Assembly (NCBI RefSeq): GCF_003334305.1
Contig: NZ_QOWS01000042.1
Reading direction: 5' to 3' (one strand)
DNA: 12,912 bases
Source: Escherichia coli
GTDB lineage: Bacteria > Pseudomonadota > Gammaproteobacteria > Enterobacterales > Enterobacteriaceae
In this document: positions 1 to 12,912 of the stretch, one piece after another
Position numbering within the stretch: the stretch's first letter is position 1
How the letters are laid out: each line of letters begins with the position of its first letter
The notes under the pieces: model-generated
Told to the model about the DNA's origin: nothing
The model's input: the letters and a program-made list of their open reading frames with translations, nothing else
Database searches by the model: none
Program-made: the position numbers and the translations under genes

Positions 1-1125
1 CCAGCCTGTTGGCGGAGTGGCTGAAGGCCACGGAACAGGCACCCCAACCGGTAATGCAGAGCCTTCTCCTAAACCAAGGTATGTGAGAAGACCAGCTACA
101 TCCTTTCCACTCAAATTGGTAAGCGTATTGTCCAGCGGTTGTTTACCTGCCAGCGCATTAAGCATTGTCGTGGCAAAGTTCGGATCATTCCCCAGTGCCG
201 CCGCCAGTTCGTTCAGTGTATCCAGTGCAGCAGGTGCAGAACCCACCATTCCTGCAATCGCCGATTTCACAAAAGCCGTAGTGGCAATCTGTGTATTGTT
301 GACCGACTGCGCCGCCGTGGGGGCTGTTGGCGTTCCGGTGAGTGCCGGACTCGACAACGGTGCTTTTAGTGCCAGCGCATTGTTAATGGTGGTACTGAAA
401 TTCGGATCATTGTTAATGGCTGCGGCTATTTCTTTCAGCGTGTCCAGCGTGGCTGGCGCACCATTAATAAGGGCCGTCAGTGCCGCCTGTACAAACGCAG
501 TGGTCGCAACCTGCGTGGTATTATTCCCCGCCGCTGGCGTTGGCGCTTTGGGGGTTCCGGTAAATGTCGGGCTGGCTTTTGGCGCGTACTGTGAATGCGG
601 GTCCGGTGCGGCAAGATGTTTTGCCATCTGATCATCCGCGTAAACCTTCAGCTCCAGTGCCTTGTCATCCACATACTTGCGGGTTGCCAGCACTACAGCA
701 GGGTCGATTTTCAGGGTGATATTGTCCGTGCTGCTGGTAATCAGCACCATGCGCACGGTCTGAGTGCGCCCGCTACCTTCAGCCAGTTGCGGCTTATAGC
801 TTTCCGGGCAGTTGCCCACGGCAATCAATGCCCCGGACTCATCAAACAAGCCCACTTCACGTATCCACCAACCGCCCTCGTTTTCAGGGATCACCTGTTC
901 GGCAATAATCTGGCTGCTGTTCTGCGGGTCGATATAAAGCATATTCAGCGCAGCCCGGCGTTTCTCATTTACCAGTGCCGTCTGCTTTGCGTCCGGCGTT
1001 GGCAATACTCCACCGCCATCGCCCACCGCCATATGGGTAATTTTTAGCGGCACACCGAGCGCGGCGGCGCTGGCAAGTTTCGCCGCGCCAATATCCGTCA
1101 GCAGGGTATAAAATTTTGTGCTCAT
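1..1125 (-). CDS. H: Tail fibre protein, P2 gpH-like; N-terminal ~375 codons only, C-terminus lies beyond the window start
   Basis: Hand translation of the minus strand in the frame ending at 1125 is open to position 1. It begins MSTKFYTLLTDIGAAKLASAAALGVPLKITHMAVGDGGG, resembling the P2 gpH N-terminus as recalled, and contains ...NDPNFATTMLNALAGKQP. The ATG at 1125..1123 overlaps the stop of gene I (ATGA). Missing from the ORF track only because it has no stop inside the window. Confidence 0.85.
   Translation of the reverse strand, partial: MSTKFYTLLTDIGAAKLASAAALGVPLKITHMAVGDGGGVLPTPDAKQTALVNEKRRAALNMLYIDPQNSSQIIAEQVIPENEGGWWIREVGLFDESGALIAVGNCPESYKPQLAEGSGRTQTVRMVLITSSTDNITLKIDPAVVLATRKYVDDKALELKVYADDQMAKHLAAPDPHSQYAPKASPTFTGTPKAPTPAAGNNTTQVATTAFVQAALTALINGAPATLDTLKEIAAAINNDPNFSTTINNALALKAPLSSPALTGTPTAPTAAQSVNNTQIATTAFVKSAIAGMVGSAPAALDTLNELAAALGNDPNFATTMLNALAGKQPLDNTLTNLSGKDVAGLLTYLGLGEGSALPVGVPVPWPSATPPTGW
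142..585 (-). repeat. Tandem duplication of a ~74-codon (222 nt) tail-fibre repeat unit inside H (units 364..585 and 142..363), diverged copies
   Basis: Both units translate to SPxxTGTPxAPTxxxxNNTQ(I/V)ATTAFVxxAxxxxxxxAPAxLDTL(K/N)E(I/L)AAAxxNDPNF(S/A)TTxxNALAxK. Nucleotide similarity is visible, e.g. 'aaattcggatcatt' near 166-185 and 398-412. Confidence 0.7.
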
Positions 1126-1727
1126 GGATTCACTCTCATTGTGTCAATAACATGGACCGCCCCGCCTTCATGCGCGGTGCCACCGGAAATAATCGTTTCG
1201 TTGATATACGGATAGATCGTGATTTCTTCGCCAAGATAGCTGGCGGCTCCCACCCAATGCGGGCCGCTGGTCTGCAGATTGATGGACATGCCGATCATGT
1301 GGCGGCTACATGGTTTGGCATCGCTTATCAGTCGCTCAAGTTCCAGATAGGTATCTTCAGTGATGCCCTGGTCCTGCACGCCGATATCCAGGCGAAACGT
1401 GCCCGGTGTTTCTCCGGTCTGCCACCACTCAATAATGCGGATCAGGAATCCGAACGGCTCCACCACCCGCCGCACGGCACTGGTGGTCCCTTTATGCTGA
1501 TGAATATAAAAAGCATCCTTCACCACCTGGCGCTTGACGCTTTCAGTCCAGCCCTCGTCCCAGCGATCCACAGAGAACGCCCAGGCGAGATAAGGCAGGA
1601 AACTGACCGGACAGGTTGCCGGATTCCACAAGTCACGAAGCGGCACCTGCAGATCAGAAATCCCGCTGCAGGTTTGCGCCAGTCGGCGCTCCAGTGGTGT
1701 TGAACCCGGTGGCAGCAGACTATTCAT
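1122..1727 (-). CDS. I: Baseplate assembly protein, P2 gpI-like
   Basis: 201-aa ORF with ATG at 1727..1725; motifs such as WNPxTCPxxxLPxLAWAFSVDRWDExW and PGTFRLDIGV resemble P2 gpI as recalled. Stop TGA (1124..1122) overlaps the H start. Confidence 0.85.
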   Translation of the reverse strand: MNSLLPPGSTPLERRLAQTCSGISDLQVPLRDLWNPATCPVSFLPYLAWAFSVDRWDEGWTESVKRQVVKDAFYIHQHKGTTSAVRRVVEPFGFLIRIIEWWQTGETPGTFRLDIGVQDQGITEDTYLELERLISDAKPCSRHMIGMSINLQTSGPHWVGAASYLGEEITIYPYINETIISGGTAHEGGAVHVIDTMRVNP

Positions 1728-2628
1728 CCGTTCCTCCGTTGGTTACGCTCCACTGCGTACATGATGCCGCCTGTGTTTTGTTCAGGACCACATCCGCCAG
1801 AGGAGAAGCCAGCTCCACACGCTGCACCCCCTCAACATGCAGGGCGGCAAAAATGGCGCTACGGCGAATATCCCGACCAAGACGCGTCTGACTGGCGATG
1901 TACTTCTGCAGGCTGGCTTTTGCCGCTGCCATTACCGGCTCTGCTTCCGGTCCAGGATAGAGAAAAATGGTGGCTTCCACGCGATACGGGATGATTTCTG
2001 CGCTGCGAACCGTAAGACGGTCAGCCACCGGGCGGACGTTCTCACTGTTCAGAGCTTTTTCCACCACGTCCAGCAGGTCTTTTTCTGCAGTTCCATCGCC
2101 TTCGCGGCTAAGGACAGTCAGCACCACCTCTGCAGGTGCCGGGCTGGTTGCACTGGCATCCGCCACCCGACCGTCGGCGCTTCGGGCATGAAATTCATAA
2201 GCTGCAGTTGGCCCCGCAACAGAAAGCCCTTCAAAGGCCGCAGGCACACGCAGGCGCAACGCTTCATCGCTTTCCATCACAGCTGCAACGGGCGGCACAG
2301 CATCATTATCAGCAGGCGTCACCGTCAGGCGTGTCACGTTGTAGTTGGCAGCGAGCTGGTCAAGATCGCCGCCCATCGCGTAAGCCACCATCACCGCCTG
2401 CGCGGCTTCGTTAATGCGCTGGCGCAGAAGCAACTCACGGTAAGCGTTCTCCTGCAACAATTTAGTGGCGGGTTCAGATTCCAGTTCCAGCGTGCGGATC
2501 ACTGCTTCCTGCTCATCTTTCGGATGAAGCGCCACAAATTCTGCCTTGCGTTCGGCAAGCAGCGTCTCAAAGTCCGGCACATCCACAATCTGCGGTGCAG
2601 GCAACTGCGAAAGGTCAATCACTGCCAT
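1720..2628 (-). CDS. J: Baseplate protein, P2 gpJ-like
   Basis: The ORF track extends to a GTG at 2667, but the ATG at 2628..2626 is preceded by AGGAG with a 6-nt spacer and gives 302 aa starting MAVIDLSQLPAPQIVDVPDFETLLAERKA, the length recalled for P2 gpJ. It overlaps the W stop. Confidence 0.85.
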   Translation of the reverse strand: MAVIDLSQLPAPQIVDVPDFETLLAERKAEFVALHPKDEQEAVIRTLELESEPATKLLQENAYRELLLRQRINEAAQAVMVAYAMGGDLDQLAANYNVTRLTVTPADNDAVPPVAAVMESDEALRLRVPAAFEGLSVAGPTAAYEFHARSADGRVADASATSPAPAEVVLTVLSREGDGTAEKDLLDVVEKALNSENVRPVADRLTVRSAEIIPYRVEATIFLYPGPEAEPVMAAAKASLQKYIASQTRLGRDIRRSAIFAALHVEGVQRVELASPLADVVLNKTQAASCTQWSVTNGGTDE

Positions 2629-2974
2629 TCTCTGCTCCTGTTGATACGGAAAGGGACACAGGCACACCGTTATTCCGCCGCCCGGTCAGCTCCACCACCA
2701 TTGAACCGTCAAAATTGCTGTTGATGGTGATGGAATCCAGCGTCAACCGTGGCTCCCAGCGACTCAGCGCCACATACACTGCCGACATGACCTGCAGGCG
2801 TAATGCCGGATTTTGTGGCTGATCTATCAGTGCCGACAGCAGGGAACCATATTCCCGGCGGGCAATACGGCTACCCTGCGGTGTCAGCAGAATGTCCCGC
2901 ACCGACTGGCGCAGATGATCAATATCAGTAATGACTTTGCCGCTGGTATTGTTCATCCCGCTATAAAGCGTCAT
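2615..2974 (-). CDS. W: Baseplate protein, P2 gpW-like (gp25-type)
   Basis: 119 aa starting MTLYSGMNNTSGKVITDIDHLRQSVRDILLTPQGSRIARREYGSLL, similar in length and sequence to P2 gpW as recalled; its ATG (2974..2972) overlaps the V stop (ATGA). Confidence 0.85.
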   Translation of the reverse strand: MTLYSGMNNTSGKVITDIDHLRQSVRDILLTPQGSRIARREYGSLLSALIDQPQNPALRLQVMSAVYVALSRWEPRLTLDSITINSNFDGSMVVELTGRRNNGVPVSLSVSTGAENGSD

Positions 2975-3549
2975 ATCGGGCCTCCGGTTGTATCGCCGCC
3001 TTTCAGGACGCCAGTATGCTGATGCGCATCAACCACGATCCCGTTAGAACTCATCGCTCCGCCGCCCTGGGTAACGCCACCATTGATCACCACTTCGCTG
3101 TTAATGCGCGTGCGGTCAGCCTCCAGTACAAACTCACTGGTTTTCATGGTGATGTTGTCAGCAGCCTCAATGACCATGGATTTGATGCCCCTGACATACC
3201 AGCGCCCGGTGGCGGGTTCGTATTCAAACCAGCCACCGTCAGGATGTTCTGTCACGCAGGCGTCCGCCGACGTCGACGGTGGTGCGAACTGATTCGAATA
3301 GACAGCGGGCAGCGCAAAGGCGGTTTCCAGATTGCCGCCCAGACTCAGCAGCACCACCTGCTCACCTTCCGATGGTCGCCACCATGTACGGGCATTCCCG
3401 GCACGCAGCGTCAGCCAGCTGATCCAGTTGGTTTCAAGCTCGCCCGTTTTCACCCGGCAAAGCCAGTTTTCCCTGTCCACTTCGGTGACTACCCCTGTGC
3501 GGATCAGGTTGGTGATAAGGCGCATGATTTCGGTTAATTGTGCGTTCAT
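2971..3549 (-). CDS. V: Baseplate spike/hub protein, P2 gpV-like
   Basis: 192 aa starting MNAQLTEIMRLITNLIRTGVVTEVD, with RTWWRPSEGEQV and a C-terminal ...HQHTGVLKGGDTTGGPI resembling P2 gpV as recalled; ATG at 3549..3547. Confidence 0.85.
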   Translation of the reverse strand: MNAQLTEIMRLITNLIRTGVVTEVDRENWLCRVKTGELETNWISWLTLRAGNARTWWRPSEGEQVVLLSLGGNLETAFALPAVYSNQFAPPSTSADACVTEHPDGGWFEYEPATGRWYVRGIKSMVIEAADNITMKTSEFVLEADRTRINSEVVINGGVTQGGGAMSSNGIVVDAHQHTGVLKGGDTTGGPI

Positions 3550-3595
3550 AGGGAAAGGTTGCCATCAGGGGAAGAAAGGCGGCAGTGCTGCAACT

Positions 3596-3613
3596 TGTAT
3601 CAGTGCTGATACA
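3596..3613 (-). promoter_or_regulatory. Candidate late-promoter activator site (Ogr/Delta-type TGT-N12-ACA dyad) upstream of V
   Basis: Sequence TGTATCAGTGCTGATACA, part of the perfect palindrome TTGTATCAG-TG-CTGATACAA, lies between the S stop (3618) and the V start (3549). It matches the TGT-N12-ACA consensus of P2/P4 late promoters and sits where the P2 V promoter is expected. Confidence 0.5.
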
Positions 3614-3617
3614 AAGA

Positions 3618-4064
3618 TCACCCCGCCAGCCATTGCAGAATCATGTCGCGGGTCATTGCCTCAACATCATCATTTACACCCAGAAGGCGACGCTCTGCGT
3701 AACGCACCTCCGGTCCCTTACGACTGACGCGATCTCGCAGGCCGTAATGGTGAACGCGGGCAATGCGCTGCACCTTGCCTTCAAACTGCACGCTGGCAGA
3801 GTCGGTGCTGGCGGCAGTTTTCAGGTATTTTGTGGTGCGCAGCTTTGCAAACATCTGACGTTTGATGCGCCCCTTCTTGCTGCGTGCTGTTACCCTGCGC
3901 GGTTCATAACTGCTGCCATCTGGATTGCGCTGCATCCTGATATTCTGCTGCTGTGTCCGGCGCAGTTCCTGCGCCAGCTGGCGCATCATGCGGCTTCTCG
4001 TGGCTGGTTCCAGATTCGCCAGCAAGGCACTCAGCCAGTCGTCCACCTTCTGCAGTTCAGCCAC
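3618..4064 (-). CDS. S: Tail completion protein, P2 gpS-like
   Basis: 148-aa ORF in the P2-equivalent position between R and V. The only start in frame is GTG at 4064..4062, preceded by GGTGA, and it overlaps the 3' end of R by 8 nt. Called mainly on synteny and size. Confidence 0.75.
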   Translation of the reverse strand: MAELQKVDDWLSALLANLEPATRSRMMRQLAQELRRTQQQNIRMQRNPDGSSYEPRRVTARSKKGRIKRQMFAKLRTTKYLKTAASTDSASVQFEGKVQRIARVHHYGLRDRVSRKGPEVRYAERRLLGVNDDVEAMTRDMILQWLAG

Positions 4065-4488
4065 GTTTCACCGTCCACATTTCTTCAGGTTCATCAGGTT
4101 CCGCTATAGCTTCAACACTCGACACACTACCGTCAGTGCTGACCAGCACACGCTCCGTCAGTTGCAGGTTCAGGCTGATATCACAGACATCGTTGCGCAG
4201 AATATCCACCTCAAAGGTGAATAGTTTTTCCCGTAACGCCGGGTTATTGATGGCATCGGGCTGGTTATCCCTCAGCCACAGCAAAACCGGGGCCATCAGC
4301 AGATTCTGGTCGCCGCTGAAATCCTCAATCACCGCGTTCAGGGTGTAACGGTACTCCCACGACATGGAGCTGGCCCCCGTGGCAACCAGCGAACCGTTAT
4401 CCACAAACAGATGCAGTTTGTCCGGGTTATTGCGGACATAAGGCACCGCTTTATTGAGGGCGTGGCGCAGGGATTGTGGTTTGTTCAC
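4057..4488 (-). CDS. R: Tail completion protein, P2 gpR-like
   Basis: The ORF track start is a TTG at 4509. The GTG at 4488..4486 is preceded by AGGAG with a 7-nt spacer and gives (M)NKPQSLRHALNKAVPYVRNNPDKLHLFVDNGS..., resembling P2 gpR as recalled. It overlaps the lysC 3' end. Confidence 0.75.
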   Translation of the reverse strand: MNKPQSLRHALNKAVPYVRNNPDKLHLFVDNGSLVATGASSMSWEYRYTLNAVIEDFSGDQNLLMAPVLLWLRDNQPDAINNPALREKLFTFEVDILRNDVCDISLNLQLTERVLVSTDGSVSSVEAIAEPDEPEEMWTVKRG

Positions 4489-4741
4489 TGTTTTGCTCCT
4501 GACACGCAATAATCATGTCCACTTTGTCTGCACAGACCGCCCAGGCGGCCTCCGTTTCATCCAACAACGCGTTCAGATCACCGTTAGTGCGCGGCTCTGC
4601 CTGATCCAGCCGACACGGTGTCACTCGCGGACAACCACTGACGATAAGCTGCACCTCCGGTGAGCGTCGGACGTTCCCGCAGCCGGATAATGTCAGCAGG
4701 CAAAGGAGTATCAGTCCAGCGGCGTAAATCCTCGTTCTCAC
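4451..4741 (-). CDS. lysC: Outer-membrane spanin lipoprotein (LysC/Rz1-like), starting inside lysB in a different frame
   Basis: 96 aa, the length recalled for P2 LysC. The N-terminus MRTRIYAAGLILLCLLTLSGC has a positively charged n-region, a hydrophobic core and a lipobox (L-S-G-C), and the rest is Pro-rich. GTG start at 4741 is preceded by GAGGA. Confidence 0.7.
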   Translation of the reverse strand: MRTRIYAAGLILLCLLTLSGCGNVRRSPEVQLIVSGCPRVTPCRLDQAEPRTNGDLNALLDETEAAWAVCADKVDMIIACQEQNSEQTTIPAPRPQ

Positions 4742-5012
4742 GTTTCAGTTCCTCGATCCGGTGTTGTCGTTGTCTCAGCAGCGCGCTGGTCTGTTCTGCT
4801 TCGGCATAGAGCCGCGCCTGCTCCCGGTTATTGGTTTCAGTCAGAATGGACAGGCTGATAAGCTGGCTGTTGCTCTTTGCCAGTGCCTGGCTTTTGCTCT
4901 GCAGCTCGTCTGCCTGCGTGCTAATGGTCTGGCTGGCATCAGCCAGCCGCCACGTCTGCCAGCCCAGCGCCGCCAGTAATAACGCCAGCACAACCAGCAG
5001 CAACCGGTTCAT
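4584..5012 (-). CDS. lysB: Inner-membrane spanin (LysB/Rz-like)
   Basis: 142 aa with an N-terminal membrane anchor (MNRLLLVVLALLLAALGW) followed by a charged, coiled-coil-like periplasmic region. Its ATG (5012..5010) overlaps the lysA stop (ATGA). Confidence 0.75.
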   Translation of the reverse strand: MNRLLLVVLALLLAALGWQTWRLADASQTISTQADELQSKSQALAKSNSQLISLSILTETNNREQARLYAEAEQTSALLRQRQHRIEELKRENEDLRRWTDTPLPADIIRLRERPTLTGGAAYRQWLSASDTVSAGSGRAAH

Positions 5013-5386
5013 GCTGCTACCTGTTGCGCCATCTGATTACGGGTGATCCAGAAGGCAATAACGGTCAGTAGATAAAAGACCAGGGTAATAGCCCACCCCG
5101 TCCAGGCGAGACTTACAACAATCAGCAATCGCATCACCCAACTGATAAATACGTTTTCTTTTCGGGTAATTGTCTTCAGTAAAGATGCCCTTAACTCCTG
5201 CCAGAGCGGGCCATTCTTAATTAACGCAGCCAGTGCTACCGGAATTACCGCCCATGTCAGCAAACAGGCTACCCAAACGCCGGACGCTGCCAGTACCGGA
5301 AAAATCCCCTGCGGATACACCATTGCTGCGATTAACAGCGCCATCCATAACATCAGAAACAGTCCGCTGATTAATTTCTTTTTCAT
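5009..5386 (-). CDS. lysA: LysA-like membrane protein (lysis regulator; proposed antiholin in P2)
   Basis: The ATG at 5386..5384 (MKKKLISGLFLML...) is preceded by GGGAG and lies 1 nt after the K stop. The product is about 125 aa with four predicted hydrophobic segments. The GTG at 5458 given by the ORF track would overlap K and is less likely. Confidence 0.65.
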   Translation of the reverse strand: MKKKLISGLFLMLWMALLIAAMVYPQGIFPVLAASGVWVACLLTWAVIPVALAALIKNGPLWQELRASLLKTITRKENVFISWVMRLLIVVSLAWTGWAITLVFYLLTVIAFWITRNQMAQQVAA

Positions 5387-5387
5387 T

Positions 5388-5900
5388 TCAGTTTGCTCCC
5401 TGTAAACACCAGACCATCTCCCGCGCACGGCGGTTATCCAGCCCCTGATTAAACACACCTTTTACATAAACCCAGCGCGGCAACTGTCGGCACGCATCCG
5501 CCCAGCGCCGCTGATTGAGCAATTTCACCAGCGTGGAGCTGCAGGCATTGCCCGTCCCCACGTTGAAGGCAAACGACACCGTAGCGTCATACACCTTCTG
5601 TGGTGGCAGTTGCTTCACACACCTTTCCAGTACCCGCTCCACACGCAGCACGTTGGAGATCAGCCCTTCTGCTGCCTGTCGTTCCGTGATTGTTTTGCCG
5701 GGAATGACGCCCGATGTATTACCAATGCCGTCGGTCCAGACACCCGCGCTGCACTGATACGGCTGCAGACGACAGCCTTCGTAATCAGCAATCAGTTTCA
5801 GCCCCTCCACGGAGGTGTGAAGCTGCTGAAAACCCGGCAGCGTGGCAGCAATAGCCAGCACGGCCCCGACAAGGCAGCGTTTAACGATTGATGGATTCAT
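5388..5900 (-). CDS. K: Endolysin, GH24/T4-lysozyme-like, with an N-terminal signal-anchor-release-like segment
   Basis: 170 aa. The motif E41-x8-C50-x5-T56 (YEGCRLQPYQCSAGVWTDGIGNT) matches the E-8-D/C-5-T catalytic triad of T4-type lysozymes. Residues ~8-24 (RCLVGAVLAIAATLPGF) form a weakly hydrophobic Ala/Gly-rich stretch. A strong RBS (GGGAGG) precedes the ATG at 5900. Confidence 0.85.
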   Translation of the reverse strand: MNPSIVKRCLVGAVLAIAATLPGFQQLHTSVEGLKLIADYEGCRLQPYQCSAGVWTDGIGNTSGVIPGKTITERQAAEGLISNVLRVERVLERCVKQLPPQKVYDATVSFAFNVGTGNACSSTLVKLLNQRRWADACRQLPRWVYVKGVFNQGLDNRRAREMVWCLQGAN

Positions 5901-6096
5901 AGTCCTCCCGCGAGATCTGCCCGTCGCGCAGAAGCTGGTAGGATTTGTGTTTGTAGTACCAGTTGATAGCCAGCATCAGTACACCAATCATCAGACCGCC
6001 CAGCGTTGAGGCATCCTTGATGGACAAATCGCCCAGCCAGGCCAGCACGACGGCGATGCAATACGTGATAAAGGCGCTGATTCGCTCAAGCGTCAT
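5881..6096 (-). CDS. Y: Small holin (two predicted transmembrane segments, charged C-terminus)
   Basis: 71 aa, MTLERISAFITYCIAVVLAWLGDLSIKDASTLGGLMIGVLMLAINWYYKHKSYQLLRDGQISREDYESINR. It occupies the P2 Y position immediately upstream of the endolysin and overlaps the K start by 20 nt. Confidence 0.7.
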   Translation of the reverse strand: MTLERISAFITYCIAVVLAWLGDLSIKDASTLGGLMIGVLMLAINWYYKHKSYQLLRDGQISREDYESINR

Positions 6097-6099
6097 AAT

Positions 6100-6303
6100 T
6101 CAGTCCCATAGCTGGACGGTCTGCACGGTGGTGGTGGTCGGAATGTCCGGCAGCTCCACCTGCAGCCCGTGAGGTAAAAAGGGGCCGTATTCGGCAAGCC
6201 CCGGATTTGCCTTCAGTACCTGCTCCGTGACCCCCTGCGTGCGCCCGTAATGACGCCAGCAAAGCGCGTCCACCGTGTCATACTGATGCGCACGCACTTT
6301 CAT
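6100..6303 (-). CDS. X: Tail protein X (P2 gpX-like, LysM-like)
   Basis: 67 aa, the length recalled for P2 gpX, with ...YGRTQGVTEQVLKANPGLAEYGPFLPHGLQVELPDI... Its ATG (6303..6301) overlaps the L stop (ATGA). Confidence 0.8.
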   Translation of the reverse strand: MKVRAHQYDTVDALCWRHYGRTQGVTEQVLKANPGLAEYGPFLPHGLQVELPDIPTTTTVQTVQLWD

Positions 6304-6767
6304 CAGATAAGCTCCACTGTGCAGTGCGGCGCATCCTGCACCCGGCTGATGGCCCAGCGGGCGTCACGCCACAAATCACCGCTTGCTTCCGCCAGTTCCT
6401 CGCCCCGCTTCACACCGGACGCCGTGGCGTCATAGTCCTGGTATCGTTCGTTGAGCATGGCGCGTGCCCAGCAGTAAACCGCGTTGAAATAGTGCTGAAT
6501 GCGCTCACTTTTGCCGTCCAGCTGTTCCGCCGGAACTTCTGCCAGCGAGGCATACCCCAGCATCTGCTGGCGTCTGCGAAACTCATACAGCTCTGCGTTG
6601 ACCTCCGAAATTGCCGACAGCGCAACCTGCTTTAAACGCGGCTGCGTCACCGTGCCGTCAGTGCGCATCACGCTGCGAAACTCCGACAGGTCCACATCAG
6701 GCCAGAACGGCGTATTCCTGATGATTTCCGCCTGTTCTGGTGCCTGTTCTGGCGCAACAAACTTCAT
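6303..6767 (-). CDS. L: Head completion/stabilisation protein, P2 gpL-like
   Basis: The ATG at 6767..6765 (MKFVAPEQAPEQAEIIRNTPFWPDVDL...) is preceded by AGGAG with an 8-nt spacer and gives 154 aa. The longer ORF-track version starts at a GTG at 6830 inside a GC-rich hairpin and is judged an artefact. Confidence 0.8.
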   Translation of the reverse strand: MKFVAPEQAPEQAEIIRNTPFWPDVDLSEFRSVMRTDGTVTQPRLKQVALSAISEVNAELYEFRRRQQMLGYASLAEVPAEQLDGKSERIQHYFNAVYCWARAMLNERYQDYDATASGVKRGEELAEASGDLWRDARWAISRVQDAPHCTVELI

Positions 6768-6832
6768 GCTGCTTTCTCCTGAAATAGAGGGCGGTGGACG
6801 GGGTTTTGATGTAGCAGTGCCTTTCGCCACCC

Positions 6833-6857
6833 CGTGCCGCCCGTGCGCGGGGGCACG
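6833..6857 (-). other. GC-rich stem-loop in the M-L intergenic region (about 10 bp of stem, no following U-tract)
   Basis: cgtgcc (6833-6838) pairs with ggcacg (6852-6857), and cccg (6840-6843) pairs with cggg (6848-6851), with loop tgcg. It lies in the only sizeable intergenic gap (~95 bp) of the O-S gene string. Confidence 0.4.
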
Positions 6858-6862
6858 TTCTG

Positions 6863-7513
6863 TCAGCGGCTGTCATTGCGCAGTCTGCGCTCCAGCTGCT
6901 GTTTGTCTTTTTTCACGCCACAGCGGGGATCGAGCTGTAACGCATGGTTGAGATGATTAAGGGCGGACGCCGGATTGCTTTCACTCAGGACAGCGCCAAT
7001 CGCTTTATGCAGACGCGCCCGTGACTGGTCCGGCATATCCAGACCGTCTGTCAGCTCCAGCGTCTGCAGCAGCGGATCGGCATCAAAGCCGGTGGCGGCA
7101 AGCATTGCGCTCTGCGCCGCGTCTGCCATTTCCTCTGCCAGCACGGTCTGCACGTTGCGGTTACCCAGCGGCATCACCCAGCCATGACGCAGGGCATGAC
7201 GCCCGATCTCCAGCGCCCCTGCATAATCTCCGGCATCAATGCGCCACAGCATCACGTACATCAGCACGTCATCCTGTTGAGCGCCTCCGGCAGCCAGAAC
7301 GCCCTCCGCCCAGGCGGCATATTTCGGCAGCAGCTCCACCTTGATTTCCGCTTTTTTGACCGTGGACTGAACGCCCTTGAGACGGCGGCGGTCTTCCGCC
7401 AGTTGCAGCAGCATCAGGTCATAGCCCGACGCGTGGCGAACACTGCCGCCCTCGCGGGCGGCCTGTTCAGCCTGAACGCGCAGGCGATGCTGCCGTGCGG
7501 GACTCAGGCTCAT
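6863..7513 (-). CDS. M: Terminase small (endonuclease) subunit, P2 gpM-like
   Basis: 216 aa starting MSLSPARQHRLRVQAEQAARE, with GAQQDDVLMYVMLWRIDAGDYAGALEIGRHAL resembling P2 gpM as recalled. ATG at 7513 is preceded by GGAG and lies 3 nt after the N stop. Confidence 0.85.
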   Translation of the reverse strand: MSLSPARQHRLRVQAEQAAREGGSVRHASGYDLMLLQLAEDRRRLKGVQSTVKKAEIKVELLPKYAAWAEGVLAAGGAQQDDVLMYVMLWRIDAGDYAGALEIGRHALRHGWVMPLGNRNVQTVLAEEMADAAQSAMLAATGFDADPLLQTLELTDGLDMPDQSRARLHKAIGAVLSESNPASALNHLNHALQLDPRCGVKKDKQQLERRLRNDSR

Positions 7514-7516
7514 GAA

Positions 7517-8575
7517 TTACGCTCCGGTTTCTGCTGCGGCGGCGCTGAAGTCACCAATCTGGATGTTTTCCACCAGTGCAGCGCAGCGATAGTCCTCAAC
7601 CACATAGGCTTCGTTAACGGATTCAAAATTTTCAATCCGGTCACGTTTCGGGTTGTCGATAACTGAACGGCGGCGGGTATCTTCCTGCCAGTAGATGGAC
7701 AGGTTATCCAGACGGGTGATCAGCAGCGCATTCGGCGGGAAGAACGGCGCACGCACCGCCTGCAGGCCACCCATGCGTTTCTGACTGATGATCATATCGG
7801 CAGCCAGTTTTTCACTGTTTTCCTGCTCTTTGTTGACCAGCGGGAAATACTTGTCAGACAGCAGTTCACGACCGCAAATCACCACCAGATCGTCATCGTC
7901 CTGGTAGACCACATCGATAAGCTCATTGACGGCATCCATCACTACGGCGTCCAGGTTGGCATATTCGCCACCTTTCCCGACTTTCACCGCGCCCGGTGTG
8001 GTTTCACCGCCCGTGGTGGTGCTGCCCATGACGTGATCCGGTGCATCCTCACGGATTTTCTGCAGCCAGCCTTTGTTCACATCCTGCAGCAGCGGGTTTT
8101 CGCTACGGTTGGAGGTTTTCGCACGCTTCACGCCGTTAAAGCCGATCATGATGCGGTCCAGTGCCTGACGTTTCACGATGGCGTTACGGATACGCACCTG
8201 GAAATCCTGAAACTTCGCCCACAGGTCCAGCTTCGCGTAGGTCAGCACCGTGTCAAAGTTGGTCTGTTCGCATTTGTATTCCACATCGACCATCAGCGTC
8301 GGATCGACAGGTTCTCGCTCTTTCGCGGTGGTATCAGTGGTTCCGGCAATGGTGCTGCCAACACCCAGCCCCAGCAACTGACCAGACTGCTCAGTCACTG
8401 GCGTGACGTTAATCAGCGTCAGGAAAGCGGCGGACTGCTGGATCTGGTCTTCCAGCGTCTGCTGCACGGACGGCTCTACGGTGAACTTGCTGGACAGTTC
8501 TTCAACTGCCACACCGTTCAGACGCGCCAGCTGCTGCAGGTAAGCGTTAAAAGCAAAGCGGGTATTCTTCTTCAT
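7517..8575 (-). CDS. N: Major capsid protein, P2 gpN-like
   Basis: 352 aa in the position between O and M, the same size class as P2 gpN (~357 aa); ATG at 8575..8573. Confidence 0.9.
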   Translation of the reverse strand: MKKNTRFAFNAYLQQLARLNGVAVEELSSKFTVEPSVQQTLEDQIQQSAAFLTLINVTPVTEQSGQLLGLGVGSTIAGTTDTTAKEREPVDPTLMVDVEYKCEQTNFDTVLTYAKLDLWAKFQDFQVRIRNAIVKRQALDRIMIGFNGVKRAKTSNRSENPLLQDVNKGWLQKIREDAPDHVMGSTTTGGETTPGAVKVGKGGEYANLDAVVMDAVNELIDVVYQDDDDLVVICGRELLSDKYFPLVNKEQENSEKLAADMIISQKRMGGLQAVRAPFFPPNALLITRLDNLSIYWQEDTRRRSVIDNPKRDRIENFESVNEAYVVEDYRCAALVENIQIGDFSAAAAETGA

Positions 8576-8591
8576 CGGGTTTTGTGCTCCA

Positions 8592-9425
8592 TCAGCAATT
8601 GGTCAGAGTGTCAGCGGGGGCGTTACCGCCTGTTGCACGCTGGCGGTAGTCCTGGCGGCTGTCTTCATGACTCAGCTTATTCACCAGTTCGTTAAAGGCG
8701 GTCTGCTGTGCCTGCAGGGCAGTCTCCAGCTCAGACAGACGTTCTTCCTGCTCAGACAGGGATTTTTCGGTGCGTGCGCTCAGGTTTTGCTGCTCAGTGG
8801 CGACCAGCTCCACGGCCTTATGCACATCAGAGAACCGGGCATCGTCGGACTGCTCTTTTTTGGTAAACAGCGCCGTGACACGGGCAAACAGGGACGGTTT
8901 GTCCTCCTGGATTTCTTCCAGTTCGATCACTGTTTCCTCTGCGGCGGTAAAGAGATTGGCGGGATTCTGCTTGCGGTTTGCCAGCGGGTTATGGGCTGCA
9001 CTGGCGCTGAATGTCAGCATTTCCGTACCCAAACTGGCAGGGTCATCAGTGGCAGCCAGGCCGACCAGGTAGGCTTTGCCCGTATCAGCGAACTTCGGGC
9101 TGACTTCCATAGAGGTGAATAATTTCTGGCCTTTTTTCACCAATTCCACCAGGGACTCCGTTGGCTCAACGTCGGCATACAGCGCCATCTTGCCTGCCAG
9201 CGGGCCTTCCGTGATTTCTTCAGCAAACAGCGCCGTCACCTTGCCGTAACGGTTAAAGGTGCTGTCCGGGAGATAAGACTTGATGTGCTCAAGGTTAATC
9301 AGCGCGGTATACACCGCCGGGTTGTAGCTGGCTGCCATCTGTTCCAGCCATTCACGCTGGATTTCGCGTCCGTCGGTGGTGGCACCTTCCACCCCGATGC
9401 GAAAACGCTTTGCTTTCACTGTCAT
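8592..9425 (-). CDS. O: Capsid scaffolding protein, P2 gpO-like
   Basis: 277 aa starting MTVKAKRFRIGVEGATTDGREIQREWLEQMAASYNP, the same size class as P2 gpO (~284 aa); ATG at 9425..9423 is preceded by GGAG. Confidence 0.9.
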   Translation of the reverse strand: MTVKAKRFRIGVEGATTDGREIQREWLEQMAASYNPAVYTALINLEHIKSYLPDSTFNRYGKVTALFAEEITEGPLAGKMALYADVEPTESLVELVKKGQKLFTSMEVSPKFADTGKAYLVGLAATDDPASLGTEMLTFSASAAHNPLANRKQNPANLFTAAEETVIELEEIQEDKPSLFARVTALFTKKEQSDDARFSDVHKAVELVATEQQNLSARTEKSLSEQEERLSELETALQAQQTAFNELVNKLSHEDSRQDYRQRATGGNAPADTLTNC

Positions 9426-9502
9426 GAGCCGTGCTCCGTTAGAAATAACTTACTGGAGCCTTATGGTTGCGGTGATGGGGGCAGTGAAACAATGCGCGGT
9501 AT

Positions 9503-9520
9503 TTGTACCGACAACCACAC
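9503..9520. promoter_or_regulatory. Candidate late-promoter activator site (TGT-N12-ACA) in the O/P divergent intergenic region
   Basis: TGTACCGACAACCACACA is the only TGT-N12-ACA match in the 142-bp region between the O start (9425) and the P start (9568), where the P2 divergent late promoters for P and O are expected. Confidence 0.45.
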
Positions 9521-9567
9521 AAACCGCAGGCGGGGAAAGCCTTCATTCAAGGCTGTAGGTTTGTGCC

Positions 9568-11334
9568 ATGAACACCACACTGACACCCGCAGATCTCGAT
9601 CCCCGTCGGCAGGCCATGCTGCTGTACTTTCAGGGATACCGCGTAGCCCGCATTGCTGAAATGCTGGGCGAGAAAGTTGCAACCGTTCACAGCTGGAAGA
9701 AACGCGACAAGTGGGGTGACTATGGGCCGCTGGATCAGATGCAGCTCACCACCGCCGCACGTTACTGCCAGCTCATTATGAAGGAGCACAAAGAAGGGAA
9801 AGATTTCAAAGAAATTGACCTGCTGGCGCGCCAGTCGGAGCGCCACGCGCGGATCGGCAAGTTTAACAATGGCGGCAACGAAGCCGACTTAAACCCTAAC
9901 GTCGCCAACCGCAACAAAGGCCCGCGCCGTCAGCCGGAAAAGAATGTTTTCACCGATGAACAGATAGAGAAACTGGAAGAAATCTTCCATTCCTCCATGT
10001 TCAACTACCAGCGCCACTGGTGGGAAGCCGGAAAAACCAACCGCATCCGCAACCTGCTGAAGTCACGCCAGATCGGCGCGACCTTTTACTTTGCCCGTGA
10101 AGCCCTGATTGACGCCCTGCTTACCGGACGTAACCAGATTTTCCTTTCTGCCAGTAAGGCACAGGCTCACGTCTTTAAGCAGTACATCATCGACTTCGCC
10201 AAAGAAGTCGAGGTGGAGCTGAAAGGCGATCCGATGGTGCTTCCTAACGGGGCCACGCTTTACTTCCTCGGCACCAATGCCCGCACGGCGCAGAGTTACC
10301 ACGGCAACCTGTATCTGGATGAATATTTCTGGATACCGAAATTCCAGGAGTTGCGCAAAGTGGCTTCCGGTATGGCTATTCACAAGAAATGGCGACAAAC
10401 CTATTTTTCCACGCCATCCAGCCTGACCCACAGTGCTTATCCGTTCTGGTCCGGTGCGCTGTTCAACCGTGGACGCAACAAAGCTGACAAGGTGGACATC
10501 GACCTGTCCCACAGCAATCTGGCCCCCGGCCTGCTGTGCGCAGACGGGCAATACCGCCAGATAGTCACCGTGGAAGATGCGGTGCGCGGCGGCTGTAACC
10601 TGTTCGACCTCGACCAGCTGCGCATGGAGTACAGCCCGGACGAATACCAGAACCTGCTGATGTGCGAGTTCGTGGACGATCTCGCGTCCGTGTTCCCGCT
10701 CAGCGAACTGCAGGCGTGCATGGTGGACAGCTGGGAAGTCTGGACCGACTTTCATGCACTGGCCCTGCGCCCGTTTGGCTGGCGCGAAGTGTGGATCGGT
10801 TATGACCCGGCAAAAGGTACGCAGAACGGCGACAGTGCCGGATGCGTGGTGGTGGCTCCGCCAGCCGTGCCGGGTGGTAAGTTCCGCATTCTTGAGCGTC
10901 ACCAGTGGCGCGGGATGGACTTCCGCGCCCAGGCTGACGCCATCAAAAAACTGACCGAACAGTATAACGTGACCTATATCGGTATCGACTCGACCGGCGT
11001 CGGTCACGGGGTTTACGAGAACGTGAAAGCGTTTTTTCCTGCTGTCCGGGAGTTTGTCTATAACCCCAACGTTAAAAACGCCCTGGTACTCAAGGCCTAC
11101 GACATTATCAGCCACCGCCGTCTGGAGTTTGACGCCGGGCACACCGACATTGCGCAGTCATTTATGGCAATCCGTCGCGCTACCACTGCCAGTGGCAACC
11201 GCCCGACCTATGAAGCCAGCCGCAGCGAAGAAGCCAGCCATGCCGATCTGGCCTGGGCAACAATGCACGCACTGTTTAACGAACCGCTGCAGGGCGAGTC
11301 CGCCAATACCAGCAATATTGTGGAGATTTTTTGA
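9568..11334 (+). CDS. P: Terminase large (ATPase) subunit, P2 gpP-like
   Basis: 588 aa (P2 gpP is ~590) starting MNTTLTPADLDPRRQAMLLYFQGYRVARIAEMLGEK. It diverges from O and is followed by Q with a TGATG stop/start overlap. Confidence 0.9.
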   Translation: MNTTLTPADLDPRRQAMLLYFQGYRVARIAEMLGEKVATVHSWKKRDKWGDYGPLDQMQLTTAARYCQLIMKEHKEGKDFKEIDLLARQSERHARIGKFNNGGNEADLNPNVANRNKGPRRQPEKNVFTDEQIEKLEEIFHSSMFNYQRHWWEAGKTNRIRNLLKSRQIGATFYFAREALIDALLTGRNQIFLSASKAQAHVFKQYIIDFAKEVEVELKGDPMVLPNGATLYFLGTNARTAQSYHGNLYLDEYFWIPKFQELRKVASGMAIHKKWRQTYFSTPSSLTHSAYPFWSGALFNRGRNKADKVDIDLSHSNLAPGLLCADGQYRQIVTVEDAVRGGCNLFDLDQLRMEYSPDEYQNLLMCEFVDDLASVFPLSELQACMVDSWEVWTDFHALALRPFGWREVWIGYDPAKGTQNGDSAGCVVVAPPAVPGGKFRILERHQWRGMDFRAQADAIKKLTEQYNVTYIGIDSTGVGHGVYENVKAFFPAVREFVYNPNVKNALVLKAYDIISHRRLEFDAGHTDIAQSFMAIRRATTASGNRPTYEASRSEEASHADLAWATMHALFNEPLQGESANTSNIVEIF

Positions 11335-12368
11335 TGGGAAAGAGTAAGAAGAACCGCGCTGCGTCGACGAAACAGATCCAGCATAAAAGCCAGACTTCAG
11401 CCGAAGCATTCAGCTTCGGTGATCCCGTTCCTGTTCTGGACCGCCGCGAACTGCTGGACTATGTGGAATGCGTACAGATGGATCGTTGGTACGAGCCGCC
11501 TGTGAGTTTCGACGGACTGGCGCGAACCTTCCGCGCCGCCGTGCATCACAGCTCACCGATTGCAGTGAAGTGCAACATTCTGACCAGCACCTACATCCCT
11601 CACCCGCTGCTCAGCCAGCAGGCTTTTTCGCGTTTTGTACAGGACTATCTGGTTTTTGGTAACGCCTACCTGGAGAAACGCACAAACCGCTTCGGTGAAG
11701 TTATCGCCCTTGAGCCTGCACTGGCAAAATACACCCGACGCGGGTTAGACCTTGATACCTACTGGTTTGTGCAATACGGCATGACTACGCAGCCGTATCA
11801 GTTCACGAAAGGCAACATTTTTCATCTGATGGAACCGGACATCAACCAGGAGATCTACGGCCTGCCTGGTTATCTTTCTGCCATTCCGTCAGCTCTGCTC
11901 AACGAGTCCGCCACGCTGTTCCGCCGCAAGTATTACATTAACGGCAGTCATGCAGGCTTCATCATGTACATGACCGATGCAGCGCAGAACCAGGAGGATG
12001 TGAACAACCTCCGCAACGCGATGAAAAGCGCCAAAGGTCCTGGTAACTTCCGTAACCTGTTTATGTACTCGCCTAACGGTAAAAAGGACGGGCTTCAGAT
12101 TATCCCGTTGTCAGAAGTGGCGGCGAAGGATGAGTTCCTGAATATCAAGAACGTGAGCCGGGACGACATGATGGCGGCGCATCGTGTGCCGCCACAAATG
12201 ATGGGGATAATGCCTAATAATGTCGGGGGGTTTGGGGATGTGGAGAAGGCCAGTCGCGTATTTGTACGTAATGAATTAACGCCCTTGCAAAAAAGGCTAC
12301 AAGAGCTGAACGACTGGCTGGGCGAAGAAGTGATTAAATTTACGCCCTATATTCTTTCAGAAGAATAA
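11334..12368 (+). CDS. Q: Portal protein, P2 gpQ-like
   Basis: ATG at 11334 (the ORF-track TTG at 11331 is one codon upstream) gives 344 aa, the length recalled for P2 gpQ, starting MGKSKKNRAASTKQ. Its start overlaps the P stop. Confidence 0.9.
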   Translation: MGKSKKNRAASTKQIQHKSQTSAEAFSFGDPVPVLDRRELLDYVECVQMDRWYEPPVSFDGLARTFRAAVHHSSPIAVKCNILTSTYIPHPLLSQQAFSRFVQDYLVFGNAYLEKRTNRFGEVIALEPALAKYTRRGLDLDTYWFVQYGMTTQPYQFTKGNIFHLMEPDINQEIYGLPGYLSAIPSALLNESATLFRRKYYINGSHAGFIMYMTDAAQNQEDVNNLRNAMKSAKGPGNFRNLFMYSPNGKKDGLQIIPLSEVAAKDEFLNIKNVSRDDMMAAHRVPPQMMGIMPNNVGGFGDVEKASRVFVRNELTPLQKRLQELNDWLGEEVIKFTPYILSEE

Positions 12369-12376
12369 TTCCGAAC

Positions 12377-12727
12377 TTATTTGTTTCTTCTTTGTTCACG
12401 CCTTGTCTTGGCTTCGATAAGGCGTTGAGGTTCAGTGTAAAGCCGTTCTAAAAAAAGATAGGTAAAATCTTCAAGATCCTCAGCAGCAGCTTTATCCAAA
12501 ATACCTTCATGCGCTCCATCATTTCCGTCATCTTTAACGCATTCAGCTAGTTCCCTTAAAGCTTCAGGCAGTAGATGATTATCAAATAACCACTCCATTC
12601 TTAACCCTAGGCTTCTCCTTATTTTTTGCGCAGGCCCTTGCTCCCCATCAGGAAGAAGTCCTTTTGTGGCATAATCAAGGCAAAGCCTAAACATGGTTGC
12701 TGCTGCATTATAACAACCTATAGCCAA
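12377..12727 (-). CDS. Hypothetical small acidic protein in low-GC cargo next to the portal gene; possibly HEPN/DUF4145-like (speculative)
   Basis: 116-codon ORF in ~40-45% GC DNA, convergent with Q (stops 8 bp apart). The TTG at 12727 is preceded by GAGGAAGGGG with an 8-nt spacer; the first ATG is at 12694. No homologue recognised with confidence; the motif GNDGAHEG and a helical, acidic composition are the only hints. Confidence 0.5.
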   Translation of the reverse strand: MAIGCYNAAATMFRLCLDYATKGLLPDGEQGPAQKIRRSLGLRMEWLFDNHLLPEALRELAECVKDDGNDGAHEGILDKAAAEDLEDFTYLFLERLYTEPQRLIEAKTRREQRRNK

Positions 12728-12865
12728 ACATTTCGCCCCTTCCTCATATGCACTATTGATATGCTCAGGTAAGAACTCTGGTGGCTCCTCTACTGCTAAG
12801 TCTGCCGGTGATATAGGCCTAACAACCTCTGCAACTGATCCTACCCACGTAATATGGACACAGGC

Positions 12866-12912
12866 CTAAGCGAGGTTCTTGTTTTCAAATTGTTCCGGAC
12901 TGAGGCCGCCAC
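12866..12912 (-). CDS. 3' end of a further minus-strand gene that continues beyond the window end (product unknown)
   Basis: The same minus frame is open from the window edge to a TAG at 12868..12866, reading ...GGLSPEQFENKNLA*. Only 15 codons are visible, so the evidence is weak. Confidence 0.25.
   Translation of the reverse strand, partial: GGLSPEQFENKNLA

Follow-up and report, generated by a model that had tools for sequence, protein, structure and literature searches.

Two probable b1- and b2-type repeat units, apparently of ancient origin, in the tail fiber gene H of a P2-like prophage

In bacteriophage P1, the RefSeq record (NC_005856.1) annotates a 'repeated element b1' and a 'repeated element b2' of 222 nt each. 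Both are located in the constant part Sc of the tail fiber gene S, where the Cin crossover site cixR follows directly, and GenBank M81956 is given as the reference for the annotation. In P2, the tail fiber protein gpH (NP_046775) carries the N-terminal domain PF12571, is encoded after genes I, J, W, and V, and includes a single b unit, followed by KQP and a YLGL motif. More distant carriers include the lambda side tail fiber Stf, Gifsy-2 Stf, BcepMu, mycobacteriophage minor tail proteins, and cyanophage PSS2, in which one unit or its helical half was found at 50-72% identity. These carriers differ in that the unit is usually present in a single copy, within another fiber architecture and in other phage families. 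The repeat, its period, and its occurrence in unrelated phages are said to have been treated as tail fiber mosaicism by Haggard-Ljungquist et al. 1992, Sandmeier et al. 1992, and Sandmeier 1994. PMC3945230 cites these three papers.

The stretch of DNA analyzed here (the window, 12,912 nt) covers the late (virion) region of a P2-like prophage. On its minus strand, the tail fiber gene H comes first, I, J, W, and V homologs come next, and additional genes extend from there to the small terminase, the major capsid protein, and the scaffold; its plus strand encodes the large terminase and the portal protein. Klebsiella P2-like prophages are about 97% identical to it across the whole window. Gene H starts with an ATG at 1125 and runs off the left end of the window, where translation from 1125 to 1 yielded the first 375 amino acids of a P2-type fiber, beginning MSTKFYTLLTDIGAAKL. 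This segment shares 99.4% nucleotide and 100% amino acid identity with Escherichia phage 500465-1 (Peduoviridae, Wadgaonvirus), whose counterpart of H is a 502-aa 'tail protein'. The element that hosts H is a P2-like prophage of the Peduoviridae, of the Wadgaonvirus type. The following features were identified:

1..1125, minus strand: 5' part (375 codons) of tail fiber gene H, from its translation, its matches, and the flanking I, J, W, and V homologs
676..1125, minus strand: N-terminal baseplate-attachment domain, aa 1-150 (Pfam PF12571, Phage_tail_fib)
577..675, minus strand: linker from the N-domain to the repeat, aa 151-183, from sequence comparison
355..576, minus strand: unit 1, aa 184-257, probable b1 type, ASPTFTGTPKAPTPAAGNNTTQVATTAFVQAALTALINGAPATLDTLKEIAAAINNDPNFSTTINNALALKAPL, from self-alignment, a unit HMM score of 138.5, and the match to P1 b1
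133..354, minus strand: unit 2, aa 258-331, probable b2 type, SSPALTGTPTAPTAAQSVNNTQIATTAFVKSAIAGMVGSAPAALDTLNELAAALGNDPNFATTMLNALAGKQPL, from self-alignment, a unit HMM score of 141.5, and the matches to P1 b2 and P2 H
63..89, both strands: cix/gix-like DNA-inversion crossover site, H codons ~346-354 (LTYLGLGEG), from the inverted repeat in 500465-1 and the likeness to P1 cixR

The Phage_tail_fib model was matched over its full length (1-150) with an E-value of 8.4e-65, and the N-termini of P2-type H proteins share approximately 49-52% identity with the N-domain. The open reading frames upstream of H matched tail and baseplate PHROGs. As in P2 gpH-like fibers, H therefore combines an N-terminal Phage_tail_fib domain with a position downstream of the baseplate genes J and I. 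The linker (aa 151-183) had no match in Pfam, and it lacks the 'a' repeats (…LSSATNS.SET.AATPKAVK…) that are found at this place in P2 H, which has two of them, and in P1 S. The block that follows is common to the window H and P1 S, and consists of b1, b2, a short connector, and the cix-like inversion site, in that order. H of the window is thus evidently a mosaic of a P2-type N-domain (aa 1-150), a short linker, and a block also present in the P1 fiber S. A plus-strand open reading frame at 17-631 (204 aa), antisense to the repeat region, was rejected as a gene, since it is the minus-strand frame that has full-length homologs; its presence is most likely incidental to an Ala/Thr/Pro-rich coding strand.

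The repeat in the 5' part of H consists of two 74-codon units (2 x 222 nt) on the minus strand that are in frame and align without gaps. A sequence-only reading of the same DNA had described two consecutive units of about 74 codons at 142-585 with roughly 60% identity, and its coordinates, length, and identity all agreed with the ungapped 74-aa self-alignment, in which 45/74 residues (60.8%) and 139/222 nt (62.6%) were identical. The strand was missing from that description. In its register, the units occupy 364-585 and 142-363, and translation of 142-585 on the minus strand gave APKASPTFTGTPKAPT...NALALK followed by APLSSPALTGTPTAPT...NALAGK, which are two complete units. Within the 375-aa fragment, the top-scoring local self-alignment paired aa 184-257 (355-576) with aa 258-331 (133-354) without gaps, which is a rotation of that register by three codons. 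Identity between the units varied among codon positions (66%, 82%, and 39%, respectively), and the longest identical run in register was 12 nt. Neither Tandem Repeats Finder nor an exact-seed repeat search on the DNA reported anything at period 222, hence the repeat is visible at the protein level only. The full-length protein of 500465-1 contains exactly two units by the unit HMM scan, and they are the same two as in the window.

No Pfam-A family was found on the units at E <= 0.001, either in the window protein or in 32 diverse two-unit segments, so that the Pfam scan for a tail fiber repeat proposed in the sequence-only reading came back empty. Similarly, no NCBIfam family was found on the unit. 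A match to Acyl-CoA_ox_N, also precomputed on homologs, where it is faint and spurious, was weak (E = 0.06-0.23) and was dismissed as noise. The unit therefore offers no annotated function to lean on.

A unit HMM was built from the repeat and reference fibers were scanned with it. It identified one unit in P2 H (aa 256-327), in agreement with the single copy expected there beforehand, two adjacent units in P1 S, and none in Mu S. Unit 1 of the window is 81% identical in amino acids to unit 1 of P1, and unit 2 is 82% identical to unit 2 of P1 and 78% identical to the single P2 unit. In contrast, identities were 61-68% between units inside one protein and 61-66% for the other pairings. At the nucleotide level, the counterparts share 73% (b1) and 70% (b2), versus 61-62% for other pairings. 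P1 S matches the window H over aa 181-340 at approximately 81%, and the interval 142-585 coincides exactly with the P1 b1/b2 register. Like the P1 elements, the window units are two abutting in-frame units of 222 nt (74 codons) each in b1-then-b2 order, each resembles its P1 counterpart more closely than its neighbor, and they are positioned in the constant part of the fiber, just upstream of a crossover site of the Cin/Gin type. The two units are very likely elements b1 and b2 of the kind repeated within the constant (shaft) region of tail fibers in enterobacterial phages.

Because each window unit is nearer to its P1 counterpart (81-82%) than to its neighbor (61%), the duplication appears to be older than the split between the P1 copy and the window copy. 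An identity of only 39% at third codon positions indicates that synonymous sites are saturated, which points to a long divergence under constraint at the protein level. As judged from these comparisons, the b1/b2 duplication is evidently ancient, predates the split between P1 and the window, and is not an event in this genome. The window units are best described as old paralogs, each orthologous to one unit of P1 S, and the single P2 unit belongs to the second (b2) type. The two-unit repeat is an ordinary finding, as it had already been described in the P1 annotation.

Differences from P1 S were observed on both sides of the repeat. The N-terminal domain of P1 S is unrelated, 'a0/a1' repeats stand ahead of b1, and the connector from b2 to cixR (…LTALAGLATGANKLPYFTG…VIQYLGL) is longer than in the window H. 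Compared to the window units, P1 b1 has an N-half that looks b2-like and a C-half that is b1-like, and in this it resembles the chimeric middle units of three-unit alleles described below. This mixed composition hints at possible earlier rounds of exchange between units. In P2 H, no match to the inversion site or to an invertible segment was seen.

The two-unit block was present in 925 of 5,426 complete E. coli genomes (about one in six, including derivatives of E. coli B), where presence was defined as at least 80% of window positions 100-640. Among the best 120 protein clusters, 106 had two units, seven had three tandem units, one had four, and the remaining six had two units plus a diverged third after a YLG(L/I) motif. 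Two units therefore represent the majority state of the lineage. Rather than a noteworthy change, as had been supposed from the sequence, the two-copy state is ancestral, in the majority, and previously annotated.

A search with a single unit against 1.84 billion cluster representatives returned 25,774 matches at E <= 0.001. The best 150 of these contained from zero to 11 full units per protein, the commonest spacing between consecutive full units was exactly 74 residues (60 pairs), and the N-terminal half-motif alone was repeated up to 22 times; this list was ranked by summed score, by which multi-copy proteins were enriched. In a phage collection, the unit was found at 373 places in 311 records, with two copies in P1-like phages and one each in P2 and lambda Stf, and many actinobacteriophage minor tail proteins contained only the helical half.

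Near-identical H alleles with one, three, or four units also exist, with chimeric in-register junctions. Three-unit alleles are carried by GCA_045610785, GCA_014051965, and CP182004. For example, in the complete genome of E. coli 17MR471 (L005), H is exactly 222 nt shorter and contains one chimeric unit, b1-like to about nt 66 and b2-like beyond, with the reading frame intact. Among the three-unit alleles, L007 carries a whole-unit duplication of b1, in which unit 1 and unit 2 are 97.7% identical in nucleotides; in L009, the middle unit follows the last unit for nt 1-143 and then switches to the first; and in L008, the junction is near nt 86. Additionally, the protein P0002 has three b1-type units and a b2. 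All of the one-, three-, and four-unit alleles keep the reading frame. Since their junctions fall at differing places, they are indicative of independent, recent, in-register unequal crossovers. Judged from these alleles, the units evidently still undergo occasional in-register unequal crossover, which generates in-frame variants of one, three, or four units in near-identical prophages. The suggestion that copy number changes by recombination thus held for the relatives, but 'hotspot' was overstated for the window allele, in which no in-register run of identity between the units exceeds 12 nt, so that it would be a poor substrate for RecA-type recombination.

Several other explanations of the two units were considered. 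A chance resemblance of Ala/Thr/Pro-rich low-complexity sequence, or an artefact of assembly, draws on the biased composition of the protein and on the low-complexity filter of BLAST, which clipped the first 15 residues of the unit. However, the self-alignment score of 233 far exceeded that of 2000 composition-preserving shuffles (36.4 +/- 6.7, maximum 68; z = 29), the 74-aa alignment is ungapped with conserved motifs, and hundreds of complete genomes that were assembled independently contain the block; chance or artefact was refuted on these grounds and is hardly credible. A recent, lineage-specific tandem duplication in the window H from a one-copy P2-like ancestor would account for the single copy in P2 H, and such duplications do occur in relatives, as in L007. 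The sequence-only reading had likewise implied a gain of a copy in this gene. The window units do not resemble a recent duplicate or copy-number variant, with 62.6% nucleotide identity, 39% at third positions, and no shared run above 12 nt, and the two-unit block extends beyond the 925 E. coli genomes to prophages of Klebsiella and Salmonella. As each unit is orthologous to P1 b1 or b2, the matrix of unit identities refuted a recent duplication in the window allele, and this origin is considered very improbable.

Two further proposals concern selection on the units. One is that two copies are held because the units have distinct roles and are not interchangeable length modules; b2, for example, may be indispensable as the joint with the connector and inversion site, and b1 may be an expandable spacer. 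Consistent with this, the last unit is of b2 type or has a b2-like ending in the alleles examined and is followed by KQPL or KQPK in P2, P1, the window, and the one-, three-, and four-unit alleles, the added units are of b1 type or end in a b1-type C-half, and the combination of diverged synonymous sites and conserved protein motifs speaks for purifying selection acting on each unit. In contrast, the one-unit chimera of 17MR471, with a b1 N-part and a b2 C-part, retains an intact frame in a complete genome, and arrays of up to 11 full units occur elsewhere, so that this proposal appears unlikely. The other is that the number of b units (one to four) is an actively selected length polymorphism, which would match the reach of the fiber to a host surface layer (capsule or O-antigen) of a given thickness, and that the synonymous divergence between b1 and b2 was selected against recombinational collapse of the two-unit allele; this is a speculative proposal and rather improbable as it stands. 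The reading of the two units as long-diverged b1 and b2 elements of the constant fiber part was retained.

The constant part of the fiber appears to end at the cix-like site at 63-89. Its core, ACCTTGGTTTAGGAGAA on the sense strand of H, is nearly identical to ACCTTGGTTTAAGAGAA at the annotated P1 cixR. In 500465-1, the same 27 nt pair with an inverted site 1.8 kb away that is 81% complementary, and this partner site adjoins a DNA invertase gene; alternative fiber-end and assembly genes also follow in this phage. The invertase gene of the system is located outside the window; the partner arm and the invertase were seen in 500465-1. Many phage matches to the window break at 63-65. Given a crossover site at 63-89, window positions 1-62 would already belong to the invertible, variable segment of the fiber. 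Additionally, E. coli, Salmonella, Klebsiella, and Enterobacter yielded over 100 distinct protein clusters that are 100% identical over aa 1-375 and differ in total length (453-544 aa), which would fit a swap of the receptor-binding end at the inversion site.

The repeat is positioned between the PF12571 N-domain and the inversion site, and is thus part of the constant stem, to which an exchangeable receptor-binding end is attached. In a profile search of solved structures, the helical half of the unit matched the mycobacteriophage Bxb1 gp4 (9d93; E = 3.4e-13) and the upper fiber gp68 of the S. aureus phage 80alpha (6v8i; E = 9e-5), and the N-half matched the fiber gp24 of cyanopodophage A4 (9k09; E = 7.8e-8). 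According to PMC12002296, A4 gp24 forms a trimer whose stem is helical. The likeness lies in the helical half (…SAPxxLDTLNELAAALGxDPNFATT…) or in the N-half (SPxLTGxPxAxT…NDTSIATTAHV). These are partial matches at the sequence level, and none of the three proteins has the full 74-aa unit in tandem. AlphaFold2 monomer models were poor, with a mean pLDDT of 40 without an alignment and 49 with a 32-row alignment; at this low confidence, they suggest that each unit begins with about 25 non-helical residues and continues with three short helices.

Based on these comparisons, the repeat is most likely a modular spacer of a trimeric stem, placed between the baseplate-binding N-domain and the cix-like site at which the receptor-binding end is swapped. 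Each 74-aa unit would consist of an extended N-half rich in Pro and Thr (SPxhTGxPxAPT…NxTQIATTAFV) and a C-half that is helical (APxxLDTLxElAaAlxNDPNF…L..K), and the units would stack as segments of the stem. The stacked units may then determine how far the exchangeable receptor-binding tip stands from the baseplate. A change in copy number would presumably alter the length of the shaft, and the number of units could tune fiber length with specificity left untouched.

The discovery value of the repeat is small, as the P1 annotation already records it along with its period and its occurrence in unrelated phages. For engineering and annotation, the boundaries of the units, like the inversion site, are safe places at which to join fiber chimeras, and the natural series of alleles with one to four units is a ready-made set for tests of stem length versus adsorption. 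The unit is very widespread among cluster representatives, but neither Pfam nor NCBIfam has a model for it, and a domain model would be worth building.

The unit also appears to be a composite, as its N-half occurs alone in the arrays of up to 22 copies and its helical C-half occurs alone in the actinobacteriophage minor tail proteins. Additionally, the 543-aa proteins P0008-P0014 include a third, strongly diverged unit at aa 361-433, with a score of about 75 compared to about 140. It follows a YLGI motif, which is the counterpart of the codons for YLGL at the crossover site of the window, and this third unit is seemingly in the variable part of the fiber.

Follow-up and report, generated by a model that had tools for sequence, protein, structure and literature searches.

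Invertible tail-fibre segments in related phages

Tail-fibre switching by DNA inversion in Mu, P1 and the e14 element is textbook knowledge, and in Mu and P1 it alters host range. The Hin, Gin, Cin and Pin invertases assemble their sites in a synapse involving Fis and an enhancer, cut a 2-bp core through a serine-DNA link, and then rotate and religate the ends. In both the C segment of P1 (Cin) and the G segment of Mu (Gin), a constant part of the fibre is fused to alternative parts by inversion at 26-bp sites within the fibre ORF, with one chaperone for each variable part and an invertase gene adjacent. The e14 P segment with its invertase PinE (stfP-tfaP / tfaE-stfE / pinE) has the same layout as the present locus: the constant fibre part is followed by a site, a cassette with its chaperone, then a second cassette that converges on these together with its companion gene (a chaperone in e14), and finally the other site and the invertase. 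However, the e14 element is lambdoid and defective, and its constant part (ycfK/stfP) is short and unrelated, whereas the present prophage, apparently a complete member of the Peduoviridae, has a full P2-type H in that role.

Two phages, 500465-1 (Wadgaonvirus) and Cartapus (Elveevirus), are Peduoviridae in which H, tfa, a converging tfa', Hv' and an annotated DNA invertase occur together. Inversion of a fibre segment in the P2-like prophages of EPEC E2348/69 has been shown by sequencing and PCR (PMC4272514), a change of host range by inversion is stated both there and in PMC12529663, and invertases have been noted in the P2 Z/fun hotspot (bioRxiv 10.1101/2024.10.15.618418). P2 itself shares the gene order J-I-H-chaperone, then sheath and tube, but is without an invertase or a second cassette, Z/fun following G.

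The locus described here is an instance of this known system: of the defining features of a Cin/Pin/Gin-type fibre switch, an adjacent invertase gene, paired inverted sites, in-frame alternative fusions and both orientations were all found, while the second cassette has a 65-aa companion ORF in place of a recognisable chaperone. The stretch of DNA analysed (the window, 12,912 nt) corresponds without a single mismatch to positions 3595888-3608799 of the E. coli A7 chromosome (NZ_CP028767.1). Of the switch, the window itself contains no more than the left site and the first 75 nt of the segment, all else having been read from the identical public genome A7 (locus L001). On the combined evidence, this P2-like (Peduoviridae) prophage very probably has a tail-fibre segment that can take either of two orientations, with window 64-89 as its left recombination site. 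As such switches have been textbook matter since Mu, P1 and e14, and are documented in P2-like E. coli prophages, current understanding is unchanged. For annotation, the H gene at the window edge represents the constant part plus one of two interchangeable tips, and the predicted receptor specificity of the prophage is therefore not single-valued.

The H gene and its junction at the window edge

Judged by ORF sizes, the gene order over the window is that of the P2 late genes, Q and P being encoded on the plus strand and the run from O to I, then H, on the minus strand, an order that matches the RefSeq annotation of the identical A7 genome. The H frame opens on the minus strand with an ATG at window 1125-1123, and runs through 375 open codons before leaving the window at position 1; the two other minus-strand frames across the region contain stops throughout. 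At the window edge the visible H ends ...LLTYLGLGEGSALPVGVPVPWPSATPPTGW, the last visible residues of its minus-strand translation being ...LSGKDVAGLLTYLGLGEGSALPVGVPVPWPSATPPTGW. The relevant features, in window coordinates, are as follows.

676..1125, minus strand: N-terminal baseplate-proximal domain of H, residues 1-150 (Pfam PF12571 'Phage tail-collar fibre protein, N-terminal', E = 1.6e-64, model 1-150 of 150)
78..1125, minus strand: constant part of H (Hc), codons 1-349 plus the first base of codon 350 (open frame; similarity to P2 H; DNA identity of relatives up to the core)
133..573, minus strand: two tandem shaft repeats of 73-74 aa, residues 185-258 and 259-331 (45/74 positions identical between the copies)
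64..89, no strand assigned: left 26-bp invertase crossover site, TTCTCCTAAACC-AA-GGTATGTGAGAA on the plus strand, core dinucleotide at 76-77
1..75, minus strand: start of the variable part of H (Hv), the first 75 nt of the invertible segment, codons 351-375 (identity drop; Collar domain; match to e14 StfE)

A preliminary description, made from the letters of the window, had ascribed to H a P2-like N-terminal domain and a repeat-containing shaft, and both attributions are borne out by the PF12571 match, by 50% identity to P2 H across the N-terminal domain and shaft, and by the two repeat copies, which are also visible as a second BLASTP alignment against P2 H. The constant part also matched phrog_327 'tail protein' (E = 1.1e-161). 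The same description had suspected a mosaic junction at the window edge, and this can now be placed. BLASTP of full-length H against P2 H recorded 50% identity over residues 1-354 and no significant similarity beyond residue 354, so that continuous similarity to P2 H through this region was not found, and the distal part of P2 H bears no similarity to the distal part here. At the DNA level, identity to the CP019275 plasmid-like prophage and phage Cartapus (L003 and L004) stood at 94-99.5% in the 100-600 nt before the core and fell to ~48%, equivalent to unrelated sequence, in the 100-600 nt after it. In a megablast comparison with phage records, one group of matches spanned all 1,125 nt of the visible gene while another ended at query 1061-1063, corresponding to window 63-65.

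The break in H similarity coincides with the 26-bp site, and the junction is the left crossover site of an invertible segment of the Cin/Pin/Gin type. The site consists of two imperfect 12-bp half-sites flanking a 2-bp core, and on the coding strand it encodes LLTYLGLGE, H residues 346-354. It is identical to P1 cixR at 22/26 positions and to the left site of phage Cartapus at 24/26; its core dinucleotide is AA, as in cix, and not the TC/GA of gix. Window 62-77 differs by 1 nt from the inverted repeat CCTTCTCCCAAACCAA reported for e14 (PMC12529663). A degenerate site pattern occurred once in the window, at 64-89, and in none of 200 shuffles. The half-site scan was controlled with P1 and Mu, for which it returned exactly the annotated cixL/cixR and gixL/gixR (the G-segment borders), and with e14, whose borders were likewise recovered; applied more widely, it found exactly two sites in each invertible locus fetched, including two in the 13 kb of L001. 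A generic inverted-repeat finder did not detect the sites, between which the perfect match extends to only ~14 nt. A multi-site shufflon of the EPEC kind was considered and ruled out, the 13-kb locus having only two sites.

Downstream of the site, the motif PVGVPVPWPSATPPTGW comprises H residues 359-375 (window 51..1, minus strand), and GVPVPWPSATPPTGW... is the opening of the Phage Tail Collar domain (PF07484). As its 15-17 visible residues are too short to be significant alone, the assignment was made with the full-length A7 protein, in which PF07484 covers residues 361-408 (model 1-57 of 57, E = 1.2e-14); the domain begins at window 45, and the window contains its first 15 residues only. 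The Hv region also matched phrog_523 'tail collar fiber protein' (E = 7e-73). Relatives of the Collar module were found in 782 phage records, under annotations that include T4 gp37 and the distal subunit of the T-even long tail fibre, lambdoid side tail fibres and cyanophage tail-collar proteins. The earlier attribution of this motif to a different, widely shared fibre module accordingly holds. In E. coli K-12, the StfE cassette of e14 opens with GSALPVGVPVPWPSATPPTGWLKCNGAAFSAEEYPELAKAYPTNKLPDLRGEFIRGWDD, residue for residue as here.

Comparison with e14 StfE showed that 64 of the first 68 aligned cassette residues are identical, including GSALPVGVPVPWPSATPPTGW, and that the last 14 are shared; overall identity to Hv is 64%, the middle (receptor-binding region) differs, and the second cassette is unrelated. 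Homology to K-12-type e14 copies in E. coli genomes begins at query 297-300, which is the core, and ends at ~489. A second mosaic boundary was observed inside Hv, beyond the window, at L001 7238-7266 (H residues ~413-421): the Collar part (as far as ...RGWDD) and the last 14 residues, RPRNIAFNYIVRAA, are common to many E. coli copies, which diverge in the stretch between them. No invertase site was found at this internal boundary.

P2 H (L006) contains, at codons ~386-394 (VIEYLGLQE), a degenerate crossover site, TTATCGAATATCTCGGTTTACAGGAA, that is identical to Mu gix at 23/26 positions and lies at the homologous shaft end, where the fibre described here has LLTYLGLGE. A crossover-site relic in P2 H was reportedly noted by Haggard-Ljungquist et al. 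in 1992. The 26-bp site also serves as a portable boundary at which phage lineages exchange cassettes, and this accounts for its appearance as a mosaic junction, for the different cargo behind it in relatives, and for the presence of a degenerate gix-like relic in a phage that has no invertase. The proposal that the distal part of H had been swapped stands as regards the foreign module, but it missed a programmed and reversible switch.

The invertible segment in E. coli A7 and its two orientations

In A7, Hc is followed by the Hv end of H, a TfaE-like chaperone, two opposite-strand ORFs, the second site and the invertase gene, so that the remainder of H and a fibre-assembly gene do lie beyond position 1, as had been anticipated. 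The two sites in this locus are as follows.

L001 7037-7062 (window 64-89): left site, core TT
L001 8633-8658: right site, inverted relative to the left, TTCTCCCAAACC-AA-CGTTTAAGAAAA, core AA

Direct comparison with e14 showed its right site to be identical to that of this prophage at 25/26 positions. Full-length H in A7 has 514 aa, Hv being a StfE-like Collar-domain tip of 160 aa, and the chaperone that follows (201 aa, phrog_105) is 88% identical to e14 TfaE. On the opposite strand the segment carries a second, promoterless fibre tip (~110 aa), then an ORF of 65 aa. At 1.6 kb, the segment differs in length from those of P1 (4.2 kb) and Mu (3 kb), and its cargo also differs. The same layout with different cassettes behind the same site was recorded in L003, L004 and phage 500465-1.

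The invertase gene lies ~1.6 kb past the window edge, separated from the right site by a 55-nt spacer (L001 8659-8713), and is annotated in A7 as 'recombinase family protein'. Unlike the invertase genes of P1 and Mu, it belongs to a late region of P2 type, in which it follows the fibre operon. Its product was compared with the features of the invertase subgroup (~190 aa, a catalytic serine near residue 9-10 and a C-terminal DNA-binding helix-turn-helix): it is a serine recombinase of 188 aa whose identity is 85% with PinE, 77% with Cin and 74% with Gin, and it has a serine at the residue aligned with position 9 that is invariant among PinE, Cin and Gin. It matched phrog_125 'DNA invertase' with E = 4.8e-101, and is 100% identical to the invertase of 500465-1 and 99% identical to that of Cartapus, the corresponding values for Hc being 94-99%; for 500465-1, identity to the visible 1,125-nt part of H is 99.4%. 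A search of NCBIfam gave no invertase-specific model above cut-off for the recombinase, only sub-threshold serine-recombinase matches, and no family above cut-off for H, the TfaE homologue or the two small ORFs. The 5' end of the invertase gene is homologous to the enhancer annotated in P1 (56/72) and also to e14 (63/72), although the stretch is coding sequence too, which makes the similarity a poor guide to function; the P1 record annotates an enhancer at the 5' end of its invertase gene, whereas the Mu record annotates none. By this homology, inversion may depend on an enhancer and on Fis.

Compared with Pfam, the alternative tip gave one weak match, to Gp53-like_C (E = 0.011), which is not treated as established. 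The 65-aa ORF (L001 8122-8316, minus strand) shares 32 nt, in antisense, with the 3' end of tfaE, and corresponds to the N-terminal half of phrog_5400, a 145-aa family of unknown function; no similarity was found between it and the 145-aa second chaperone of L003. Phage 500465-1 has a full-length second chaperone of 147 aa where A7 has the 65-aa ORF. With only this companion ORF beside the alternative tip, the flipped state may yield a poorly assembled fibre.

Inversion of L001 in silico from core to core (7049-8646, 1,598 bp) fused Hc in frame to the other cassette; the resulting H' has 463 aa (...LLTYLGLGEARYVIQRGANANGAWIRWSDG...), and the 65-aa ORF comes after it. The predicted Hc-Hv' junction, as a 651-nt query, found a 100% match in E. 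coli OkiPb01678. Among E. coli genomes covering at least 80% of the query, the Hc-Hv junction was recorded in 47 and the Hc-Hv' junction in 34. OkiPb01678 (L005) and OkiPb01712 (L002) are sister isolates, both from bovine faeces in Okinawa. Compared as they stand, their loci differ at 1,144 positions, all within 7056-8639; after the 1,598-bp segment had been flipped, no mismatch was found in 6,651 nt. Two isolates identical apart from the orientation of the segment indicate that inversion does occur. In the flipped isolate H' is annotated as a 463-aa CDS, and the predicted hybrid site TTCTCCTAAACCAACGTTTAAGAAAA, equivalent to TTCTCCTAAACC-AA-CGTTTAAGAAAA, is present, so that the exchange maps to the interval from position 7 to position 15 of the site, about the core. 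This hybrid is the product that would be expected of a Cin/Pin-type reaction and, within the sequence comparisons, the strongest sign of inversion.

The evidence for inversion consists of two assemblies of sister isolates, the comparison having been one of assemblies and not of the source sample's reads. Mis-assembly of one Okinawa isolate is formally possible as the source of the difference; the choice of one orientation by the assembler from a mixed culture would still imply inversion. As a separate observation, the related prophage of E. coli W (L010, NC_017664.1 983192-984369) is in the flipped orientation, is 98.2% identical across the predicted junction, and has an IS3-family element inside the invertible segment just after H'.

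Taken together, the two sites, the gene for the invertase, the two in-frame fusions and the occurrence of either orientation in DNA that is otherwise identical provide the anatomy of the switch, onto which a mechanism can be mapped by analogy with Hin, Gin, Cin and Pin. The constant part of H (residues 1-~350, comprising a baseplate-binding domain and shaft) ends within the 26-bp site, and the invertase would pair both sites in a Fis- and enhancer-dependent synapse, cut each at the central AA/TT dinucleotide via a serine-DNA link, and allow the half-sites to rotate by 180 degrees and religate, thereby flipping the segment. The same constant H would then be joined in frame to the other tip, as H' of 463 aa in place of H of 514 aa. 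Late transcription from a P2-type V-operon promoter would read Hc plus whichever cassette faces it, and each particle from a given lysogen would bear one or the other receptor-binding tip. The outcome would probably be a form of host-range bet-hedging, as known from Mu and P1.

Alternative readings and the ends of the window

A single past replacement of the distal part of H by horizontal transfer, with the site inactive today, would account for the unrelated sequence that relatives bear after the same point, for a Collar module common to unrelated phage groups, and for the second mosaic boundary in Hv at ~413-421, where no invertase site is present; the P2 relic (23/26 to Mu gix, in a phage without an invertase) confirms, moreover, that frozen junctions of this type exist. 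It is nevertheless an improbable account of a locus in which the invertase gene and both sites are intact, the cores match and the alternative fusions are in frame, and of two otherwise identical isolates that differ by the flip alone. Cassette exchange and ongoing inversion are compatible, the former being the history of the locus and the latter the explanation of its present anatomy.

A further proposal, very unlikely to be correct, accepts the invertible segment and adds that the switch also serves the host, the cassette in the off position being translated as a free tip protein that masks receptors and blocks other phages. Its precedent is StfE2 of e14, which is created by inversion of the P segment and lowers adsorption of phage T2 (PMC12529663). 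Consistent with it, an in-frame leader, MMPVS(C/R)YLCIF(L/I)NVGLGE, is present ahead of whichever cassette is off in L001, L003, L004, L005 and L009, e14 has a similar leader (MMPFACYFFIFINVGLGE), and genome annotation calls the off-position cassettes as ORFs. The leader sits, however, in the 55-nt spacer, which must accommodate the promoter of the invertase gene as well, and it may therefore be conserved for some other reason; for an apparently intact P2-like phage the classical host-range role would probably be sufficient. The more specific suggestion that the off cassette is translated from the MMPVS.YLCIF start, the switch then alternating two superinfection-exclusion specificities together with two host ranges, draws on the conserved in-frame leader and the StfE-like cassette, and is likewise unlikely. 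The start of the off-position frame, in the L001 8659-8713 spacer, corresponds to the stfE/StfE2 reading frame of e14.

That there is no junction at all, H being a continuous homologue of its P2 counterpart with a chance resemblance in the motif, has in its favour the P2-H-like N-terminal 354 residues and nothing else that was found, and can be dismissed given that BLASTP recorded no significant similarity to P2 H past residue 354, that the Collar match from residue 361 has E = 1.2e-14, and that DNA identity falls from 94-99.5% to ~48% at the site.

Counted from the outer base of the crossover core (window 76-77), exactly 77 nt remain to the left end of the window (window 1-77), and the right end falls exactly 77 nt inside a 1,258-bp IS3 copy (12836-12912). 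From these distances into a branch point and a repeat we infer that both are contig ends of a de Bruijn assembly with k = 77; if so, H was cut off at the window edge because the assembly graph branched at the crossover. The branch would reflect either a culture with both orientations or a genome with two copies of the cassette; the junction query matched one place only in A7, which counts against a second cassette copy in that genome. More generally, draft assemblies tend to break at such a crossover, or to fix one orientation arbitrarily.

At the other end of the window, just beyond the portal gene Q and beside the IS3 copy at 12836, lies a 116-aa ORF annotated DUF4145 (window 12377-12727, minus strand), for which PADLOC returned nothing in its truncated form next to IS3. 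It matches only the C-terminal half (117-224 of 226) of phrog_1305 'DNA binding protein', and the 5' half of the gene appears to have been lost to the IS3 insertion.

What the first reader, a model, noticed from the sequence alone, without database searches (positions are those of the whole stretch)
1122..11336. Extensive stop/start overlaps and non-ATG starts across the late operons
ATGA overlaps occur at I/H (1122-1125), V/W (2971-2974), L/X (6303), lysA/lysB (5009-5012) and TGATG at P/Q (11332-11336). R, S and lysC appear to start at GTG. This tight coupling is typical of phage morphogenetic operons and supports the annotation; it matters for anyone engineering the region.
Basis: seen in the sequence. 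Interest (0 to 1): 0.15.

Follow-up and report, generated by a model that had tools for sequence, protein, structure and literature searches.

The report
Overlapping gene starts in P2-like prophage
The stop/start overlaps and GTG start codons are real, conserved and ordinary features of the late genes of a P2-like prophage of E. coli; the one long gap in this tightly packed region holds a conserved folded RNA element that no curated database lists.

Summary
The window is identical to a Fels-2/SopEPhi-like P2-family prophage in E. coli A7. All five claimed overlaps exist at the stated coordinates. I/H, V/W and lysA/lysB are ATGA (-4). In all, 11 of 17 co-directional junctions overlap and 14 of 17 lie within +3 nt.

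R (4488), S (4064) and lysC (4741) start at GTG. The same codons are GTG in 81-82 of 83 close relatives and in four other genera. They are ATG at the aligned position in P2, 186 and PSP3. Pfam and NCBIfam profiles begin at or within a few residues of these codons. RefSeq (CTG 4699) and a RAST-style record (GTG 4624) start lysC too late and cut off its lipoprotein signal peptide.

This is known P2 biology; coupling itself is inferred, so interest is low. Found in passing: the only long intra-operon gap (M-L, 6788-6860, minus strand) carries a two-hairpin RNA motif. It has strong covariation across alpha-, beta- and gamma-proteobacterial P2-like phages and is absent from Rfam. V and P look leaderless.

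The parts
1122..1125 (-). I stop / H start, ATGA (-4 overlap)
   Evidence: kept in 72 of 72 relatives with an aligned H start; P2 and 186 have a +10 gap instead
1720..1727 (-).
   Evidence: also -8 in P2, 186, PSP3
2615..2628 (-).
   Evidence: J ATG 2628 has AGGAG 5 nt upstream
2971..2974 (-). V stop / W start, ATGA (-4 overlap)
   Evidence: -4 in all 12 annotated P2-family phages examined
3547..3549 (-). V start ATG without a Shine-Dalgarno sequence; candidate leaderless start
   Evidence: best anti-SD duplex only -1.8 kcal/mol; centre of dyad 3596-3613 lies 55 nt upstream; spacing 54-57 nt in 74 of 77 relatives even where the intervening sequence is unrelated; the P2 GenBank record puts the V-operon transcription start on the A of V's ATG
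3596..3613 (.). TGT-N12-ACA dyad (Ogr/B-type late activator site) of the V promoter, in the 68-nt S-V gap
4057..4064 (-). R stop / S start, GTGGCTGA (-8 overlap); S starts at GTG 4064
   Evidence: GTG in 81 of 82 relatives; TIGR01635 aligns residue 3 to profile position 2; in-frame TGA two codons upstream
4486..4488 (-). R start codon GTG
   Evidence: aligns with the ATG of P2 R; AGGAG 6-7 nt upstream; Pfam PF06891 position 2 aligns to the residue after this codon; GTG in 81 of 83 relatives, ATG in P2 and in one close relative; TTG 4509 is not kept in ST437/ST512 phages
4451..4741 (-). lysC (o-spanin, Rz1 equivalent), 96 aa, GTG start at 4741, +1 frame within lysB, running 38 nt into R
   Evidence: NF038368 aligns residues 5-88 to profile 2-85 of 85; lipobox LSGC with Cys21; GTG in 82 of 83 relatives
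5009..5012 (-). lysA-like stop / lysB start, ATGA (-4 overlap)
   Evidence: -4 also in Fels-2 and Klebsiella relatives; -13 in P2
5881..5900 (-).
6301..6305 (-).
   Evidence: -1 in P2, 186, PSP3, phiCTX, ENT90, KS5, AP3
6788..6860 (-). Conserved two-hairpin RNA motif filling the M-L gap. Hairpin 1 about 6856-6845 with a CCCC loop. Hairpin 2 6842-6789 with bulged C 6836 and internal loop CCA 6797-6795.
   Evidence: no Rfam match
9504..9521 (.). TGT-N12-ACA dyad between the divergent O and P genes; centre 55 nt from P's ATG and 87 nt from O's ATG
11332..11336 (+). P stop / Q start, TGATG (-1 overlap)
   Evidence: -1 in P2, -4 in phiCTX

Best explanation
The window holds the late (head, lysis, tail and baseplate) genes of a P2-family prophage of the Fels-2/SopEPhi type, integrated in E. 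coli. Three late transcription units are present: P-Q on the plus strand, and O-to-S and V-to-H on the minus strand. They are driven from activator-dependent promoters marked by TGT-N12-ACA dyads. Within them the genes are packed so that a ribosome terminating one gene is already on or beside the next start codon. Eleven of 17 junctions overlap and three more are within 3 nt. The most likely consequence is termination-reinitiation coupling, which would keep the products of neighbouring morphogenetic genes in fixed ratios. It would also allow weak ribosome-binding sites (H, lysB) and weaker GTG start codons (S) to be used. R, S and lysC initiate at GTG at the same codons that are ATG in P2. Shown here: the overlaps, the gene identities, the conservation of geometry and the start positions. 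Inferred: that translation is actually coupled.
For: Identity and synteny: 100% match to E. coli A7 with RefSeq annotation; same gene order as P2; family profiles for portal, P2 capsid, LysB, LysC, S, V, I and GpR. Overlaps. Conservation of geometry across genera. Start codons: GTG kept in 81-82 of 83 close relatives and in Fels-2, SopEPhi, SEN8, Dagavirus, Gegevirus and Kapieceevirus. One relative has ATG at the R codon, a change that is silent only if this codon is the initiator. Profile N-termini coincide with the GTGs. Chosen starts have better anti-SD pairing than the alternatives: R -6.6 against -3.0; lysC -5.9 against -3.0, 0 and -2.2; S -6.8 against -1.5 and -3.0 kcal/mol. Overlap frequency is well above the roughly 15% background, P = 4e-6. 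ATGA/TGATG pairs tested in E. coli were strictly coupled (abstract of PMC6728339). Dyads fall in both inter-operon gaps.
Against: No expression data exist for this prophage, so coupling is not shown. Geometry is not fixed at every junction: I/H is +10, lysA/lysB -13 and W/J +4 in P2; R/S is -1 in Burkholderia phages and -4 in ENT90. So exact overlaps are not required for function. Most downstream genes keep their own Shine-Dalgarno sequence, so independent initiation is possible too.
Confidence: 0.9

Rival explanations
1. The overlaps are a neutral by-product of genome compaction and of the sequence compatibility of start and stop codons (ATGA, TGATG). Each gene is initiated independently at its own ribosome-binding site, and no functional coupling exists.
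For: Most downstream genes have a usable SD inside the upstream gene. Geometry differs between clades at I/H, lysA/lysB, W/J and R/S.
Against: V/W -4 and L/X -1 are invariant from E. coli to Pseudomonas and Burkholderia phages whose proteins are only about 40% identical. H and lysB have poor SDs (-3.1 and -3.8 kcal/mol) exactly at ATGA overlaps. E. coli pairs of this kind that were tested were coupled.
Confidence: 0.2
2. The non-ATG starts are annotation artefacts. R would start at TTG 4509 (older PGAP call) or an upstream ATG as annotated in SopEPhi. lysC would start at CTG 4699 (RefSeq) or GTG 4624 (KP12 record). S would start at a downstream ATG.
For: Public records disagree.
Against: An in-frame TGA at 4515 blocks the SopEPhi-type upstream ATG in this window. 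TTG 4509 is not kept in ST437/ST512 whereas the GTG is. Starts at 4699 or 4624 remove the signal peptide or the lipobox Cys21 and cut 11 or more positions of the NF038368 profile. The next ATG in S and R would delete 25 and 41 conserved residues. Miscalled start codons and unannotated o-spanin genes are a documented problem (PMC6139136).
Confidence: 0.05
3. The region is a decaying prophage remnant, so the junctions no longer matter.
For: An IS3 sits at the right edge and truncates a cargo gene.
Against: All 19 late genes are full length against their homologues, with no frameshifts. The same block is found at 96-100% identity in hundreds of E. coli genomes and in isolated Klebsiella phages.
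Confidence: 0.03

Closest known systems
Bacteriophage P2 late operons (AF063097) and the Fels-2 / SopEPhi group (Peduoviridae, Felsduovirus)
   Same: Same gene order. Same P/Q -1, L/X -1, V/W -4, R/S -8, J/I -8 and lysC/R -38 junctions. Same overlapped lysB/lysC/R arrangement. Activator dyads in the same gaps. The V start coincides with the predicted transcription start.
   Different: R, S and lysC use GTG where P2, 186 and PSP3 use ATG. I/H and lysA/lysB are ATGA here but +10 and -13 in P2. Holin and endolysin are of other families (17% and 16% identity to P2 Y and K). No cargo gene lies between S and V (P2 has orf30). P appears to have lost its 23-nt leader.
ATGA / TGATG overlapping gene pairs coupled by termination-reinitiation (Huber et al. 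2019, PMC6728339; Front Microbiol 2023, PMC10666635)
   Same: Co-directional pairs with -4 or -1 overlaps, or very short gaps, often encoding parts of one assembly.
   Different: Coupling has not been measured for any pair here. The density of overlaps (65%) is far above the genomic average of about 15%.
Overlapped two-component spanins, prototype P2 LysB/LysC (Kongari et al. 2018, PMC6139136)
   Same: The o-spanin gene starts in the +1 frame inside the i-spanin gene and ends beyond it. It has a lipoprotein signal with lipobox and matches the LysB and LysC equivalog profiles.
   Different: GTG rather than ATG initiator. Public annotations of this very locus truncate the gene.
Intercistronic mRNA hairpins and processing sites (T7 RNase III sites, RNase P-dependent intercistronic cleavage, 3' stabiliser hairpins): comparison for the M-L motif, from my own knowledge
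   Same: A stable structured element confined to an untranslated gap between two genes of one operon, on the sense strand only.
   Different: No matching Rfam family. Invariant bulged C and CCA internal loop. No consistent U-tract. No processing data.

Membership tests
P2-family (Peduoviridae) late gene cluster | Gene order Q,P | O,N,M,L,X,(lysis),R,S | V,W,J,I,H with homologous proteins | tested here: met
   Pairwise identities of 38-66% for structural genes; RefSeq names; TIGR01551, TIGR01540, TIGR01635, TIGR01644, TIGR01634 and PF06891 above cut-off
P2-family (Peduoviridae) late gene cluster | Late promoters with a TGT-N12-ACA activator site about 55 nt upstream of the transcription start | tested here: inconclusive
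   Dyads lie in both inter-operon gaps, which make up 1.6% of the window and hold 2 of the 4 matches. The window-wide count is not above chance. Transcription starts were not measured.
Translationally coupled overlapping gene pairs | Co-directional genes whose stop and start codons overlap by 4 or 1 nt | tested here: met
   I/H, V/W and lysA/lysB are -4; L/X and P/Q are -1
Translationally coupled overlapping gene pairs | Translation of the downstream gene depends on translation of the upstream gene | not testable with these tools
   Needs reporter fusions or ribosome profiling
Overlapped two-component spanin (LysB/LysC) | i-spanin homologue matching the LysB equivalog | tested here: met
   TIGR03495, 172 bits against a cut-off of 92.75
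Overlapped two-component spanin (LysB/LysC) | o-spanin ORF starting inside the i-spanin gene in another frame and ending beyond it | tested here: met
   lysC 4741-4451 against lysB 5012-4584; frame offset +1
Overlapped two-component spanin (LysB/LysC) | Lipoprotein signal peptide with lipobox Cys | tested here: met
   VRTRIYAAGLILLCLLTLSGC, Cys21, present only if translation starts at GTG 4741; NF038368, 124 bits against a cut-off of 27. Lipidation itself was not tested.
Leaderless mRNA (V, possibly P) | Transcription starts at the A of the start codon | not testable with these tools
   Only indirect support: no SD, conserved 54-57 nt dyad-to-ATG spacing, and the P2 record's transcription start on V's ATG
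Any Rfam family (for the M-L motif) | Score at or above a family's gathering threshold | tested here: not met
   0 matches at gathering score in the whole window. Only chance-level miRNA/snoRNA matches at E values from 2.2 up to the 10 limit in 6700-6930.
Intrinsic terminator (for the M-L motif) | GC-rich hairpin followed directly by a U-tract | tested here: not met
   Not reported by the terminator scan. The tail is UCUAUUUC here but AACCUGAU in 186, ACCUCAAG in phiCTX and CUACUCAU in AP3.

The most novel reading that the evidence does not exclude
The single long untranslated gap inside these tightly packed operons (M-L, 92-111 nt in P2-family phages of alpha-, beta- and gamma-proteobacteria) is kept because it encodes an undescribed cis-acting RNA. 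The RNA has a short C-loop hairpin followed by a long hairpin. The long hairpin's 5-6 bp G/C base helix, single bulged C and 3-nt CCA internal loop are invariant, while the rest of the stem covaries. Its likely role is to split or insulate the capsid/terminase part of the late mRNA (O,N,M) from the head-completion, lysis and tail part (L to S). This could work by endonucleolytic processing (a tRNA-like helix-N-CCA mimic for RNase P is one possibility), by protecting the new RNA ends, or by binding a conserved factor.
Probability: 0.45. Interest if true: 0.55.

Novelty: already known. Interest (0 to 1): 0.17.

Why it matters
For the finding itself the value is practical. Anyone editing this prophage, or P2-type phages and tailocin-like particles built from them, must keep the shared bases at 11 junctions. 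They should use GTG 4488, 4064 and 4741 as the true starts. The RefSeq and RAST-style lysC calls would delete the lipoprotein signal of the outer-membrane spanin.

The side observation matters more. A structured RNA conserved from Zymomonas and Ralstonia to E. coli phages sits exactly where coupling is broken. It points to an unstudied layer of late-gene control in a model phage family, and it could be tested with simple deletions and compensatory mutations in P2.

Tried and rejected
1. Rfam, at gathering score over the whole window and at E<=10 on 6700-6930, returned nothing relevant.

2. The consensus promoter/terminator scan reported no terminator at the M-L motif or in the lysB-R interval, and sigma-70-type hits were at chance level. 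Folding 4485-4590, the site of P2's annotated attenuator, was not better than shuffles (z -0.8).

3. I considered stop-codon readthrough of M into L. The M frame is open across the gap here and in 186, and is in frame with L in P2. But gap lengths (92, 93, 95, 99, 103, 104) give no conserved frame, and phiCTX has an in-frame stop, so I rejected it (by reading).

4. I considered an HK022 put-like antiterminator and an ops/RfaH site. I could find no supporting feature (my own knowledge; untested).

5. Three literature searches for a leaderless P2 gene V gave nothing usable. That claim rests on the P2 GenBank features.

6. The original P2 head-gene sequence paper (Linderoth 1991, PMC332578) is not held. 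I cannot exclude that the M-L dyad was mentioned there.

7. The first version of the motif alignment (A3) was mis-trimmed by me and was discarded in favour of A4.

8. A PADLOC search of the DUF4145 remnant gave no hit.
Full report
WHAT THE WINDOW IS. The 12,912 bases are 100% identical to E. coli strain A7 chromosome NZ_CP028767.1, 3595888-3608799. They are 96-97% identical to isolated Klebsiella and Escherichia P2-type phages. RefSeq and phage-record annotations, comparison with phage P2 itself and family profiles give the map below.

- Minus strand: H (start 1125), I 1727-1122, J 2628-1720, W 2974-2615, V 3549-2971, S 4064-3618, R 4488-4057, lysC 4741-4451, lysB 5012-4584, lysA-like 5386-5009, K 5900-5388, Y 6096-5881, X 6303-6100, L 6767-6303, M 7513-6863, N 8575-7517, O 9425-8592.
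- Plus strand: P 9568-11334 and Q 11334-12368.

By nucleotide similarity of R-S, the closest named phages are 500465-1, Cartapus, Klebsiella 4LV2017, SopEPhi, Fels-2 and SEN8, not P2 itself.

CHECK OF THE OBSERVATION. All five sites are as stated.
- I/H (1125-1122), V/W (2974-2971) and lysA/lysB (5012-5009) read ATGA on the minus strand. The downstream ATG shares four bases with the upstream TGA.
- P/Q (11332-11336) reads TGATG.
L ends with TGA at 6305-6303 and X begins with ATG at 6303-6301, a one-base overlap as in P2.

Of 17 co-directional neighbour pairs, 11 overlap. Three more are separated by only 1-3 nt: N/M, X/Y and K/lysA. Against the roughly 15% of co-directional pairs that overlap in most prokaryote groups (PMC6728339), 11 of 17 has binomial P = 4e-6. 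The tetramers themselves are common (65 ATGA on the minus strand). The signal is their position at the ends of homologue-supported genes. Only three junctions are loose: O/N (+16), S/V (+68, an operon boundary) and M/L (+95).

THE GTG STARTS.

S: GTG 4064 is the first start-type codon after an in-frame TGA two codons upstream. The next candidates are GTG 4046 and ATG 3989. P2 S aligns from residue 1 without gaps. TIGR01635 aligns residue 3 to profile position 2.

R: after an in-frame TGA at 4515 there are two candidates, TTG 4509 and GTG 4488.
- GTG 4488 aligns with the ATG of P2 and 186 R.
- It has AGGAG 6-7 nt upstream.
- Pfam PF06891 position 2 falls on the residue after it.
- TTG 4509 is replaced in the ST437 and ST512 phages, while the GTG is kept.
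- SopEPhi's annotators chose an ATG 24 codons upstream and noted 'longer than similar proteins'. In this window that extension is closed by the TGA at 4515.

lysC: GTG 4741 follows an in-frame TGA two codons upstream. It is the only ATG/GTG/TTG before the lipobox (LSGC, Cys21). It aligns with the ATG of P2 LysC (MRTKIF... against VRTRIY...). NF038368 covers residues 5-88. RefSeq starts the gene at CTG 4699, giving 82 aa and leaving six residues before the Cys. The KP12 record starts it at GTG 4624, giving 57 aa and removing the Cys. Such miscalls for overlapped o-spanin genes are a known problem (PMC6139136).

Conservation: the three codons are GTG in 81-82 of 83 close relatives. R and S are also GTG in Fels-2, SopEPhi, SEN8 and members of Dagavirus, Gegevirus and Kapieceevirus. 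lysC is GTG in SEN8 and phiCTX, and GTG-AAA-ATG in Fels-2. P2, 186 and PSP3 have ATG at the same positions. One relative carries ATG at the R codon. Anti-SD pairing favours the chosen starts over every alternative. Three non-ATG starts in 19 genes is close to the E. coli average (my own knowledge).

HOW IT MOST LIKELY WORKS. TGT-N12-ACA dyads, the P2 Ogr / 186 B type of activator site, lie in the S-V gap (3596-3613) and in the O-P gap (9504-9521). The window therefore holds three late units as in P2.

Inside them, a terminating ribosome is on or next to the following start codon. For ATGA/TGATG pairs, termination-reinitiation coupling has been shown in E. coli (PMC6728339). Very short gaps also allow it (PMC10666635). 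H and lysB, both at ATGA overlaps, have poor SDs (-3.1 and -3.8 kcal/mol), which fits dependence on the upstream ribosome.

Geometry is conserved where it can be compared. V/W is -4 and L/X (or L/next gene) is -1 in every annotated P2-family phage examined. R/S is -8 in enteric phages and phiCTX, -4 in ENT90 and -1 in Burkholderia phages. J/I is -8 in P2, 186 and PSP3. lysC/R is -38 in P2, 186 and Fels-2. I/H, lysA/lysB and W/J differ in P2 (+10, -13, +4), so an exact overlap is not obligatory.

Shown: sequence, homology and conservation. Inferred: coupling.

COMPARISON WITH WHAT IS KNOWN, AND NOVELTY. Everything in the finding is established P2-family biology and general prokaryotic gene organisation. 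The useful corrections are the L/X type, the five missed overlaps, the choice of GTG 4488 over TTG 4509, and the demonstration that current public lysC calls for this locus are truncated.

SEEN IN PASSING 1: A CONSERVED RNA IN THE M-L GAP.

Conserved gap. The only long gap within an operon (6768-6862) has a conserved length in P2 (99), 186 (92), PSP3 (93), phiCTX (103), ENT90 (92), ST437/ST512 (95) and Burkholderia AP3/KS5 (104).

Fold. All of these fold alike. A short hairpin closes a CCCC loop. Then comes a long hairpin with base GGGCGG / CCGCCC, one bulged C on the 5' side, CCA on the 3' side, and a variable upper helix.

Covariation.
- With 11 reference phages, 8 of 16 predicted pairs show compensatory changes.
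- An IMG/VR scan for GGCGGCACG-N22-52-CGTCCACCGCC hit its 120-locus limit. Of these, 102 are flanked by an M homologue upstream and an L homologue downstream, and 6 are chance hits in coding DNA.
- In 60 distinct inner segments, the first four upper-helix positions pair in 100, 97, 97 and 92% of sequences with 3-6 pair types. With partners permuted the figures are 47-48% (84% at position 3).
- Loci collected through phiCTX gpL, independently of the RNA, give 44 distinct gaps with the same architecture. Their base helix is swapped (GCCGG/CCGGC).
- On a 50-sequence alignment, the two helices of hairpin 2 are 99% and 91% paired, and 9 of 14 pairs show double changes. Covariation is 0.429, against 0.127 in shuffles (0 of 500 as high) and 0.05-0.09 for slid partners. 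Hairpin 1 aligns poorly (64%).
- G-U pairs outnumber other mismatches, which fits an RNA on the sense strand.

Distribution. A covariance model finds exactly one hit per phage locus, always in this gap and on the sense strand. It also detects the motif in Ralstonia RSY1 (52 bits), Klebsiella Kp4846-1, Mannheimia 1127AP1 and a Zymomonas prophage-plasmid. In Mannheimia the base is AAGGGG/CCCCUU, the upper helix is A/U-rich, and the bulged C and CCA are kept. In Zymomonas the motif lies inside an extended M ORF that overlaps L by ATGA.

Prior description. No Rfam family matches. The curated P2, 186 and phiCTX records annotate nothing there. The Mannheimia record marks a promoter and a terminator in the gap.

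Function. This is unknown. The tail after the hairpin is not a consistent U-tract, so a classical terminator is unlikely. Processing, stabilisation or factor binding are my hypotheses. I could not read the 1991 P2 sequence paper.

SEEN IN PASSING 2: LEADERLESS CANDIDATES. V and P, the first genes of their units, lack SDs (-1.8 and -3.6 kcal/mol). Each starts 55 nt from the centre of its dyad. For V the spacing is 54-57 nt in 74 of 77 relatives. It also holds in Fels-2, SopEPhi, ST13, SEN8, ST437 and ST512, even where the intervening DNA is unrelated. The P2 record places the V-operon transcription start on the A of V's ATG. For P the spacing is 55 nt in 72 of 73 close relatives, whereas P2 and 186 have a leader of about 23 nt.

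OTHER OBSERVATIONS. The ORF at 12377-12727 is the 3' remnant of a 232-aa DUF4145 gene cut by an IS3. The S-V gap is empty here but carries cargo genes in relatives. Holin and endolysin differ from those of P2.

VERDICT. The finding is already known and of low interest. The M-L RNA motif is the item worth a follow-up.

Noticed in passing
window 6788-6860 (minus strand), the M-L intergenic gap 6768-6862: A conserved two-hairpin RNA motif: a CCCC-loop hairpin, then a long hairpin with an invariant G/C base helix, a bulged C and a CCA internal loop. It shows strong covariation, occurs once per P2-family phage on the sense strand only, and is found from E. coli to Ralstonia, Mannheimia and Zymomonas. 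It has no Rfam family and no annotation in the P2, 186 or phiCTX records. Function unknown.
   Followed up: yes
window 3549 (V ATG) with dyad 3596-3613; 9568 (P ATG) with dyad 9504-9521: The first genes of two late units have no Shine-Dalgarno sequence and start 55 nt from the centre of the activator dyad, where the transcription start is expected. The V spacing is conserved across relatives with unrelated upstream DNA. V, and perhaps P, are probably translated from leaderless mRNA. P2's record puts the V transcription start on its ATG, but P2's P has a 23-nt leader.
   Followed up: partly
window 4451-4741 (minus strand): Public annotations disagree on the lysC start: RefSeq/PGAP uses CTG 4699 (82 aa), the KP12 record GTG 4624 (57 aa), and ST13 and ST512 records still shorter ORFs. 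Only GTG 4741 (96 aa) keeps the signal peptide and lipobox Cys21 and matches P2 LysC and the NF038368 profile.
   Followed up: yes
window 12377-12727 (minus strand) and 12837-12912; L084 16866-18028: The 116-aa 'DUF4145 domain-containing protein' is the 3' remnant of a 232-aa gene that is intact in strain GPEC673. An IS3 element is inserted from about 12837 in strains A7 and A28. The gene sits in the variable cargo region next to the portal gene. PADLOC gave no hit.
   Followed up: partly
window 3550-3617 (S-V gap): This 68-nt gap is a cargo insertion point in relatives: orf30 in P2, an FRG-domain protein in SEN8, hypothetical genes in ST437 and ST512, and an Old-like exonuclease in Burkholderia KS5. 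It is empty here, as in Fels-2 and 186.
   Followed up: partly
window 5009-6096 (minus strand): The lysis cassette is mosaic relative to P2. Y is an HP1-family holin of 71 aa (17% identity to P2 Y). K is a lysozyme that the Fels-2 record likens to P1 Lyz (16% identity to P2 K). The lysA-like gene belongs to the DNZ54_00345 family. lysB and lysC are P2-type.
   Followed up: no
window 4741-4749 and 4064-4072 (minus strand): lysC and S share the same 9-mer around the start, TGAAACGTG: an in-frame TGA, then AAC, then the GTG initiator. The lysC version is also present in phiCTX. Probably coincidence or a ribosome-binding-site constraint.
   Followed up: no
L084 1846-3581 (just left of the window, E. 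coli A7): A recombinase-family (invertase-type) gene and alternative tail-fibre and assembly gene fragments lie next to H. This suggests an invertible tail-fibre segment, as in Mu or P1.
   Followed up: no
L299 546-587 (Mannheimia phage vB_MhM_1127AP1): The depositors annotated a promoter and a rho-independent terminator inside the homologous M-L gap. Their terminator corresponds to the apical part of the motif's long hairpin.
   Followed up: partly
IMG/VR relatives L004-L083: Natural start-codon variants at the same positions: one relative has ATG instead of GTG at the R start, and one has TTG instead of ATG at the W start.
   Followed up: partly

Follow-up and report, generated by a model that had tools for sequence, protein, structure and literature searches.

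The DNA analysed here (the window) is a 12,912-nt stretch of Escherichia coli (NCBI RefSeq assembly GCF_003334305.1, contig NZ_QOWS01000042.1). It contains a P2-like prophage's late region, in which most genes run on the minus strand, and is 100% identical to positions 3595888–3608799 of E. coli A7 (NZ_CP028767.1). A 50-kb stretch of A7 (locus L086) served as the source locus for annotation and motif counts; gene coordinates in the window are the RefSeq L086 coordinates minus 18500, combined with the list of open reading frames. The genes are arranged as follows.

4064..3618, minus strand: S (tail completion / virion morphogenesis), which closes the O operon, with its TGA stop codon at 3620..3618
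3549..2971, minus strand: V (baseplate assembly protein V / spike, 192 aa), which heads its operon
2974..2615, minus strand: W, downstream of V (RefSeq)
2628..1720, minus strand: J, downstream of V (RefSeq)
1727..1122, minus strand: I, downstream of V (RefSeq)
from 1125 and off the left end of the window, minus strand: H, downstream of V (RefSeq)
9425..8592, minus strand: O (RefSeq and the list of open reading frames)
9568..11334, plus strand: P (terminase large subunit)
11334..12368, plus strand: Q (portal gene)

RefSeq calls the same adjacent pair, S and V, in the identical source sequence, and the start and stop codons of neighbouring genes overlap throughout the V-W-J-I-H unit. That S and V lie on the minus strand had been left unsaid in the first-pass annotation of this DNA. 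The features of interest fall in the short gap between them.

3550–3617: the S–V gap, 68 nt, between the minus-strand genes S and V
3595..3614: an activator-type dyad, TTGT-N12-ACAA, reading TTGTATCAGTGCTGATACAA on the plus strand and TTGTATCAG-CA-CTGATACAA on the minus strand
3556..3561, minus strand: predicted −10 hexamer CAACCT, with A−11 at 3560 and T−7 at 3556, ending 6 nt before the ATG
3549, minus strand: predicted transcription start (+1), on the A of the V ATG (3549..3547), placed from the −10 register

The dyad begins 3 bp beyond the S stop codon. It had been described as a perfect 20-bp palindrome; the sequence is present, but the perfect part consists of two 9-bp arms, TTGTATCAG and CTGATACAA (repeat I5), around a two-base centre (TG on the plus strand, CA on the minus strand) that is not self-complementary, leaving 18 of the 20 positions symmetric. 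Within the dyad, and inside the 68-bp gap as had been claimed, the activator motif of P2/P4 late promoters, TGT-N12-ACA, is matched at 3596–3613 (TGTATCAGTGCTGATACA). With its centre at 3604.5, the dyad stands 55.5 bp from the first base of the V start codon, which bears out the earlier estimate of about 55 bp. Four late promoters of P2, namely PP, PO, PV and PF, share TGT-N12-ACA and depend on the activator Ogr, according to PMC3931495.

Taken by itself, the motif carries little weight. TGT-N12-ACA occurs four times in the window against 3.4 expected, and four or more copies were found in 86 of 200 shuffles; we therefore rejected the motif alone as evidence. Short inverted repeats are likewise common, numbering 36 in the window, with the 9-bp repeat of the dyad being one of them. 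Both counts would suit a chance palindrome in a short spacer, with V expressed solely by read-through from PO. So would a scan of the S–V interval, which found no convincing terminator, so that V-W-J-I-H RNA might also come from transcripts running on from PO. On such RNA, however, V would have an internal ATG lacking a Shine-Dalgarno sequence for internal initiation.

What makes the dyad non-random is its placement and its conservation, rather than the motif or the repeat alone. As to placement, the 50-kb source locus has exactly three copies of the stricter form TTGT-N12-ACAA, all of them in late-promoter gaps: upstream of the tail-sheath gene (the F gap), in the S–V gap and in the divergent O/P gap. 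In shuffles of the 21.8-kb late region the mean count was 0.2, and the probability of at least three copies was 0.001. By the P2 record, these gaps coincide with the P2 late promoters PF, PV and PO/PP. The same three-site pattern is seen in Escherichia phage 500465-1; Fels-2 has the strict motif at PV and at PO/PP, plus one more copy at 30688, whereas its PF carries TGT-N12-ACA only, the strict form being absent.

As to conservation, relatives were collected by scanning viral contigs with V-protein alignment. The best 80 loci, in which V is 86–100% identical, yielded 79 usable ones and 45 distinct sequences upstream of V, which fell into 26 groups of less than 60% identity over −75 to −1. The first-pass annotation had named as damaging to its reading the case that homologous phages lack the dyad at this position; TGT-N12-ACA is instead present in all 26 upstream groups from these best 80 loci. 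The centre of the site is 55.5 bp from the V start in 14 groups, 56.5 bp in six, 54.5 bp in three and 57.5 bp in one, and in the remaining two it lies 68.5 or 69.5 bp away. TGT and ACA are invariant here by selection of the matches, and the flanking bases of the strict form follow closely, with the outer T in 25/26 groups and the outer A in 22/26. We note that the 26 sequences may share ancestry at the site itself, so that they demonstrate selection and not 26 independent origins.

Across the wider family the picture is mixed. The motif is found in a Dagavirus and an Elveevirus; P2, on the other hand, has TGT-N11-ACA, and phages 186 and PSP3 retain the TGT half only, which means that the motif is not strictly required across the family. 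Nevertheless, the motif and its distance to the ATG have been kept in 26 upstream sequences that are otherwise unrelated. This conservation appears to exclude a chance palindrome, a reading that is strongly disfavoured and that we consider hardly credible.

The same alignment bears on whether the dyad instead works as an RNA or DNA hairpin that ends the O-operon message, be it a terminator, an attenuator or a 3′-end stabiliser. Its position 3 bp past the S stop codon would suit such a role, its RNA form gives a predicted 9-bp stem, and P2 has a terminator after S. Yet no T-run follows the dyad on either strand, so that the usual criterion for Rho-independent termination, a G+C-rich stem-loop followed by a T-run, does not describe it; the terminator scan does not call the dyad and gives one weak match inside S (3641..3620), with 0.5 expected by chance. 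The 101-nt region folds like its shuffles (z = −0.45), and no Rfam family matches the dyad or any other part of the window. Among the 26 variants there is no covariation at the inner 12 positions, the complementarity of pairs 4–9 equals the column-shuffle expectation, and most variants have only four to six symmetric bases. Close relatives also carry uncompensated arm changes (TGTACCAG in L027, L034 and L039, and a chimeric site in L084). Given the missing T-run, the unremarkable folding, the lack of covariation and the uncompensated changes, we rejected the hairpin or terminator, and regard it as very improbable.

Having set these readings aside, we return to the dyad as a late-promoter activator site. 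Anchoring the 26 groups on the TGT revealed, between the dyad and the ATG, two conserved columns and no others: an A at +54 (22/26) and a T at +58 (20/26). The remaining conservation sits in the V start codon and the first codons of V. Because the two columns are four bases apart, as are the −11 and −7 positions of a −10 element, +1 was placed on 3549. The resulting predicted −10, CAACCT, is very weak, and its assignment rests on these two columns. The −35 position reads TGCCGC, a 1/6 match, and a scan of positions 3300–3900 found no sigma-70 consensus promoter, which fits an activator-dependent promoter. With +1 predicted at 3549 from A−11/T−7, the dyad centre falls at −55.5, the same figure as obtained from the P2 annotation.

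A check anchored on the ATG gave a consistent result. In the 24 sequences with short spacing, the A−11/T−7 pair predicts a leader of 0 nt in 22 and of 1 nt in the other two; the −10 thus tracks the ATG even when the activator site is one base nearer or further. All 24 short-spacing variants, drawn from the best 80 loci, start with ATG, and in most of them a Shine-Dalgarno sequence is unconvincing. GUG starts work poorly without a leader in E. coli (PMC4633059). The two groups with long spacing differ in several respects. In L064 the site centre is 69.5 bp from the start, the Shine-Dalgarno sequence is GGGGGGAAGG, the start codon is GTG and the predicted leader is about 14 nt; in L079 the centre is 68.5 bp from an ATG, preceded by a GGAG Shine-Dalgarno sequence and a predicted leader of about 13 nt. 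With the site 13–14 bp further off, these two loci look like natural leadered variants, and hence a natural control, of the same promoter.

P2 provides the reference. Its Ogr-dependent PV (Christie & Calendar 1985; annotated in the P2 record, NC_001895) likewise sits immediately before V, and the ends of its dyad are TTGT and ACAA. Comparison with the P2 V promoter, for which the first-pass annotation had suggested an alignment as a check, shows a matching layout: the annotated P2 site (10239–10266) has its centre 55.5 bp from the V ATG (56.5 bp for the TGT..ACA element itself), and both promoters have a CAAyCT −10 (CAATCT in P2, CAACCT here), no −35 and no Shine-Dalgarno sequence. Several differences should be mentioned. 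First, the P2 dyad (10243–10259) is TGT-N11-ACA with four symmetric bases, as opposed to the canonical N12 with 9-bp arms here; the putative PV of this prophage would thus be nearer to the TGT-N12-ACA consensus than P2's own. Second, S and V are separated in P2 by a terminator and the divergent gene orf30; in the window, 3 bp lie between the S stop codon and the dyad. Third, the −10 is separated from the ATG by 7 nt in P2 and 6 nt here.

The P2 comparison also settles a puzzle raised by the first-pass annotation, which noted that a site at −55 would imply a very short leader and concluded that this phage must have another spacing or else the V start had been set wrongly. Neither proposal held up. 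In the P2 record the V-operon start, 10308, is the first base of the V coding sequence, giving a leaderless mRNA, with the site centre 55.5 bp upstream. The V protein begins with an invariant Met-Asn in four phages (the window's prophage, Fels-2, P2 and 186), and in relatives that carry cargo upstream of V the similarity on the upstream side ends exactly at the V ATG; a misplaced start was rejected on both counts. It follows from the P2 start on the first base of V and from the −55.5 geometry that the spacing is normal and the V start correct. For annotation, this means that the start at 3549 is right and that the absent ribosome-binding site is expected and no error. Indeed, the anti-Shine-Dalgarno pairing of V (−1.8 kcal/mol) is the weakest among the 17 gene starts in the window.

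Relatives closer than P2 share the arrangement in still greater detail. Phages 500465-1 (Wadgaonvirus), Fels-2 (Felsduovirus), Yersinia MLG42 (Elveevirus) and Klebsiella ST13-OXA48phi12.1 (Dagavirus) all have the same 68-bp S–V gap, with TGT-N12-ACA centred 55.5–56.5 bp from the ATG and a putative GCAAyCT −10 region. The closest sequenced phage, 500465-1, shares 98.4% identity across the 1.3-kb query, which runs from the W start to the R end and includes S and V, and SopEPhi (Felsduovirus) matches the region at 83.6%. The inner 12 bp of the site vary among these phages, reading TTGTGCCACTGCTGGCACAA in Fels-2. Phage 186, with its B-dependent late promoters (p12/pV, pJ; the O–orf32 gap), resembles the window's prophage in having a homologous activator (B), a 69-bp gap before its V homologue, the same ATG context and no Shine-Dalgarno sequence; unlike here, 186 (9660–9728) and PSP3 (9664–9731) have CGG in place of ACA, and the 186 record annotates no B site in the gap before the V homologue. 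The P2-like Ralstonia phages phiRSA1 and phiRSY1 have an Ogr homologue and a dyad before each late operon, 50–90 bp from the start; their dyads are TGTTGT-N13-ACAACA, with longer half-sites and other spacing (PMC5694545).

The prophage also encodes a suitable activator. Beside gene D, outside the window (L086 9057–9275), lies a gene for a 72-aa zinc-finger protein of the Ogr/Delta type. The protein matches the Pfam family Ogr_Delta (PF04606) with E = 5.9e-22 and carries the motif CX2C-X22-CX4C; its identity to P2 Ogr is 55%, and to the homologue in Fels-2 70%. As a side observation, a gene with a reverse-transcriptase domain sits beside ogr, also outside the window (L086 7880–9275 region).

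Alternatively, the dyad might be bound by some regulator other than the Ogr-family activator and act as its operator; candidates are a repressor, a Cox/Apl-type protein or a host factor. A 20-bp span would suit many dimeric regulators, and the 9-bp arms exceed the conserved 4-bp half-sites of the Ogr family. The details speak otherwise: the conserved bases are exactly the published Ogr/Delta consensus, the three strict copies in 50 kb are confined to the three late-promoter gaps, the fixed distance to the −10 and the ATG is a need of an activator site and not of an operator, and in the P2 record the corresponding position is labelled as the pV activator site. We consider an operator for another protein improbable.

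Thus, in this prophage of the P2-like type (Wadgaonvirus / Fels-2-like), the dyad is very probably the activator site of the late promoter PV, driven by an Ogr-family activator and giving a leaderless V message. The claim of the first-pass annotation that an Ogr/Delta-type site marks the start of the V-W-J-I-H unit finds comparative support in the motif, the three gaps, the Ogr gene and the conserved position. The sequence, its placement and conservation, the Ogr gene and the lack of a Shine-Dalgarno sequence and of a −35 are direct observations. From the mapped start of the homologous P2 promoter, and from the conserved −10 register, we infer the following course of events, including activator binding, activator dependence, leaderless translation and the exact point of initiation. 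The TTGT-N12-ACAA dyad at 3595–3614 would be bound by the Ogr/B/Delta-family zinc-finger protein that the prophage itself encodes; centred at about −55.5, this protein would aid host sigma-70 RNA polymerase in using a core promoter that lacks a −35 and has a weak −10 (CAACCT, 3561..3556). Transcription would begin on the first base of the V start codon (3549) or one base from it; with the start there, the V-W-J-I-H message would be leaderless. V would be translated from a 5′-terminal AUG with no Shine-Dalgarno sequence, and W, J, I and H would follow via the overlapping start and stop codons.

By all its sequence-level features, the dyad region appears to be a clear orthologue of the P2 PV promoter, of the Ogr/B/Delta late-promoter class, in which the activator binds the element and transcription depends on it and on the RNA polymerase alpha subunit. 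This is an already-understood type of phage promoter: P2 PV and its leaderless message have been known since 1985, and the present case adds little new biology. PMC4633059 counts P2, alongside lambda and Tn1721, as one of the small number of leaderless cases analysed in E. coli and refers to Christie & Calendar 1985; our literature search found no text beyond PMC4633059 that names P2 gene V as leaderless. Lambda cI (transcribed from PRM) and Tn1721 tetR are similar to the arrangement predicted here in having a 5′-terminal AUG, no Shine-Dalgarno sequence and a −10 a few bases before the start (PMC4633059). They differ in their promoters and regulators and are regulator genes, whereas here a five-gene structural operon is predicted to be leaderless.

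Whether PV fires in strain A7 is a separate matter. In the annotation of L086 30877–49912, no integrase, repressor or replication genes are found within the 18 kb after Q and the IS3 element. For this reason the A7 prophage is probably defective, its early region having seemingly been lost, and PV may consequently fire rarely or never there. The prophage adjoins ssrA and still has intact ogr and late genes. Beyond Q lie a DUF4145 gene (12377–12727, minus strand) and then the IS3 element, from about 12866.

The divergent O/P gap offers a parallel to the S–V gap, with the following features.

9503..9522: a second activator-type site, TTGTACCGACAACCACACAA, in the divergent O/P gap, predicted to be shared by PO (leftward) and PP (rightward)
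9556..9561, plus strand: predicted PP −10, TAGGTT, 6 nt before the P ATG at 9568

The P2 record likewise annotates one shared site for pO and pP. The PP register is the same as that of PV, with the A at +54, the T at +58 and the ATG at +65 from the TGT, and this shared −10/ATG register predicts a leaderless mRNA for the terminase gene P in this phage group. Fels-2, SopEPhi and Klebsiella ST13-OXA48phi12.1 all show TATGTT, 6 nt and then the P ATG, with no Shine-Dalgarno sequence. In P2 and 186, unlike here, P has a 23-nt leader with a GAGG Shine-Dalgarno sequence. We know of no published report of a leaderless P in this phage group. A further TGT-N12-ACA match, TGTGCCATGAACACCACA at 9562–9579, overlaps the P start codon; it is probably due to chance, since Fels-2 has TGG for the TGT.

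The comparative set also shows what becomes of the S–V gap elsewhere. Among the 79 usable loci of the best 80, 45 have the same 68 bp and 34 hold 0.5–2.3 kb of unrelated DNA. These 34 inserts have 31–37% GC, come in at least 25 different forms and are mostly divergent from V; P2 orf30 sits at the same place. PADLOC matches in the cassettes include PtuA (Septu), AriA-like, AbiU, ApeA, PDC-S49, PDC-S31 and ThsA-like proteins. An earlier study describes hot spots for accessory and defence genes among the late genes of P2 (bioRxiv 10.64898/2026.02.27.708500), and the gap in the window is the empty state of such a defence/cargo hot spot. We also considered a reverse-strand sigma-70 promoter overlapping PV that might serve the divergent cargo; it was unsupported, a crude scan giving hits in 4/21 loci against 4.1 expected.

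Every cassette (L006–L081) carries its own TGT-N12-ACA and a −10 in register with the V ATG, the rest of the sequence being unrelated and AT-rich. The promoter, therefore, travels with each cassette or is rebuilt in it. Tentatively, we raise the possibility, to which we lean slightly less than to its opposite, that leaderless late-gene expression (V and P, with the register kept in every swapped cassette) is a conserved design of this phage group and no quirk of P2 V. If so, the exact register of promoter and ATG at V would constrain the defence cassettes, and each one swapped in satisfies it.

Two practical uses come out of the comparison. For P2-like prophages, late promoters may be sought by the rule TTGT-N12-ACAA, then 34 nt, then an A-N3-T −10. 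And the set, in which activator site, −10 and ATG stay in tight register while their surroundings are replaced, holds natural variants for the study of leaderless translation in E. coli, in the form of the two loci with a leader and Shine-Dalgarno sequence and of P as a predicted second leaderless gene.

Follow-up and report, generated by a model that had tools for sequence, protein, structure and literature searches.

Organization of the lysis cassette

The window, that is, the whole stretch of 12,912 nucleotides of Escherichia coli contig NZ_QOWS01000042.1 that was analysed, carries five lysis genes, Y, K, lysA, lysB and lysC, all on the minus strand and delimited by the stop codon of lysC at 4451 and the start codon of Y at 6096 (Table 1). 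The limits that an earlier note on this DNA had given for a five-gene cassette were found to be correct to the base. The gene order is X-Y-K-LysA-LysB-LysC-R, with two P2-type tail genes as the flanks. The genes are tightly packed: Y and K overlap by 20 nt at the start of K, and the start of lysB overlaps the stop of lysA as ATGA. The open reading frames are real genes rather than chance frames, because they match PHROG families with E-values of 1e-26 to 1e-66 and because LysB (172 bits against TIGR03495, cut-off 92.75) and LysC (124 bits against NF038368, cut-off 27) score above the NCBIfam cut-offs. A search for internal promoters and terminators in the cassette gave no more consensus matches than the shuffled expectation.

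Table 1. Features of the lysis cassette and its flanks, with positions in the window.
Feature	Position	Strand	Description
Tail gene X (flank)	6100..6303	-	61% identical to P2 X
Y	5881..6096	-	71-aa class II (two-TMD) HP1 family holin
Y TMD1	6031..6081	-	residues 6-22 (ISAFITYCIAVVLAWLG), after short net-neutral N-terminus MTLER
Y TMD2	5953..6012	-	residues 29-48 (ASTLGGLMIGVLMLAINWYY), followed by basic C-terminal tail
K	5388..5900	-	170-aa GH24 lysozyme, predicted SAR endolysin of P1 Lyz type
K SAR-like segment	5829..5876	-	residues 9-24 (CLVGAVLAIAATLPGF), preceded by K7-R8; C9 as candidate anchor cysteine
K catalytic/regulatory motif	5733..5780	-	E41-G-C43-...-C50-...-T56 (E-8-C-5-T plus caging cysteine)
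LysA	5009..5386	-	125-aa four-TMD membrane protein, P2 LysA homologue
LysB	4584..5012	-	i-spanin with N-terminal TMD
LysC	4451..4741	-	o-spanin lipoprotein
LysC lipobox L-S-G-C	4679..4690	-	Cys21 as predicted lipidated residue (from the translation)
Tail-completion gene R (flank)	4057..4488	-	51% identical to P2 R

An identical cassette (100%) occurs in the E. coli A7 chromosome (NZ_CP028767.1), and about 14% of complete E. coli genomes have the cassette. Cassettes of 97% identity were found in Klebsiella phage 4LV2017, KP12 clone 3 and Escherichia phage 500465-1 (Wadgaonvirus), and the Salmonella SopEPhi and Felsduovirus cassettes show 80-90% identity; the single-protein IMG/VR scan gave near-identical relatives only. 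Near-identical cassettes agree in gene content, gene order and overlaps and differ by a few percent of nucleotides. The RefSeq annotation of the relatives reads HP1 family holin, lysozyme, DNZ54_00345 family protein, LysB and LysC, and related phages already carry the labels "holin class II / SAR endolysin / antiholin / spanins". The cassette is thus a common alternative module in Peduoviridae, ordinary and already annotated, and the kind of P2-like prophage that carries it is very frequent in E. coli and Klebsiella. The paper describing KP12 had earlier reported a SAR domain, a resemblance to P1 Lyz and overlapped spanins of the P2 type, and had sought a pinholin partner (PMC9902359). As experimental support, that paper was discounted, since the primers printed for KP12.peg.319, a near-identical gene, do not fit its sequence and its authors call the activity unverified.

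Considering all of these features, the cassette is probably the late-operon lysis block of a P2-like (Peduoviridae) prophage in which an HP1-type holin/endolysin module replaces P2 Y and K between X and R; this degree of confidence extends to the whole explanation, including the lysis mechanism proposed below.

Endolysin K

K was found to contain a GH24 lysozyme domain (PF00959, 7.3e-39, residues 39-161), and its best match in the structural database is P1 Lyz (PDB 1XJT/1XJU, E=7.6e-26; 37.5% identity), in an alignment that includes the N-terminal hydrophobic region. The protein begins with MNPSIVKR-CLVGAVLAIAATLPGF. Translation cannot start further upstream, and the next Met comes only at residue 162; the hydrophobic N-terminus is therefore part of the protein. 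The criteria used for a signal-anchor-release (SAR) domain were basic residues, a weakly hydrophobic Gly/Ala/Thr-rich segment and no cleavage site (PMC9239132). In K, the basic residues K7-R8 precede a segment with a Wimley-White (WW) octanol value of -0.18 per residue and a GAST fraction, the share of Gly/Ala/Ser/Thr residues, of 0.44, as compared with -0.10 and 0.44 for Lyz and +0.04 and 0.62 for R21. This composition falls into the range covered by Lyz, R21 and HP1 Lys and not into that of ordinary TMDs, consistent with the SAR-type N-terminus that the earlier note had proposed. With soluble relatives, for example P22 lysozyme (2ANV), the alignment begins only at K residue 30.

The N-terminal segment could alternatively be a cleavable Sec signal peptide, with K secreted, periplasmic and controlled otherwise, and the n-region MNPSIVKR followed by a hydrophobic stretch does resemble such a peptide. 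This reading is nevertheless highly improbable: in the sequence, AIAATL is followed directly by PGFQQ, with no small-x-small cleavage motif after the hydrophobic core, and in the alignment with 1XJT the segment is matched by the SAR helix of P1 Lyz, which is not cleaved. Moreover, the anchor cysteine C9 is invariant, in five diverse P2-like phages and in 79 of 79 intact K N-termini (from 80 IMG/VR loci). Such invariance is to be expected only if mature K retains the segment, which argues against cleavage.

The catalytic triad E-8-(D/C)-5-T has been defined for enzymes of this kind (PMC4640515), and the E-8-C-5-T form read earlier in K is exact, with E41, C50 and T56. Together with C43, these residues align column for column with P1 Lyz (E41/C43/C50/T56 with E42/C44/C51/T57), whereas in R21 the two Cys columns are occupied by V and D. 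The E/C/C/T columns and the anchor Cys are kept in SopEPhi, Dagavirus, Yersinia, Midge, EtG and HP1 as well as in the 79 intact IMG/VR N-termini. Judged by sequence, K is a SAR endolysin of the P1 Lyz type rather than the R21 type, because the full P1-type cysteine set C9, C43 and C50 is present, which is absent in R21. K is thereby placed in the cysteine-regulated P1 Lyz subclass, for which the disulfide switch of Lyz is the established model. Assignment of K as an R21-type, cysteine-free SAR endolysin was rejected on the Cys columns and the closeness to P1 Lyz, and orthology to P2 K was rejected because there is no similarity, blastp giving no useful match, and the enzyme family differs.

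Spanins and LysA

LysB has an N-terminal TMD at residues 4-20 by hydropathy. The lysC gene has a GTG start that lies within lysB in a different frame and is preceded, 8 nt upstream, by a GAGGA Shine-Dalgarno sequence; the two genes have 158 nt in common, lysC goes 133 nt beyond the lysB stop, and its 3' end overlaps R by 38 nt. R starts at GTG 4488, a codon preceded by an AGGAG Shine-Dalgarno sequence and in agreement with the annotation of relatives; a start at TTG 4509 was therefore rejected. LysB and LysC are a two-component spanin of the overlapped architecture, for which P2 is the prototype (PMC6139136). The relationship of lysC to lysB and R had been described correctly in the earlier note, but "nested", the word in its title, is the wrong term: an embedded arrangement is rejected because lysC extends past the end of lysB. 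In several database records, the LysC o-spanin is truncated or missing.

LysA has four hydrophobic segments and matches NF038378 (5.2e-36, 123.6 bits against a cut-off of 40) and PHROG 162 (8e-44). A longer frame of 149 aa from GTG 5458 was rejected, since ATG 5386 has a GGGAG Shine-Dalgarno sequence and gives a protein that matches its homologues and the NCBIfam model over the full length. LysA has been mislabelled as "endolysin" in annotations. P2 LysA has been described as an antiholin (PMC3091744), and LysA is here regarded as an accessory protein that may be an antiholin or a modulator of lysis timing. It has to be considered whether LysA, and not Y, might be the main effector of lysis timing, as a second holin or releasin-like factor, with Y as the auxiliary. 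LysA is a four-TMD membrane protein encoded directly after K, and some SAR systems need extra membrane factors, such as the Mu gp25 releasin (PMC9239132) and Lcc6 of LambdaSo (bioRxiv 10.1101/2024.01.23.576932). However, 23 of 77 near-identical cassettes lack LysA, as do those of Dagavirus, Yersinia and 186, whereas every cassette has Y; in the P2 record, lysA is listed as non-essential but Y as essential; and LysA is unlike the DUF2730 releasins, belonging to the separate family NF038378. A leading role for LysA is thus barely credible, and an accessory one is preferred.

Holin Y and its relationship to pinholins

In hydropathy scans, Y (71 aa) showed only two hydrophobic segments and not three, in agreement with the two helices counted earlier. 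Its N-terminus is of 5 residues and net neutral, and its C-terminal tail contains 5 K+R. Y matches the PHROG 20 holin family (1.4e-26) and Pfam PF16080, HP1 family holin (3.8e-9), over residues 6-57, spanning both TMDs, and RefSeq names the identical protein "HP1 family phage holin". These profile matches place Y in the HP1 holin family, although its identity with HP1 Hol is only 20%. P2 Y is 93 aa long, in agreement with the length of about 93 aa given in the earlier note, and has three hydrophobic segments. No useful blastp match of Y to P2 Y was obtained, and an hhalign comparison of the Y family with P2 Y gave a probability of 1.2%; the identification of Y as a class I holin of the P2 Y kind was rejected on this absence of homology and on the difference in size and TMD number. 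A relationship to the P1 pinholin LydD was likewise rejected, as there is no similarity. In general, holin function is not assignable from sequence alone (PMC12642591).

The earlier note had likened the pairing of Y with K to the pinholin arrangement of phage 21. Part of this comparison is upheld. Y appears to be a homologue of the phage 21 pinholin S21, at the level of remote homology only: Pfam PF04971 is matched at 9.6e-5 and hhalign aligns the two over both TMDs (89%, E=2e-6), whereas blastp finds nothing. A small-xxx-small, glycine-zipper-like face is present in Y TMD2 (S30/G34/G38), and S30/G34/G38/N45 align with G40/S44/G48/N55 of S21 in the numbering of Pang et al. 2010. The N-terminal E/D-K/R-I-S/T motif of Y, an acidic-basic pair, also aligns with S21. 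In more distant HP1-family members, the TMD2 glycines are not kept and become Ala/Gly/Ala. The role of the zipper in pinholin TMD2 has been cited in PMC9025707.

The other part of the comparison did not hold. Y TMD1 has a WW value of -0.57 per residue and a GAST fraction of 0.31, compared with -0.02 and 0.62 for S21 TMD1, and is indistinguishable from the TMDs of LysB and LysA (WW -0.49 to -0.80). By composition, a proxy for leaving the bilayer, no weakly hydrophobic SAR-like TMD1 was found in Y. Y TMD1 is six residues shorter than that of S21, exactly at the Gly/Ser/Ala-rich run of the latter. Neither was a dual-start antiholin found in Y: there is only one Met, and gene X ends with its TGA one codon before the Y ATG, so that a dual start is excluded. 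A possible MGLxM dual start was observed only in the Yersinia/Midge/EtG lineage. With TMD1 ordinary in hydrophobicity and no dual start, pinholin behaviour of Y is at most plausible.

Genomic context also bears on this question. In all of the roughly 87 loci examined, an HP1-type holin adjoins a SAR lysozyme, whereas in P2 and 186 a class I holin accompanies a soluble K. Most phages that have a SAR endolysin encode a pinholin (PMC9239132), and genetics has shown that the HP1-family holin of the Shewanella prophage LambdaSo depolarises the membrane and acts with a SAR endolysin (bioRxiv 10.1101/2024.01.23.576932). Canonical large-hole holins can also serve SAR endolysins, as LydA does for P1 Lyz (PMC6116005). 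Y could thus be a two-TMD holin that is not of the S21 kind, with TMD1 staying in the membrane and either large non-specific holes or depolarising lesions formed by another route; the SAR endolysin would then be freed simply because the membrane is de-energised, as for P1 LydA/Lyz. This is possible but rather unlikely. It would account for the ordinary TMD1 without the S21 Gly/Ser/Ala run, for the missing dual start and for a similarity to S21 that escapes plain blastp, and the P1 precedent agrees with it. It has to be set against an hhalign match that spans both TMDs, the conservation of the N-terminal acidic-basic pair and of the TMD2 small-residue stripe, the strict co-variation of holin type with SAR endolysin across the loci examined, and the action of an HP1-family member as the pinholin partner in LambdaSo; furthermore, a 71-aa two-TMD protein would presumably have little material for lining micron-scale holes. 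Somewhat more speculative still is the suggestion that the HP1-family holin, widespread in enterobacterial P2-like prophages, is a mechanistically distinct class II holin. Since its TMD1 is short, aromatic and fully hydrophobic and there is no antiholin isoform, it might trigger without the TMD1 externalisation that defines S21, or form large holes with only two TMDs. Its timing would instead be tuned by the optional four-TMD LysA, which some of the otherwise near-identical cassettes have and others lack.

Proposed lysis mechanism

In the preferred explanation, with a pinholin-like Y and a P1 Lyz-like K, K would be exported by Sec and remain anchored in the inner membrane through its weakly hydrophobic SAR segment, which would not be cleaved. 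In the tethered form, K7-R8 would be cytoplasmic and C9-F24 in the bilayer, and, by analogy with P1 Lyz, the catalytic C50 would be locked in a C43-C50 disulfide. Y, with two TMDs in an N-in/C-in topology, would build up in the inner membrane until, at the trigger time, its lesions collapse the proton-motive force; these lesions would most likely be small, pinholin-like holes lined by TMD2. The SAR segment would then exit the bilayer, C9 would attack the caging disulfide and free C50, and the active lysozyme would degrade murein. [quoted passage not shown] LysA, being optional, may modulate the timing.

The discovery value of the cassette is small. Its practical use is modest and lies in correcting the annotation of LysA and LysC, in placing K in the cysteine-regulated P1 Lyz subclass and in drawing attention to the pinholin label often given to HP1-family holins, a very abundant family, which rests on analogy.

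Comparison with known lysis systems

How does the cassette compare with named systems? The P2 cassette occupies the same position between X and R, has the same overlapped spanins and encodes homologues of LysA (26% identity), LysB (31%) and LysC (42%, from residue 1). However, the class I holin of P2 is unrelated to the Y of the window, as is P2 K, a 165-aa soluble lambda-R-like enzyme without an N-terminal TMD, to the K of the window. P1 Lyz and K share the E-x-C...C...T pattern and a Cys in the SAR segment, but the anchor Cys lies at the cytoplasmic edge of the segment in K (C9) and inside it in P1 Lyz (C13), and an 11-residue insertion of P1 Lyz is absent from K. The P1 holins LydA, LydC and LydD are unrelated to Y.

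Phage 21 resembles the cassette in that a class II holin of about 70 aa with two TMDs immediately precedes a GH24 SAR lysozyme, after which comes a two-component spanin. The differences are that S21 has an MKSM-type dual start and Y does not, that R21 is without the Cys-based regulation for which K has the cysteines, that the phage 21 spanins are embedded and those of the window overlapped, and that phage 21 has no equivalent of LysA. In Haemophilus phage HP1, an HP1-family two-TMD holin is followed by a GH24 lysozyme, as in the window; HP1 Lys is like K in its Cys-containing hydrophobic N-terminus and its EGC...C...T pattern, whereas HP1 Hol has a longer C-terminal tail than Y. In LambdaSo, the HP1-family holin S(So) is required for depolarisation and lysis with the SAR endolysin R(So); LambdaSo differs from the cassette in having alternative starts and in needing the additional factor Lcc6 (bioRxiv 10.1101/2024.01.23.576932).

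Organization of the lysis cassette

[quoted passage not shown] The five genes are encoded on the minus strand at exactly the limits assigned in the earlier note, which confirms that observation. The remainder of the window is a P2-type late region, with portal, terminase, scaffold, capsid, L and X, and then R, S, V, W, J and I.

Genes of the lysis cassette and the two flanking tail genes
Gene	Position	Strand	Family match
X (flanking tail gene)	6100-6303		
Y	5881-6096	minus	PHROG 20 holin, 1.4e-26
K	5388-5900	minus	PHROG 7 endolysin, 8e-66; Pfam PF00959, 7e-39
LysA	5009-5386	minus	NF038378
LysB	4584-5012	minus	TIGR03495, 172 bits (cut-off 92.75)
LysC	4451-4741	minus	NF038368, 124 bits (cut-off 27)
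R (flanking tail gene)	4057-4488		

The start codons are supported by Shine-Dalgarno sequences ahead of K (GGGAGG), LysA (GGGAG), the GTG of LysC (GAGGA) and the GTG of R (AGGAG). Neighbouring genes are tightly coupled, with a 20-nt overlap between Y and K, an ATGA shared by the end of LysA and the start of LysB, and a 38-nt overlap between LysC and R. LysC has 158 nt in common with lysB in a different frame and continues 133 nt past it. LysB carries an N-terminal transmembrane domain (TMD), and LysC, which is homologous to P2 LysC from residue 1, has the canonical lipobox LSGC with Cys21. An o-spanin gene beginning in lysB and running beyond it had been described accurately, but "nested" is a misnomer, because the arrangement is of the overlapped type, with P2 as prototype, and not of the embedded type of lambda (PMC6139136). 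In database records, LysC is truncated to 57 aa in KP12 and 38 aa in 500465-1, and it is omitted in SopEPhi.

The endolysin

K is a GH24 lysozyme. The closest solved structures are the two forms of Lyz, the signal-anchor-release (SAR) endolysin of phage P1 (1XJT, E=7.6e-26; 1XJU, 1.9e-24), and those of R, the SAR endolysin of phage 21 (R21; 3HDE/3HDF), rank lower at about 6e-17. Since the lysozyme domain begins at residue 39 and the alignment with soluble relatives, P22 lysozyme (2ANV) for example, covers K from residue 30 only, not over the full length, the first ~25-30 residues constitute an N-terminal extension. This N-terminus, MNPSIVKR-CLVGAVLAIAATLPGF, has two basic residues followed by a 16-residue Ala/Gly/Thr-rich segment, and this anchor belongs to the protein because the reading frame offers neither an upstream start nor another Met before residue 162. 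On three hydrophobicity scales and by the Gly/Ala/Ser/Thr (GAST) fraction, the weakly hydrophobic segment groups with the SAR domains of P1 Lyz, R21 and HP1 Lys, and is unlike ordinary membrane helices such as the TMDs of LysB and LysA. It also fits the published description of SAR domains (PMC9239132), and the reading of K as a SAR endolysin proved largely right. A cleavable signal peptide is unlikely, since the hydrophobic core is not followed by a small-x-small site and there would be little reason for a Cys to be invariant in a peptide that is discarded.

The E-8-C-5-T triad noticed earlier is present as E41/C50/T56 in the motif E41-G-C43-x6-C50-x5-T56. P1 Lyz matches this motif column by column (E42/C44/C51/T57), whereas the columns of the two Cys hold Val and Asp in R21. 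An additional cysteine, C9, lies at the cytoplasmic edge of the anchor. C9, C43 and C50 are kept in five divergent P2-like phages, in HP1 Lys and in 79 of the 79 intact K N-termini from 80 IMG/VR loci, the remaining locus having a truncated K. In P1 Lyz, according to what Xu et al. reportedly described in Science in 2005, the catalytic Cys is caged in a disulfide, the enzyme being inactive while tethered, and the anchor Cys is said to isomerise that disulfide once out of the membrane. By analogy, tethered K would be inactive, with its catalytic Cys caged by a disulfide, which the anchor Cys would isomerise upon release from the membrane. Taken together, the cysteine pattern and what is known of P1 Lyz identify K, as judged from its sequence, as a predicted SAR endolysin of the P1 Lyz type. 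The earlier comparison with phage 21 therefore holds for the presence of a SAR endolysin, but not for its type, as the Cys columns are those of Lyz and not of R21.

Natural polymorphism of K among the IMG/VR loci clusters in the SAR anchor (window 5829-5876: A13T/G/V, A18T and T20A/M/L). These changes are conservative; C9, C43 and C50, by contrast, never vary.

LysA as an accessory gene

LysA is a protein of 125 aa with four hydrophobic segments and an MKKK N-terminus, and is homologous to P2 LysA (26% identity). The P2 record describes lysA as non-essential and timing-related, and the literature as an antiholin. LysA is accessory: among the 77 IMG/VR loci retaining both K and LysB, it is present in 54 and absent in 23, where K abuts LysB directly, and it is also missing from the cassettes of Dagavirus, Yersinia YenM_06.16-2 and 186. 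LysB identity falls to 82-86% in the LysA-less IMG/VR loci, which suggests a recombination boundary.

LysA is labelled "endolysin" by PHROG 162 and in the RefSeq P2 record, yet it is a four-TMD membrane protein with no enzymatic domain; the label is a propagated misannotation. In the SopEPhi record, LysA is unannotated.

Distribution, prior annotation and module exchange

The cassette finding is correct but already known, because identical and related cassettes are abundant and annotated as such. The E. coli A7 chromosome contains the 1646-nt cassette at 100% identity, with the RefSeq labels [quoted passage not shown], and 775 of the 5426 complete E. coli genomes have it at ≥80% coverage. Proteins identical to Y are recorded on 752 contigs and proteins identical to LysA on at least 1000, and relatives of Y are encoded in 567 IMG/VR stretches. 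Identity is 97% in Klebsiella phages 4LV2017 and KP12 and Escherichia phage 500465-1, and 80-90% in relatives from Felsduovirus, among them SopEPhi, which was already annotated in 2003 with "similar to gp17 lysozyme of bacteriophage P1". In Midge, a phage more distantly related, the Center for Phage Technology labels read [quoted passage not shown]. The KP12 paper noted the SAR domain, the likeness to P1 Lyz and the P2-type overlapped spanins, and sought a pinholin partner (PMC9902359).

The primers printed in that paper for cloning KP12.peg.319, a near-identical homologue of K, have no match in the KP12_3 locus, and the forward one has the same sequence as the KP1 primer (PMC9902359), which means that the lytic spot test in the paper cannot be linked to the KP12.peg.319 protein. 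The KP12 record is classified under Vequintavirinae, yet its clone KP12_3 is P2-like and probably represents a prophage that was co-purified.

In Peduoviridae, the holin/endolysin slot from X to LysB is a point of mosaic exchange that can be occupied by at least two different modules. Within the genus Eganvirus, 186 has a P2-type class I holin with a soluble endolysin and EtG an HP1-type holin with a SAR endolysin, and this difference inside one genus marks the slot as a hotspot of module exchange. Holin and endolysin types changed jointly every time in the sample examined.

The holin and its comparison with phage 21

Y contains just two hydrophobic segments, at residues 6-22 and 29-48, and not three. 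They are flanked by a net-neutral N-terminus of five residues (MTLER) and a basic C-terminal tail (5 K+R), and joined by a short, acidic loop (DLSIKD). This layout of segments and charges predicts an N-in/C-in class II topology. The earlier contrast with P2 was largely right: P2 Y, with 93 aa and three segments, is unrelated (1.2% hhalign probability against the Y family). Among Pfam families, Y hits that of the HP1 holins (PF16080, 3.8e-9) and gives a weak hit to that of phage 21 S (PF04971, 9.6e-5). A six-member Y family profile aligned with S21, the pinholin of phage 21, over both TMDs (hhalign, 89% probability, E=2e-6; the S21 query was 100% identical to the phage 21 genome copy). The S21 acidic-basic pair D-K before TMD1, residues shown to time TMD1 flipping (bioRxiv 10.1101/2021.04.20.440580), corresponds to E4-R5 of Y, and G40/S44/G48/N55 of S21 TMD2 align with the small-xxx-small stripe S30/G34/G38/N45. 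However, the hydrophobicity of Y TMD1 is that of ordinary TMDs (GAST 0.31; Wimley-White octanol -0.57 per residue) and not that of S21 TMD1 (0.62; -0.02), and it is precisely the Gly/Ser/Ala-rich stretch of six residues in S21 that is missing from the Y segment. No dual start was found for Y, the X stop lying one codon upstream of the sole N-terminal Met. Because the SAR-like TMD1 and the dual start of S21 are missing, Y is best classed with the class II holins of the HP1 family.

It is reasonable, and moderately probable, that Y nevertheless behaves as a pinholin, the arrangement proposed in the earlier note. Most SAR-endolysin phages use pinholins (PMC9239132), the HP1-family holin of the Shewanella prophage LambdaSo acts in this way, and this holin type adjoins a SAR lysozyme in every locus examined, while the class I holins of P2 and 186 have a soluble enzyme as partner. 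SAR endolysins, however, also function with canonical holins, as in P1 (PMC6116005), and the Young-school literature stresses the need for experimental proof of holin function (PMC12642591).

In the Yersinia, Midge and EtG lineage, an ATG in the last codons of X lies in the holin frame (L008/L009/L010, ~2495-2507) so that the holin may have a dual start like that of S21, MGL(K/S/T)M..., with an extra Lys in the Yersinia phage. In the window (6096-6110) and the SopEPhi lineage, the corresponding ATG is 13 nt away and out of frame, with the X stop in between.

What remains curious is a very abundant HP1-family holin whose trigger may differ from the S21 paradigm, since the SAR-like TMD1 and the antiholin isoform of S21 are both missing from it.

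Follow-up and report, generated by a model that had tools for sequence, protein, structure and literature searches.

Genomic setting of the M-L gap

The window, by which we mean the whole 12,912-nt stretch of Escherichia coli DNA analyzed here, carries a Fels-2-like prophage of the P2 family (Peduoviridae) with its late genes on the minus strand (Table 1). A first-pass annotation had placed approximately 95 bp between the terminase small subunit gene M and the head-completion gene L, in agreement with the spacing given by the open reading frame coordinates, and had singled out this gap as the only large one in the O-S gene string. Inspection of the remaining junctions, which overlap or span at most 16 nt, confirmed this description. 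The second-largest non-coding gap of the window (3550-3617, minus strand) lies between an S-like ORF (3618-4064) and a V-like ORF (2971-3549), and by analogy with P2 it is presumably the PV late promoter region.

PGAP annotation of E. coli genomes marks the flanking genes and places nothing at the element described below. Using at least 90% identity over positions 6740-6900 as the threshold, we found the window variant in 978 of 5426 complete E. coli genomes, mostly at one copy per genome and at three copies at most, with eight copies residing on plasmids.

Table 1. Coordinates of late genes, translation signals and predicted RNA features in the window
Feature	Position	Strand	Remark
Q	11331-12368	+	
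P	9568-11334	+	
O	8592-9425	-	minus strand late genes
N	7517-8575	-	minus strand late genes
M (terminase small subunit)	6863-7513	-	PHROG 74, E = 2e-88
M stop codon	6863-6865	-	UGA; element starts directly 3' of stop; ORF 6863-7513
L (head-tail adaptor Ad1; head-completion gene)	6303-6767	-	E = 1.7e-68
Shine-Dalgarno of L	6776-6780	-	AGGAG
Start codon of L	6765-6767	-	AUG
X	6100-6303	-	minus strand late genes; followed by lysis and tail-completion genes
M-L gap	6768-6862	-	95 nt
Linker	6856-6862	-	CAGAACG, single-stranded
Hairpin P1	about 6845-6857	-	3-4 bp stem; C-rich loop CCCC at 6849-6852
Hairpin P2	6789-6842	-	54 nt
P2a, base helix	G6842-G6837 with C6794-C6789	-	6 bp
Unpaired C	6836	-	short side of 1x3 internal loop, P2 5' strand
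P2b helix	A6835, C6834, G6833 with U6798, G6799, C6800	-	3 bp
P2c helix	G6832-G6830 with C6801-C6803	-	
P2 variable apical part	6805-6828	-	
Unpaired CCA	6795-6797	-	long side of 1x3 internal loop, P2 3' strand
Tail	6781-6788	-	UCUAUUUC; pyrimidine/AU-rich, single-stranded; no terminator U-tract
Hairpin of the first-pass annotation	6833-6857	-	arms 6833-6841 and 6849-6857

Predicted architecture of the gpM-downstream element

Comparison of this gap across P2-like phages shows that it encodes a conserved, structured element of the late polycistronic mRNA, which we named the gpM-downstream element; we infer that it is cis-acting and read by some factor. The predicted fold consists of a small hairpin with a C-rich loop (P1), directly followed by a long hairpin (P2), and separate folds of the window and 12 relatives agree on this architecture. 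The linker that precedes P1 has the consensus CCGA(A/G)YG in gamma- and betaproteobacterial phages, a consensus that was not conserved in the alignments of the alphaproteobacterial group. In its consensus register P1 pairs G6856 with C6845, U6855 with G6846, G6854 with C6847 and C6853 with G6848, while the minimum free energy (MFE) fold of the window shows a shifted 5-bp register joining C6857-C6853 to G6846-G6842. All three pairs of P1 carry double changes among homologues (GC/CG; CG/UG/UA/GC; GC/UA/CG).

P1 and P2 are 0-4 nt apart, and P2 itself measures 44-65 nt (lengths of 44, 45, 54-61, 63 and 65 nt), with P2a, the 3-bp P2b and P2c with the upper stem (5-10 bp) adding up to approximately 16-20 bp with internal loops. 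P2a and P2b enclose an asymmetric internal loop that has a single C opposite CCA. The C is present in every group with the element, and the CCA is the most conserved unpaired feature, being kept in enterobacterial, Burkholderia, Ralstonia, Pseudomonas, Mannheimia and alphaproteobacterial phages though both flanking helices change; the single exception seen was UCA in locus L004. Of the two pairs that flank the C/CCA loop, 42/138 is an invariant GC and 44/134 is AU, UA or GC. The single-stranded tail after P2 has the consensus A-C-C-U-A-U-U-C in enterobacterial and Pseudomonas phages, and was not conserved in beta- or alphaproteobacterial phages.

Conservation and covariation

Gaps of 92-99 nt follow M in the window, Fels-2, Yersinia phage MLG42, three Klebsiella phages belonging to different genera, P2 (5901-5999) and 186 (6648-6739). 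Two blocks, GGGCGGCACG and CGUCCACCGCCC (the second also given as CGTCCACCGCCC), are identical in all eight aligned gaps; they are only 10-12 nt long, and the sequence between them differs in complementary fashion. The flanking genes are far more diverged: L of the window has 41% identity to its counterparts in P2 and 186, and a blastn search with 601 nt of the window gave no connection to either phage. When folded separately, each of the eight gaps gave the same architecture, with z-scores down to -3.7 in P2 and -4.2 in 186.

A pattern built from the two identical blocks matched at least 120 contigs in IMG/VR and gave 79 distinct cores, 44-63 nt in length; apart from two chance matches, all are found a short way upstream of an L-like start. 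Two matches 306 nt apart on a viral contig without relation to these phages (L064 1866-2236), where the coding sequence is repetitive and G+C-rich, were taken as chance and excluded. A MAFFT alignment of 90 distinct sequences analyzed with RNAalifold recovered both P1 and P2, and the helices outside the search pattern carry GC, CG, AU, UA and GU variants in dozens of sequences.

We then built a covariance model from the 90-sequence alignment and used it to align 57 diverse hits over 19 pairs. The P1/P2 fold left 95% of cells paired, with a covariation score of 0.528 and double changes at 16 of the 19 pairs. Shuffled controls were paired in 72% of cells with a covariation of 0.134 and a mean of 11.5 double-change pairs, and none of 500 reached the observed covariation; controls in which the structure was slid gave 39-55% paired cells, covariation of 0.03-0.06 and 4-8 double-change pairs. 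Compensatory changes across diverged sequences, the general mark of a conserved structured RNA, are thus present. An all-against-all scan of alignment columns returned only the known helices and one pair extending the apical stem, and we accordingly rejected a pseudoknot or long-range partner for the conserved single-stranded residues. Read on the transcribed-sense strand, G.U pairs outnumber A.C mismatches (39 versus 15 cells), so that the folding molecule is the transcript or else DNA of the transcript's sense.

Relation to the hairpin first proposed in the gap

The first-pass annotation had drawn a single stem-loop at 6833-6857. The inverted repeat behind it exists, with 8 of 9 arm positions complementary, but it is neither the predicted RNA fold nor a pairing that evolution has kept. 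Folding the gap RNA, a check that had been proposed for the stem-loop, gave as the MFE structure a 5-bp hairpin followed by the long hairpin. This fold has a free energy of -34.5 kcal/mol (z = -1.7), and 11 of 200 shuffles fold equally well; the window fold alone is therefore not beyond chance, and its significance rests only on the comparative data. The second check, conservation in other P2-like phages, was strongly positive for the larger P1/P2 fold and lent no support to the 6833-6857 pairing. On the 57-sequence alignment the latter was paired in 78% of cells compared to 77% in shuffles, with a covariation score of 0.108, double changes in 3 of 8 pairs and central pairs broken in 38 and 25 of the 57 sequences. 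We therefore rejected the 6833-6857 hairpin as a functional unit, its pairing being at shuffle level. It joins the 5' half and loop of P1 to the 5' strand of P2, an alternative pairing in competition with both hairpins and confined to the Fels-2-like lineage; the true feature spans about 6781-6862. The broader suggestion that the gap holds a functional feature at the RNA level is borne out by conservation across P2-like phages.

Phylogenetic breadth

Loci for assessing breadth were fetched through L-protein homology alone. In addition to the Klebsiella and Yersinia phages named above, the element directly follows M in phages of Burkholderia, Ralstonia, Pseudomonas, Mannheimia and Zymomonas, with base helices that differ between lineages. 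P2a reads AGGCGG/CCGCCU in Burkholderia phage Mana and Ralstonia phage RSY1. Pseudomonas phage Dobby and all 48 of 48 phiCTX-like IMG/VR loci carry the element, with P2a as CGGCGG/CCGCCG or CGCCGG/CCGGCG and P2b as UCG/CGA. Mannheimia phage 1127AP1 has AAGGGG/CCCCUU in P2a and GGA/UCC in P2b, the Zymomonas element and several alphaproteobacterial-type loci have CGGGGG/CCCCCG with AGA/UCU or GGA/UCC, and further helix variants include GGGCGG/CCGCCC for P2a and ACG/CGU for P2b. The stems that look invariant among enterobacterial phages thus do covary at greater distance, and what is fixed across the wider family is the unpaired C, the unpaired CCA and the C-rich loop of P1. Collectively, the alignments show that compensatory changes keep the fold across P2-family phages whose hosts are alpha-, beta- and gammaproteobacteria.

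In Vibrio phage L9-1 the gap is comparable in size but folds differently. A first IMG/VR protein-profile scan returned near-identical relatives only. Escherichia phage ESSI2_ev129 has a degenerate version at best. In the same phage an annotated 78-aa ORF lies between the small terminase and adaptor genes (L134 640-876); it is made up of approximately four tandem copies of a unit of about 48 nt that encode a histidine-rich repeat (…HTHTVGAHSHSLGGA…).

Position relative to genes and translation

The placement of the element between the two genes is nearly constant. P2a is preceded at a distance of 21-25 nt by the first base of the M stop codon in 130 of 143 distinct instances, and 16-24 nt separate the end of P2 from the start codon that follows in 129 of 143; these instances were picked by a loop-requiring pattern and include a few chance matches. 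With ordinary ribosome footprints, a ribosome terminating on M would open P1 and not P2, and one initiating at the next cistron would just clear P2. Lying between the two footprints, the long hairpin should never be melted by translation. Among alphaproteobacterial-type loci, a hydrophobic ORF of 73 aa is inserted between the element and L while the element stays at the M stop; it therefore belongs to the end of M and not to the L ribosome-binding site. This ORF (L220 423-644, also seen in L219, L221, L223-L225, L228, L231 and L232) encodes a membrane-like product, and its stop overlaps the L start.

Several simpler accounts of the gap were discarded. The genomes of P2, Dobby and the window each contain one match to the element, with next best scores of at most 14 bits, and this single copy per genome led us to reject a repetitive extragenic or mobile element. 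We also considered a signal for read-through of the M stop codon. The M frame of the window stays open for 32 sense codons past the UGA and ends at a UGA overlapping the L start (AUGA), and in Fels-2 it runs straight into the L frame. Across the family, the next in-frame stop falls before the element in 13 members, inside it in 34, just after it in 38 and far beyond it in 56; as the extension is not kept and tandem stops occur in 13 members, read-through was rejected. A small protein-coding gene was rejected as well, given that P2 lengths vary by steps that are not multiples of three.

The G+C-rich element is free of stops in some frames, and the L frame of the window is open back to a GTG at 6830 (6768-6830, minus strand). 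Public records of ST13-OXA48phi12.1 and RSY1 start L inside the element, the Mana record has an overlapping "hypothetical protein", and the Zymomonas pZM41 record runs M through the element. We regard these calls of L and M gene ends (L005 402-938; L129 932-1459; L128 856-1389; L133 150-941) as probable annotation errors caused by the element.

Candidate functions

The reading that we favor, with a probability of about 0.4, is that the gpM-downstream element is a putative processing or stability determinant that would uncouple O-N-M from L, X and the lysis segment. The invariant C/CCA loop would give the helix a defined shape read by a conserved factor, for which the candidates are universal components of the host, a ribonuclease among them, and proteins inherited together with the head module. 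Endonucleolytic cleavage at or beside the element could then leave the stable hairpin as a 3' barrier that shields the O-N-M mRNA from 3'-5' exonucleases. By this route the head segment (O-N-M) would be uncoupled post-transcriptionally from L, X, the lysis and the tail-completion genes, and the relative expression of both segments would be set by cleavage together with protection. RNase E-type cleavage is expected at an AU-containing single strand beside a protective hairpin, and the conserved AU-containing tail after the stem in enterobacterial and Pseudomonas phages is as expected of such a site. Several points sit less well with a processing or stability role, however: beta- and alphaproteobacterial phages lack the AU-rich tail, neither an invariant C/CCA nor a C-rich P1 loop would be needed for an RNase III site or a simple barrier to exonucleases, attenuation would be more logical after the capsid gene N than after M, and the element could just as well be an operator for a protein or a signal for transcription elongation. 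The roles named in the first-pass annotation, as an RNA processing or stability element or a site bound by a protein, are nonetheless still the foremost candidates. We also hold, tentatively, that the C/CCA helix could be the docking site of a new class of phage RNA that sets late-gene stoichiometry or aids head assembly or packaging in essentially all P2-family phages. Its docking partner may be a protein of the head module, such as the small terminase, or else RNA polymerase or an enzyme common to all hosts, RNase P for example.

Alternatively, the element may be a protein operator, on which a head-module protein (such as gpM leaving the ribosome, or gpL) or a host RNA-binding protein would bind the C/CCA helix and control translation of the next cistron or of M. 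Invariance of the C, the CCA and the C-rich P1 loop while the helices covary is typical of protein-recognition sites, C-loops (3x1, with two cytosines and an adenine) have been described as helix-twisting protein-binding sites, the element travels with the head module irrespective of which replication module is present, and the distance of 16-24 nt from P2 to the next start codon brings it to the edge of a 30S footprint. We consider an operator less likely, as the element overlaps neither the Shine-Dalgarno sequence nor the start codon, as a translational operator should, and alphaproteobacterial-type loci have another gene as the cistron after the element. The element could instead control transcription elongation in the nascent RNA, through put-like antitermination that makes RNA polymerase resistant to terminators further on, a pause signal or a Rho-access structure in the untranslated gap. 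Its unpaired residues are C-rich; the two adjacent stem-loops 0-4 nt apart have the arrangement of the HK022 put RNAs, which are likewise two adjacent stem-loops; the P2 record lists a putative attenuator and terminators downstream in the O operon; and P2 late operons are under Rho-dependent polarity, which P4 Psu suppresses. Elongation control is unlikely all the same, with the element (P2 5901-5999) lying approximately 2.8 kb from the PO start at 3127 and hence far from promoter-proximal, with no likeness to any Rfam model, and with a G+C-rich, almost fully paired gap that would make a poor Rho-loading site. It is very unlikely that the element is excised as a stable small RNA acting in trans, as a decoy, a regulator or a packaging cofactor like phi29 pRNA. 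It is compact, very stable and of conserved size (P2 of 44-65 nt), it is encoded beside the terminase genes, and a CCA bulge is functionally critical in phi29 pRNA, which we treat as a lead only; but no promoter of its own was called, no 3' end signal is conserved, neither pRNA-like interlocking loops nor further covarying pairs were found, and to our knowledge P2 packaging has been reconstituted in the absence of any reported RNA requirement.

The strand that folds also has the sense of the rightward genes, which we take to be probably that of the strand displaced in P2 rolling-circle replication, and in the P2 record the nick site falls within the rightward gene A, the nicked strand being left unnamed. 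A DNA-level role, in which a single-stranded DNA hairpin or cruciform would be a lagging-strand priming site or a recombination linker between modules, would also fit the observation that the M-L junction separates genes with different phylogenies (PMC13100340). We judge such a role highly improbable: an unvarying register with the M stop and the next start codon, together with tolerated G.U pairs, points to mRNA, the identical blocks are only 10-12 nt long, and phiCTX-like Dobby keeps the element with a primase-helicase in place of a gpA-type nickase. As Dobby has no gpA homologue annotated, a rolling-circle single-strand origin was rejected outright. Least credible of all is that M ends in a leaky intrinsic terminator or attenuator. 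The stem is G+C-rich (P2a GGGCGG/CCGCCC), and in some members 3-6 U come after it, as in P2 (GACUUUUC), L050 (CCUAUUUUUU) and ESSI2 (CCGCCUUUUU). The record of Mannheimia phage vB_MhM_1127AP1 even annotates a promoter and a "rho-independent terminator (MFold)" on the element (L131 846-887), at a site whose fold is the P1/P2 architecture with the C and CCA bulges. Even so, 35 of 57 homologues have no U-run longer than 2 within the 10 nt that follow the stem, with 12 of the 57 at 0-1; 186 and the phages of Burkholderia, Ralstonia, Pseudomonas and the alphaproteobacterial group lack such a run, and genetic polarity data, as annotated in the P2 record, put L-S in the O-N-M transcription unit. The terminator scan made no call at 6781-6862 and called no site in the window. 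The early view that the hairpin does not look like an intrinsic terminator therefore stands, and a conserved intrinsic terminator was rejected because the U-tract is not kept in homologues.

Significance

P2 and 186 serve as textbook examples of temperate phages, their genomes have been heavily curated, and prophages of the P2 type are very common. A fold at a fixed place in the head-gene operon across three proteobacterial classes implies an undescribed regulatory or mechanistic step in late gene expression. The element provides a clean covariance-model marker for Peduoviridae head modules and probably accounts for the recurrent mis-annotation of L and M gene ends, and its CCA bulge is a compact target for mutagenesis. 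Were the partner a phage protein or RNA polymerase, the element would represent a new class of regulatory RNA; were it only a decay barrier, it would still be a well-defined case of segmental mRNA stabilization in a phage operon.

Comparison with known RNA families and systems

Searches of the window, P2 and Dobby against Rfam 15 with lax filters gave best scores of 6-18 bits, against thresholds of 35-100, all to generic hairpins. The curated records of P2 and 186 list promoters, activator sites, terminators and an attenuator, with nothing in the M-L gap, and a 2026 survey of P2-like viruses leaves intergenic or RNA features unmentioned. In the papers searched, the literal conserved sequences have no mention in a phage context, though an early remark on a stem-loop in the original P2, 186 or phiCTX papers is possible. 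The P1/P2 junction of P2, CCCCGCGCCAG (P2 5909-5924; L006 2910-2925), is identical to 11 nt of the E. coli type I-E CRISPR repeat. We judged this likeness to be probably chance, as the 3' half cannot form the repeat hairpin and no similarity is seen in other lineages.

We conclude that the gpM-downstream element is a new family among conserved cis-acting phage mRNA structures, widespread and with good covariation support; it resembles the systems below without belonging to any of them. Its nearest counterparts in placement are motifs of the Mu-gpT-DE type (Weinberg-type, Rfam), which comparative genomics has uncovered; Mu-gpT-DE is a covariation-supported "downstream element" directly 3' of a phage head-morphogenesis gene, and neither it nor the element described here has its own promoter. 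The two differ in sequence and in fold, and the element described here is tied to the Peduoviridae small-terminase gene. The HK022 put RNAs also present two adjacent stem-loops in a nascent phage transcript, but put sites lie just downstream of promoters, whereas this element lies mid-operon. With phi29 pRNA it shares a CCA bulge in a helix and a tie to DNA-packaging genes; pRNA, in contrast, has its own promoter, a length of 120-174 nt and interlocking loops, none of which were seen for this element.

In the sequence of its internal loop, the element resembles the C-loop of 23S rRNA helices and the thrS operator, with 3 nt opposite 1 between Watson-Crick helices and two C and one A in the long strand. 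Two methods papers describe the C-loop as a 3x1 asymmetric loop of two cytosines and an adenine that raises helical twist and binds protein. The order of the long strand differs, reading C-C-A here compared to C-A-C in H. marismortui C-50. As a long irregular intercistronic hairpin with an internal loop, the element also resembles T7 RNase III sites, the malE-malF REP stabilizer and the puf hairpin, and differences in segmental mRNA stability are the expected effect common to both. The unpaired parts of the T7 RNase III, REP and puf hairpins vary widely, whereas in the gpM-downstream element the C/CCA and the C-rich loop are fixed across three proteobacterial classes.

What the first reader, a model, noticed from the sequence alone, without database searches (positions are those of the whole stretch)
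9426..9567. Only one activator-type dyad in the divergent O/P promoter region
The divergent P and O late promoters are each expected to have an activator site, but I find a single TGT-N12-ACA (9503-9520) in the 142-bp region. Its centre is ~86 bp from the O ATG (a reasonable leader for the O promoter) and ~56 bp from the P ATG. Either the P promoter uses a degenerate site that I did not detect, or one site serves both directions, or the P start lies further downstream (for example at Met17, about 9616).
Basis: partly seen in the sequence, partly recalled or inferred. Interest (0 to 1): 0.3.

Follow-up and report, generated by a model that had tools for sequence, protein, structure and literature searches.

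The report
Shared late-activator site; leaderless terminase gene
The single dyad between the divergent head genes O and P of this P2-like E. coli prophage is the ordinary shared late-activator site known from phages P2 and 186, but it sits so close to P that the terminase mRNA is predicted to start on its own ATG, with no leader.

Summary
The TGT-N12-ACA dyad is at 9504-9521, centre 9512.5, which is 87.5 bp from the O ATG and 55.5 bp from the P ATG. The premise that each divergent promoter needs its own site is wrong. The P2 and 186 records each annotate one activator site for both head promoters. In P2 it lies 55.5 bp from both mapped transcription starts, which are 111 bp apart. A weight matrix finds no second, properly placed site. 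The Met17 start is refuted: Met17 is not conserved in relatives, and codons 2-16 evolve as coding sequence.

It equals the activator-to-start distance of P2 late promoters, including P2 gene V, whose annotated transcript start is the first base of its ATG. In the window a -10-like TAGGTT ends 6 nt before the P ATG, and the Shine-Dalgarno match is weak or absent.

This geometry is kept in Fels-2, three Klebsiella phage genera, Yersinia and Arsenophonus phages, and at least nine further viral-contig lineages. P2, 186 and similar phages instead have a 16-23 nt leader with a strong ribosome-binding site.

Verdict: a known kind of shared site. P is predicted to be leaderless; this is inferred, not mapped. 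Interest is modest.

The parts
9504..9521 (.). Shared late-activator (Ogr/B-type) binding dyad TGT-N12-ACA, centre 9512.5, predicted to serve both the O and the P promoter
   Evidence: Exact match. Top weight-matrix hit in the window at 20.9 bits. Same position in Fels-2, Klebsiella and Yersinia relatives. Orthologous in position to the single annotated sites of P2 and 186.
9556..9561 (+). Predicted -10 element of the P promoter (TAGGTT; TATGTT in most relatives)
   Evidence: Falls in the same columns as the TAGCCT hexamer upstream of the mapped P2 pP start and in 186 p12 when promoters are anchored on the dyad centre. A TAnnnT hexamer ending 6 nt before the ATG is kept in seven lineages, although the 6-nt gap sequence differs.
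9568..9568 (+). Predicted transcription start of the P-Q operon, which is also the A of the P start codon (leaderless mRNA). Inferred, not mapped.
   Evidence: 55.5 bp from the dyad centre, the same as the mapped P2 pP, pO and pV starts. It is the seventh base after the -10 hexamer. The first 20 nt of the predicted RNA are unpaired in the minimum-energy fold.
9568..11334 (+). Gene P (terminase ATPase/large subunit); start codon ATG at 9568
   Evidence: ORF list. tblastn homology from residue 1-3 onward to P2-family gpP. RefSeq annotation of a 100% identical E. coli prophage starts at the same base. Codon-level evidence.
9463..9468 (-). Candidate -10 element of the O promoter (AACCAT; AAACAT in relatives). 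The predicted start is about 9454-9457, giving a leader of about 29-32 nt.
   Evidence: Position follows from the 55.5-58.5 bp spacing of mapped P2 and 186 starts. The block is conserved in relatives. The exact hexamer and start base remain uncertain.
9434..9437 (-). Shine-Dalgarno GGAG of gene O, 8 nt before its ATG
   Evidence: Read directly from the sequence.
8592..9425 (-). Gene O (GPO-family capsid scaffold/protease), first gene of the leftward head-lysis operon
   Evidence: ORF list; annotations of Fels-2 and E. coli A7.
3596..3613 (.). Activator dyad of the V promoter (perfect palindrome TGTATCAGTGCTGATACA), centre 55.5 bp from the V ATG at 3549. Internal comparator with the same geometry as P.
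   Evidence: P2 gene V has its annotated transcript start on the first base of its CDS.
2971..3549 (-). Gene V (baseplate assembly protein), predicted leaderless as in P2

Best explanation
The dyad at 9504-9521 is the binding site of the prophage's Ogr/B-family zinc-finger late activator. One symmetric site sits about 55 bp upstream of two back-to-back, activator-dependent promoters. The leftward one transcribes O and the head-lysis genes. The rightward one transcribes P and Q. This is the arrangement of P2 (pO/pP) and 186 (pV/p12).

The orthology of the site and the one-site arrangement are shown by comparison with annotated relatives. The next step is inferred. In this lineage the P start codon lies exactly where the P2-type geometry puts the transcription start. 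P would therefore be translated from a leaderless mRNA beginning with AUG, as is established for P2 gene V and predicted here for the window's own V gene. The O transcript keeps a leader of about 30 nt with a GGAG ribosome-binding site.

A plausible but speculative consequence is low translation of the terminase relative to the scaffold and capsid proteins.
For: One-site arrangement
- P2 record: one 'activator binding site; pO, pP promoters'. The dyad 3063-3080 has centre 3071.5; the P start is 3016 and the O start 3127, both 55.5 bp away.
- 186 record: one B-protein site 'activation of pV and p12 promoters', with promoter features ending 55.5 and 56.5 bp from the dyad centre.
- The Smp131 paper gives PP' and PO' as the same 18 bp read in both orientations (PMC3931495).
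- Weight matrix: 9504-9521 scores 20.9 bits. There is no second site at a usable position.
- No sigma-70 consensus promoter lies in 9300-9700.
- The window is 100% identical to an E. coli A7 prophage next to ssrA. That prophage encodes an ogr/Delta-like zinc-finger protein 55% identical to P2 Ogr. It carries exactly three exact dyads placed for four late operons: F at 85.5 bp from its ATG, V at 55.5 bp, and the shared O/P site.

Leaderless P
- P2 V has its annotated transcript start on the first base of its CDS, 55.5 bp from the centre of its annotated activator site. P2 is cited as a source of leaderless genes (PMC4633059).
- In the window both P and V have dyad centre to ATG = 55.5 bp.
- TAGGTT sits in the -10 columns of P2 pP.
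- Dyad-to-P-ATG distances fall into two classes. One is 55.5-57.5 bp, with a TAnnnT hexamer 6-7 nt before an ATG and a weak or absent Shine-Dalgarno match. It includes the window, Fels-2, three Klebsiella genera, a Yersinia phage, an Arsenophonus element and nine or more viral-contig lineages. The other is 71.5-78.5 bp with a strong GAGG-type Shine-Dalgarno. It includes P2, 186, PSP3, Reipivirus and Reginaelenavirus.
- The P-side distance is invariant while the O-side distance varies from 85.5 to 97.5 bp.
- The start codon is fixed at 9568 by an upstream in-frame stop, by coding-type variation and by homology.
- The 5' 20 nt of the predicted RNA are unpaired.
Against: - No transcription start has been mapped for this phage or any Fels-2-type relative that I could retrieve, so the start position rests entirely on geometry.
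- Mapped P2 and 186 starts range from 55.5 to 58.5 bp from the dyad centre. A start 1-3 nt downstream of 9568 would exclude the ATG, and a start 1-5 nt upstream would give a very short leader.
- In the window itself, though not in most relatives, AGGT at 9557-9560 could pair weakly with 16S rRNA 7 nt before the ATG (duplex -5.6 kcal/mol).
- Leaderless mRNAs are generally poorly translated in E. coli, and P is essential.
- The P2 and 186 'one site' evidence used here comes from GenBank feature annotation. The primary papers were not available in the library.
- The activator gene lies outside the window.
Confidence: 0.65

Rival explanations
1. The shared site is real, but the P transcript starts a few to about 15 nt upstream of the ATG. 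That would mean a short leader, with the activator closer to the start than in P2. Translation would use the weak AGGT at 9557-9560.
For: AGGT lies 7 nt before the ATG in the window, with a duplex energy of -5.6 kcal/mol. Start positions in mapped relatives vary by up to 3 bp.
Against: Relatives replace AGGT with ATGT (TATGTT) or other TAnnnT hexamers, which keeps a -10 pattern but not a Shine-Dalgarno. The sequence where an alternative -10 would lie (9542-9550) is not conserved. The 6-7 nt gap between hexamer and ATG is invariant across lineages.
Confidence: 0.15
2. The P promoter has its own degenerate activator site further left, for example the half-site 9474-9491. It would make a leadered mRNA, and the 9504-9521 dyad would serve only O.
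For: 9474-9491 scores 6.4 bits, within the top 0.1% of window positions, and the AACAA block it contains is conserved.
Against: Only one half-site matches (GAT...ACA). A start 55 bp to its right (about 9538) has no TAnnnT hexamer upstream. The block is better explained as the -35 region of the O promoter, since it lies about 21 bp from the dyad centre. P2 and 186 use one site.
Confidence: 0.05
3. Transcription starts near 9568, but P translation begins downstream (Met17 at 9616 or later), so 9568-9615 is a 5' leader.
For: An ATG exists at 9616.
Against: Met17 is Leu or Ala in Klebsiella and Yersinia relatives. There is no Shine-Dalgarno before 9616. Codons 2-16 vary four synonymous to one non-synonymous, and indels are multiples of three. 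tblastn homology to P2-family gpP starts at residues 1-3. The conserved DPRRQA motif lies upstream of Met17.
Confidence: 0.04
4. The dyad is a chance match with no function.
For: The bare 6-base pattern occurs at chance frequency in the window.
Against: Weight-matrix outlier. Positional conservation down to distant relatives. Orthology to the annotated P2 and 186 sites. The same spacing at the V gene.
Confidence: 0.01

Closest known systems
Phage P2 divergent late promoters pO/pP with one Ogr site (NC_001895 features 3016, 3057-3087, 3127)
   Same: Divergent O and P genes. One dyad between them (TGT-N12-CCA in P2). Activator of the Ogr family. -10 hexamer of TAGNNT type on the P side. Predicted starts 111 bp apart, each 55.5 bp from the dyad centre.
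   Different: P2 has a 173-bp intergenic region and a 23-nt P leader with a GAGG ribosome-binding site. The window has 142 bp, a perfect TGT-N12-ACA, and no room for a P leader.
Phage 186 pV/p12 promoters with one B-protein site (NC_001317 feature 3798-3817)
   Same: A single annotated protein-binding site that activates both divergent head promoters, at the same spacing.
   Different: 186 keeps the 23-nt leader and a strong ribosome-binding site on the P-homologue (orf12) side.
Phage P2 gene V leaderless late mRNA
   Same: Ogr-type site about 55.5 bp upstream of an ATG that is also the transcript start. A weak -10 hexamer 6-7 nt before the ATG. No ribosome-binding site.
   Different: In P2 this is mapped and applies to the baseplate operon. 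Here the same geometry is predicted for the terminase gene as well, on one arm of a bidirectional promoter.
Lambda cI mRNA from pRM (classical leaderless mRNA)
   Same: A 5'-terminal AUG used for initiation.
   Different: Different activator and promoter class, and a lysogenic rather than late gene. It shares only the mode of translation initiation.

Membership tests
P2-type late promoter activator site (Ogr/B/Pag/delta-dependent) | Partial dyad TGT-N12-ACA | tested here: met
   Exact match at 9504-9521; 20.9 bits with a matrix built from relatives' sites.
P2-type late promoter activator site (Ogr/B/Pag/delta-dependent) | Centred about 55 bp upstream of the transcription start | not testable with these tools
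   No mapped 5' ends were found. The geometry fits: TAnnnT hexamers lie where a start 55.5 bp from the centre requires them.
P2-type late promoter activator site (Ogr/B/Pag/delta-dependent) | Lies upstream of the first gene of a late (morphogenetic) operon | tested here: met
   Lies between O and P. The other strong site is upstream of V. In the identical E. coli A7 prophage a third site is upstream of the sheath gene.
P2-type late promoter activator site (Ogr/B/Pag/delta-dependent) | The same phage encodes a cognate Ogr-family C4 zinc-finger activator | tested here: met
   Not inside the window. The E. coli A7 prophage that matches the window with 0 mismatches over 12,912 bp encodes an ogr/Delta-like protein. 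It is 55% identical to P2 Ogr and has the CX2C-X22-CX4C motif. Fels-2 encodes one too.
P2-type late promoter activator site (Ogr/B/Pag/delta-dependent) | Core promoter without a good -35/-10 consensus, as expected for activator dependence | tested here: met
   No sigma-70 consensus matches in 9300-9700. This is weak evidence.
P2-type late promoter activator site (Ogr/B/Pag/delta-dependent) | Activator binds the site and is required for transcription | not testable with these tools
   Needs footprinting, EMSA or reporter assays.
Shared bidirectional activator site (P2 pO/pP, 186 pV/p12) | A single site between the divergent scaffold and terminase genes, with no second site | tested here: met
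   Mismatch and matrix scans of 9426-9585. The 9562-9579 match is not conserved beyond the Fels-2 genus.
Shared bidirectional activator site (P2 pO/pP, 186 pV/p12) | Both starts equidistant from the dyad centre (about 55.5 bp each, 111 bp apart) | not testable with these tools
   Predicted starts are 9568 (+) and about 9454-9457 (-). They are not mapped.
Leaderless mRNA (lambda cI, P2 V) | The transcript 5' end coincides with the A of the start codon | not testable with these tools
   Inferred from the 55.5 bp spacing and the position of the -10 hexamer.
Leaderless mRNA (lambda cI, P2 V) | The start codon is AUG | tested here: met
   ATG in the window and in every lineage of the 55.5-57.5 bp class examined.
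Leaderless mRNA (lambda cI, P2 V) | -10 hexamer immediately upstream of the ORF (6-7 nt gap) | tested here: met
   TAGGTT, TATGTT, TAGCCT, TATGCT or TAACGT 6-7 nt before the ATG in all lineages of that class.
Leaderless mRNA (lambda cI, P2 V) | No Shine-Dalgarno sequence upstream of the start codon | tested here: inconclusive
   Relatives range from +1.2 to -5.6 kcal/mol; where pairing is predicted it is too far from the ATG, as in OXA48phi12.1. The window has a possible weak AGGT (-5.6 kcal/mol). Leadered relatives reach -6.5 to -11.8 kcal/mol.

The most novel reading that the evidence does not exclude
In Fels-2-type prophages, and in many other P2-like phages, the terminase large-subunit gene is expressed from a leaderless mRNA. 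This DNA is present in 1086 of 5426 complete E. coli genomes. One symmetric activator site would then drive a bidirectional promoter pair with one leadered arm (scaffold and capsid) and one leaderless arm (terminase and portal). The well-studied 23-nt P leader of P2 and 186 would be the minority architecture. The leaderless arm could set the low terminase-to-structural-protein ratio at the level of translation initiation.
Probability: 0.6. Interest if true: 0.4.

Novelty: new member of a known kind. Interest (0 to 1): 0.3.

Why it matters
The puzzle of a single site for two promoters is not a puzzle. It is the standard P2/186 design, and this locus is another example of it.

The useful by-product is a specific, testable prediction. 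In a prophage family present in about one fifth of complete E. coli genomes, and in Salmonella Fels-2/SopEPhi and many Klebsiella prophages, an essential late gene (terminase) would be translated from a leaderless mRNA.

If confirmed, this would add a widespread natural example to the short list of enterobacterial leaderless mRNAs. It would show that one activator-dependent promoter type is used with and without a leader in sister lineages. It would also correct several database start-codon calls. It does not change what is known about Ogr-type activation.

Tried and rejected
- Second degenerate dyad. Mismatch scans (up to 2 mismatches) and a 22-bp weight matrix over 9426-9585 gave only shifted copies of the main site, the 9562-9579 match over the ATG (not conserved in Klebsiella or Yersinia relatives), and the half-site 9474-9491. 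Rejected.
- Met17 start. Rejected on conservation and codon evidence.
- Alternative -10 elements for a start 10-15 nt upstream of the ATG. The DNA there is not conserved.
- Experimental transcription-start data. I looked for Salmonella dRNA-seq tables covering SopEPhi, but no supplementary files are held for PMC5856525.
- Primary papers. Julien and Calendar 1995 (PMC177091), Pountney et al. 1997 (PMC2144757) and Pelludat et al. 2003 (PMC181011) are not held. The P2 and 186 evidence therefore rests on GenBank feature tables and on secondary citations.
- Prior reports of a leaderless terminase in P2-like phages. The library search found nothing relevant. The library is incomplete, so prior description cannot be excluded.
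- The first viral-contig scan returned only near-identical relatives. A second scan, seeded with a diverse alignment, was needed to get diversity.

Full report
**What the window is.** The window carries the late region of a P2-like prophage: O at 8592-9425 (-), P at 9568-11334 (+), Q after it, and V at 2971-3549 (-). It is 100% identical, with 0 mismatches over 12,912 bp, to a prophage next to ssrA in E. coli strain A7. Its closest phage records are Escherichia phages 500465-1 and Cartapus, at about 99%. The Fels-2 group is about 92% identical in the O/P intergenic region. The same DNA occurs in 1086 of 5426 complete E. coli genomes.

**Check of the observation.** Its centre, 9512.5, is 87.5 bp from the O start codon and 55.5 bp from the P ATG. 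The six-base pattern alone is not significant: the window has 4 matches against 3.4 expected.

A 22-bp weight matrix trained on eleven sites from relatives, with no window site, separates two positions from everything else. These are 9504-9521 at 20.9 bits and the V-gene site 3596-3613 at 19.8 bits. The next best position scores 11.5 bits. The dyad is kept at the same position in Fels-2 and in three Klebsiella phage genera whose intergenic DNA is about 76% identical. It is also kept in Yersinia phage YenM_56.17, whose first 150 P residues are 57% identical to the window's. The site is real.

**One site for two promoters is the known design.**
- The P2 RefSeq record annotates a single 'activator binding site; pO, pP promoters' at 3057-3087. 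The P transcript start is at 3016 and the O start at 3127. The dyad inside that feature, TGT-N12-CCA at 3063-3080, has its centre at 3071.5, exactly 55.5 bp from both starts.
- The 186 record annotates one B-protein site (3798-3817) for 'activation of pV and p12 promoters'. The two promoter features end 55.5 and 56.5 bp from the dyad centre.
- A paper on the P2-like phage Smp131 lists PP' and PO' as the same 18 bp read in both orientations (PMC3931495).
- The identical E. coli A7 prophage encodes an ogr/Delta-like zinc-finger protein 55% identical to P2 Ogr. It has exact dyads placed for the four late operons at only three sites: F, V and the shared O/P site.

**The other two alternatives fail.**
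- No second site. Scans allowing up to two mismatches, and the weight matrix, find nothing else at a usable position. The half-site 9474-9491 (6.4 bits) has no -10-like hexamer where its promoter would need one. The 9562-9579 match is lost in the Klebsiella and Yersinia relatives.
- Met17 is not the start. It is Leu in two Klebsiella relatives and Ala in the Yersinia phage. Among close relatives, codons 2-16 show five variable sites, four of them synonymous. More distant relatives differ by 3-nt indels. The peptide is homologous to the N-terminus of P2 gpP: MNTTLTPADLDPRR against MTITTDTTLLHDPRR.
- An in-frame TAG at 9556-9558 forbids any earlier start. RefSeq's annotation pipeline also starts P at 9568.

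**What the 55.5 bp means.** I anchored all promoters on the dyad centre. The mapped P2 pP start, the P2 pO start and the P2 V start all fall in the column 55.5 bp from the centre. The 186 p12 feature ends in that column and the 186 pV feature one base later. In the window that same column holds the A of the P ATG. TAGGTT (9556-9561) occupies the columns of the TAGCCT -10 hexamer of P2 pP and 186 p12.

P2 gene V is annotated with its transcript start on the first base of its CDS, so it is leaderless. P2 is cited among the few sources of enterobacterial leaderless genes, with reference to Christie and Calendar 1985 (PMC4633059). The window's own V gene has the same 55.5 bp spacing.

The best reading is that the P-Q transcript begins at 9568 and is leaderless. 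The O transcript begins at about 9454-9457 and has a leader of about 30 nt with a GGAG ribosome-binding site.

**Comparative support.** Across lineages the distance from dyad centre to P ATG falls into two classes.
- 55.5-57.5 bp. A TAnnnT hexamer lies 6-7 nt before an ATG, and pairing with the 16S rRNA 3' end is weak or absent (+1.2 to -5.6 kcal/mol; up to -7.1 among the viral-contig lineages). This class holds the window, Fels-2, Gegevirus, Dagavirus, Gegavirus, Yersinia YenM_56.17, an Arsenophonus element, and at least nine more viral-contig lineages.
- 71.5-78.5 bp. A strong GAGG-type Shine-Dalgarno is present (-5.9 to -11.8 kcal/mol), and the -10 hexamer sits at the same distance from the dyad. 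This class holds P2, 186, PSP3, FSL SP-004, Kp4852-2, Reipivirus, Chuche and Reginaelenavirus.

The P-side distance is fixed while the O-side distance drifts from 85.5 to 97.5 bp. That is expected if promoter geometry itself dictates where the ATG sits. Most relatives have TATGTT where the window has TAGGTT, so the conserved pattern is a -10 and not a Shine-Dalgarno. The first 20 nt of the predicted RNA are unpaired in the minimum-energy fold.

**Caveats.** No 5' ends are mapped for this lineage. Mapped starts in P2 and 186 vary by up to 3 bp relative to the dyad. The window itself has a possible weak AGGT 7 nt before the ATG. The 'one site' evidence comes from GenBank feature tables, because the primary papers are not in the library. 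A library search found no earlier report of a leaderless terminase mRNA in P2-like phages, but the library is incomplete.

**Verdict.** The dyad is an orthologue of a known, shared Ogr/B-type activator site, which is ordinary. I put about 0.9 on the shared site and about 0.6-0.7 on a leaderless P. The added prediction is a modest, testable variant of known P2 biology, and the overall interest is about 0.3.

Noticed in passing
window 9562-9579: A second exact TGT-N12-ACA (TGTGCCATGAACACCACA) straddles the P start codon and scores 10.6 bits. It is kept in close E. coli relatives, appears as TGG...ACA in Fels-2, and is lost in the Klebsiella and Yersinia relatives. It is probably a by-product of the coding sequence. 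If it were bound it would sit on the predicted P start.
   Followed up: partly
window 3596-3613 and V ATG at 3549: The V promoter dyad is a perfect 18-bp palindrome (TGTATCAGTGCTGATACA) whose centre is 55.5 bp from the V ATG. CAACCT lies 6 nt before the ATG and there is no ribosome-binding site. V is predicted leaderless, as mapped in P2.
   Followed up: partly
window 12665-12682: The third-best weight-matrix hit (TTTGTGGCATAATCAAGGCAAA, 11.5 bits) lies downstream of Q, within the 12377-12727 (-) ORF that E. coli A7 annotates as a DUF4145 gene. It could be chance or a late-regulated cargo promoter.
   Followed up: no
window 9486-9497 and 9529-9539: Two conserved blocks, GAAACAATGCGC and GGCGGGGAAAG, lie about 21 bp either side of the dyad centre, in the -35 regions of the two predicted promoters. 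They are conserved in relatives about 76% identical but do not resemble each other or TTGACA.
   Followed up: partly
L041 and L043 (IMG/VR loci), upstream of position 600: Two viral contigs lose homology inside the O/P intergenic region. In L043 the break is inside the dyad. P is left without its promoter partner, which suggests truncated or rearranged prophages.
   Followed up: no
L003 (MK433581.1), L096 (CP038625.1), L097 (DQ426904.1): Annotated P start codons disagree with the conserved ATG: 9 nt downstream in Klebsiella phage ST258-KPC3phi16.1, a GTG 27 nt upstream (inside the promoter) in the Arsenophonus element, and a TTG 15 nt upstream in Mannheimia PHL101. Gene callers looking for a ribosome-binding site that is not there would produce this.
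   Followed up: partly
L100 (E. coli A7, NZ_CP028767.1) 2268-3183: The identical prophage carries a gene for a reverse-transcriptase-domain protein and a small ORF between ssrA and ogr. These may be retron-like cargo at the prophage end.
   Followed up: no
window 11331-11334: The P stop codon and the Q start overlap by one base in the RefSeq annotation of the identical prophage. This suggests translational coupling of the portal gene to the terminase gene, so a leaderless P would also set Q output.
   Followed up: no

Follow-up and report, generated by a model that had tools for sequence, protein, structure and literature searches.

A cos-less prophage remnant in Escherichia coli A7 and a portal-side cargo slot between Q and cos in the Cartapus-type lineage of P2-family phages

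In the Cartapus-type lineage of P2-family prophages, the portal gene Q is separated from the cohesive-end site cos by a slot filled with cargo genes. We put at about 90% the joint explanation that cos in this lineage lies beyond a Q-side cargo slot, that the one-sided layout of the conserved cos block is what lets the slot take cargo, and that an IS3-linked deletion removed cos from the copy in E. coli A7. The positions and the conservation on which it draws were read directly, as were the deletion and the genes carried as cargo. A preliminary description of this DNA had seen no cos between Q and a convergent cargo gene and had offered three explanations without choosing among them. Two of these stand, each for a different subject: cos lies past the cargo in the lineage, and the A7 copy is packaging-defective. 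The third, that cos overlaps coding sequence, does not.

The window, meaning the whole stretch of 12,912 nt that was analysed, is an exact substring of the E. coli A7 chromosome, positions 4102-17013 of the A7 locus slice L003 of NZ_CP028767.1 (an L003 coordinate is the window position plus 4101). In the database this record is given as a complete circular chromosome. The window covers the capsid/packaging end of a Cartapus-type P2-family prophage (genus Elveevirus) integrated at ssrA, and its ORF map is that of a P2-type late region: the plus strand encodes the terminase large subunit and the portal protein, and the minus strand encodes the scaffold, the capsid and the small terminase subunit, after which come the lysis and tail genes. 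The terminase small (endonuclease) subunit, a P2 gpM homologue and presumably the subunit that recognizes cos, is encoded at 6863..7513 on the minus strand (RefSeq 'terminase endonuclease subunit', L003 10964..11614). The terminase large (ATPase) subunit, homologous to P2 gpP, follows at 9568..11334 on the plus strand (RefSeq annotation at L003 13669..15435; Cartapus gp03 is likewise annotated 'terminase large subunit'). The portal gene, encoding an intact 344-aa homologue of P2 gpQ, occupies 11334..12368 on the plus strand, with an ATG at 11334 where the mechanical ORF start is a TTG at 11331. In a megablast comparison with complete E. coli genomes, only one of 5426, A7 itself, matches across the IS3 junction including the last 76 bases; about 42 further E. 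coli genomes and phage Cartapus match the window only as far as 12836.

Q stops at 12368 and the convergent cargo ORF at 12377, leaving an 8-bp spacer (12369..12376) with neither cos nor a terminator-like hairpin. Folding of 12335-12410 was no better than that of shuffled sequences (z-score −0.2), which gives no sign of a bidirectional terminator at the junction. Both the spacing and the lack of a P2/186-type cos nearby, as first described, agree with the coordinates and with searches allowing up to three mismatches. The P2 cohesive-end 19-mer GGCGAGGCGGGGAAAGCAC, found at positions 1-19 of the P2 record and exactly the sequence that the preliminary description had given as approximate, has no match on either strand of the window at that threshold. 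Because 5 of 19 positions differ, this search would be unable to find the cos of the lineage; the lineage's own putative 19-mer, GGCGTGGCGGGGATACGAG, and the 28-mer surrounding it are likewise missing from the window at up to three mismatches. The window reaches only 544 bp past the Q stop, and in the nearest intact relatives cos lies at 817 bp; because the window ends where it does, an intact copy would also show no cos within it. A search of the extended locus, which had been proposed as a check, covered 47 kb of A7 (33 kb in L003 and 14.5 kb in a second slice, L007) and returned no match to the P2 19-mer, the lineage 19-mer or the 28-mer at up to three mismatches. At that threshold, neither the window nor these 47 kb contain a P2-family cos of the form GGCG(A/T)GGCGGGGA... 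between portal and replication genes. The conserved cos flanks, AAAACC..AAGCGGGC and GCGCGC, are missing from A7 because they have been deleted. This lack of cos is meaningful rather than a matter of chance, because a 22-bp cos core is present past Q, with at most one mismatch, in 75 of 75 relatives with enough sequence.

An 8-bp gap is too short to house an intergenic site, and this is the one point in favor of a cryptic cos overlapping the 3′-terminal part of either Q or the cargo ORF. Precisely there, where the preliminary description had allowed that a cos-like sequence might emerge, none was found at up to three mismatches, and neither the 19-mers of P2 and of the lineage nor the 28-mer matches anywhere in the window at that threshold. 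Further, the cos block is intergenic and past the cargo in 75 of 75 relatives. In relatives it stands some 110 bp ahead of the codon at which the cargo gene starts, and the cargo differs so completely among relatives that it cannot hold a conserved site. We regard a cryptic, overlapping cos as vanishingly improbable.

Intact relatives place cos beyond the cargo. In the Cartapus record, cos occupies positions 1-59 and is annotated only as 'putative, homologous to P2'; the DUF4145 gene follows at 162-860, and then the portal gene at 869-1903. Cartapus is a prophage of strain LF82. The 19-mer lies at positions 32-50 of that record, and cos is also present in A28, E6, OkiPb01678 and the 75 IMG/VR loci. 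In the sister strain A28 it reads CTCGTATCCCCGCCACGCC at 13287-13305 of the A28 locus slice (L004), 817 bp after the Q stop and past a complete 232-aa gene; in P2 map orientation this is GGCGTGGCGGGGATACGAG. Cartapus, A28 and E6, the closest intact relatives, all have cos 817 bp past Q and past the 232-aa zinc-ribbon/DUF4145 gene. Of the 19 positions of the 19-mer, 14 agree with P2 and 15 with 186 (5 and 4 differences). Its neighbors are AAGCGGGC(A/G) and, on the opposite side, (C/T)GCGCGC, the same as in P2, P4 and 186; the right-arm flank AAAACC..AAGCGGGC and the left-arm flank GCGCGC are homologous to theirs. A three-way comparison of P2, P4 and Cartapus gives about 30 + 19 + 6 positions in common, roughly the 55-bp core attributed to Ziermann & Calendar 1990, a core described as conserved among the cos sites of P2, 186 and P4 (Ziermann & Calendar 1990, as cited in PMC5694545 and PMC9594776). 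From homology to these three elements we infer the exact cleavage site of the lineage, putatively GGCGTGGCGGGGATACGAG. Cartapus DNA has been reported in LF82 virion preparations only at a low level, and no indicator strain was found (PMC9928086).

To see how general this arrangement is, consider the 80 IMG/VR loci whose portal genes are at least 93% identical to that of the window (93-100%), 75 of which have enough downstream sequence. The 22-bp cos core lies past Q in all 75, mostly without a mismatch and otherwise with a single one, and the distance from the Q stop to the cos block is 159-3497 bp (median 1756). A comparison of the cos block relative to Q among related prophages had been suggested at the outset, and together with the 817 bp of Cartapus, A28 and E6 it bears out the proposal that cos lies further out past the cargo. 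One to four ORFs occupy the interval in 74 of the 75 loci, nearly all on the strand convergent with Q and beginning 9-100 bp from the Q stop, and they fall into 66 protein clusters. Sixteen of 20 representative cargo proteins match PADLOC models at E ≤ 1e-5, among them ShosA/ShosT (ShosTA), retron I-C (Ec67-type), retron II-A, NDT, IetA/IetS (IetAS), AbiU, bSEFIR, PD-T7-1 and NsnA, together with the candidate systems PDC-M03, PDC-S06, PDC-S49 and PDC-S59. The Q-cos interval in the Cartapus-type lineage is a cargo slot that holds mostly anti-phage systems, with cos beyond the cargo; the two marks of a P2-like defense hotspot, variable content between gpQ and gpA and anti-phage cargo, are both present. 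About 40 other E. coli genomes have the same Q-DUF4145 junction as the window, and an E. coli genome that shares the far-side gene of A28 carries a retron Ec67-family reverse transcriptase in the slot. Transcription of the cargo runs almost always from the cos side toward Q, so that the cargo ends a few bases from the Q stop. A consensus scan of the A28 Q-to-cos interval returned fewer promoter-like sites than shuffled sequences did, and one weak hairpin, inside the cos block.

By contrast, P2 proper almost never uses this side of cos. Among 79 loci with portals at least 99% identical to that of P2, the Q-to-cos distance is 156-185 bp in 76 (167-170 bp in 72) and exceeds 1 kb in only two. The stretch from cos to gpA varies in both lineages; beside the 159-3497 bp from Q to cos in Cartapus-type loci, the distance from cos to gpA is 783-3645 bp. 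The side of cos preferred for cargo may be lineage-specific, the Q side in the Cartapus-type lineage and P4, and the gpA side only in P2 proper. That P2 has Q close to cos and its accessory genes on the opposite side, as the preliminary description stated, is correct for P2 and for 186; 'Q next to cos' is a property of those two phages rather than a rule of the whole family.

Conservation around cos offers a reason why the slot can be filled. In a profile of 71 distinct sequences anchored at the 19-mer, conservation begins abruptly about 10 bp on the Q side of the 19-mer, where only 6-10 bp (GCGCGC) are conserved, and extends within the lineage for about 145 bp on the right-arm (gpA) side, a stretch that includes a GC hairpin and several CATGC repeats and of which about 30 bp are common to P2 and P4. 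On the portal (left-arm) side, P2, P4 and Cartapus have only GCGCGC in common. This pattern suggests that the elements recognized by terminase sit on the right-arm side, with hardly any requirement on the Q side. If so, the DNA from the nick site to the portal gene would be free to vary, and the slot would tolerate cargo because the conserved block is one-sided, a reading drawn from conservation. In P4, the variable genes gop/beta/cII are likewise on the left-arm side, directly beside cos (PMC9122126).

The cargo gene of the window survives as a 3′ remnant on the minus strand (12377..12835), codons 81-232 of a 232-codon gene for a zinc-ribbon plus DUF4145 (HEPN-like) protein; this stretch is 100% identical to Cartapus 401-897 and to A28. 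RefSeq calls only 12377..12727 of it (116 aa, TTG start). The full-length 232-aa relative in A28, E6 and Cartapus has an N-terminal CPRC...CRECH motif in a CxxC...CxxC arrangement, a Pfam DUF4145 domain at residues 114-203 (E 7e-7), and a weak but significant match to the PADLOC model PD-T7-4 (E 1.2e-6, 26 bits). Because a PDB sequence search with the full-length protein had no match at E ≤ 0.01, and what appeared up to E ≤ 10 was noise, the PADLOC model is the one source of the link to RAZR, and its weak match suggests that the full-length cargo protein is a distant relative of PD-T7-4/RAZR. PD-T7-4 is RAZR (ring-activated zinc-finger RNase). This zinc-finger/HEPN enzyme becomes active when it assembles around phage proteins that form rings, portals for example, and its zinc-finger domain contacts the phage trigger (PMC13017515). 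The full-length protein resembles RAZR/PD-T7-4 in its zinc-ribbon plus DUF4145 layout. The window copy, residues 81-232, lacks the first 80 residues including the zinc ribbon; it thus departs from the architecture of an N-terminal Cys4 zinc ribbon and a C-terminal DUF4145 in about 200-230 aa, and the truncated ORF has no PADLOC match. Because it has lost the zinc ribbon, the domain that contacts the trigger in RAZR, the remnant is presumably inactive.

Similarity of the window to Cartapus and A28 ends at 12836, where an IS3 element starts. The window holds the first 77 bp of this copy (12836..12912, transposase on the minus strand), beginning with the terminal repeat TGATCCTACCCACG..., and ends inside the element. 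The whole copy in A7 (L003 16937..18194) is identical to one in A28. It has the features of IS3, namely a length of about 1.26 kb (here 1258 bp), imperfect terminal inverted repeats beginning TGATC (ends TGATCCTACCC.../...GGGTAAGATCA) and a two-ORF frameshifted DDE transposase, annotated by RefSeq at L003 16967..18129 as 'IS3-like element IS3 family transposase, programmed frameshift'. In A7, IS3 abuts codon 81 of the cargo gene; in A28, it lies 2.6 kb past Q. On the far side of IS3, A7 reads exactly as A28 does after its identical copy, the distal flanks being the same. In the one public assembly on which the deletion rests, A7 equals A28 minus L004 12938-15094 (2157 bp) and is otherwise collinear with it. 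Lost with these 2157 bp are codons 1-80 of the DUF4145 gene, the cos block and a gene for a 434-aa protein.

No 3-bp target-site duplication accompanies IS3 in A7 or A28, the flanks reading ...AAC before the element and CAT... after it in both. Such flanks are what one would see if a deletion ended at each joint, as opposed to a simple insertion having occurred there, and in this respect the A7 element has nothing unusual for IS3: it shows an adjacent deletion without a target duplication at the joint. We infer that IS3 was the agent of the deletion. Intramolecular transposition, or a second insertion followed by recombination between the copies, would give the same product, and the two routes cannot be told apart from sequence. 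The deleted segment was not found elsewhere in A7 among the best 60 of 1282 records, a scope within which a diverged cos of another P2-like element elsewhere in A7 may escape. We also considered whether IS3 had inverted or moved the missing segment within A7, and rejected this: a full-length copy would rank first, and none is among the matches listed.

A comparison with the intact E6 prophage indicates how much more has been lost. From cos onward, E6 carries the 434-aa gene, DinI, gpA, dam, a cII-like gene, the repressor, the integrase and a partial ssrA. In both A28 and A7, the region past cos is replaced by IS3 and CP4-57-type island genes up to ileY; the other prophage end reads ogr, a hypothetical gene, a gene with a reverse transcriptase domain, and ssrA. 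The genes past IS3 (a 1283-aa protein and others) were considered as further prophage cargo and set aside: what follows is CP4-57-type island genes (GTPase family, ypjA) and ileY, and intact E6 has DinI, gpA and int there instead. An earlier IS3-associated loss, common to A28, had taken DinI through gpA, the repressor, the integrase and the attachment site, and the later A7 joint deletes the 2157 bp that include cos. The A7 copy is a late-gene remnant without early region or cos, and it can neither replicate nor package its own DNA. The suspicion that the prophage is packaging-defective is thereby confirmed, and its cause, the IS3-linked deletion of cos together with the missing early region, is invisible in the window.

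Two readings would keep cos in A7. In the first, cos is intact just outside the 12.9-kb window and the prophage is normal and complete, as in Cartapus/LF82, in E6 and in the roughly 40 further E. coli genomes with this Q-DUF4145 junction. In A7, however, the sequence past 12835 is IS3 and then unrelated island genes; no cos, gpA, repressor or integrase gene is present in L003 (33 kb) or L007 (14.5 kb), and the missing 2157 bp are not elsewhere in A7 among the matches listed. This makes a complete prophage highly improbable. In the second, A7 has IS3 in direct orientation both within the DUF4145 gene and where A28 has it, and assembly collapsed the two copies and left out the intervening 2157 bp, so that cos would be present and the early region still absent. 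Both junctions do carry the identical IS3, with left flanks that both end in ...AAC, and the segment is absent from the assembly (among the matches listed), although a collapse and a true deletion alike would lead one to expect that. Against such an artefact, NZ_CP028767.1 carries the label of a complete circular chromosome, a 1.26-kb repeat is well inside the span of long reads, and an intermediate with two copies would be unstable in its own right and, on recombining, would yield this very deletion. We consider an assembly artefact very improbable.

One speculative reading holds that what remains is more than debris. All genes from ogr to Q are annotated intact in A7 and A28, strains of different hosts and continents that are 99.9% identical. 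P4 delta turns on P2 late genes without helper replication. The A7/A28 element might be a retained late-gene cassette, without cos or replication genes, that acts as a non-competing helper for the host or for a P4-like satellite. If this were true, it would supply capsids, tails, terminase and lysis functions, yet could not package itself. We hold this very unlikely.

Under the favored reading, of a lineage with cos beyond a Q-side slot and an A7 copy that has lost it, some practical points follow, with little importance beyond annotation hygiene. In the Cartapus-type lineage, the main slot for defense genes is the portal-to-cos interval, and cos should hence be sought up to 3.5 kb from the portal gene, using the lineage's own 19-mer. 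The A7 prophage is a remnant without cos or early genes and is not to be counted as an inducible phage. One-sided conservation would give a simple rationale for the loading of cargo beside the packaging site by P2-like phages and P4 satellites, and it suggests a minimal block of about 160 bp for cosmid designs.

That cos lies beyond portal-side cargo is a known arrangement, explained by known biology. The cos-proximal region between gpA and gpQ is a published defense hotspot of P2-like phages (Rousset et al. 2022, PMC9122126; Vassallo et al. 2022, PMC9519451; a 2026 preprint). The hotspot definitions in these three sources name no side of cos for the cargo. For phiRSY1-type phages, PMC5694545 suggests the ORFs between cosL and the gpQ homologue as a hotspot. 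It refers there to Nakayama 1999 and to Dodd & Egan 1996, the latter reported to have found retrons Ec67 and Ec86 in place of DNA between cos and a terminator of a 186-related prophage. To this the present analysis makes small additions: figures for the contrast between a Q side filled nearly always in the Cartapus-type lineage and hardly ever in P2 proper, the abrupt limit of conservation on one side of cos, and the removal of cos from A7 by an IS3-linked deletion.

Set beside P2 and 186, the lineage is alike in having cos between the portal and replication genes, homologous terminase subunits and similar cos flanks. The cos sites of P2, P4 and 186, with 19-nt 5′ cohesive ends, are experimentally defined, and the lineage 19-mer differs from those of P2 and 186 at 5 and 4 positions, respectively. 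In P2 and 186, about 167-176 bp separate the portal stop from cos, with the terminator tQ/tW followed by cos, whereas in the lineage the distance is 159-3497 bp and cargo replaces tQ/tW. The slot shares with the P2-like hotspot at the old/tin locus its variable cargo between conserved gpQ and gpA, and the two hold overlapping systems (ShosTA-type DprA/PRTase, Ec67-type reverse transcriptase, PD-T7-1). In P2, however, the cargo genes old and tin lie across cos from Q, and the P2 lineage hardly ever fills the Q side, which is occupied in 74 of 75 Cartapus-type loci. In placing cargo on the left-arm side beside cos, the Cartapus-type lineage instead resembles P4 (gop/beta/cII), the retron prophages and the phiCTX/phiRSY1 group.

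On the right-arm (gpA) side of cos, a conserved GC hairpin (AAAGCCCGCC...GGCGGGC) is accompanied by repeated (G/T)CATGC motifs, as seen in the compared stretches from the sister strain A28 (slice L004, 13306-13450), the Cartapus right end, P2 (33465-33574) and the P4 right end. These motifs include a GCATG-N5-GCAT pair ~110 bp from the nick site, at equal distance in P2, P4 and Cartapus. The hairpin and the (G/T)CATGC motifs are candidate terminase-binding elements. On the opposite, portal side, a large portal-to-cos interval downstream of the portal stop occurs in only 2 of 79 loci of the P2-proper lineage, L126 (1439 bp) and L136 (2513 bp); in another locus of this lineage, L158, the interval is shortened to 92 bp.

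Two strains carrying the Cartapus-like prophage, A7 (orangutan, USA) and A28 (echidna, Australia), are 99.9% identical, with differences too few for a selection test. Loss of the early region predates their divergence. Despite this earlier loss, the late genes, from ogr to Q, are all annotated intact in both A7 (L003) and A28 (L004).

Collinearity between the two strains starts only at window position 63, within the tail-fibre gene. Upstream of this point, A7 carries a tail-fibre 3' end along with tfaE, two small ORFs and a gene of the recombinase family (tail-fibre region, window 1-62 and L003 1947-4163). Because a 177-bp stretch of this upstream sequence matches A28 in inverted orientation, the sequence comparison suggests a Gin/Cin-type invertible host-range segment in the A7 tail-fibre region.

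At the prophage end opposite to the Q/cos side, outside the window, the interval from ssrA to ogr holds a reverse-transcriptase-domain gene (257 aa) as well as a small ORF (A7 slice L007, 7268-8183). This interval may be a further, att-proximal cargo position.

Beyond Q, the zinc-ribbon and DUF4145 (HEPN-like) cargo gene is full length in A28 (L004 12478-13176). In A7 it is cut at codon 81 by a 1258-bp IS3 copy, within which the window edge falls (window 12836-12912, running on to L003 18194), leaving the 3' two-thirds of the gene on the minus strand (window 12377-12835). The A7 IS3 copy lacks a target duplication; in A28, a copy identical to it, and bordered by the same distal flank, lies 2157 bp further out. 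The remnant lies 8 bp from the portal gene of its own prophage. The full-length cargo gene matches the PADLOC model of PD-T7-4; recent work characterised this system, RAZR, as an abortive-infection RNase that senses portals (PMC13017515).

Follow-up and report, generated by a model that had tools for sequence, protein, structure and literature searches.

The window, i.e., the whole stretch of 12,912 nt analysed here (positions 1-12912), is 100% identical to a part of the chromosome of E. coli A7 (NZ_CP028767.1), and a position in it equals the corresponding position in the A7 locus L001 minus 1701. All genes annotated upstream of the block described below are of the P2 type and encode tail, baseplate, lysis, capsid/head, terminase and portal proteins, in agreement with the initial annotation, which had recognized only P2 structural and lysis genes up to the end of the portal gene Q. 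The stop codon of Q (12366-12368) is followed, eight bases on, by the stop codon of a convergent minus-strand ORF (12377-12379), and the spacer between them is too short for a terminator of the P2 tQ type. The GC content changes here from 0.563 over positions 1-12368 to 0.432 over positions 12369-12836. Since none of the 11,901 overlapping 468-nt windows upstream had a GC content below 0.487 (mean 0.565, sd 0.025), this drop amounts to about 5 sd. Moreover, GC3 of the minus-strand ORF is 0.29, as compared to 0.63 for the portal gene. Clearly, the compositional break and the switch of strand, both of which had been noted in the initial annotation, are real and far beyond chance.

The low-GC block had originally been thought to extend over positions 12369-12912 and to hold several genes. 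It exists, but it is shorter and contains the remnant of a single gene. Homology to the LF82 prophage ends at position 12836, where the right inverted repeat of an IS3 element begins, and thus the low-GC cargo in the window occupies positions 12369-12835. The last 77 bases of the window belong to IS3 (GC content of 0.51 over 12837-12912). The features of the region are listed in Table 1.

Table 1. Features at the right end of the window (window coordinates).
Feature	Position	Strand	Basis
Portal gene Q, P2-type, conserved left flank of the cargo slot	11334..12368	+	Annotated phage portal protein, L001 13035-14069
8-bp spacer separating the stop codons of Q and of the convergent cargo gene	12369..12376	.	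Sequence read
3' remnant of the RAZR-like gene, codons V81-K232 and stop	12377..12835	-	Translation identical to the LF82 protein
DUF4145 (HEPN) domain, residues 114-203 of the intact protein, wholly kept in the remnant	12467..12736	-	
HEPN catalytic motif K181-DDGNDGA-H189	12509..12535	-	Aligned with RAZR R146...N150...H154
116-aa ORF from an internal TTG (12727), RefSeq WP_072689636.1	12377..12727	-	Annotation
IS3 right end (IRR), running 1181 bp past the window	12836..12912	-	L001 14537-15794
IS3 transposase stop codon	12866-12868	-	

The translation of the remnant, from VAEVVRPISP to the C-terminus, corresponds to residues 81-232 of a 232-aa DUF4145 protein (WP_000245245), the gene of which is intact in the LF82 prophage, where it is gp01 of phage Cartapus. 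At the DNA level the remnant is 100% identical to the LF82 gene up to position 12836. About two-thirds of the cargo gene (codons 81-232) are thus present in the window, and the promoter, the start codon, the zinc-finger domain and most of the linker are missing. RefSeq annotates the remnant as an intact gene despite the truncation; the 116-aa "DUF4145 domain-containing protein" (WP_072689636.1) is an artefact of this truncation, as the intact gene encodes 232 aa. The cos-adjacent DNA of P2-like phages is partly AT-rich and the ORF in the window is partial, as if the block could be AT-rich non-coding DNA in which an ORF occurs by chance. The probability of this is practically nil: hundreds of full-length homologues (E-values down to 1e-157) make up the 232-aa family to which the ORF belongs, with a Pfam domain and a confidently predicted fold, which rules such an origin out.

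Two other differences between A7 and LF82 concern the late region upstream. A minus-strand gene of the "DNZ54_00345 family" (5009-5386), located between the lysozyme gene and lysB at the position of P2 lysA, has no counterpart in the LF82 prophage, which is otherwise collinear and has 48 bp at this site. Conversely, an additional plus-strand ORF of 176 aa lies between V and S in the LF82 prophage (L002 5153-5683, a site corresponding to about 3549-3618 of the window) and is not present in A7. Both sites are further small variable slots of the late region.

The slot between Q and cos

In P2, cosL (1-19), the terminator tQ (160-181) and Q (187-1221) follow each other, with nothing encoded between Q and cos, and tin and old (30684-33380) precede cosR, on the A side of cos. 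The order in Cartapus is cos (1-59), the DUF4145 gene (162-860) and the portal gene (869-1903). In relatives of the A7 prophage the intact cargo is a single 699-bp gene with cos about 110 bp upstream of its ATG; in LF82, the cos core GGCGTGGCGGGGATACGAG is located at about L002 14888-14906. As the gene lies between cos and Q in both Cartapus and LF82, the cargo occupies the Q-to-cos slot and not the old/tin slot to which it had first been assigned. The expectation that the system itself would lie mostly beyond position 12912 did not hold either, as two-thirds of the gene are in the window. A short low-GC block followed directly by cos had been named as an outcome that would speak against defence cargo; relatives do have such a block as far as its length is concerned, but it does not have that meaning.

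The region nevertheless belongs to a known hotspot. Rousset et al. 2022 (PMC9122126) defined the gpA-gpQ hotspot, and WP_000245245 is already included in their supplementary Table S5, in the arrangement "hypothetical + DinI + hypothetical + hypothetical + DUF4145". DUF4145 does not appear in the main text of that paper. The proposal that the block is horizontally acquired cargo of a P2 hotspot was thus borne out. Like the P2 gpA-gpQ hotspot (the old/tin locus; Odegrip 2006; "hotspot #1" of Vassallo 2022), the cargo site is adjacent to cos between Q and A, variable and low in GC. It differs in that old and tin are on the A side of cos and the cargo gene is on the Q side, where P2 has only tQ, and in that the A-side flank is gone in A7, where Q is the only surviving flank of the hotspot. 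The slot between Q and cos can therefore be set apart from the classical old/tin slot across cos.

Location within the hotspot, between Q and A and next to cos, holds for LF82/Cartapus and for homologues of Dickeya, Serratia, Pantoea and a second E. coli lineage (77%, 55%, 55% and 60% identity, respectively), which lie directly downstream of the portal gene in convergent orientation. Altogether, enterobacterial homologues with 55-100% identity were convergent with a P2-type portal gene in 5/5 cases. The content of the slot is variable, as had been predicted. Of 5426 complete E. coli genomes, 1198 contain the 469 nt of the 3' end of Q, but no more than 43, A7 included, have the cargo (matches over at least 80% of a 613-bp query composed of the Q end, the 3' part of the gene and the IS3 end). 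The 5' part of the cargo gene is present in 39 complete E. coli genomes, and the intact gene in 39-42 genomes other than A7. In FDAARGOS_1250 the slot contains a gene for a PIN-domain protein of 353 aa (L005 2333-3394), and in UMNF18 that for a 416-aa homologue of PDC-S59 (E 1.2e-31) and a small ORF (L006 2175-3425). The sequence becomes homologous to that of other P2-like prophages again about 30-50 bp before cos. Only 34 records had the 3' end of Q at 95% identity or more, as compared to 43 genomes with the cargo, and the 3' end of Q seems to travel with the cargo.

In the prophage of FDAARGOS_1250, which has undergone a rearrangement of its own, the portal gene is truncated and the D gene is fused next to it. 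Across cos in LF82, on the A side, lies a gene for a conserved 203-aa protein (LF82_789; L002 15066-15677). In several genomes it is annotated as "valyl-tRNA synthetase", which is implausible for a phage protein of 203 aa; in LF82 RNA-seq it is the more strongly expressed Cartapus moron (log2 from 5.4 to 10.5). None of the LF82 genes across cos (encoding 203, 86 and 62 aa) gave a PADLOC match.

IS3 junction and the deletion in A7

The IS3 copy of A7 comprises 1258 bp (L001 14537-15794), with the terminal inverted repeats TGATCCTACCCAC.../TGATCTTACCCAG..., which align imperfectly and start with TGATC; the sequence that begins at position 12836 of the window, TGATCCTACCCACGTAATATGGACACAGG..., is the right one of them. 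The element is annotated as an IS3-like element with an IS3 family transposase, orfAB, with a programmed frameshift. In its length, its imperfect inverted repeats, its orfAB frameshift and its identity to the copies of other strains it is like the IS3 of E. coli, but it differs by the lack of a 3-bp target duplication, being a product of deletion or recombination: no such duplication was found at the A7 flanks (AAC/IS3/CAT). An identical IS3 copy (1258/1258) with the same right junction is present in strain WAT, flanked by CAT on both sides (CAT/IS3/CAT), inside an integrase-bearing island. Comparison of the flanks in both strains indicates that A7 carries a deletion junction and not a simple insertion, and the intact duplication in WAT indicates that IS3 resided in the neighbouring island before the deletion.

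No homology to the LF82 prophage was found in A7 beyond IS3. The missing 343 bp (the first 80 codons and the upstream region) occur in 39 complete E. coli genomes and nowhere in A7, which points to deletion and not inversion. Thus, an IS3-mediated inversion that would have moved the 5' part of the gene elsewhere in A7 was rejected. Either an adjacent deletion mediated by IS3 or recombination of two copies of the element would account for the loss. The deletion removed the 5' third of the gene, cos, the remainder of the hotspot and gpA, and of the early, immunity and integrase genes nothing was left; the ssrA-side island lost its proximal part as well. Q and the replication gene A had been expected to be conserved flanks of the block; with gpA deleted, the flank on the A side does not exist in A7. 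What was kept is the complete late-gene block, from ogr (next to ssrA) to Q. The A7 prophage is a cryptic, non-packageable remnant with a full set of late genes and a HEPN-only pseudogene.

The late-gene set of A7 (window 1-12368 and L008 12445-20300) appears intact, with ogr, D and the tail, baseplate, lysis, capsid, terminase and portal genes, without pseudogene flags and without cos, replication, immunity or integrase genes. In terms of P2/P4 biology, a late-gene remnant of this kind might still supply late functions to a P4-like satellite.

Extension of the sequence past 12912 and a PADLOC search, which the initial annotation had suggested, did reveal a defence system, but one of the adjacent ssrA-side island. 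IS3 is followed in A7 by 660 bp of AT-rich DNA and then, about 3.5 kb past 12912, by PD-Lambda-4 (L001 16459-21268, window coordinates about 14758-19567). Gene A of this system is complete (1283 aa, 2531 bits). Gene B, for which the profile has 303 positions, is broken into two ORFs of 248 aa and 51 aa; strain WAT has the same split with the same protein accessions. PD-Lambda-4 as cargo of the P2 hotspot was rejected, as WAT carries IS3 and PD-Lambda-4 together in the integrase-bearing island, with the target duplication intact.

At the other end of the prophage, between ssrA and ogr (L008 11268-12183), A7 encodes a 257-aa retron-type reverse transcriptase and a 57-aa ORF. The reverse transcriptase matches PADLOC RT_VI (6.6e-18) and many other RT models, and the locus may be another cargo site or a truncated retron.

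Protein family and its relation to RAZR

The intact protein (232 aa) has an N-terminal Cys4 zinc ribbon and a C-terminal DUF4145/HEPN domain, which Pfam places at residues 114-203 (E 7e-7). A search of NCBIfam with it gave no match, and PHROG 1305, labelled "DNA binding protein" in PHROGs, matched at 9.5e-53. In the AF2 model, which has a confident fold, a beta-ribbon is predicted over residues 3-59 and a helix over residues 104-118. In our representative library, 927 representatives matched at E<=0.001 and 137 of them at E<=1e-30, the best with E 1e-157. The four cysteines of the zinc ribbon (C8, C11, C46, C49) are kept in 224-234 of 241 full-length homologues. In the HEPN domain the motif C-[VI]-[KR]-D-D-G-N-D-G-A-H is conserved, with H189 in 238/241 homologues and with lysine (157) or arginine (69) at position 181. 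The zinc ribbon is wholly deleted from the window copy and present in the intact LF82/Cartapus homologue, and the HEPN domain is present in the window copy.

The sole PADLOC match of the protein was PD-T7-4 (PDLC04109), a defence system described by Vassallo et al. 2022 (PMC9519451) and since renamed RAZR, ring-activated zinc-finger RNase (Zhang et al. Nature 2026, PMC13017515). This match was weak (E 1.2e-6, 26 bits, profile positions 39-165 of 211), and other members of the sub-family scored 15-31 bits or nothing against the same profile, which fits a sister family better than a close member of RAZR. Homology to RAZR could be shown only for the linker and the HEPN part. With a family profile of 113 sequences, RAZR (9y9c chain OA) was the top match among PDB sequences (E 5.7e-5); it was not found by searches of the PDB sequences with the single sequence or with a narrow profile. 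Compared with RAZR residues 16-190, as taken from the HMMER alignment, hhalign paired residues 101-220 with RAZR 77-189 (96.8% probability, E 2.7e-10), and pairwise BLASTP gave 26% identity over 136 aa of the linker and HEPN part. In this alignment K181, N185 and H189 correspond to R146, N150 and H154 of RAZR. The zinc ribbons of both proteins have the CPxCG...CxxC pattern in common, with no reliable alignment, in keeping with the description of this domain as the region of RAZR that varies most (PMC13017515).

RAZR (PD-T7-4; E. coli UMB1727 RRL46918.1; PDB 9Y9C/9Y6U) and the cargo protein are thus alike in several respects. Each is encoded by a single gene (219 vs 232 aa) carried on mobile elements, and each has an N-terminal Cys4 zinc ribbon (first knuckle CPHCG vs CPRCG), a linker and a C-terminal DUF4145/HEPN domain with the motif [R/K]-x2-G-N-x3-H. 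In contrast to RAZR, the cargo protein has about 35 extra residues between the zinc ribbon and the HEPN core, and lysine K181 in place of the catalytic arginine R146, which is essential in RAZR. The genomic niches differ as well: PD-T7-4 "often overlaps an integrase gene", and the cargo gene lies in the Q-cos slot of P2-type prophages. The window copy, additionally, is devoid of any zinc finger. Judging by sequence, the cargo protein shares its architecture with RAZR but belongs to a distant sister family and is not a close RAZR member. DUF4145-type HEPN domains occur in a defence context also in BxaP (PMC10799925) and Ishtar (bioRxiv 10.64898/2026.07.06.735840), but there an N-terminal DUF4145 is fused to a C-terminal HEAT-like or beta/alpha domain, and no zinc ribbon is present.

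Homologues of the cargo protein in Pseudomonas, Oceanimonas and Thiodiazotropha adjoin integrases, and two of them head integron-like cassette arrays. The Oceanimonas (L020) and Thiodiazotropha (L021) homologues, of about 50% identity, are each the first gene beside a Phage_int_SAM_4/Phage_integrase gene. In the latter locus, small cassette-like genes (ParDE, acetyltransferases) follow the homologue, which suggests integron cassettes. In Stx/lambdoid phages, a homologue of about 25% identity is located beside HigBA and a Ren-like exclusion gene.

Proposed function of the intact gene and state of the remnant

The intact gene is expressed in the lysogen. In published RNA-seq of LF82 (PMC9928086, S1 table), LF82_788, which is CARTA_1, has a log2 value of 4.7 in LB and of up to 9.6 in other conditions (MB1/MB6), and that of the adjacent portal gene is 2.5-3.0 in every condition. 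The rise of LF82_788 with a flat portal gene indicates that its transcription does not depend on the late operon, as expected of a moron. In overnight LB cultures, its expression was about 3.3-fold that of the adjacent portal gene (25.6 vs 7.7), and it is not among the Cartapus morons named in that paper, in which a 5-fold cut-off was used (PMC9928086). A promoter scan and a relaxed scan by hand of the minus strand from the ATG to cos both failed to give a convincing sigma-70 promoter.

RAZR is inactive until it is polymerised as a 24-mer around phage ring proteins, and its triggers are the portals of T7, T3 and SECphi18 or the Erf-like Gp77 (PMC13017515). Activated RAZR cleaves RNA non-specifically, and the infection is aborted; the specificity is set by the zinc-finger domain, and R146 and H154 are essential (PMC13017515). 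Such ring-triggered abortive infection is known for RAZR Ec and Kv alone (PMC13017515). Based on the architecture of the intact cargo protein, its HEPN homology to RAZR, the retention of the catalytic histidine and of a basic residue, the mobile-element niche and the expression in the lysogen, we infer that it may act in anti-phage defence by a RAZR-like, ring-triggered abortive infection, with lysine in place of arginine as a caveat. The protein would be made in the lysogen and kept inactive until a superinfecting phage makes a large ring protein, a portal or an Erf-like recombinase. Its zinc-finger domains would then dock around this ring, and in the oligomer so formed the HEPN sites would become active; the RNA would be cut non-specifically, so that translation would stop and the infection would be aborted.

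An alternative role, in which the cargo would encode a housekeeping or regulatory nucleic-acid-binding protein (e.g., for cos packaging or gene regulation) or a counter-defence protein, appears unlikely to us. The label of PHROG 1305, the constant location of the gene by the portal/cos region of P2-like phages of enterobacteria, down to 55% identity, and a faint match of Lar_restr_allev to the zinc ribbon (E 1.7) are compatible with it. However, the cargo is present in only 43 of about 1198 genomes with a related Q, unrelated cargo replaces it in the slot, and P2 itself has nothing there. The foreign composition of the gene (GC3 0.29), its transcription in the lysogen when late genes are silent, the homologues outside P2 phages in integron-like cassette arrays, beside integrases and TA modules, and the near invariance of the HEPN catalytic histidine also argue against such a role. 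The block is the 3' remnant of one RAZR-like moron gene of a P2-like (Cartapus/Fels-2-type) prophage, truncated by IS3 and located in the Q-cos slot, and we consider it likely that the intact gene serves in defence as outlined above. As a RAZR-like gene adjoins the portal gene in five lineages and RAZR senses portal-sized rings, one may even imagine the resident portal and the zinc-finger sensor as a co-adapted pair that is inherited jointly, in which the prophage's own portal would escape recognition and foreign portals would act as triggers; the lysine-for-arginine variant of the HEPN motif could, in addition, mark a changed activity. We regard this as improbable.

The window copy is almost certainly inactive, since it has neither the sensor nor a start codon or promoter, and little of the linker; RAZR needs both protein parts for trigger binding and activation. 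A remnant that would still function, as a HEPN-only protein translated by read-through from the IS3 transposase gene or from an internal TTG and acting as an unregulated RNase, a toxin or a dominant negative, is very unlikely. The orfAB genes of IS3 are co-directional with the remnant, and their stop codon, 10 codons before the junction, shares the frame of the remnant, but at the junction neither an ATG or GTG start nor a recognisable ribosome-binding site is present. This in-frame position of the transposase stop is probably a coincidence, and we ascribe no function to it. RefSeq does annotate a 116-aa CDS in the remnant, but its product would be devoid of the first HEPN helix of the model (residues 104-118). 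Similarly, the 100% identity of the remnant to the intact gene along its length, i.e., the lack of decay, is explained equally well by a recent deletion. Moreover, RAZR depends on its zinc finger and linker to bind the trigger, to assemble into the complex and to become active, and the full-length protein shows no toxicity unless a trigger is present (PMC13017515).

The initial reading of the block as defence cargo is thus partly supported: a defence-type gene with a zinc ribbon and a HEPN domain, homologous to RAZR/PD-T7-4, does sit there, but this copy is truncated by IS3. For the window itself the finding carries little weight, as it concerns a pseudogene remnant in a decayed prophage and a hotspot described before. 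The A7 locus is, in turn, a clean case in which a deletion associated with IS3 at once inactivated a defence gene and left the prophage immobile. Additionally, the comparison defines a widespread sister family of RAZR with lysine or arginine at the catalytic position, and it suggests a likely function, that of a RAZR-like abortive-infection RNase, for the catalogued but unexplained DUF4145 "hypothetical" of the P2 hotspot.

Follow-up and report, generated by a model that had tools for sequence, protein, structure and literature searches.

RAZR, DUF4145 domains and the P2 cargo region

PD-T7-4 came out of a functional screen and was described as a single-gene 'Zn finger-HEPN' system (PMC9519451); in 2026 it was renamed RAZR, for ring-activated zinc-finger RNase (PMC13017515). 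Its Cys4 zinc-finger domain, which sets the specificity, binds ring-forming phage proteins (T7-like portals and an Erf-like recombinase), and 24 copies of RAZR assemble around the ring (PMC13017515). The DUF4145/HEPN domains then cleave ssRNA, which leads to abortive infection; R146 and H154 are essential, and deletion of three residues in the linker abolishes function (PMC13017515). Anantharaman et al. (2013) had assigned DUF4145 to the HEPN superfamily, with zinc ribbons listed among its fusion partners (PMC3710099). In P2, the region that goes from the portal gene to the replication gene was found to be a defence hotspot in two studies (PMC9519451).

The feature described here lies at the edge of such a region, next to the P2-type portal gene Q. 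It is in all likelihood the 3' remnant (codons 81–232) of a single-gene cargo locus of a P2-like prophage, derived from a RAZR-like parent and most likely non-functional.

A DUF4145 gene cut by an IS3 element

The window, i.e. the whole stretch of 12,912 nucleotides that was analysed, is the entire draft contig QOWS01000042.1 of strain ECOR7 (GCA_003334305.1), which is broken inside an IS3 repeat. A previous sequence-only reading of this DNA had singled out a 116-residue product encoded at 12377–12727, and described it as a small acidic protein. The ORF listing confirmed the frame, on the minus strand, together with the protein sequence that had been quoted, and RefSeq/PGAP annotates the same CDS as a 'DUF4145 domain-containing protein' (WP_072689636.1). 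The product is indeed mildly acidic (pI 5.2), but it does not represent a separate small protein, as its TTG start is the codon for Leu117 of a 232-residue protein. A purine-rich stretch, GAGGAAGGGG, is found a few bases 5' of this TTG. The frame stays open for 46 codons further 5', up to a TAG at 12866–12868; these 46 codons comprise no ATG, GTG or TTG, and the surviving codons 81–116 of the longer gene no canonical start codon. A weak resemblance to DUF4145/HEPN domains had been suggested, and the Pfam profile search proposed as a check did find DUF4145 in the 162-codon frame of the window (E = 2.9e-7). PF13643 is also precomputed for the 116-residue product and nearly all of its homologues. 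PADLOC gave a weak match of the same frame to PD-T7-4 (E = 6.9e-6), while NCBIfam assigned no family to it and Rfam no RNA family to any part of the window. The ORF keeps the K..N..H motif and most of the DUF4145 region.

Positions 12369–12912 were compared by megablast with 5,426 complete E. coli genomes. In 43 of them the coverage of the query was 80% or more, and in 42 of these 43 the match ended at query base 468 (window 12836). For the final 76–77 bases of the window there were thousands of matches in E. coli, annotated as IS3. In strain LF82 and other genomes, the intact CDS is 699 bp long and encodes 232 residues (WP_000245245.1, also a 'DUF4145 domain-containing protein'); the gene is found in 41–43 of the 5,426 genomes (<1%) and is intact in 41–42. 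Escherichia phage Cartapus (Peduoviridae) encodes this protein too, as gp01, from a gene between the annotated cos site and the portal gene. A literature search with the accession WP_000245245 retrieved nothing.

What survives of the gene in the window (12377–12835, minus strand) corresponds to codons 81–232 and the stop codon, in frame, with 0 differences in 460 nucleotides from the intact LF82/Cartapus allele and no inactivating mutation. Mapped onto the LF82 protein, the annotated ORF represents residues 117–232 of an intact zinc-ribbon-DUF4145/HEPN protein. The gene breaks at 12835/12836, where the IS3 end begins, and the first 80 residues, i.e. the Cys4 zinc ribbon and most of the linker, are gone. 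The perfect identity with the intact allele indicates that the truncation is recent and says nothing of selection. The exact 116-residue product was found on 4–5 contigs versus at least 1000 for the exact 232-residue product, which is consistent with a recent and rare event.

The IS3 sequence in the window consists of the terminal 77 bases of the element (12836–12912, minus strand), starting with the inverted repeat TGATCCTACCC..., as identified from the E. coli matches and the IS3 annotation. The complete element, whose end falls at window position 12836, is 1,258 bp long. The 77 bases contain the last codons of the transposase gene and its stop codon, the TAG mentioned above. The transposase gene is co-oriented with the remnant and its stop codon lies in the same frame, probably by coincidence; read-through of this TAG would give a transposase-HEPN fusion. 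The upstream partner gene that had been mentioned for the ORF does not exist in the window, since the 77 bases of IS3 are followed by the end of the contig. On the other side, the portal gene Q (11331–12368, plus strand) is convergent with the remnant, the two stop codons being 8 bp apart, and its presence shows that the remnant lies at the side nearest to cos of the cargo region that P2-like phages have between the portal and replication genes.

Because the window is a complete draft contig of 12,912 bp that ends in IS3, a typical repeat-induced break, we considered that the truncation might be an assembly artefact and the gene intact in the real genome. This is extremely improbable in view of the closed genome of strain A7 (NZ_CP028767.1), an orangutan isolate. 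A7 was the only one of the 43 genomes to match the query end to end, and it was 100% identical to the window over the 6,544 bases compared. It has the same junction, followed by the full 1258-bp IS3 (L001 6468–7725) and then by island DNA unrelated to LF82. The 5' 240 bp of the gene were found nowhere in the A7 genome.

The A7 prophage adjoins ssrA and extends from ogr no further than the portal gene; it has neither cos nor the replication gene A, and neither a repressor nor an integrase. Its IS3 is flanked by AAC on one side and CAT on the other, which means that there is no 3-bp target-site duplication. In strain GE3, which is devoid of the prophage, this IS3 copy is also found in the ssrA island, with an identical right flank, and there the element is bordered by a perfect duplication (CAT on both sides). 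A simple insertion of IS3 into the gene was rejected, since the target-site duplication is lacking and no copy of the 5' half exists elsewhere in A7. Taken together with the situation in GE3, these observations make a deletion between two IS3 copies the simplest reading. We infer that IS3 would have inserted into the cargo gene of a P2-like prophage, and that homologous recombination between this copy and the IS3 already present in the adjacent ssrA island would then have removed the first 80 codons, the promoter, the ribosome-binding site, cos and the whole early/lysogeny half of the prophage.

Other genes of the same neighbourhood deserve mention. In GE3, the IS3 of the ssrA island lies immediately upstream of a PD-Lambda-4 A/B defence system, and in A7 a complete PD-Lambda-4 A/B (1283 and 248 residues, full-length PADLOC matches) is found just past IS3 in the ssrA-linked island (L003 25646–30289). 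At the other end of the A7 prophage, between ssrA and ogr (L003 268–1183), there is a gene for a 257-residue protein with a reverse-transcriptase domain, accompanied by a small ORF. Its best PADLOC match is the retron-type RT_VI (E = 6.6e-18); lying at the ogr end, it is possibly cargo at the second variable locus of P2.

The intact gene, its family and its relation to RAZR

In LF82, the gene order is Q, the DUF4145 gene, cos, two genes of unknown function, DinI and A. The intact gene is absent from P2, in which the previous reading had recognised no counterpart of the ORF product, and was present in 12 of 50,697 phage records. Its GC content is 40–42% vs 51–63% for the adjacent core genes. 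The gene thus lies between Q and the replication gene A and is variably present, as P2-like cargo is. Its absence from P2 and from nearly all phages, together with its foreign GC content, points to an accessory gene rather than to a component of the packaging machinery. A scan for promoters and terminators 5' of the intact gene yielded nothing convincing, the one weak site being on the wrong strand. More distant relatives in Stx/lambdoid phages have as neighbours toxin-antitoxin modules of the HigBA or RelE type and an exclusion gene that is Ren-like, and a relative in a Gordonia phage is gene 1, adjoining the terminase genes.

Some other observations were made on this prophage type. On the other side of cos in LF82, at the position of old/tin (L002 8997–9917), two genes between cos and the replication gene encode proteins of 203 residues (phrog_26391) and 86 residues (phrog_2100); neither has a PADLOC match, and both are candidate cargo. 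The window also contains, at 5009–5386 on the minus strand, between the lysozyme gene and lysB, a gene for a 125-residue protein (PGAP 'DNZ54_00345 family'; phrog_162, lysis category, E = 8e-44). In the LF82/Cartapus prophage, which is 97% identical elsewhere, a mere 48 bp or so occupy this place and the gene is missing; it is a variable gene of the lysis cassette and probably LysA-like. In several RefSeq E. coli genomes, cos-adjacent DNA of P2-like prophages is annotated as 'valyl-tRNA synthetase', which looks like an error for a short ORF.

The family of the intact protein is large and well conserved; it comprised 603 matches in a search of 5.8 billion proteins, its members being about 230 residues long; in a library clustered at 50% identity, 1,908 representatives were found at E <= 1e-3 and 221 at E <= 1e-30. 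We aligned 29 members, down to 48% identity (alignment A1). Four cysteines forming two CxxC pairs (C8, C11, C46 and C49) were invariant, as was the block C-x-K-D/N-x-G-N-D-G-A-H, which reads KDDGNDGAH (K181 to H189) in the intact protein and is encoded at 12509–12535 on the minus strand of the window. Pfam placed DUF4145 at residues 114–203 of the intact protein (E = 7e-7). The AlphaFold2 model (pLDDT 86.7) shows beta-strands within residues 3–59, then a linker, and then helices at 104–118, 122–138, 150–165 and 195–231, which make up an alpha-helical bundle of the HEPN fold.

The arginine of the Rx4-6H motif had been said not to be evident in the ORF, and this was right. The corresponding residue is a lysine (K65 of the ORF, K181 of the intact protein), and it is separated from the histidine by seven residues (K181-x7-H189), so that the canonical motif is not present. 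The presence of a lysine at the position of the catalytic arginine in this clade explains why the arginine seemed to be missing. Over 220 family sequences, the position eight residues before the histidine was occupied by K in 157 and by R in 54, an interchange that is as expected for a functional site. His189, Asn185 and the basic residue at this position are almost universally conserved.

On the intact protein, the PADLOC model of PD-T7-4 gave a weak match with partial coverage (E = 1.2e-6, 26 bits). Searches of PDB sequences with the single protein or with a profile of the close family (A1) gave no meaningful match and did not find 9Y9C. A broader profile (A2), in contrast to these, matched chain OA of 9Y9C, which is RAZR, with E = 8.8e-7; the match spanned the HEPN domain and some of the N-terminus. 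In this alignment, C145-R146-I-V-G-N-Q-A-V-H154 of RAZR falls on C179-V-K181-D-D-G-N-D-G-A-H189, the essential H154 being aligned with the conserved H189 and R146 with K181. The profile also weakly touched the ribbons of RPA12 and RPB9, and the RAZR authors report the same likeness for the zinc finger of RAZR (PMC13017515). A confident alignment of the zinc ribbons of the parent and of RAZR was not obtained. In search of a sequence that would bridge the distance to PD-T7-4, we scored relatives from phages (PhiR5_2, POCJ13, Meyran and phiBt-TXDOH) and 220-residue members of the family on the PD-T7-4 model, and all of them scored weakly (1e-3 to 3e-10). RAZR was not recovered among the best 150 matches of a search of 1.84 billion proteins, which were close subfamily members only. 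Judged by these alignments, the parent is a distant homologue of RAZR from a sister family with the same architecture, and not a strict member of PD-T7-4. By homology, the intact protein would most likely act as a phage-triggered HEPN RNase through K181, N185 and H189.

One may object that phrog_1305, which matches the intact protein over its full length (E = 9.5e-53), is labelled 'DNA binding protein' in PHROGs, and that the gene lies directly beside cos and the portal and terminase genes. The parent could then be a DNA- or RNA-binding regulatory protein or packaging accessory of P2-like phages, rather than an antiviral RNase, with a HEPN domain inactivated by the replacement of the catalytic arginine of RAZR by a lysine; about 20% of DUF4145 domains are indeed devoid of the Rx4-6H motif (PMC3710099). 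We find this improbable. The conservation of His189, Asn185 and a basic residue, with the K/R interchange described above, fits a functional site, and the scarcity of the gene in phages, its absence from P2 and its GC content do not fit a packaging function. Its relatives in Stx/lambdoid phages are found among toxin-antitoxin and exclusion morons, and both its architecture and its homology link it to a validated defence protein.

The family is a common relative of the recently solved ring-sensing RNase and as such of moderate interest. With its lysine in place of the catalytic arginine and its different zinc ribbon, it is a candidate for showing how sensor specificity and catalysis vary.

Fate of the remnant

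The promoter/terminator scan of the window found no sigma-70-like promoter between the IS3 end and the ORF, and transcription of the remnant would come only through read-through from the IS3 transposase gene. Some transcription and translation may take place, as the remnant has no inactivating mutation, is preceded by the purine-rich GAGGAAGGGG and has a co-oriented transposase gene on its 5' side. The protein made would be without sensor domain, and its first usable start, the TTG for Leu117, falls past HEPN helix alpha-1. The loss of the zinc ribbon, of most of the linker, of the native promoter and ribosome-binding site and of helix alpha-1 indicates that the remnant is most likely inert, as, to judge from RAZR, it would be unable to bind a trigger or to assemble.

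We considered whether the ORF could be a functional stand-alone mini-HEPN, expressed by read-through from IS3, that would either be constitutively active as a toxin or RNase or pair with full-length RAZR-like proteins in a dominant-negative manner. The ORF is undamaged, its sequence is identical to that of the full-length allele, it points in the same direction as the transposase gene, the stop codon of which falls in its frame, and both the K..N..H motif and the greater part of the DUF4145 region of Pfam are retained. We nevertheless regard this as very unlikely. The ORF lacks the modelled helix alpha-1 (residues 104–118), the whole zinc ribbon and the linker, parts that RAZR needs for trigger binding, oligomerisation and activation, to the point that a deletion of three linker residues suffices to abolish its defence. 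Furthermore, the identity with the intact allele reflects a recent truncation and not selection, the allele is very rare (4–5 contigs vs at least 1000), there is no promoter, and the junction is the by-product of an IS3-IS3 deletion that also wrecked the prophage.

One can also speculate, at long odds and on two counts at once, that in ECOR7 read-through from IS3 yields a HEPN fragment devoid of sensor, which forms heterodimers with full-length relatives and thereby poisons or modulates them, and that the intact family is a lysine-variant branch of the RAZR-type ring sensors, encoded by the first gene of P2-like phage genomes, directly beside the phage's own portal gene. If the intact family were such a sensor, the phage would need to prevent activation by its own portal ring.

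The reading that we favour for the window is still that of an inert fragment. The annotated 116-residue 'DUF4145 protein' would then be an illusion, a fragment of a pseudogene reported by gene callers, and the case documents how recombination between two IS3 copies decapitated both a prophage and its cargo gene. The sequence-only reading had the family right, but it mistook the nature of the object, which is a remnant of a longer gene generated by IS3.

Comparison with known systems

The parent gene resembles the known cargo of the P2 hotspot (old, tin and the systems of Rousset 2022 and Vassallo 2022) in its location in the variable region from Q to A, its low GC content and its presence in a minority of P2-like prophages. 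It differs from old and tin in position: it encodes gp01 of the packaged genome and is found on the Q side of cos, with transcription directed towards Q, whereas old and tin are on the A side. It is also unrelated to them in sequence. Compared with the DUF4145 family as a whole (PF13643, clan CL0291), the parent has the motif K-x2-G-N-x3-H, with a basic residue eight positions before the histidine, and the canonical Rx4-6H is not present as such.

We also considered DS-38 of DefensePredictor (HEP2, WP_001313577.1), a validated defence protein of E. coli in which HEPN and zinc-finger domains occur together, as they do in the parent. This candidate was rejected as the identity of the gene. DS-38 is 366 residues long and has the inverted architecture, with the HEPN domain at the N-terminus, multiple Zn fingers at the C-terminus and an RNRxxH-type motif, and it belongs to another family.

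RAZR of E. coli UMB1727 is the system that comes closest. The relationship of the parent to it is distant (about 26–32 bits), its linker is longer than that of RAZR, and the catalytic arginine is a lysine in its clade. The site in the genome is also another one: PD-T7-4 often overlaps an integrase gene, and the parent sits between cos and the portal gene of a P2-like phage. What is left in the window further differs from RAZR by the loss of the zinc ribbon, and hence of an N-terminal Cys4 sensor, as well as of most of the linker, the promoter and the start codon. The parent and RAZR are nonetheless both encoded by a single gene carried on mobile elements, and both proteins comprise about 220–230 residues, in which a linker connects a Cys4 zinc ribbon at the N-terminus to a DUF4145/HEPN domain at the C-terminus; in the latter domain, the basic residue and the histidine have the same spacing (x7 also between R146 and H154 of RAZR).

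Follow-up and report, generated by a model that had tools for sequence, protein, structure and literature searches.

Near the end of a stretch of Escherichia coli DNA of 12,912 nucleotides (the window), a small open reading frame on the minus strand can be read from a TTG codon, and upstream of this codon the same frame stays open until it meets a TAG that closes another open reading frame entering from beyond the edge. The question raised by this locus is whether the small open reading frame encodes a stand-alone protein or part of a larger one, and what the DNA in front of it represents. The original prediction placed the region in a multi-gene minus-strand cassette and offered three mechanisms for the open frame, namely translation from the TTG with the help of a Shine-Dalgarno (SD)-like sequence, one longer gene split by a nonsense codon, or a non-canonical start.

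Reading frame and features of the junction region

Translation of 12300-12912 puts the minus-strand TTG at 12727-12725 and a further in-frame ATG at 12694-12692. A scripted codon list shows that the 46 sense codons at 12865-12728 (minus strand) are free of stops and of ATG, GTG and TTG, with ATT at 12853, ATA at 12814 and ATC at 12760 as the sole near-cognate codons, and that the TAG at 12868-12866 (minus strand) closes an upstream peptide ending in ...GGLSPEQFENKNLA; in all of these details the original prediction was accurate. The SD-like GAGGAAGGGG occupies 12745-12736 (minus strand), and its purine run stops 8 nt short of the TTG. From the local base composition, the probability of 46 stop-free codons is about 0.05, and that of 46 codons both stop-free and start-free about 0.003; the openness of the frame is mildly non-random. 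It arises because 36 of the codons (12835-12728) are internal to a real gene and the other 10 (12865-12836) are the terminal repeat of an IS3 element. The features of the region are listed below.

12866-12912, minus strand: last 14 codons and TAG of the IS3 transposase OrfB (...GGLSPEQFENKNLA, then the stop), the "upstream gene" of the original prediction (translation of the complete IS3 copy)
12837-12912, minus strand: terminal 76 nt of IS3, including the terminal inverted repeat ...GGGTAGGATCA (A7 element, RefSeq, NCBIfam)
12833-12836, no strand: deletion junction, AACT on the plus strand (three-way alignment of the A7 junction, the A28 intact gene and the A28 IS3 left flank)
12728-12835, minus strand: native part of the open spacer, codons Val81-Cys116, comprising the linker end and the first HEPN helix (family alignment, AlphaFold2 helix 104-118)
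12377-12835, minus strand: 3' remnant, codons 81-232 and stop, of a 232-aa zinc-ribbon/HEPN (DUF4145) PD-T7-4/RAZR-like gene
12736-12745, minus strand: SD-like GAGGAAGGGG, coding for Glu111-Glu112-Gly113(-Ala) (codon position, alignment of 24 homologues)
12377-12727, minus strand: 116-aa RefSeq CDS WP_072689636.1, called from the TTG that is internal Leu117 (RefSeq annotation, family alignment)
12509-12535, minus strand: HEPN catalytic-type motif K181-DDGNDGA-H189, with the Lys codon at 12535-12533 and the His codon at 12511-12509 (family alignment)
11331-12368, plus strand: P2-type portal gene gpQ (annotation, Pfam Phage_portal)

The stops of the portal gene (12368, plus strand) and of the remnant (12377, minus strand) converge 8 nt apart, with no terminator-like hairpin predicted between them (12368-12377). 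A promoter and terminator scan of 12200-12912 returned nothing, and no promoter-like site was found between the IS3 end and the remnant. The remainder of the window consists of late genes from a P2-like prophage, which encode tail fibre, baseplate, lysis, head, terminase and portal functions.

The upstream open reading frame

The window is 100% identical to positions 3595888-3608799 of the chromosome of E. coli strain A7 and is the entire 12,912-bp draft contig QOWS01000042.1, which ends inside a 1258-bp IS3. The upstream open reading frame runs off the window edge because this short-read draft contig breaks inside a repeated IS element. That a reading frame enters from beyond the window was rightly foreseen; it is the C-terminus of OrfB, cut by the contig edge. 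The complete element in A7 (locus L001, 6468-7725) is 1258 bp long, encodes OrfA and OrfB and carries TGATC(C/T)TACCCA terminal repeats. Its ends read TGATCCTACCCA... and ...TGGGTAAGATCA and match at 26 of the first 40 terminal positions, as imperfect repeats that begin with TG and end with CA. Translation of this complete copy shows that OrfB terminates in ...HSWCGGLSPEQFENKNLA (or, with a longer ending shown, ...WCGGLSPEQFENKNLA) directly before its stop, which lies 30 nt from the IS3 end; past the stop another 10 codons (ACVHITWVGS) are open, up to where the element ends. RefSeq labels the gene "IS3-like element IS3 family transposase", a joined CDS with a programmed frameshift. The NCBIfam model transpos_IS3 matches it with an E value of 4.7e-103 (345 bits against a cutoff of 160), as do Pfam HTH_Tnp_1, rve and related domains, and E. 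coli genomes contain the 76-nt IS3 end at 12,803 sites, annotated as IS3 transposase. The element resembles known IS3 in its length of 1258 bp, its TG...CA repeats, its OrfA and OrfB with a programmed -1 frameshift and its DDE (rve) transposase. Unlike a typical IS3, however, the A7 copy has no 3-bp target-site duplication around it, the flanks being AAC and CAT; the duplication is missing because a deletion replaced one flank, as discussed below.

The intact gene and its family

What lies on the other side of the junction becomes apparent from complete genomes. A megablast search with 12369-12912 as the query against 5,426 complete E. coli genomes gave a single full-length match, the strain A7 chromosome, while 42 other complete genomes matched positions 1-468 of the query only (window 12369-12836). 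Nearly all of these (41 of the 42) also matched, over 80% or more of its length, an adjacent query of 532 nt made up of the gene's 5' part and the region upstream, and the remaining genome matched all of the 5' coding part and diverged further upstream. Among the 5,426 genomes the IS3 junction is thus carried by A7 only. RefSeq annotates a DUF4145 protein at this locus in the 42 genomes, and in LF82 and A28 its length is 232 aa. In those two strains and about 40 more, the sequence identical to window 12377-12835 runs on upstream as part of a 699-nt gene (WP_000245245.1); the gene has its own ATG and an AGGAG Shine-Dalgarno sequence and stands alone in intact prophages. The predicted multi-gene cassette is not borne out by this gene or by the junction itself, which is an IS end beside a deletion.

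The 36 codons before the TTG are 100% identical to codons 81-116 of the 232-aa protein, the TTG at 12727 being Leu117 and the ATG at 12694 being Met128, both of them internal positions of the alignment. The homologues carry 116 further codons ahead of the TTG; they do not start at the equivalent of 12727 or 12694, and they are not fused to anything like the upstream open reading frame. The spacer, for which an unrelated intergenic origin had also been entertained, is mostly codons 81-116 of the intact gene. The suspicion that the open frame is meaningful and that the small protein is a domain of a larger one was well founded, given the additional 116 codons in homologues and a Pfam DUF4145 match that starts before the TTG, but all three of the mechanisms offered for it fail. 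That match (PF13643, E value 2.9e-7) covers residues 44-133 of the 162-aa open frame that begins upstream of the TTG, and a DUF4145 match is on record in Pfam for nearly all homologues.

The family is large and uniform in length. The best 120 of 603 homologue matches in a 90%-clustered set are nearly all 228-245 aa long with about 100% query coverage, and at 50% clustering there are 1790 family representatives with a median length of 233 aa. In 24 diverse homologues the cysteines of an N-terminal zinc ribbon of the form CxxC...CxxC (C8, C11, C46 and C49) are invariant, as are P99, P103, I106, E112, G113, C116 and M128 and, within a C-terminal motif C-(V/I)-K-D-D-G-N-D-G-A-H, residues K181, G184, N185, D186, G187, A188 and H189. 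The Cys4 ribbon is present in 229 of 266 family sequences, and the residue eight positions before the histidine is lysine in 158 and arginine in 51 of the 220 relatives that carry the motif. An AlphaFold2 model of the intact protein (pLDDT 84) has a beta-rich N-terminal domain and an all-helical C-terminal domain, the latter agreeing with the all-helical HEPN fold, and places a helix at residues 104-118 over the Val81-Cys116 stretch.

Within the HEPN superfamily DUF4145 is a recognized branch with catalogued fusions to zinc ribbons (Anantharaman et al., 2013; PMC3710099). The K-x7-H motif of the 232-aa protein differs from the canonical R-x4-6-H of the superfamily; the invariant K181 occupies the position of the catalytic arginine in HEPN RNases, including R146 of RAZR. 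No NCBIfam model covers the intact protein or either of its two LF82 neighbours, and the PHROGs match is only to "DNA binding protein" (phrog_1305), which is uninformative. A promoter scan of the native upstream region in LF82 gave just one plus-strand site, at chance level.

Relationship to PD-T7-4 and RAZR

The PD-T7-4 system was reportedly described by Vassallo and colleagues in 2022. It is the sole PADLOC match for the intact protein (E value 1.2e-6, 26 bits), the alignment running from residues 36-200 against profile positions 39-165 of 211 and covering the first CxxC through the catalytic motif. PD-T7-4 is also matched by eight of 10 diverse relatives, with E values from 4e-3 to 9e-13, as their only or best PADLOC match. 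The system has since been renamed RAZR, for ring-activated zinc-finger RNase, a protein with a zinc finger and a DUF4145/HEPN domain (Zhang et al., 2026; PMC13017515). RAZR forms a 24-mer around rings of phage portal or Erf-like proteins, which is followed by non-specific RNA cleavage; specificity is set by the zinc-finger domain, the linker and higher-order oligomerization are essential, and the catalytic residues are R146 and H154 (PMC13017515).

RAZR and the intact relatives are alike in having an N-terminal Cys4 ribbon, a linker, a C-terminal DUF4145/HEPN domain and a basic residue followed by x7-His, so that the spacing of K181 and H189 is that of R146 and H154; both are also single-gene and carried on mobile elements. 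They differ in length (232 aa against about 211 aa for RAZR), in the catalytic-type residue (Lys181 against Arg146) and in location, since the intact gene lies near the portal gene in a P2 hotspot and PD-T7-4 "often overlaps an integrase gene". The RAZR structures 9Y9C and 9Y6U were not returned by a profile search or by a Foldseek search of the PDB, and the relationship therefore draws on the moderate PADLOC score together with the shared architecture. In a search of representatives of 1.84 billion proteins the best 150 matches were all close family, with no canonical RAZR among them. Since the PD-T7-4 match is weak (E value of 1e-6), the family is considered a sister family and not an orthologue. 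From the profile match and domain order we conclude that the intact protein is a candidate RAZR-like single-gene defence protein of this sister family, with a consistent but remote homology that falls short of clear membership in RAZR proper. By analogy with RAZR it would probably act by binding a phage ring protein and then cleaving RNA non-specifically, leading to abortive infection. The copy in the window differs from RAZR in that the zinc ribbon is gone along with the missing codons 1-80.

Origin of the junction

Comparison with strain A28 shows how the junction could have come about. In A28 (locus L009) the order is portal gene, intact 232-aa gene, the end of P2 homology (about 255 nt upstream), a 433-aa gene, IS3, and then the same right flank as in A7; A7 is equivalent to A28 minus L009 20469-22625, a segment of about 2.16 kb that directly abuts the IS3 end. 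The A7 genome lacks the first 240 nt of the gene, and nothing beyond IS3 in A7 matches the LF82 prophage. The AACT at window 12833-12836 is common to the gene and to the old left flank together with the first base of IS3, and since both sides share it the breakpoint is ambiguous within 4 nt; in a BLAST comparison of L001 with L009 the two matches overlap at L001 6465-6468. The right-hand IS3 junction of A7 is base for base that of GE3 and A28, and in GE3 the IS3 lies within an ssrA-linked island.

We regard it as highly probable that 12728-12912 is the junction between an IS3 and a truncated RAZR-like defence gene, that it came from an IS3-adjacent deletion, and that the remnant is a pseudogene. 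In the lineage of A7 and of the window contig, about 2.16 kb next to a resident IS3 end would have been deleted, and with it codons 1-80, the promoter, the Shine-Dalgarno sequence, the cos-like site and the neighbouring 433-aa gene. The sequence shows the IS3 end joined to codon 81, with the OrfB TAG falling by chance in the frame of the remnant; this frame is open through the IS3 terminal repeat and the 36 retained internal codons, and the first ATG, GTG or TTG in it is the TTG of Leu117, which gene callers pick as a start. The direction of the change, from an A28-like arrangement to that of A7, is favoured by parsimony. Judging from the sequences of the junctions, the deletion may have been made by the transposase, by microhomology-mediated illegitimate recombination, or by insertion followed by recombination between two IS3 copies.

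A second disruption of the gene was observed in contig RZUT01000105.1 (GCA_004005775.1; locus L007, 1-181), where the end of ISSen4, also of the IS3 family, is fused near window 12787/12788. This independent break lies about 48 nt further into the gene than the break in A7, gives the same called 116-aa open reading frame, and is on a contig that likewise ends in the IS. The two IS breaks within 48 nt were considered as an insertion hotspot, an idea rejected as an ascertainment effect: the proximity follows from a look-up by the exact 116-aa product, since any break within codons 55-116 gives that open reading frame. A candidate third junction in the ENA metagenome contig ERZ809539 (NODE_4768; locus L008, 1-60) was also rejected as a Nextera-adapter chimera, in which the gene interior is joined to ...TCGTCGGCAGCGTCAGATGTGTATAAGAGACAG.

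Alternative readings of the locus

The reading closest to the current annotation is that the 116-aa open reading frame is a genuine stand-alone DUF4145 protein, started at the TTG at 12727 with GAGGAAGGGG as its SD sequence, the openness upstream being chance. RefSeq/PGAP does treat WP_072689636.1, a "DUF4145 domain-containing protein", as a normal CDS not marked as a pseudogene, an SD-like run of purines lies 8 nt in front of the TTG, and the 116-aa product still matches Pfam DUF4145. We nevertheless hold this reading to be very improbable, since the TTG is an internal leucine codon preceded by 36 further codons of the gene, full-length homologues are about 230 aa long, no promoter-like site lies upstream, and the exact 116-aa product is found just where the gene is broken (by IS3 in A7 and by ISSen4 in L007) or in the one adapter-chimeric contig. 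The SD-like sequence codes for conserved Glu111-Glu112-Gly113, the latter two being invariant, and it is purine-rich because these residues are encoded there and not for ribosome binding. A stand-alone fragment would also be without HEPN helix 104-118 of the model. The 116-aa fragment could still arise if transcription read through from the transposase gene and the chance SD-like sequence and TTG were used. Non-canonical starts fare no better, as the ATT at 12853 lies in the IS3 repeat and the ATA at 12814 and ATC at 12760 are internal codons of the intact gene. The last of the mechanisms, in which the upstream and small open reading frames are one gene cut by the TAG through a nonsense mutation, a sequencing error or a fusion made by programmed or suppressor read-through, has next to no chance of being correct. 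It draws on the fact that OrfB and the remnant share one frame with the TAG at 12868-12866 as the sole stop between them, but such agreement has a 1-in-3 probability by chance. The upstream open reading frame is the C-terminus of an IS3 transposase found in thousands of copies with the same TAG and terminal repeat, intact homologues have a zinc ribbon upstream and no transposase, and the occurrence of the junction in both the finished A7 genome and the draft assembly means that it is not an assembly artefact.

With the locus taken as an IS3 end beside a truncated gene, there is also the question of whether a simple insertion of IS3 into the gene, or homologous recombination between two IS3 copies, made the junction in place of a deletion from a resident IS3. 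This we consider unlikely, with more in its favour than the readings above: IS3 is abundant in the island, A28 and GE3 each hold several copies there in the same orientation, which makes recombination feasible, and insertion followed by recombination between IS3 copies would leave an identical final sequence. The absence of a target duplication and of the 5' part of the gene from the genome, however, excludes a simple insertion, and the right junction is the same as in GE3 and A28, with the lost segment being exactly the A28 DNA from the interior of the gene to the IS3 end. The resident-IS3 deletion is accordingly retained as the preferred origin. As to the product of that deletion, the remnant is without codons 1-80, and the zinc ribbon, most of the linker, the promoter and the ribosome-binding site are gone, while the catalytic-type motif K181-x7-H189 is kept. 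On the structural model, a product started at Leu117 would miss HEPN helix 104-118, and one started at Met128 would additionally lose half of the next helix; by comparison with RAZR, the remnant would be unable to sense a trigger or to oligomerize. We infer that the remnant is most likely a non-functional pseudogene without its sensor and oligomerization domain. A contrary possibility, which we judge to be very doubtful, is that the HEPN-only remnant is not inert and, more broadly, that the Lys-type RAZR-like family is repeatedly inactivated by IS elements as costly. If so, a HEPN fragment lacking the zinc ribbon might interfere with full-length RAZR-like proteins or act apart from them. The gene adjoins the portal gene of its own prophage, and portals are among the ring proteins sensed by RAZR; two independent disruptions by IS3-family elements have been seen.

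The P2 hotspot and the neighbouring island

P2-like phages carry a cos-proximal defence hotspot between gpQ and gpA (Rousset et al., 2022; PMC9122126). The portal gene gpQ marks one edge of this hotspot, and the window keeps the portal side only. In LF82 the order is portal gene, DUF4145 gene, a cos-like motif, three small genes, DinI and the replication endonuclease gene gpA. Because the cos-like GGCGTGGCGGGGATAC (locus L002, 6821-6836, minus strand) is found just upstream, the DUF4145 gene falls between cos and the portal gene. As in the tin/old locus hotspot of P2, the intact gene sits beside gpQ, and in LF82 between gpQ and gpA, as hotspot cargo. GGCGTGGCGGGGATAC was not found in either of the two A7 loci searched (L001 and L004), and the A7 remnant has therefore apparently lost cos and all early genes. 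Compared with P2, the prophage of A7 and A28 is a remnant with late genes only, its P2 homology ending about 255 nt upstream of the gene at ssrA-island DNA.

Further genes of interest lie in the surrounding island. To the right of IS3, A7 holds a complete PD-Lambda-4 system (L001 8390-12241 and 12287 onward; A28 L009 24547-29190), which places the IS3 within an ssrA-linked defence island. Of the two PD-Lambda-4 subunits, A (1283 aa) matches at full length with 2532 bits and B matches with an E value of 2e-164, and both are named "hypothetical protein" in RefSeq. In A28 the module of IS3 and PD-Lambda-4 occurs twice, as an IS3-bounded direct duplication of about 10.5 kb (L009 22626-33160 and 33160-40468), and in A7 it occurs once. 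The 433-aa hypothetical protein encoded in A28 between the intact DUF4145 gene and IS3 (L009 21132-22433) has a C-terminal ...ARNRSAHAKH... that resembles an R-x4-H HEPN motif, and PADLOC gave no match for it; its gene has been wholly removed from A7 by the same deletion. Elsewhere in A7, between ssrA and ogr (L004 10268-11183), are a 257-aa protein with a reverse-transcriptase domain and a 57-aa open reading frame. This ogr-proximal pair, next to the tmRNA gene, may be retron-type cargo or a remnant of it.

Significance

The junction is ordinary biology, an IS end beside a truncated, putative prophage defence gene at a contig edge. WP_072689636.1 is the tail of this putative defence gene, left by an IS-linked deletion; the appropriate label for it is pseudogene, and it should not be read as a stand-alone small protein or an operon member. 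The locus provides a documented pseudogenized defence gene in the P2 hotspot; in a survey, pseudogenized defence genes were rare, making up about 2% of P2 pseudogenes (bioRxiv 10.64898/2026.02.27.708500). It also draws attention to a large sister family of RAZR (1790 representatives of about 230 aa, with K/R-x7-H), the intact members of which, such as WP_000245245.1 of LF82, are candidates for a role in defence.
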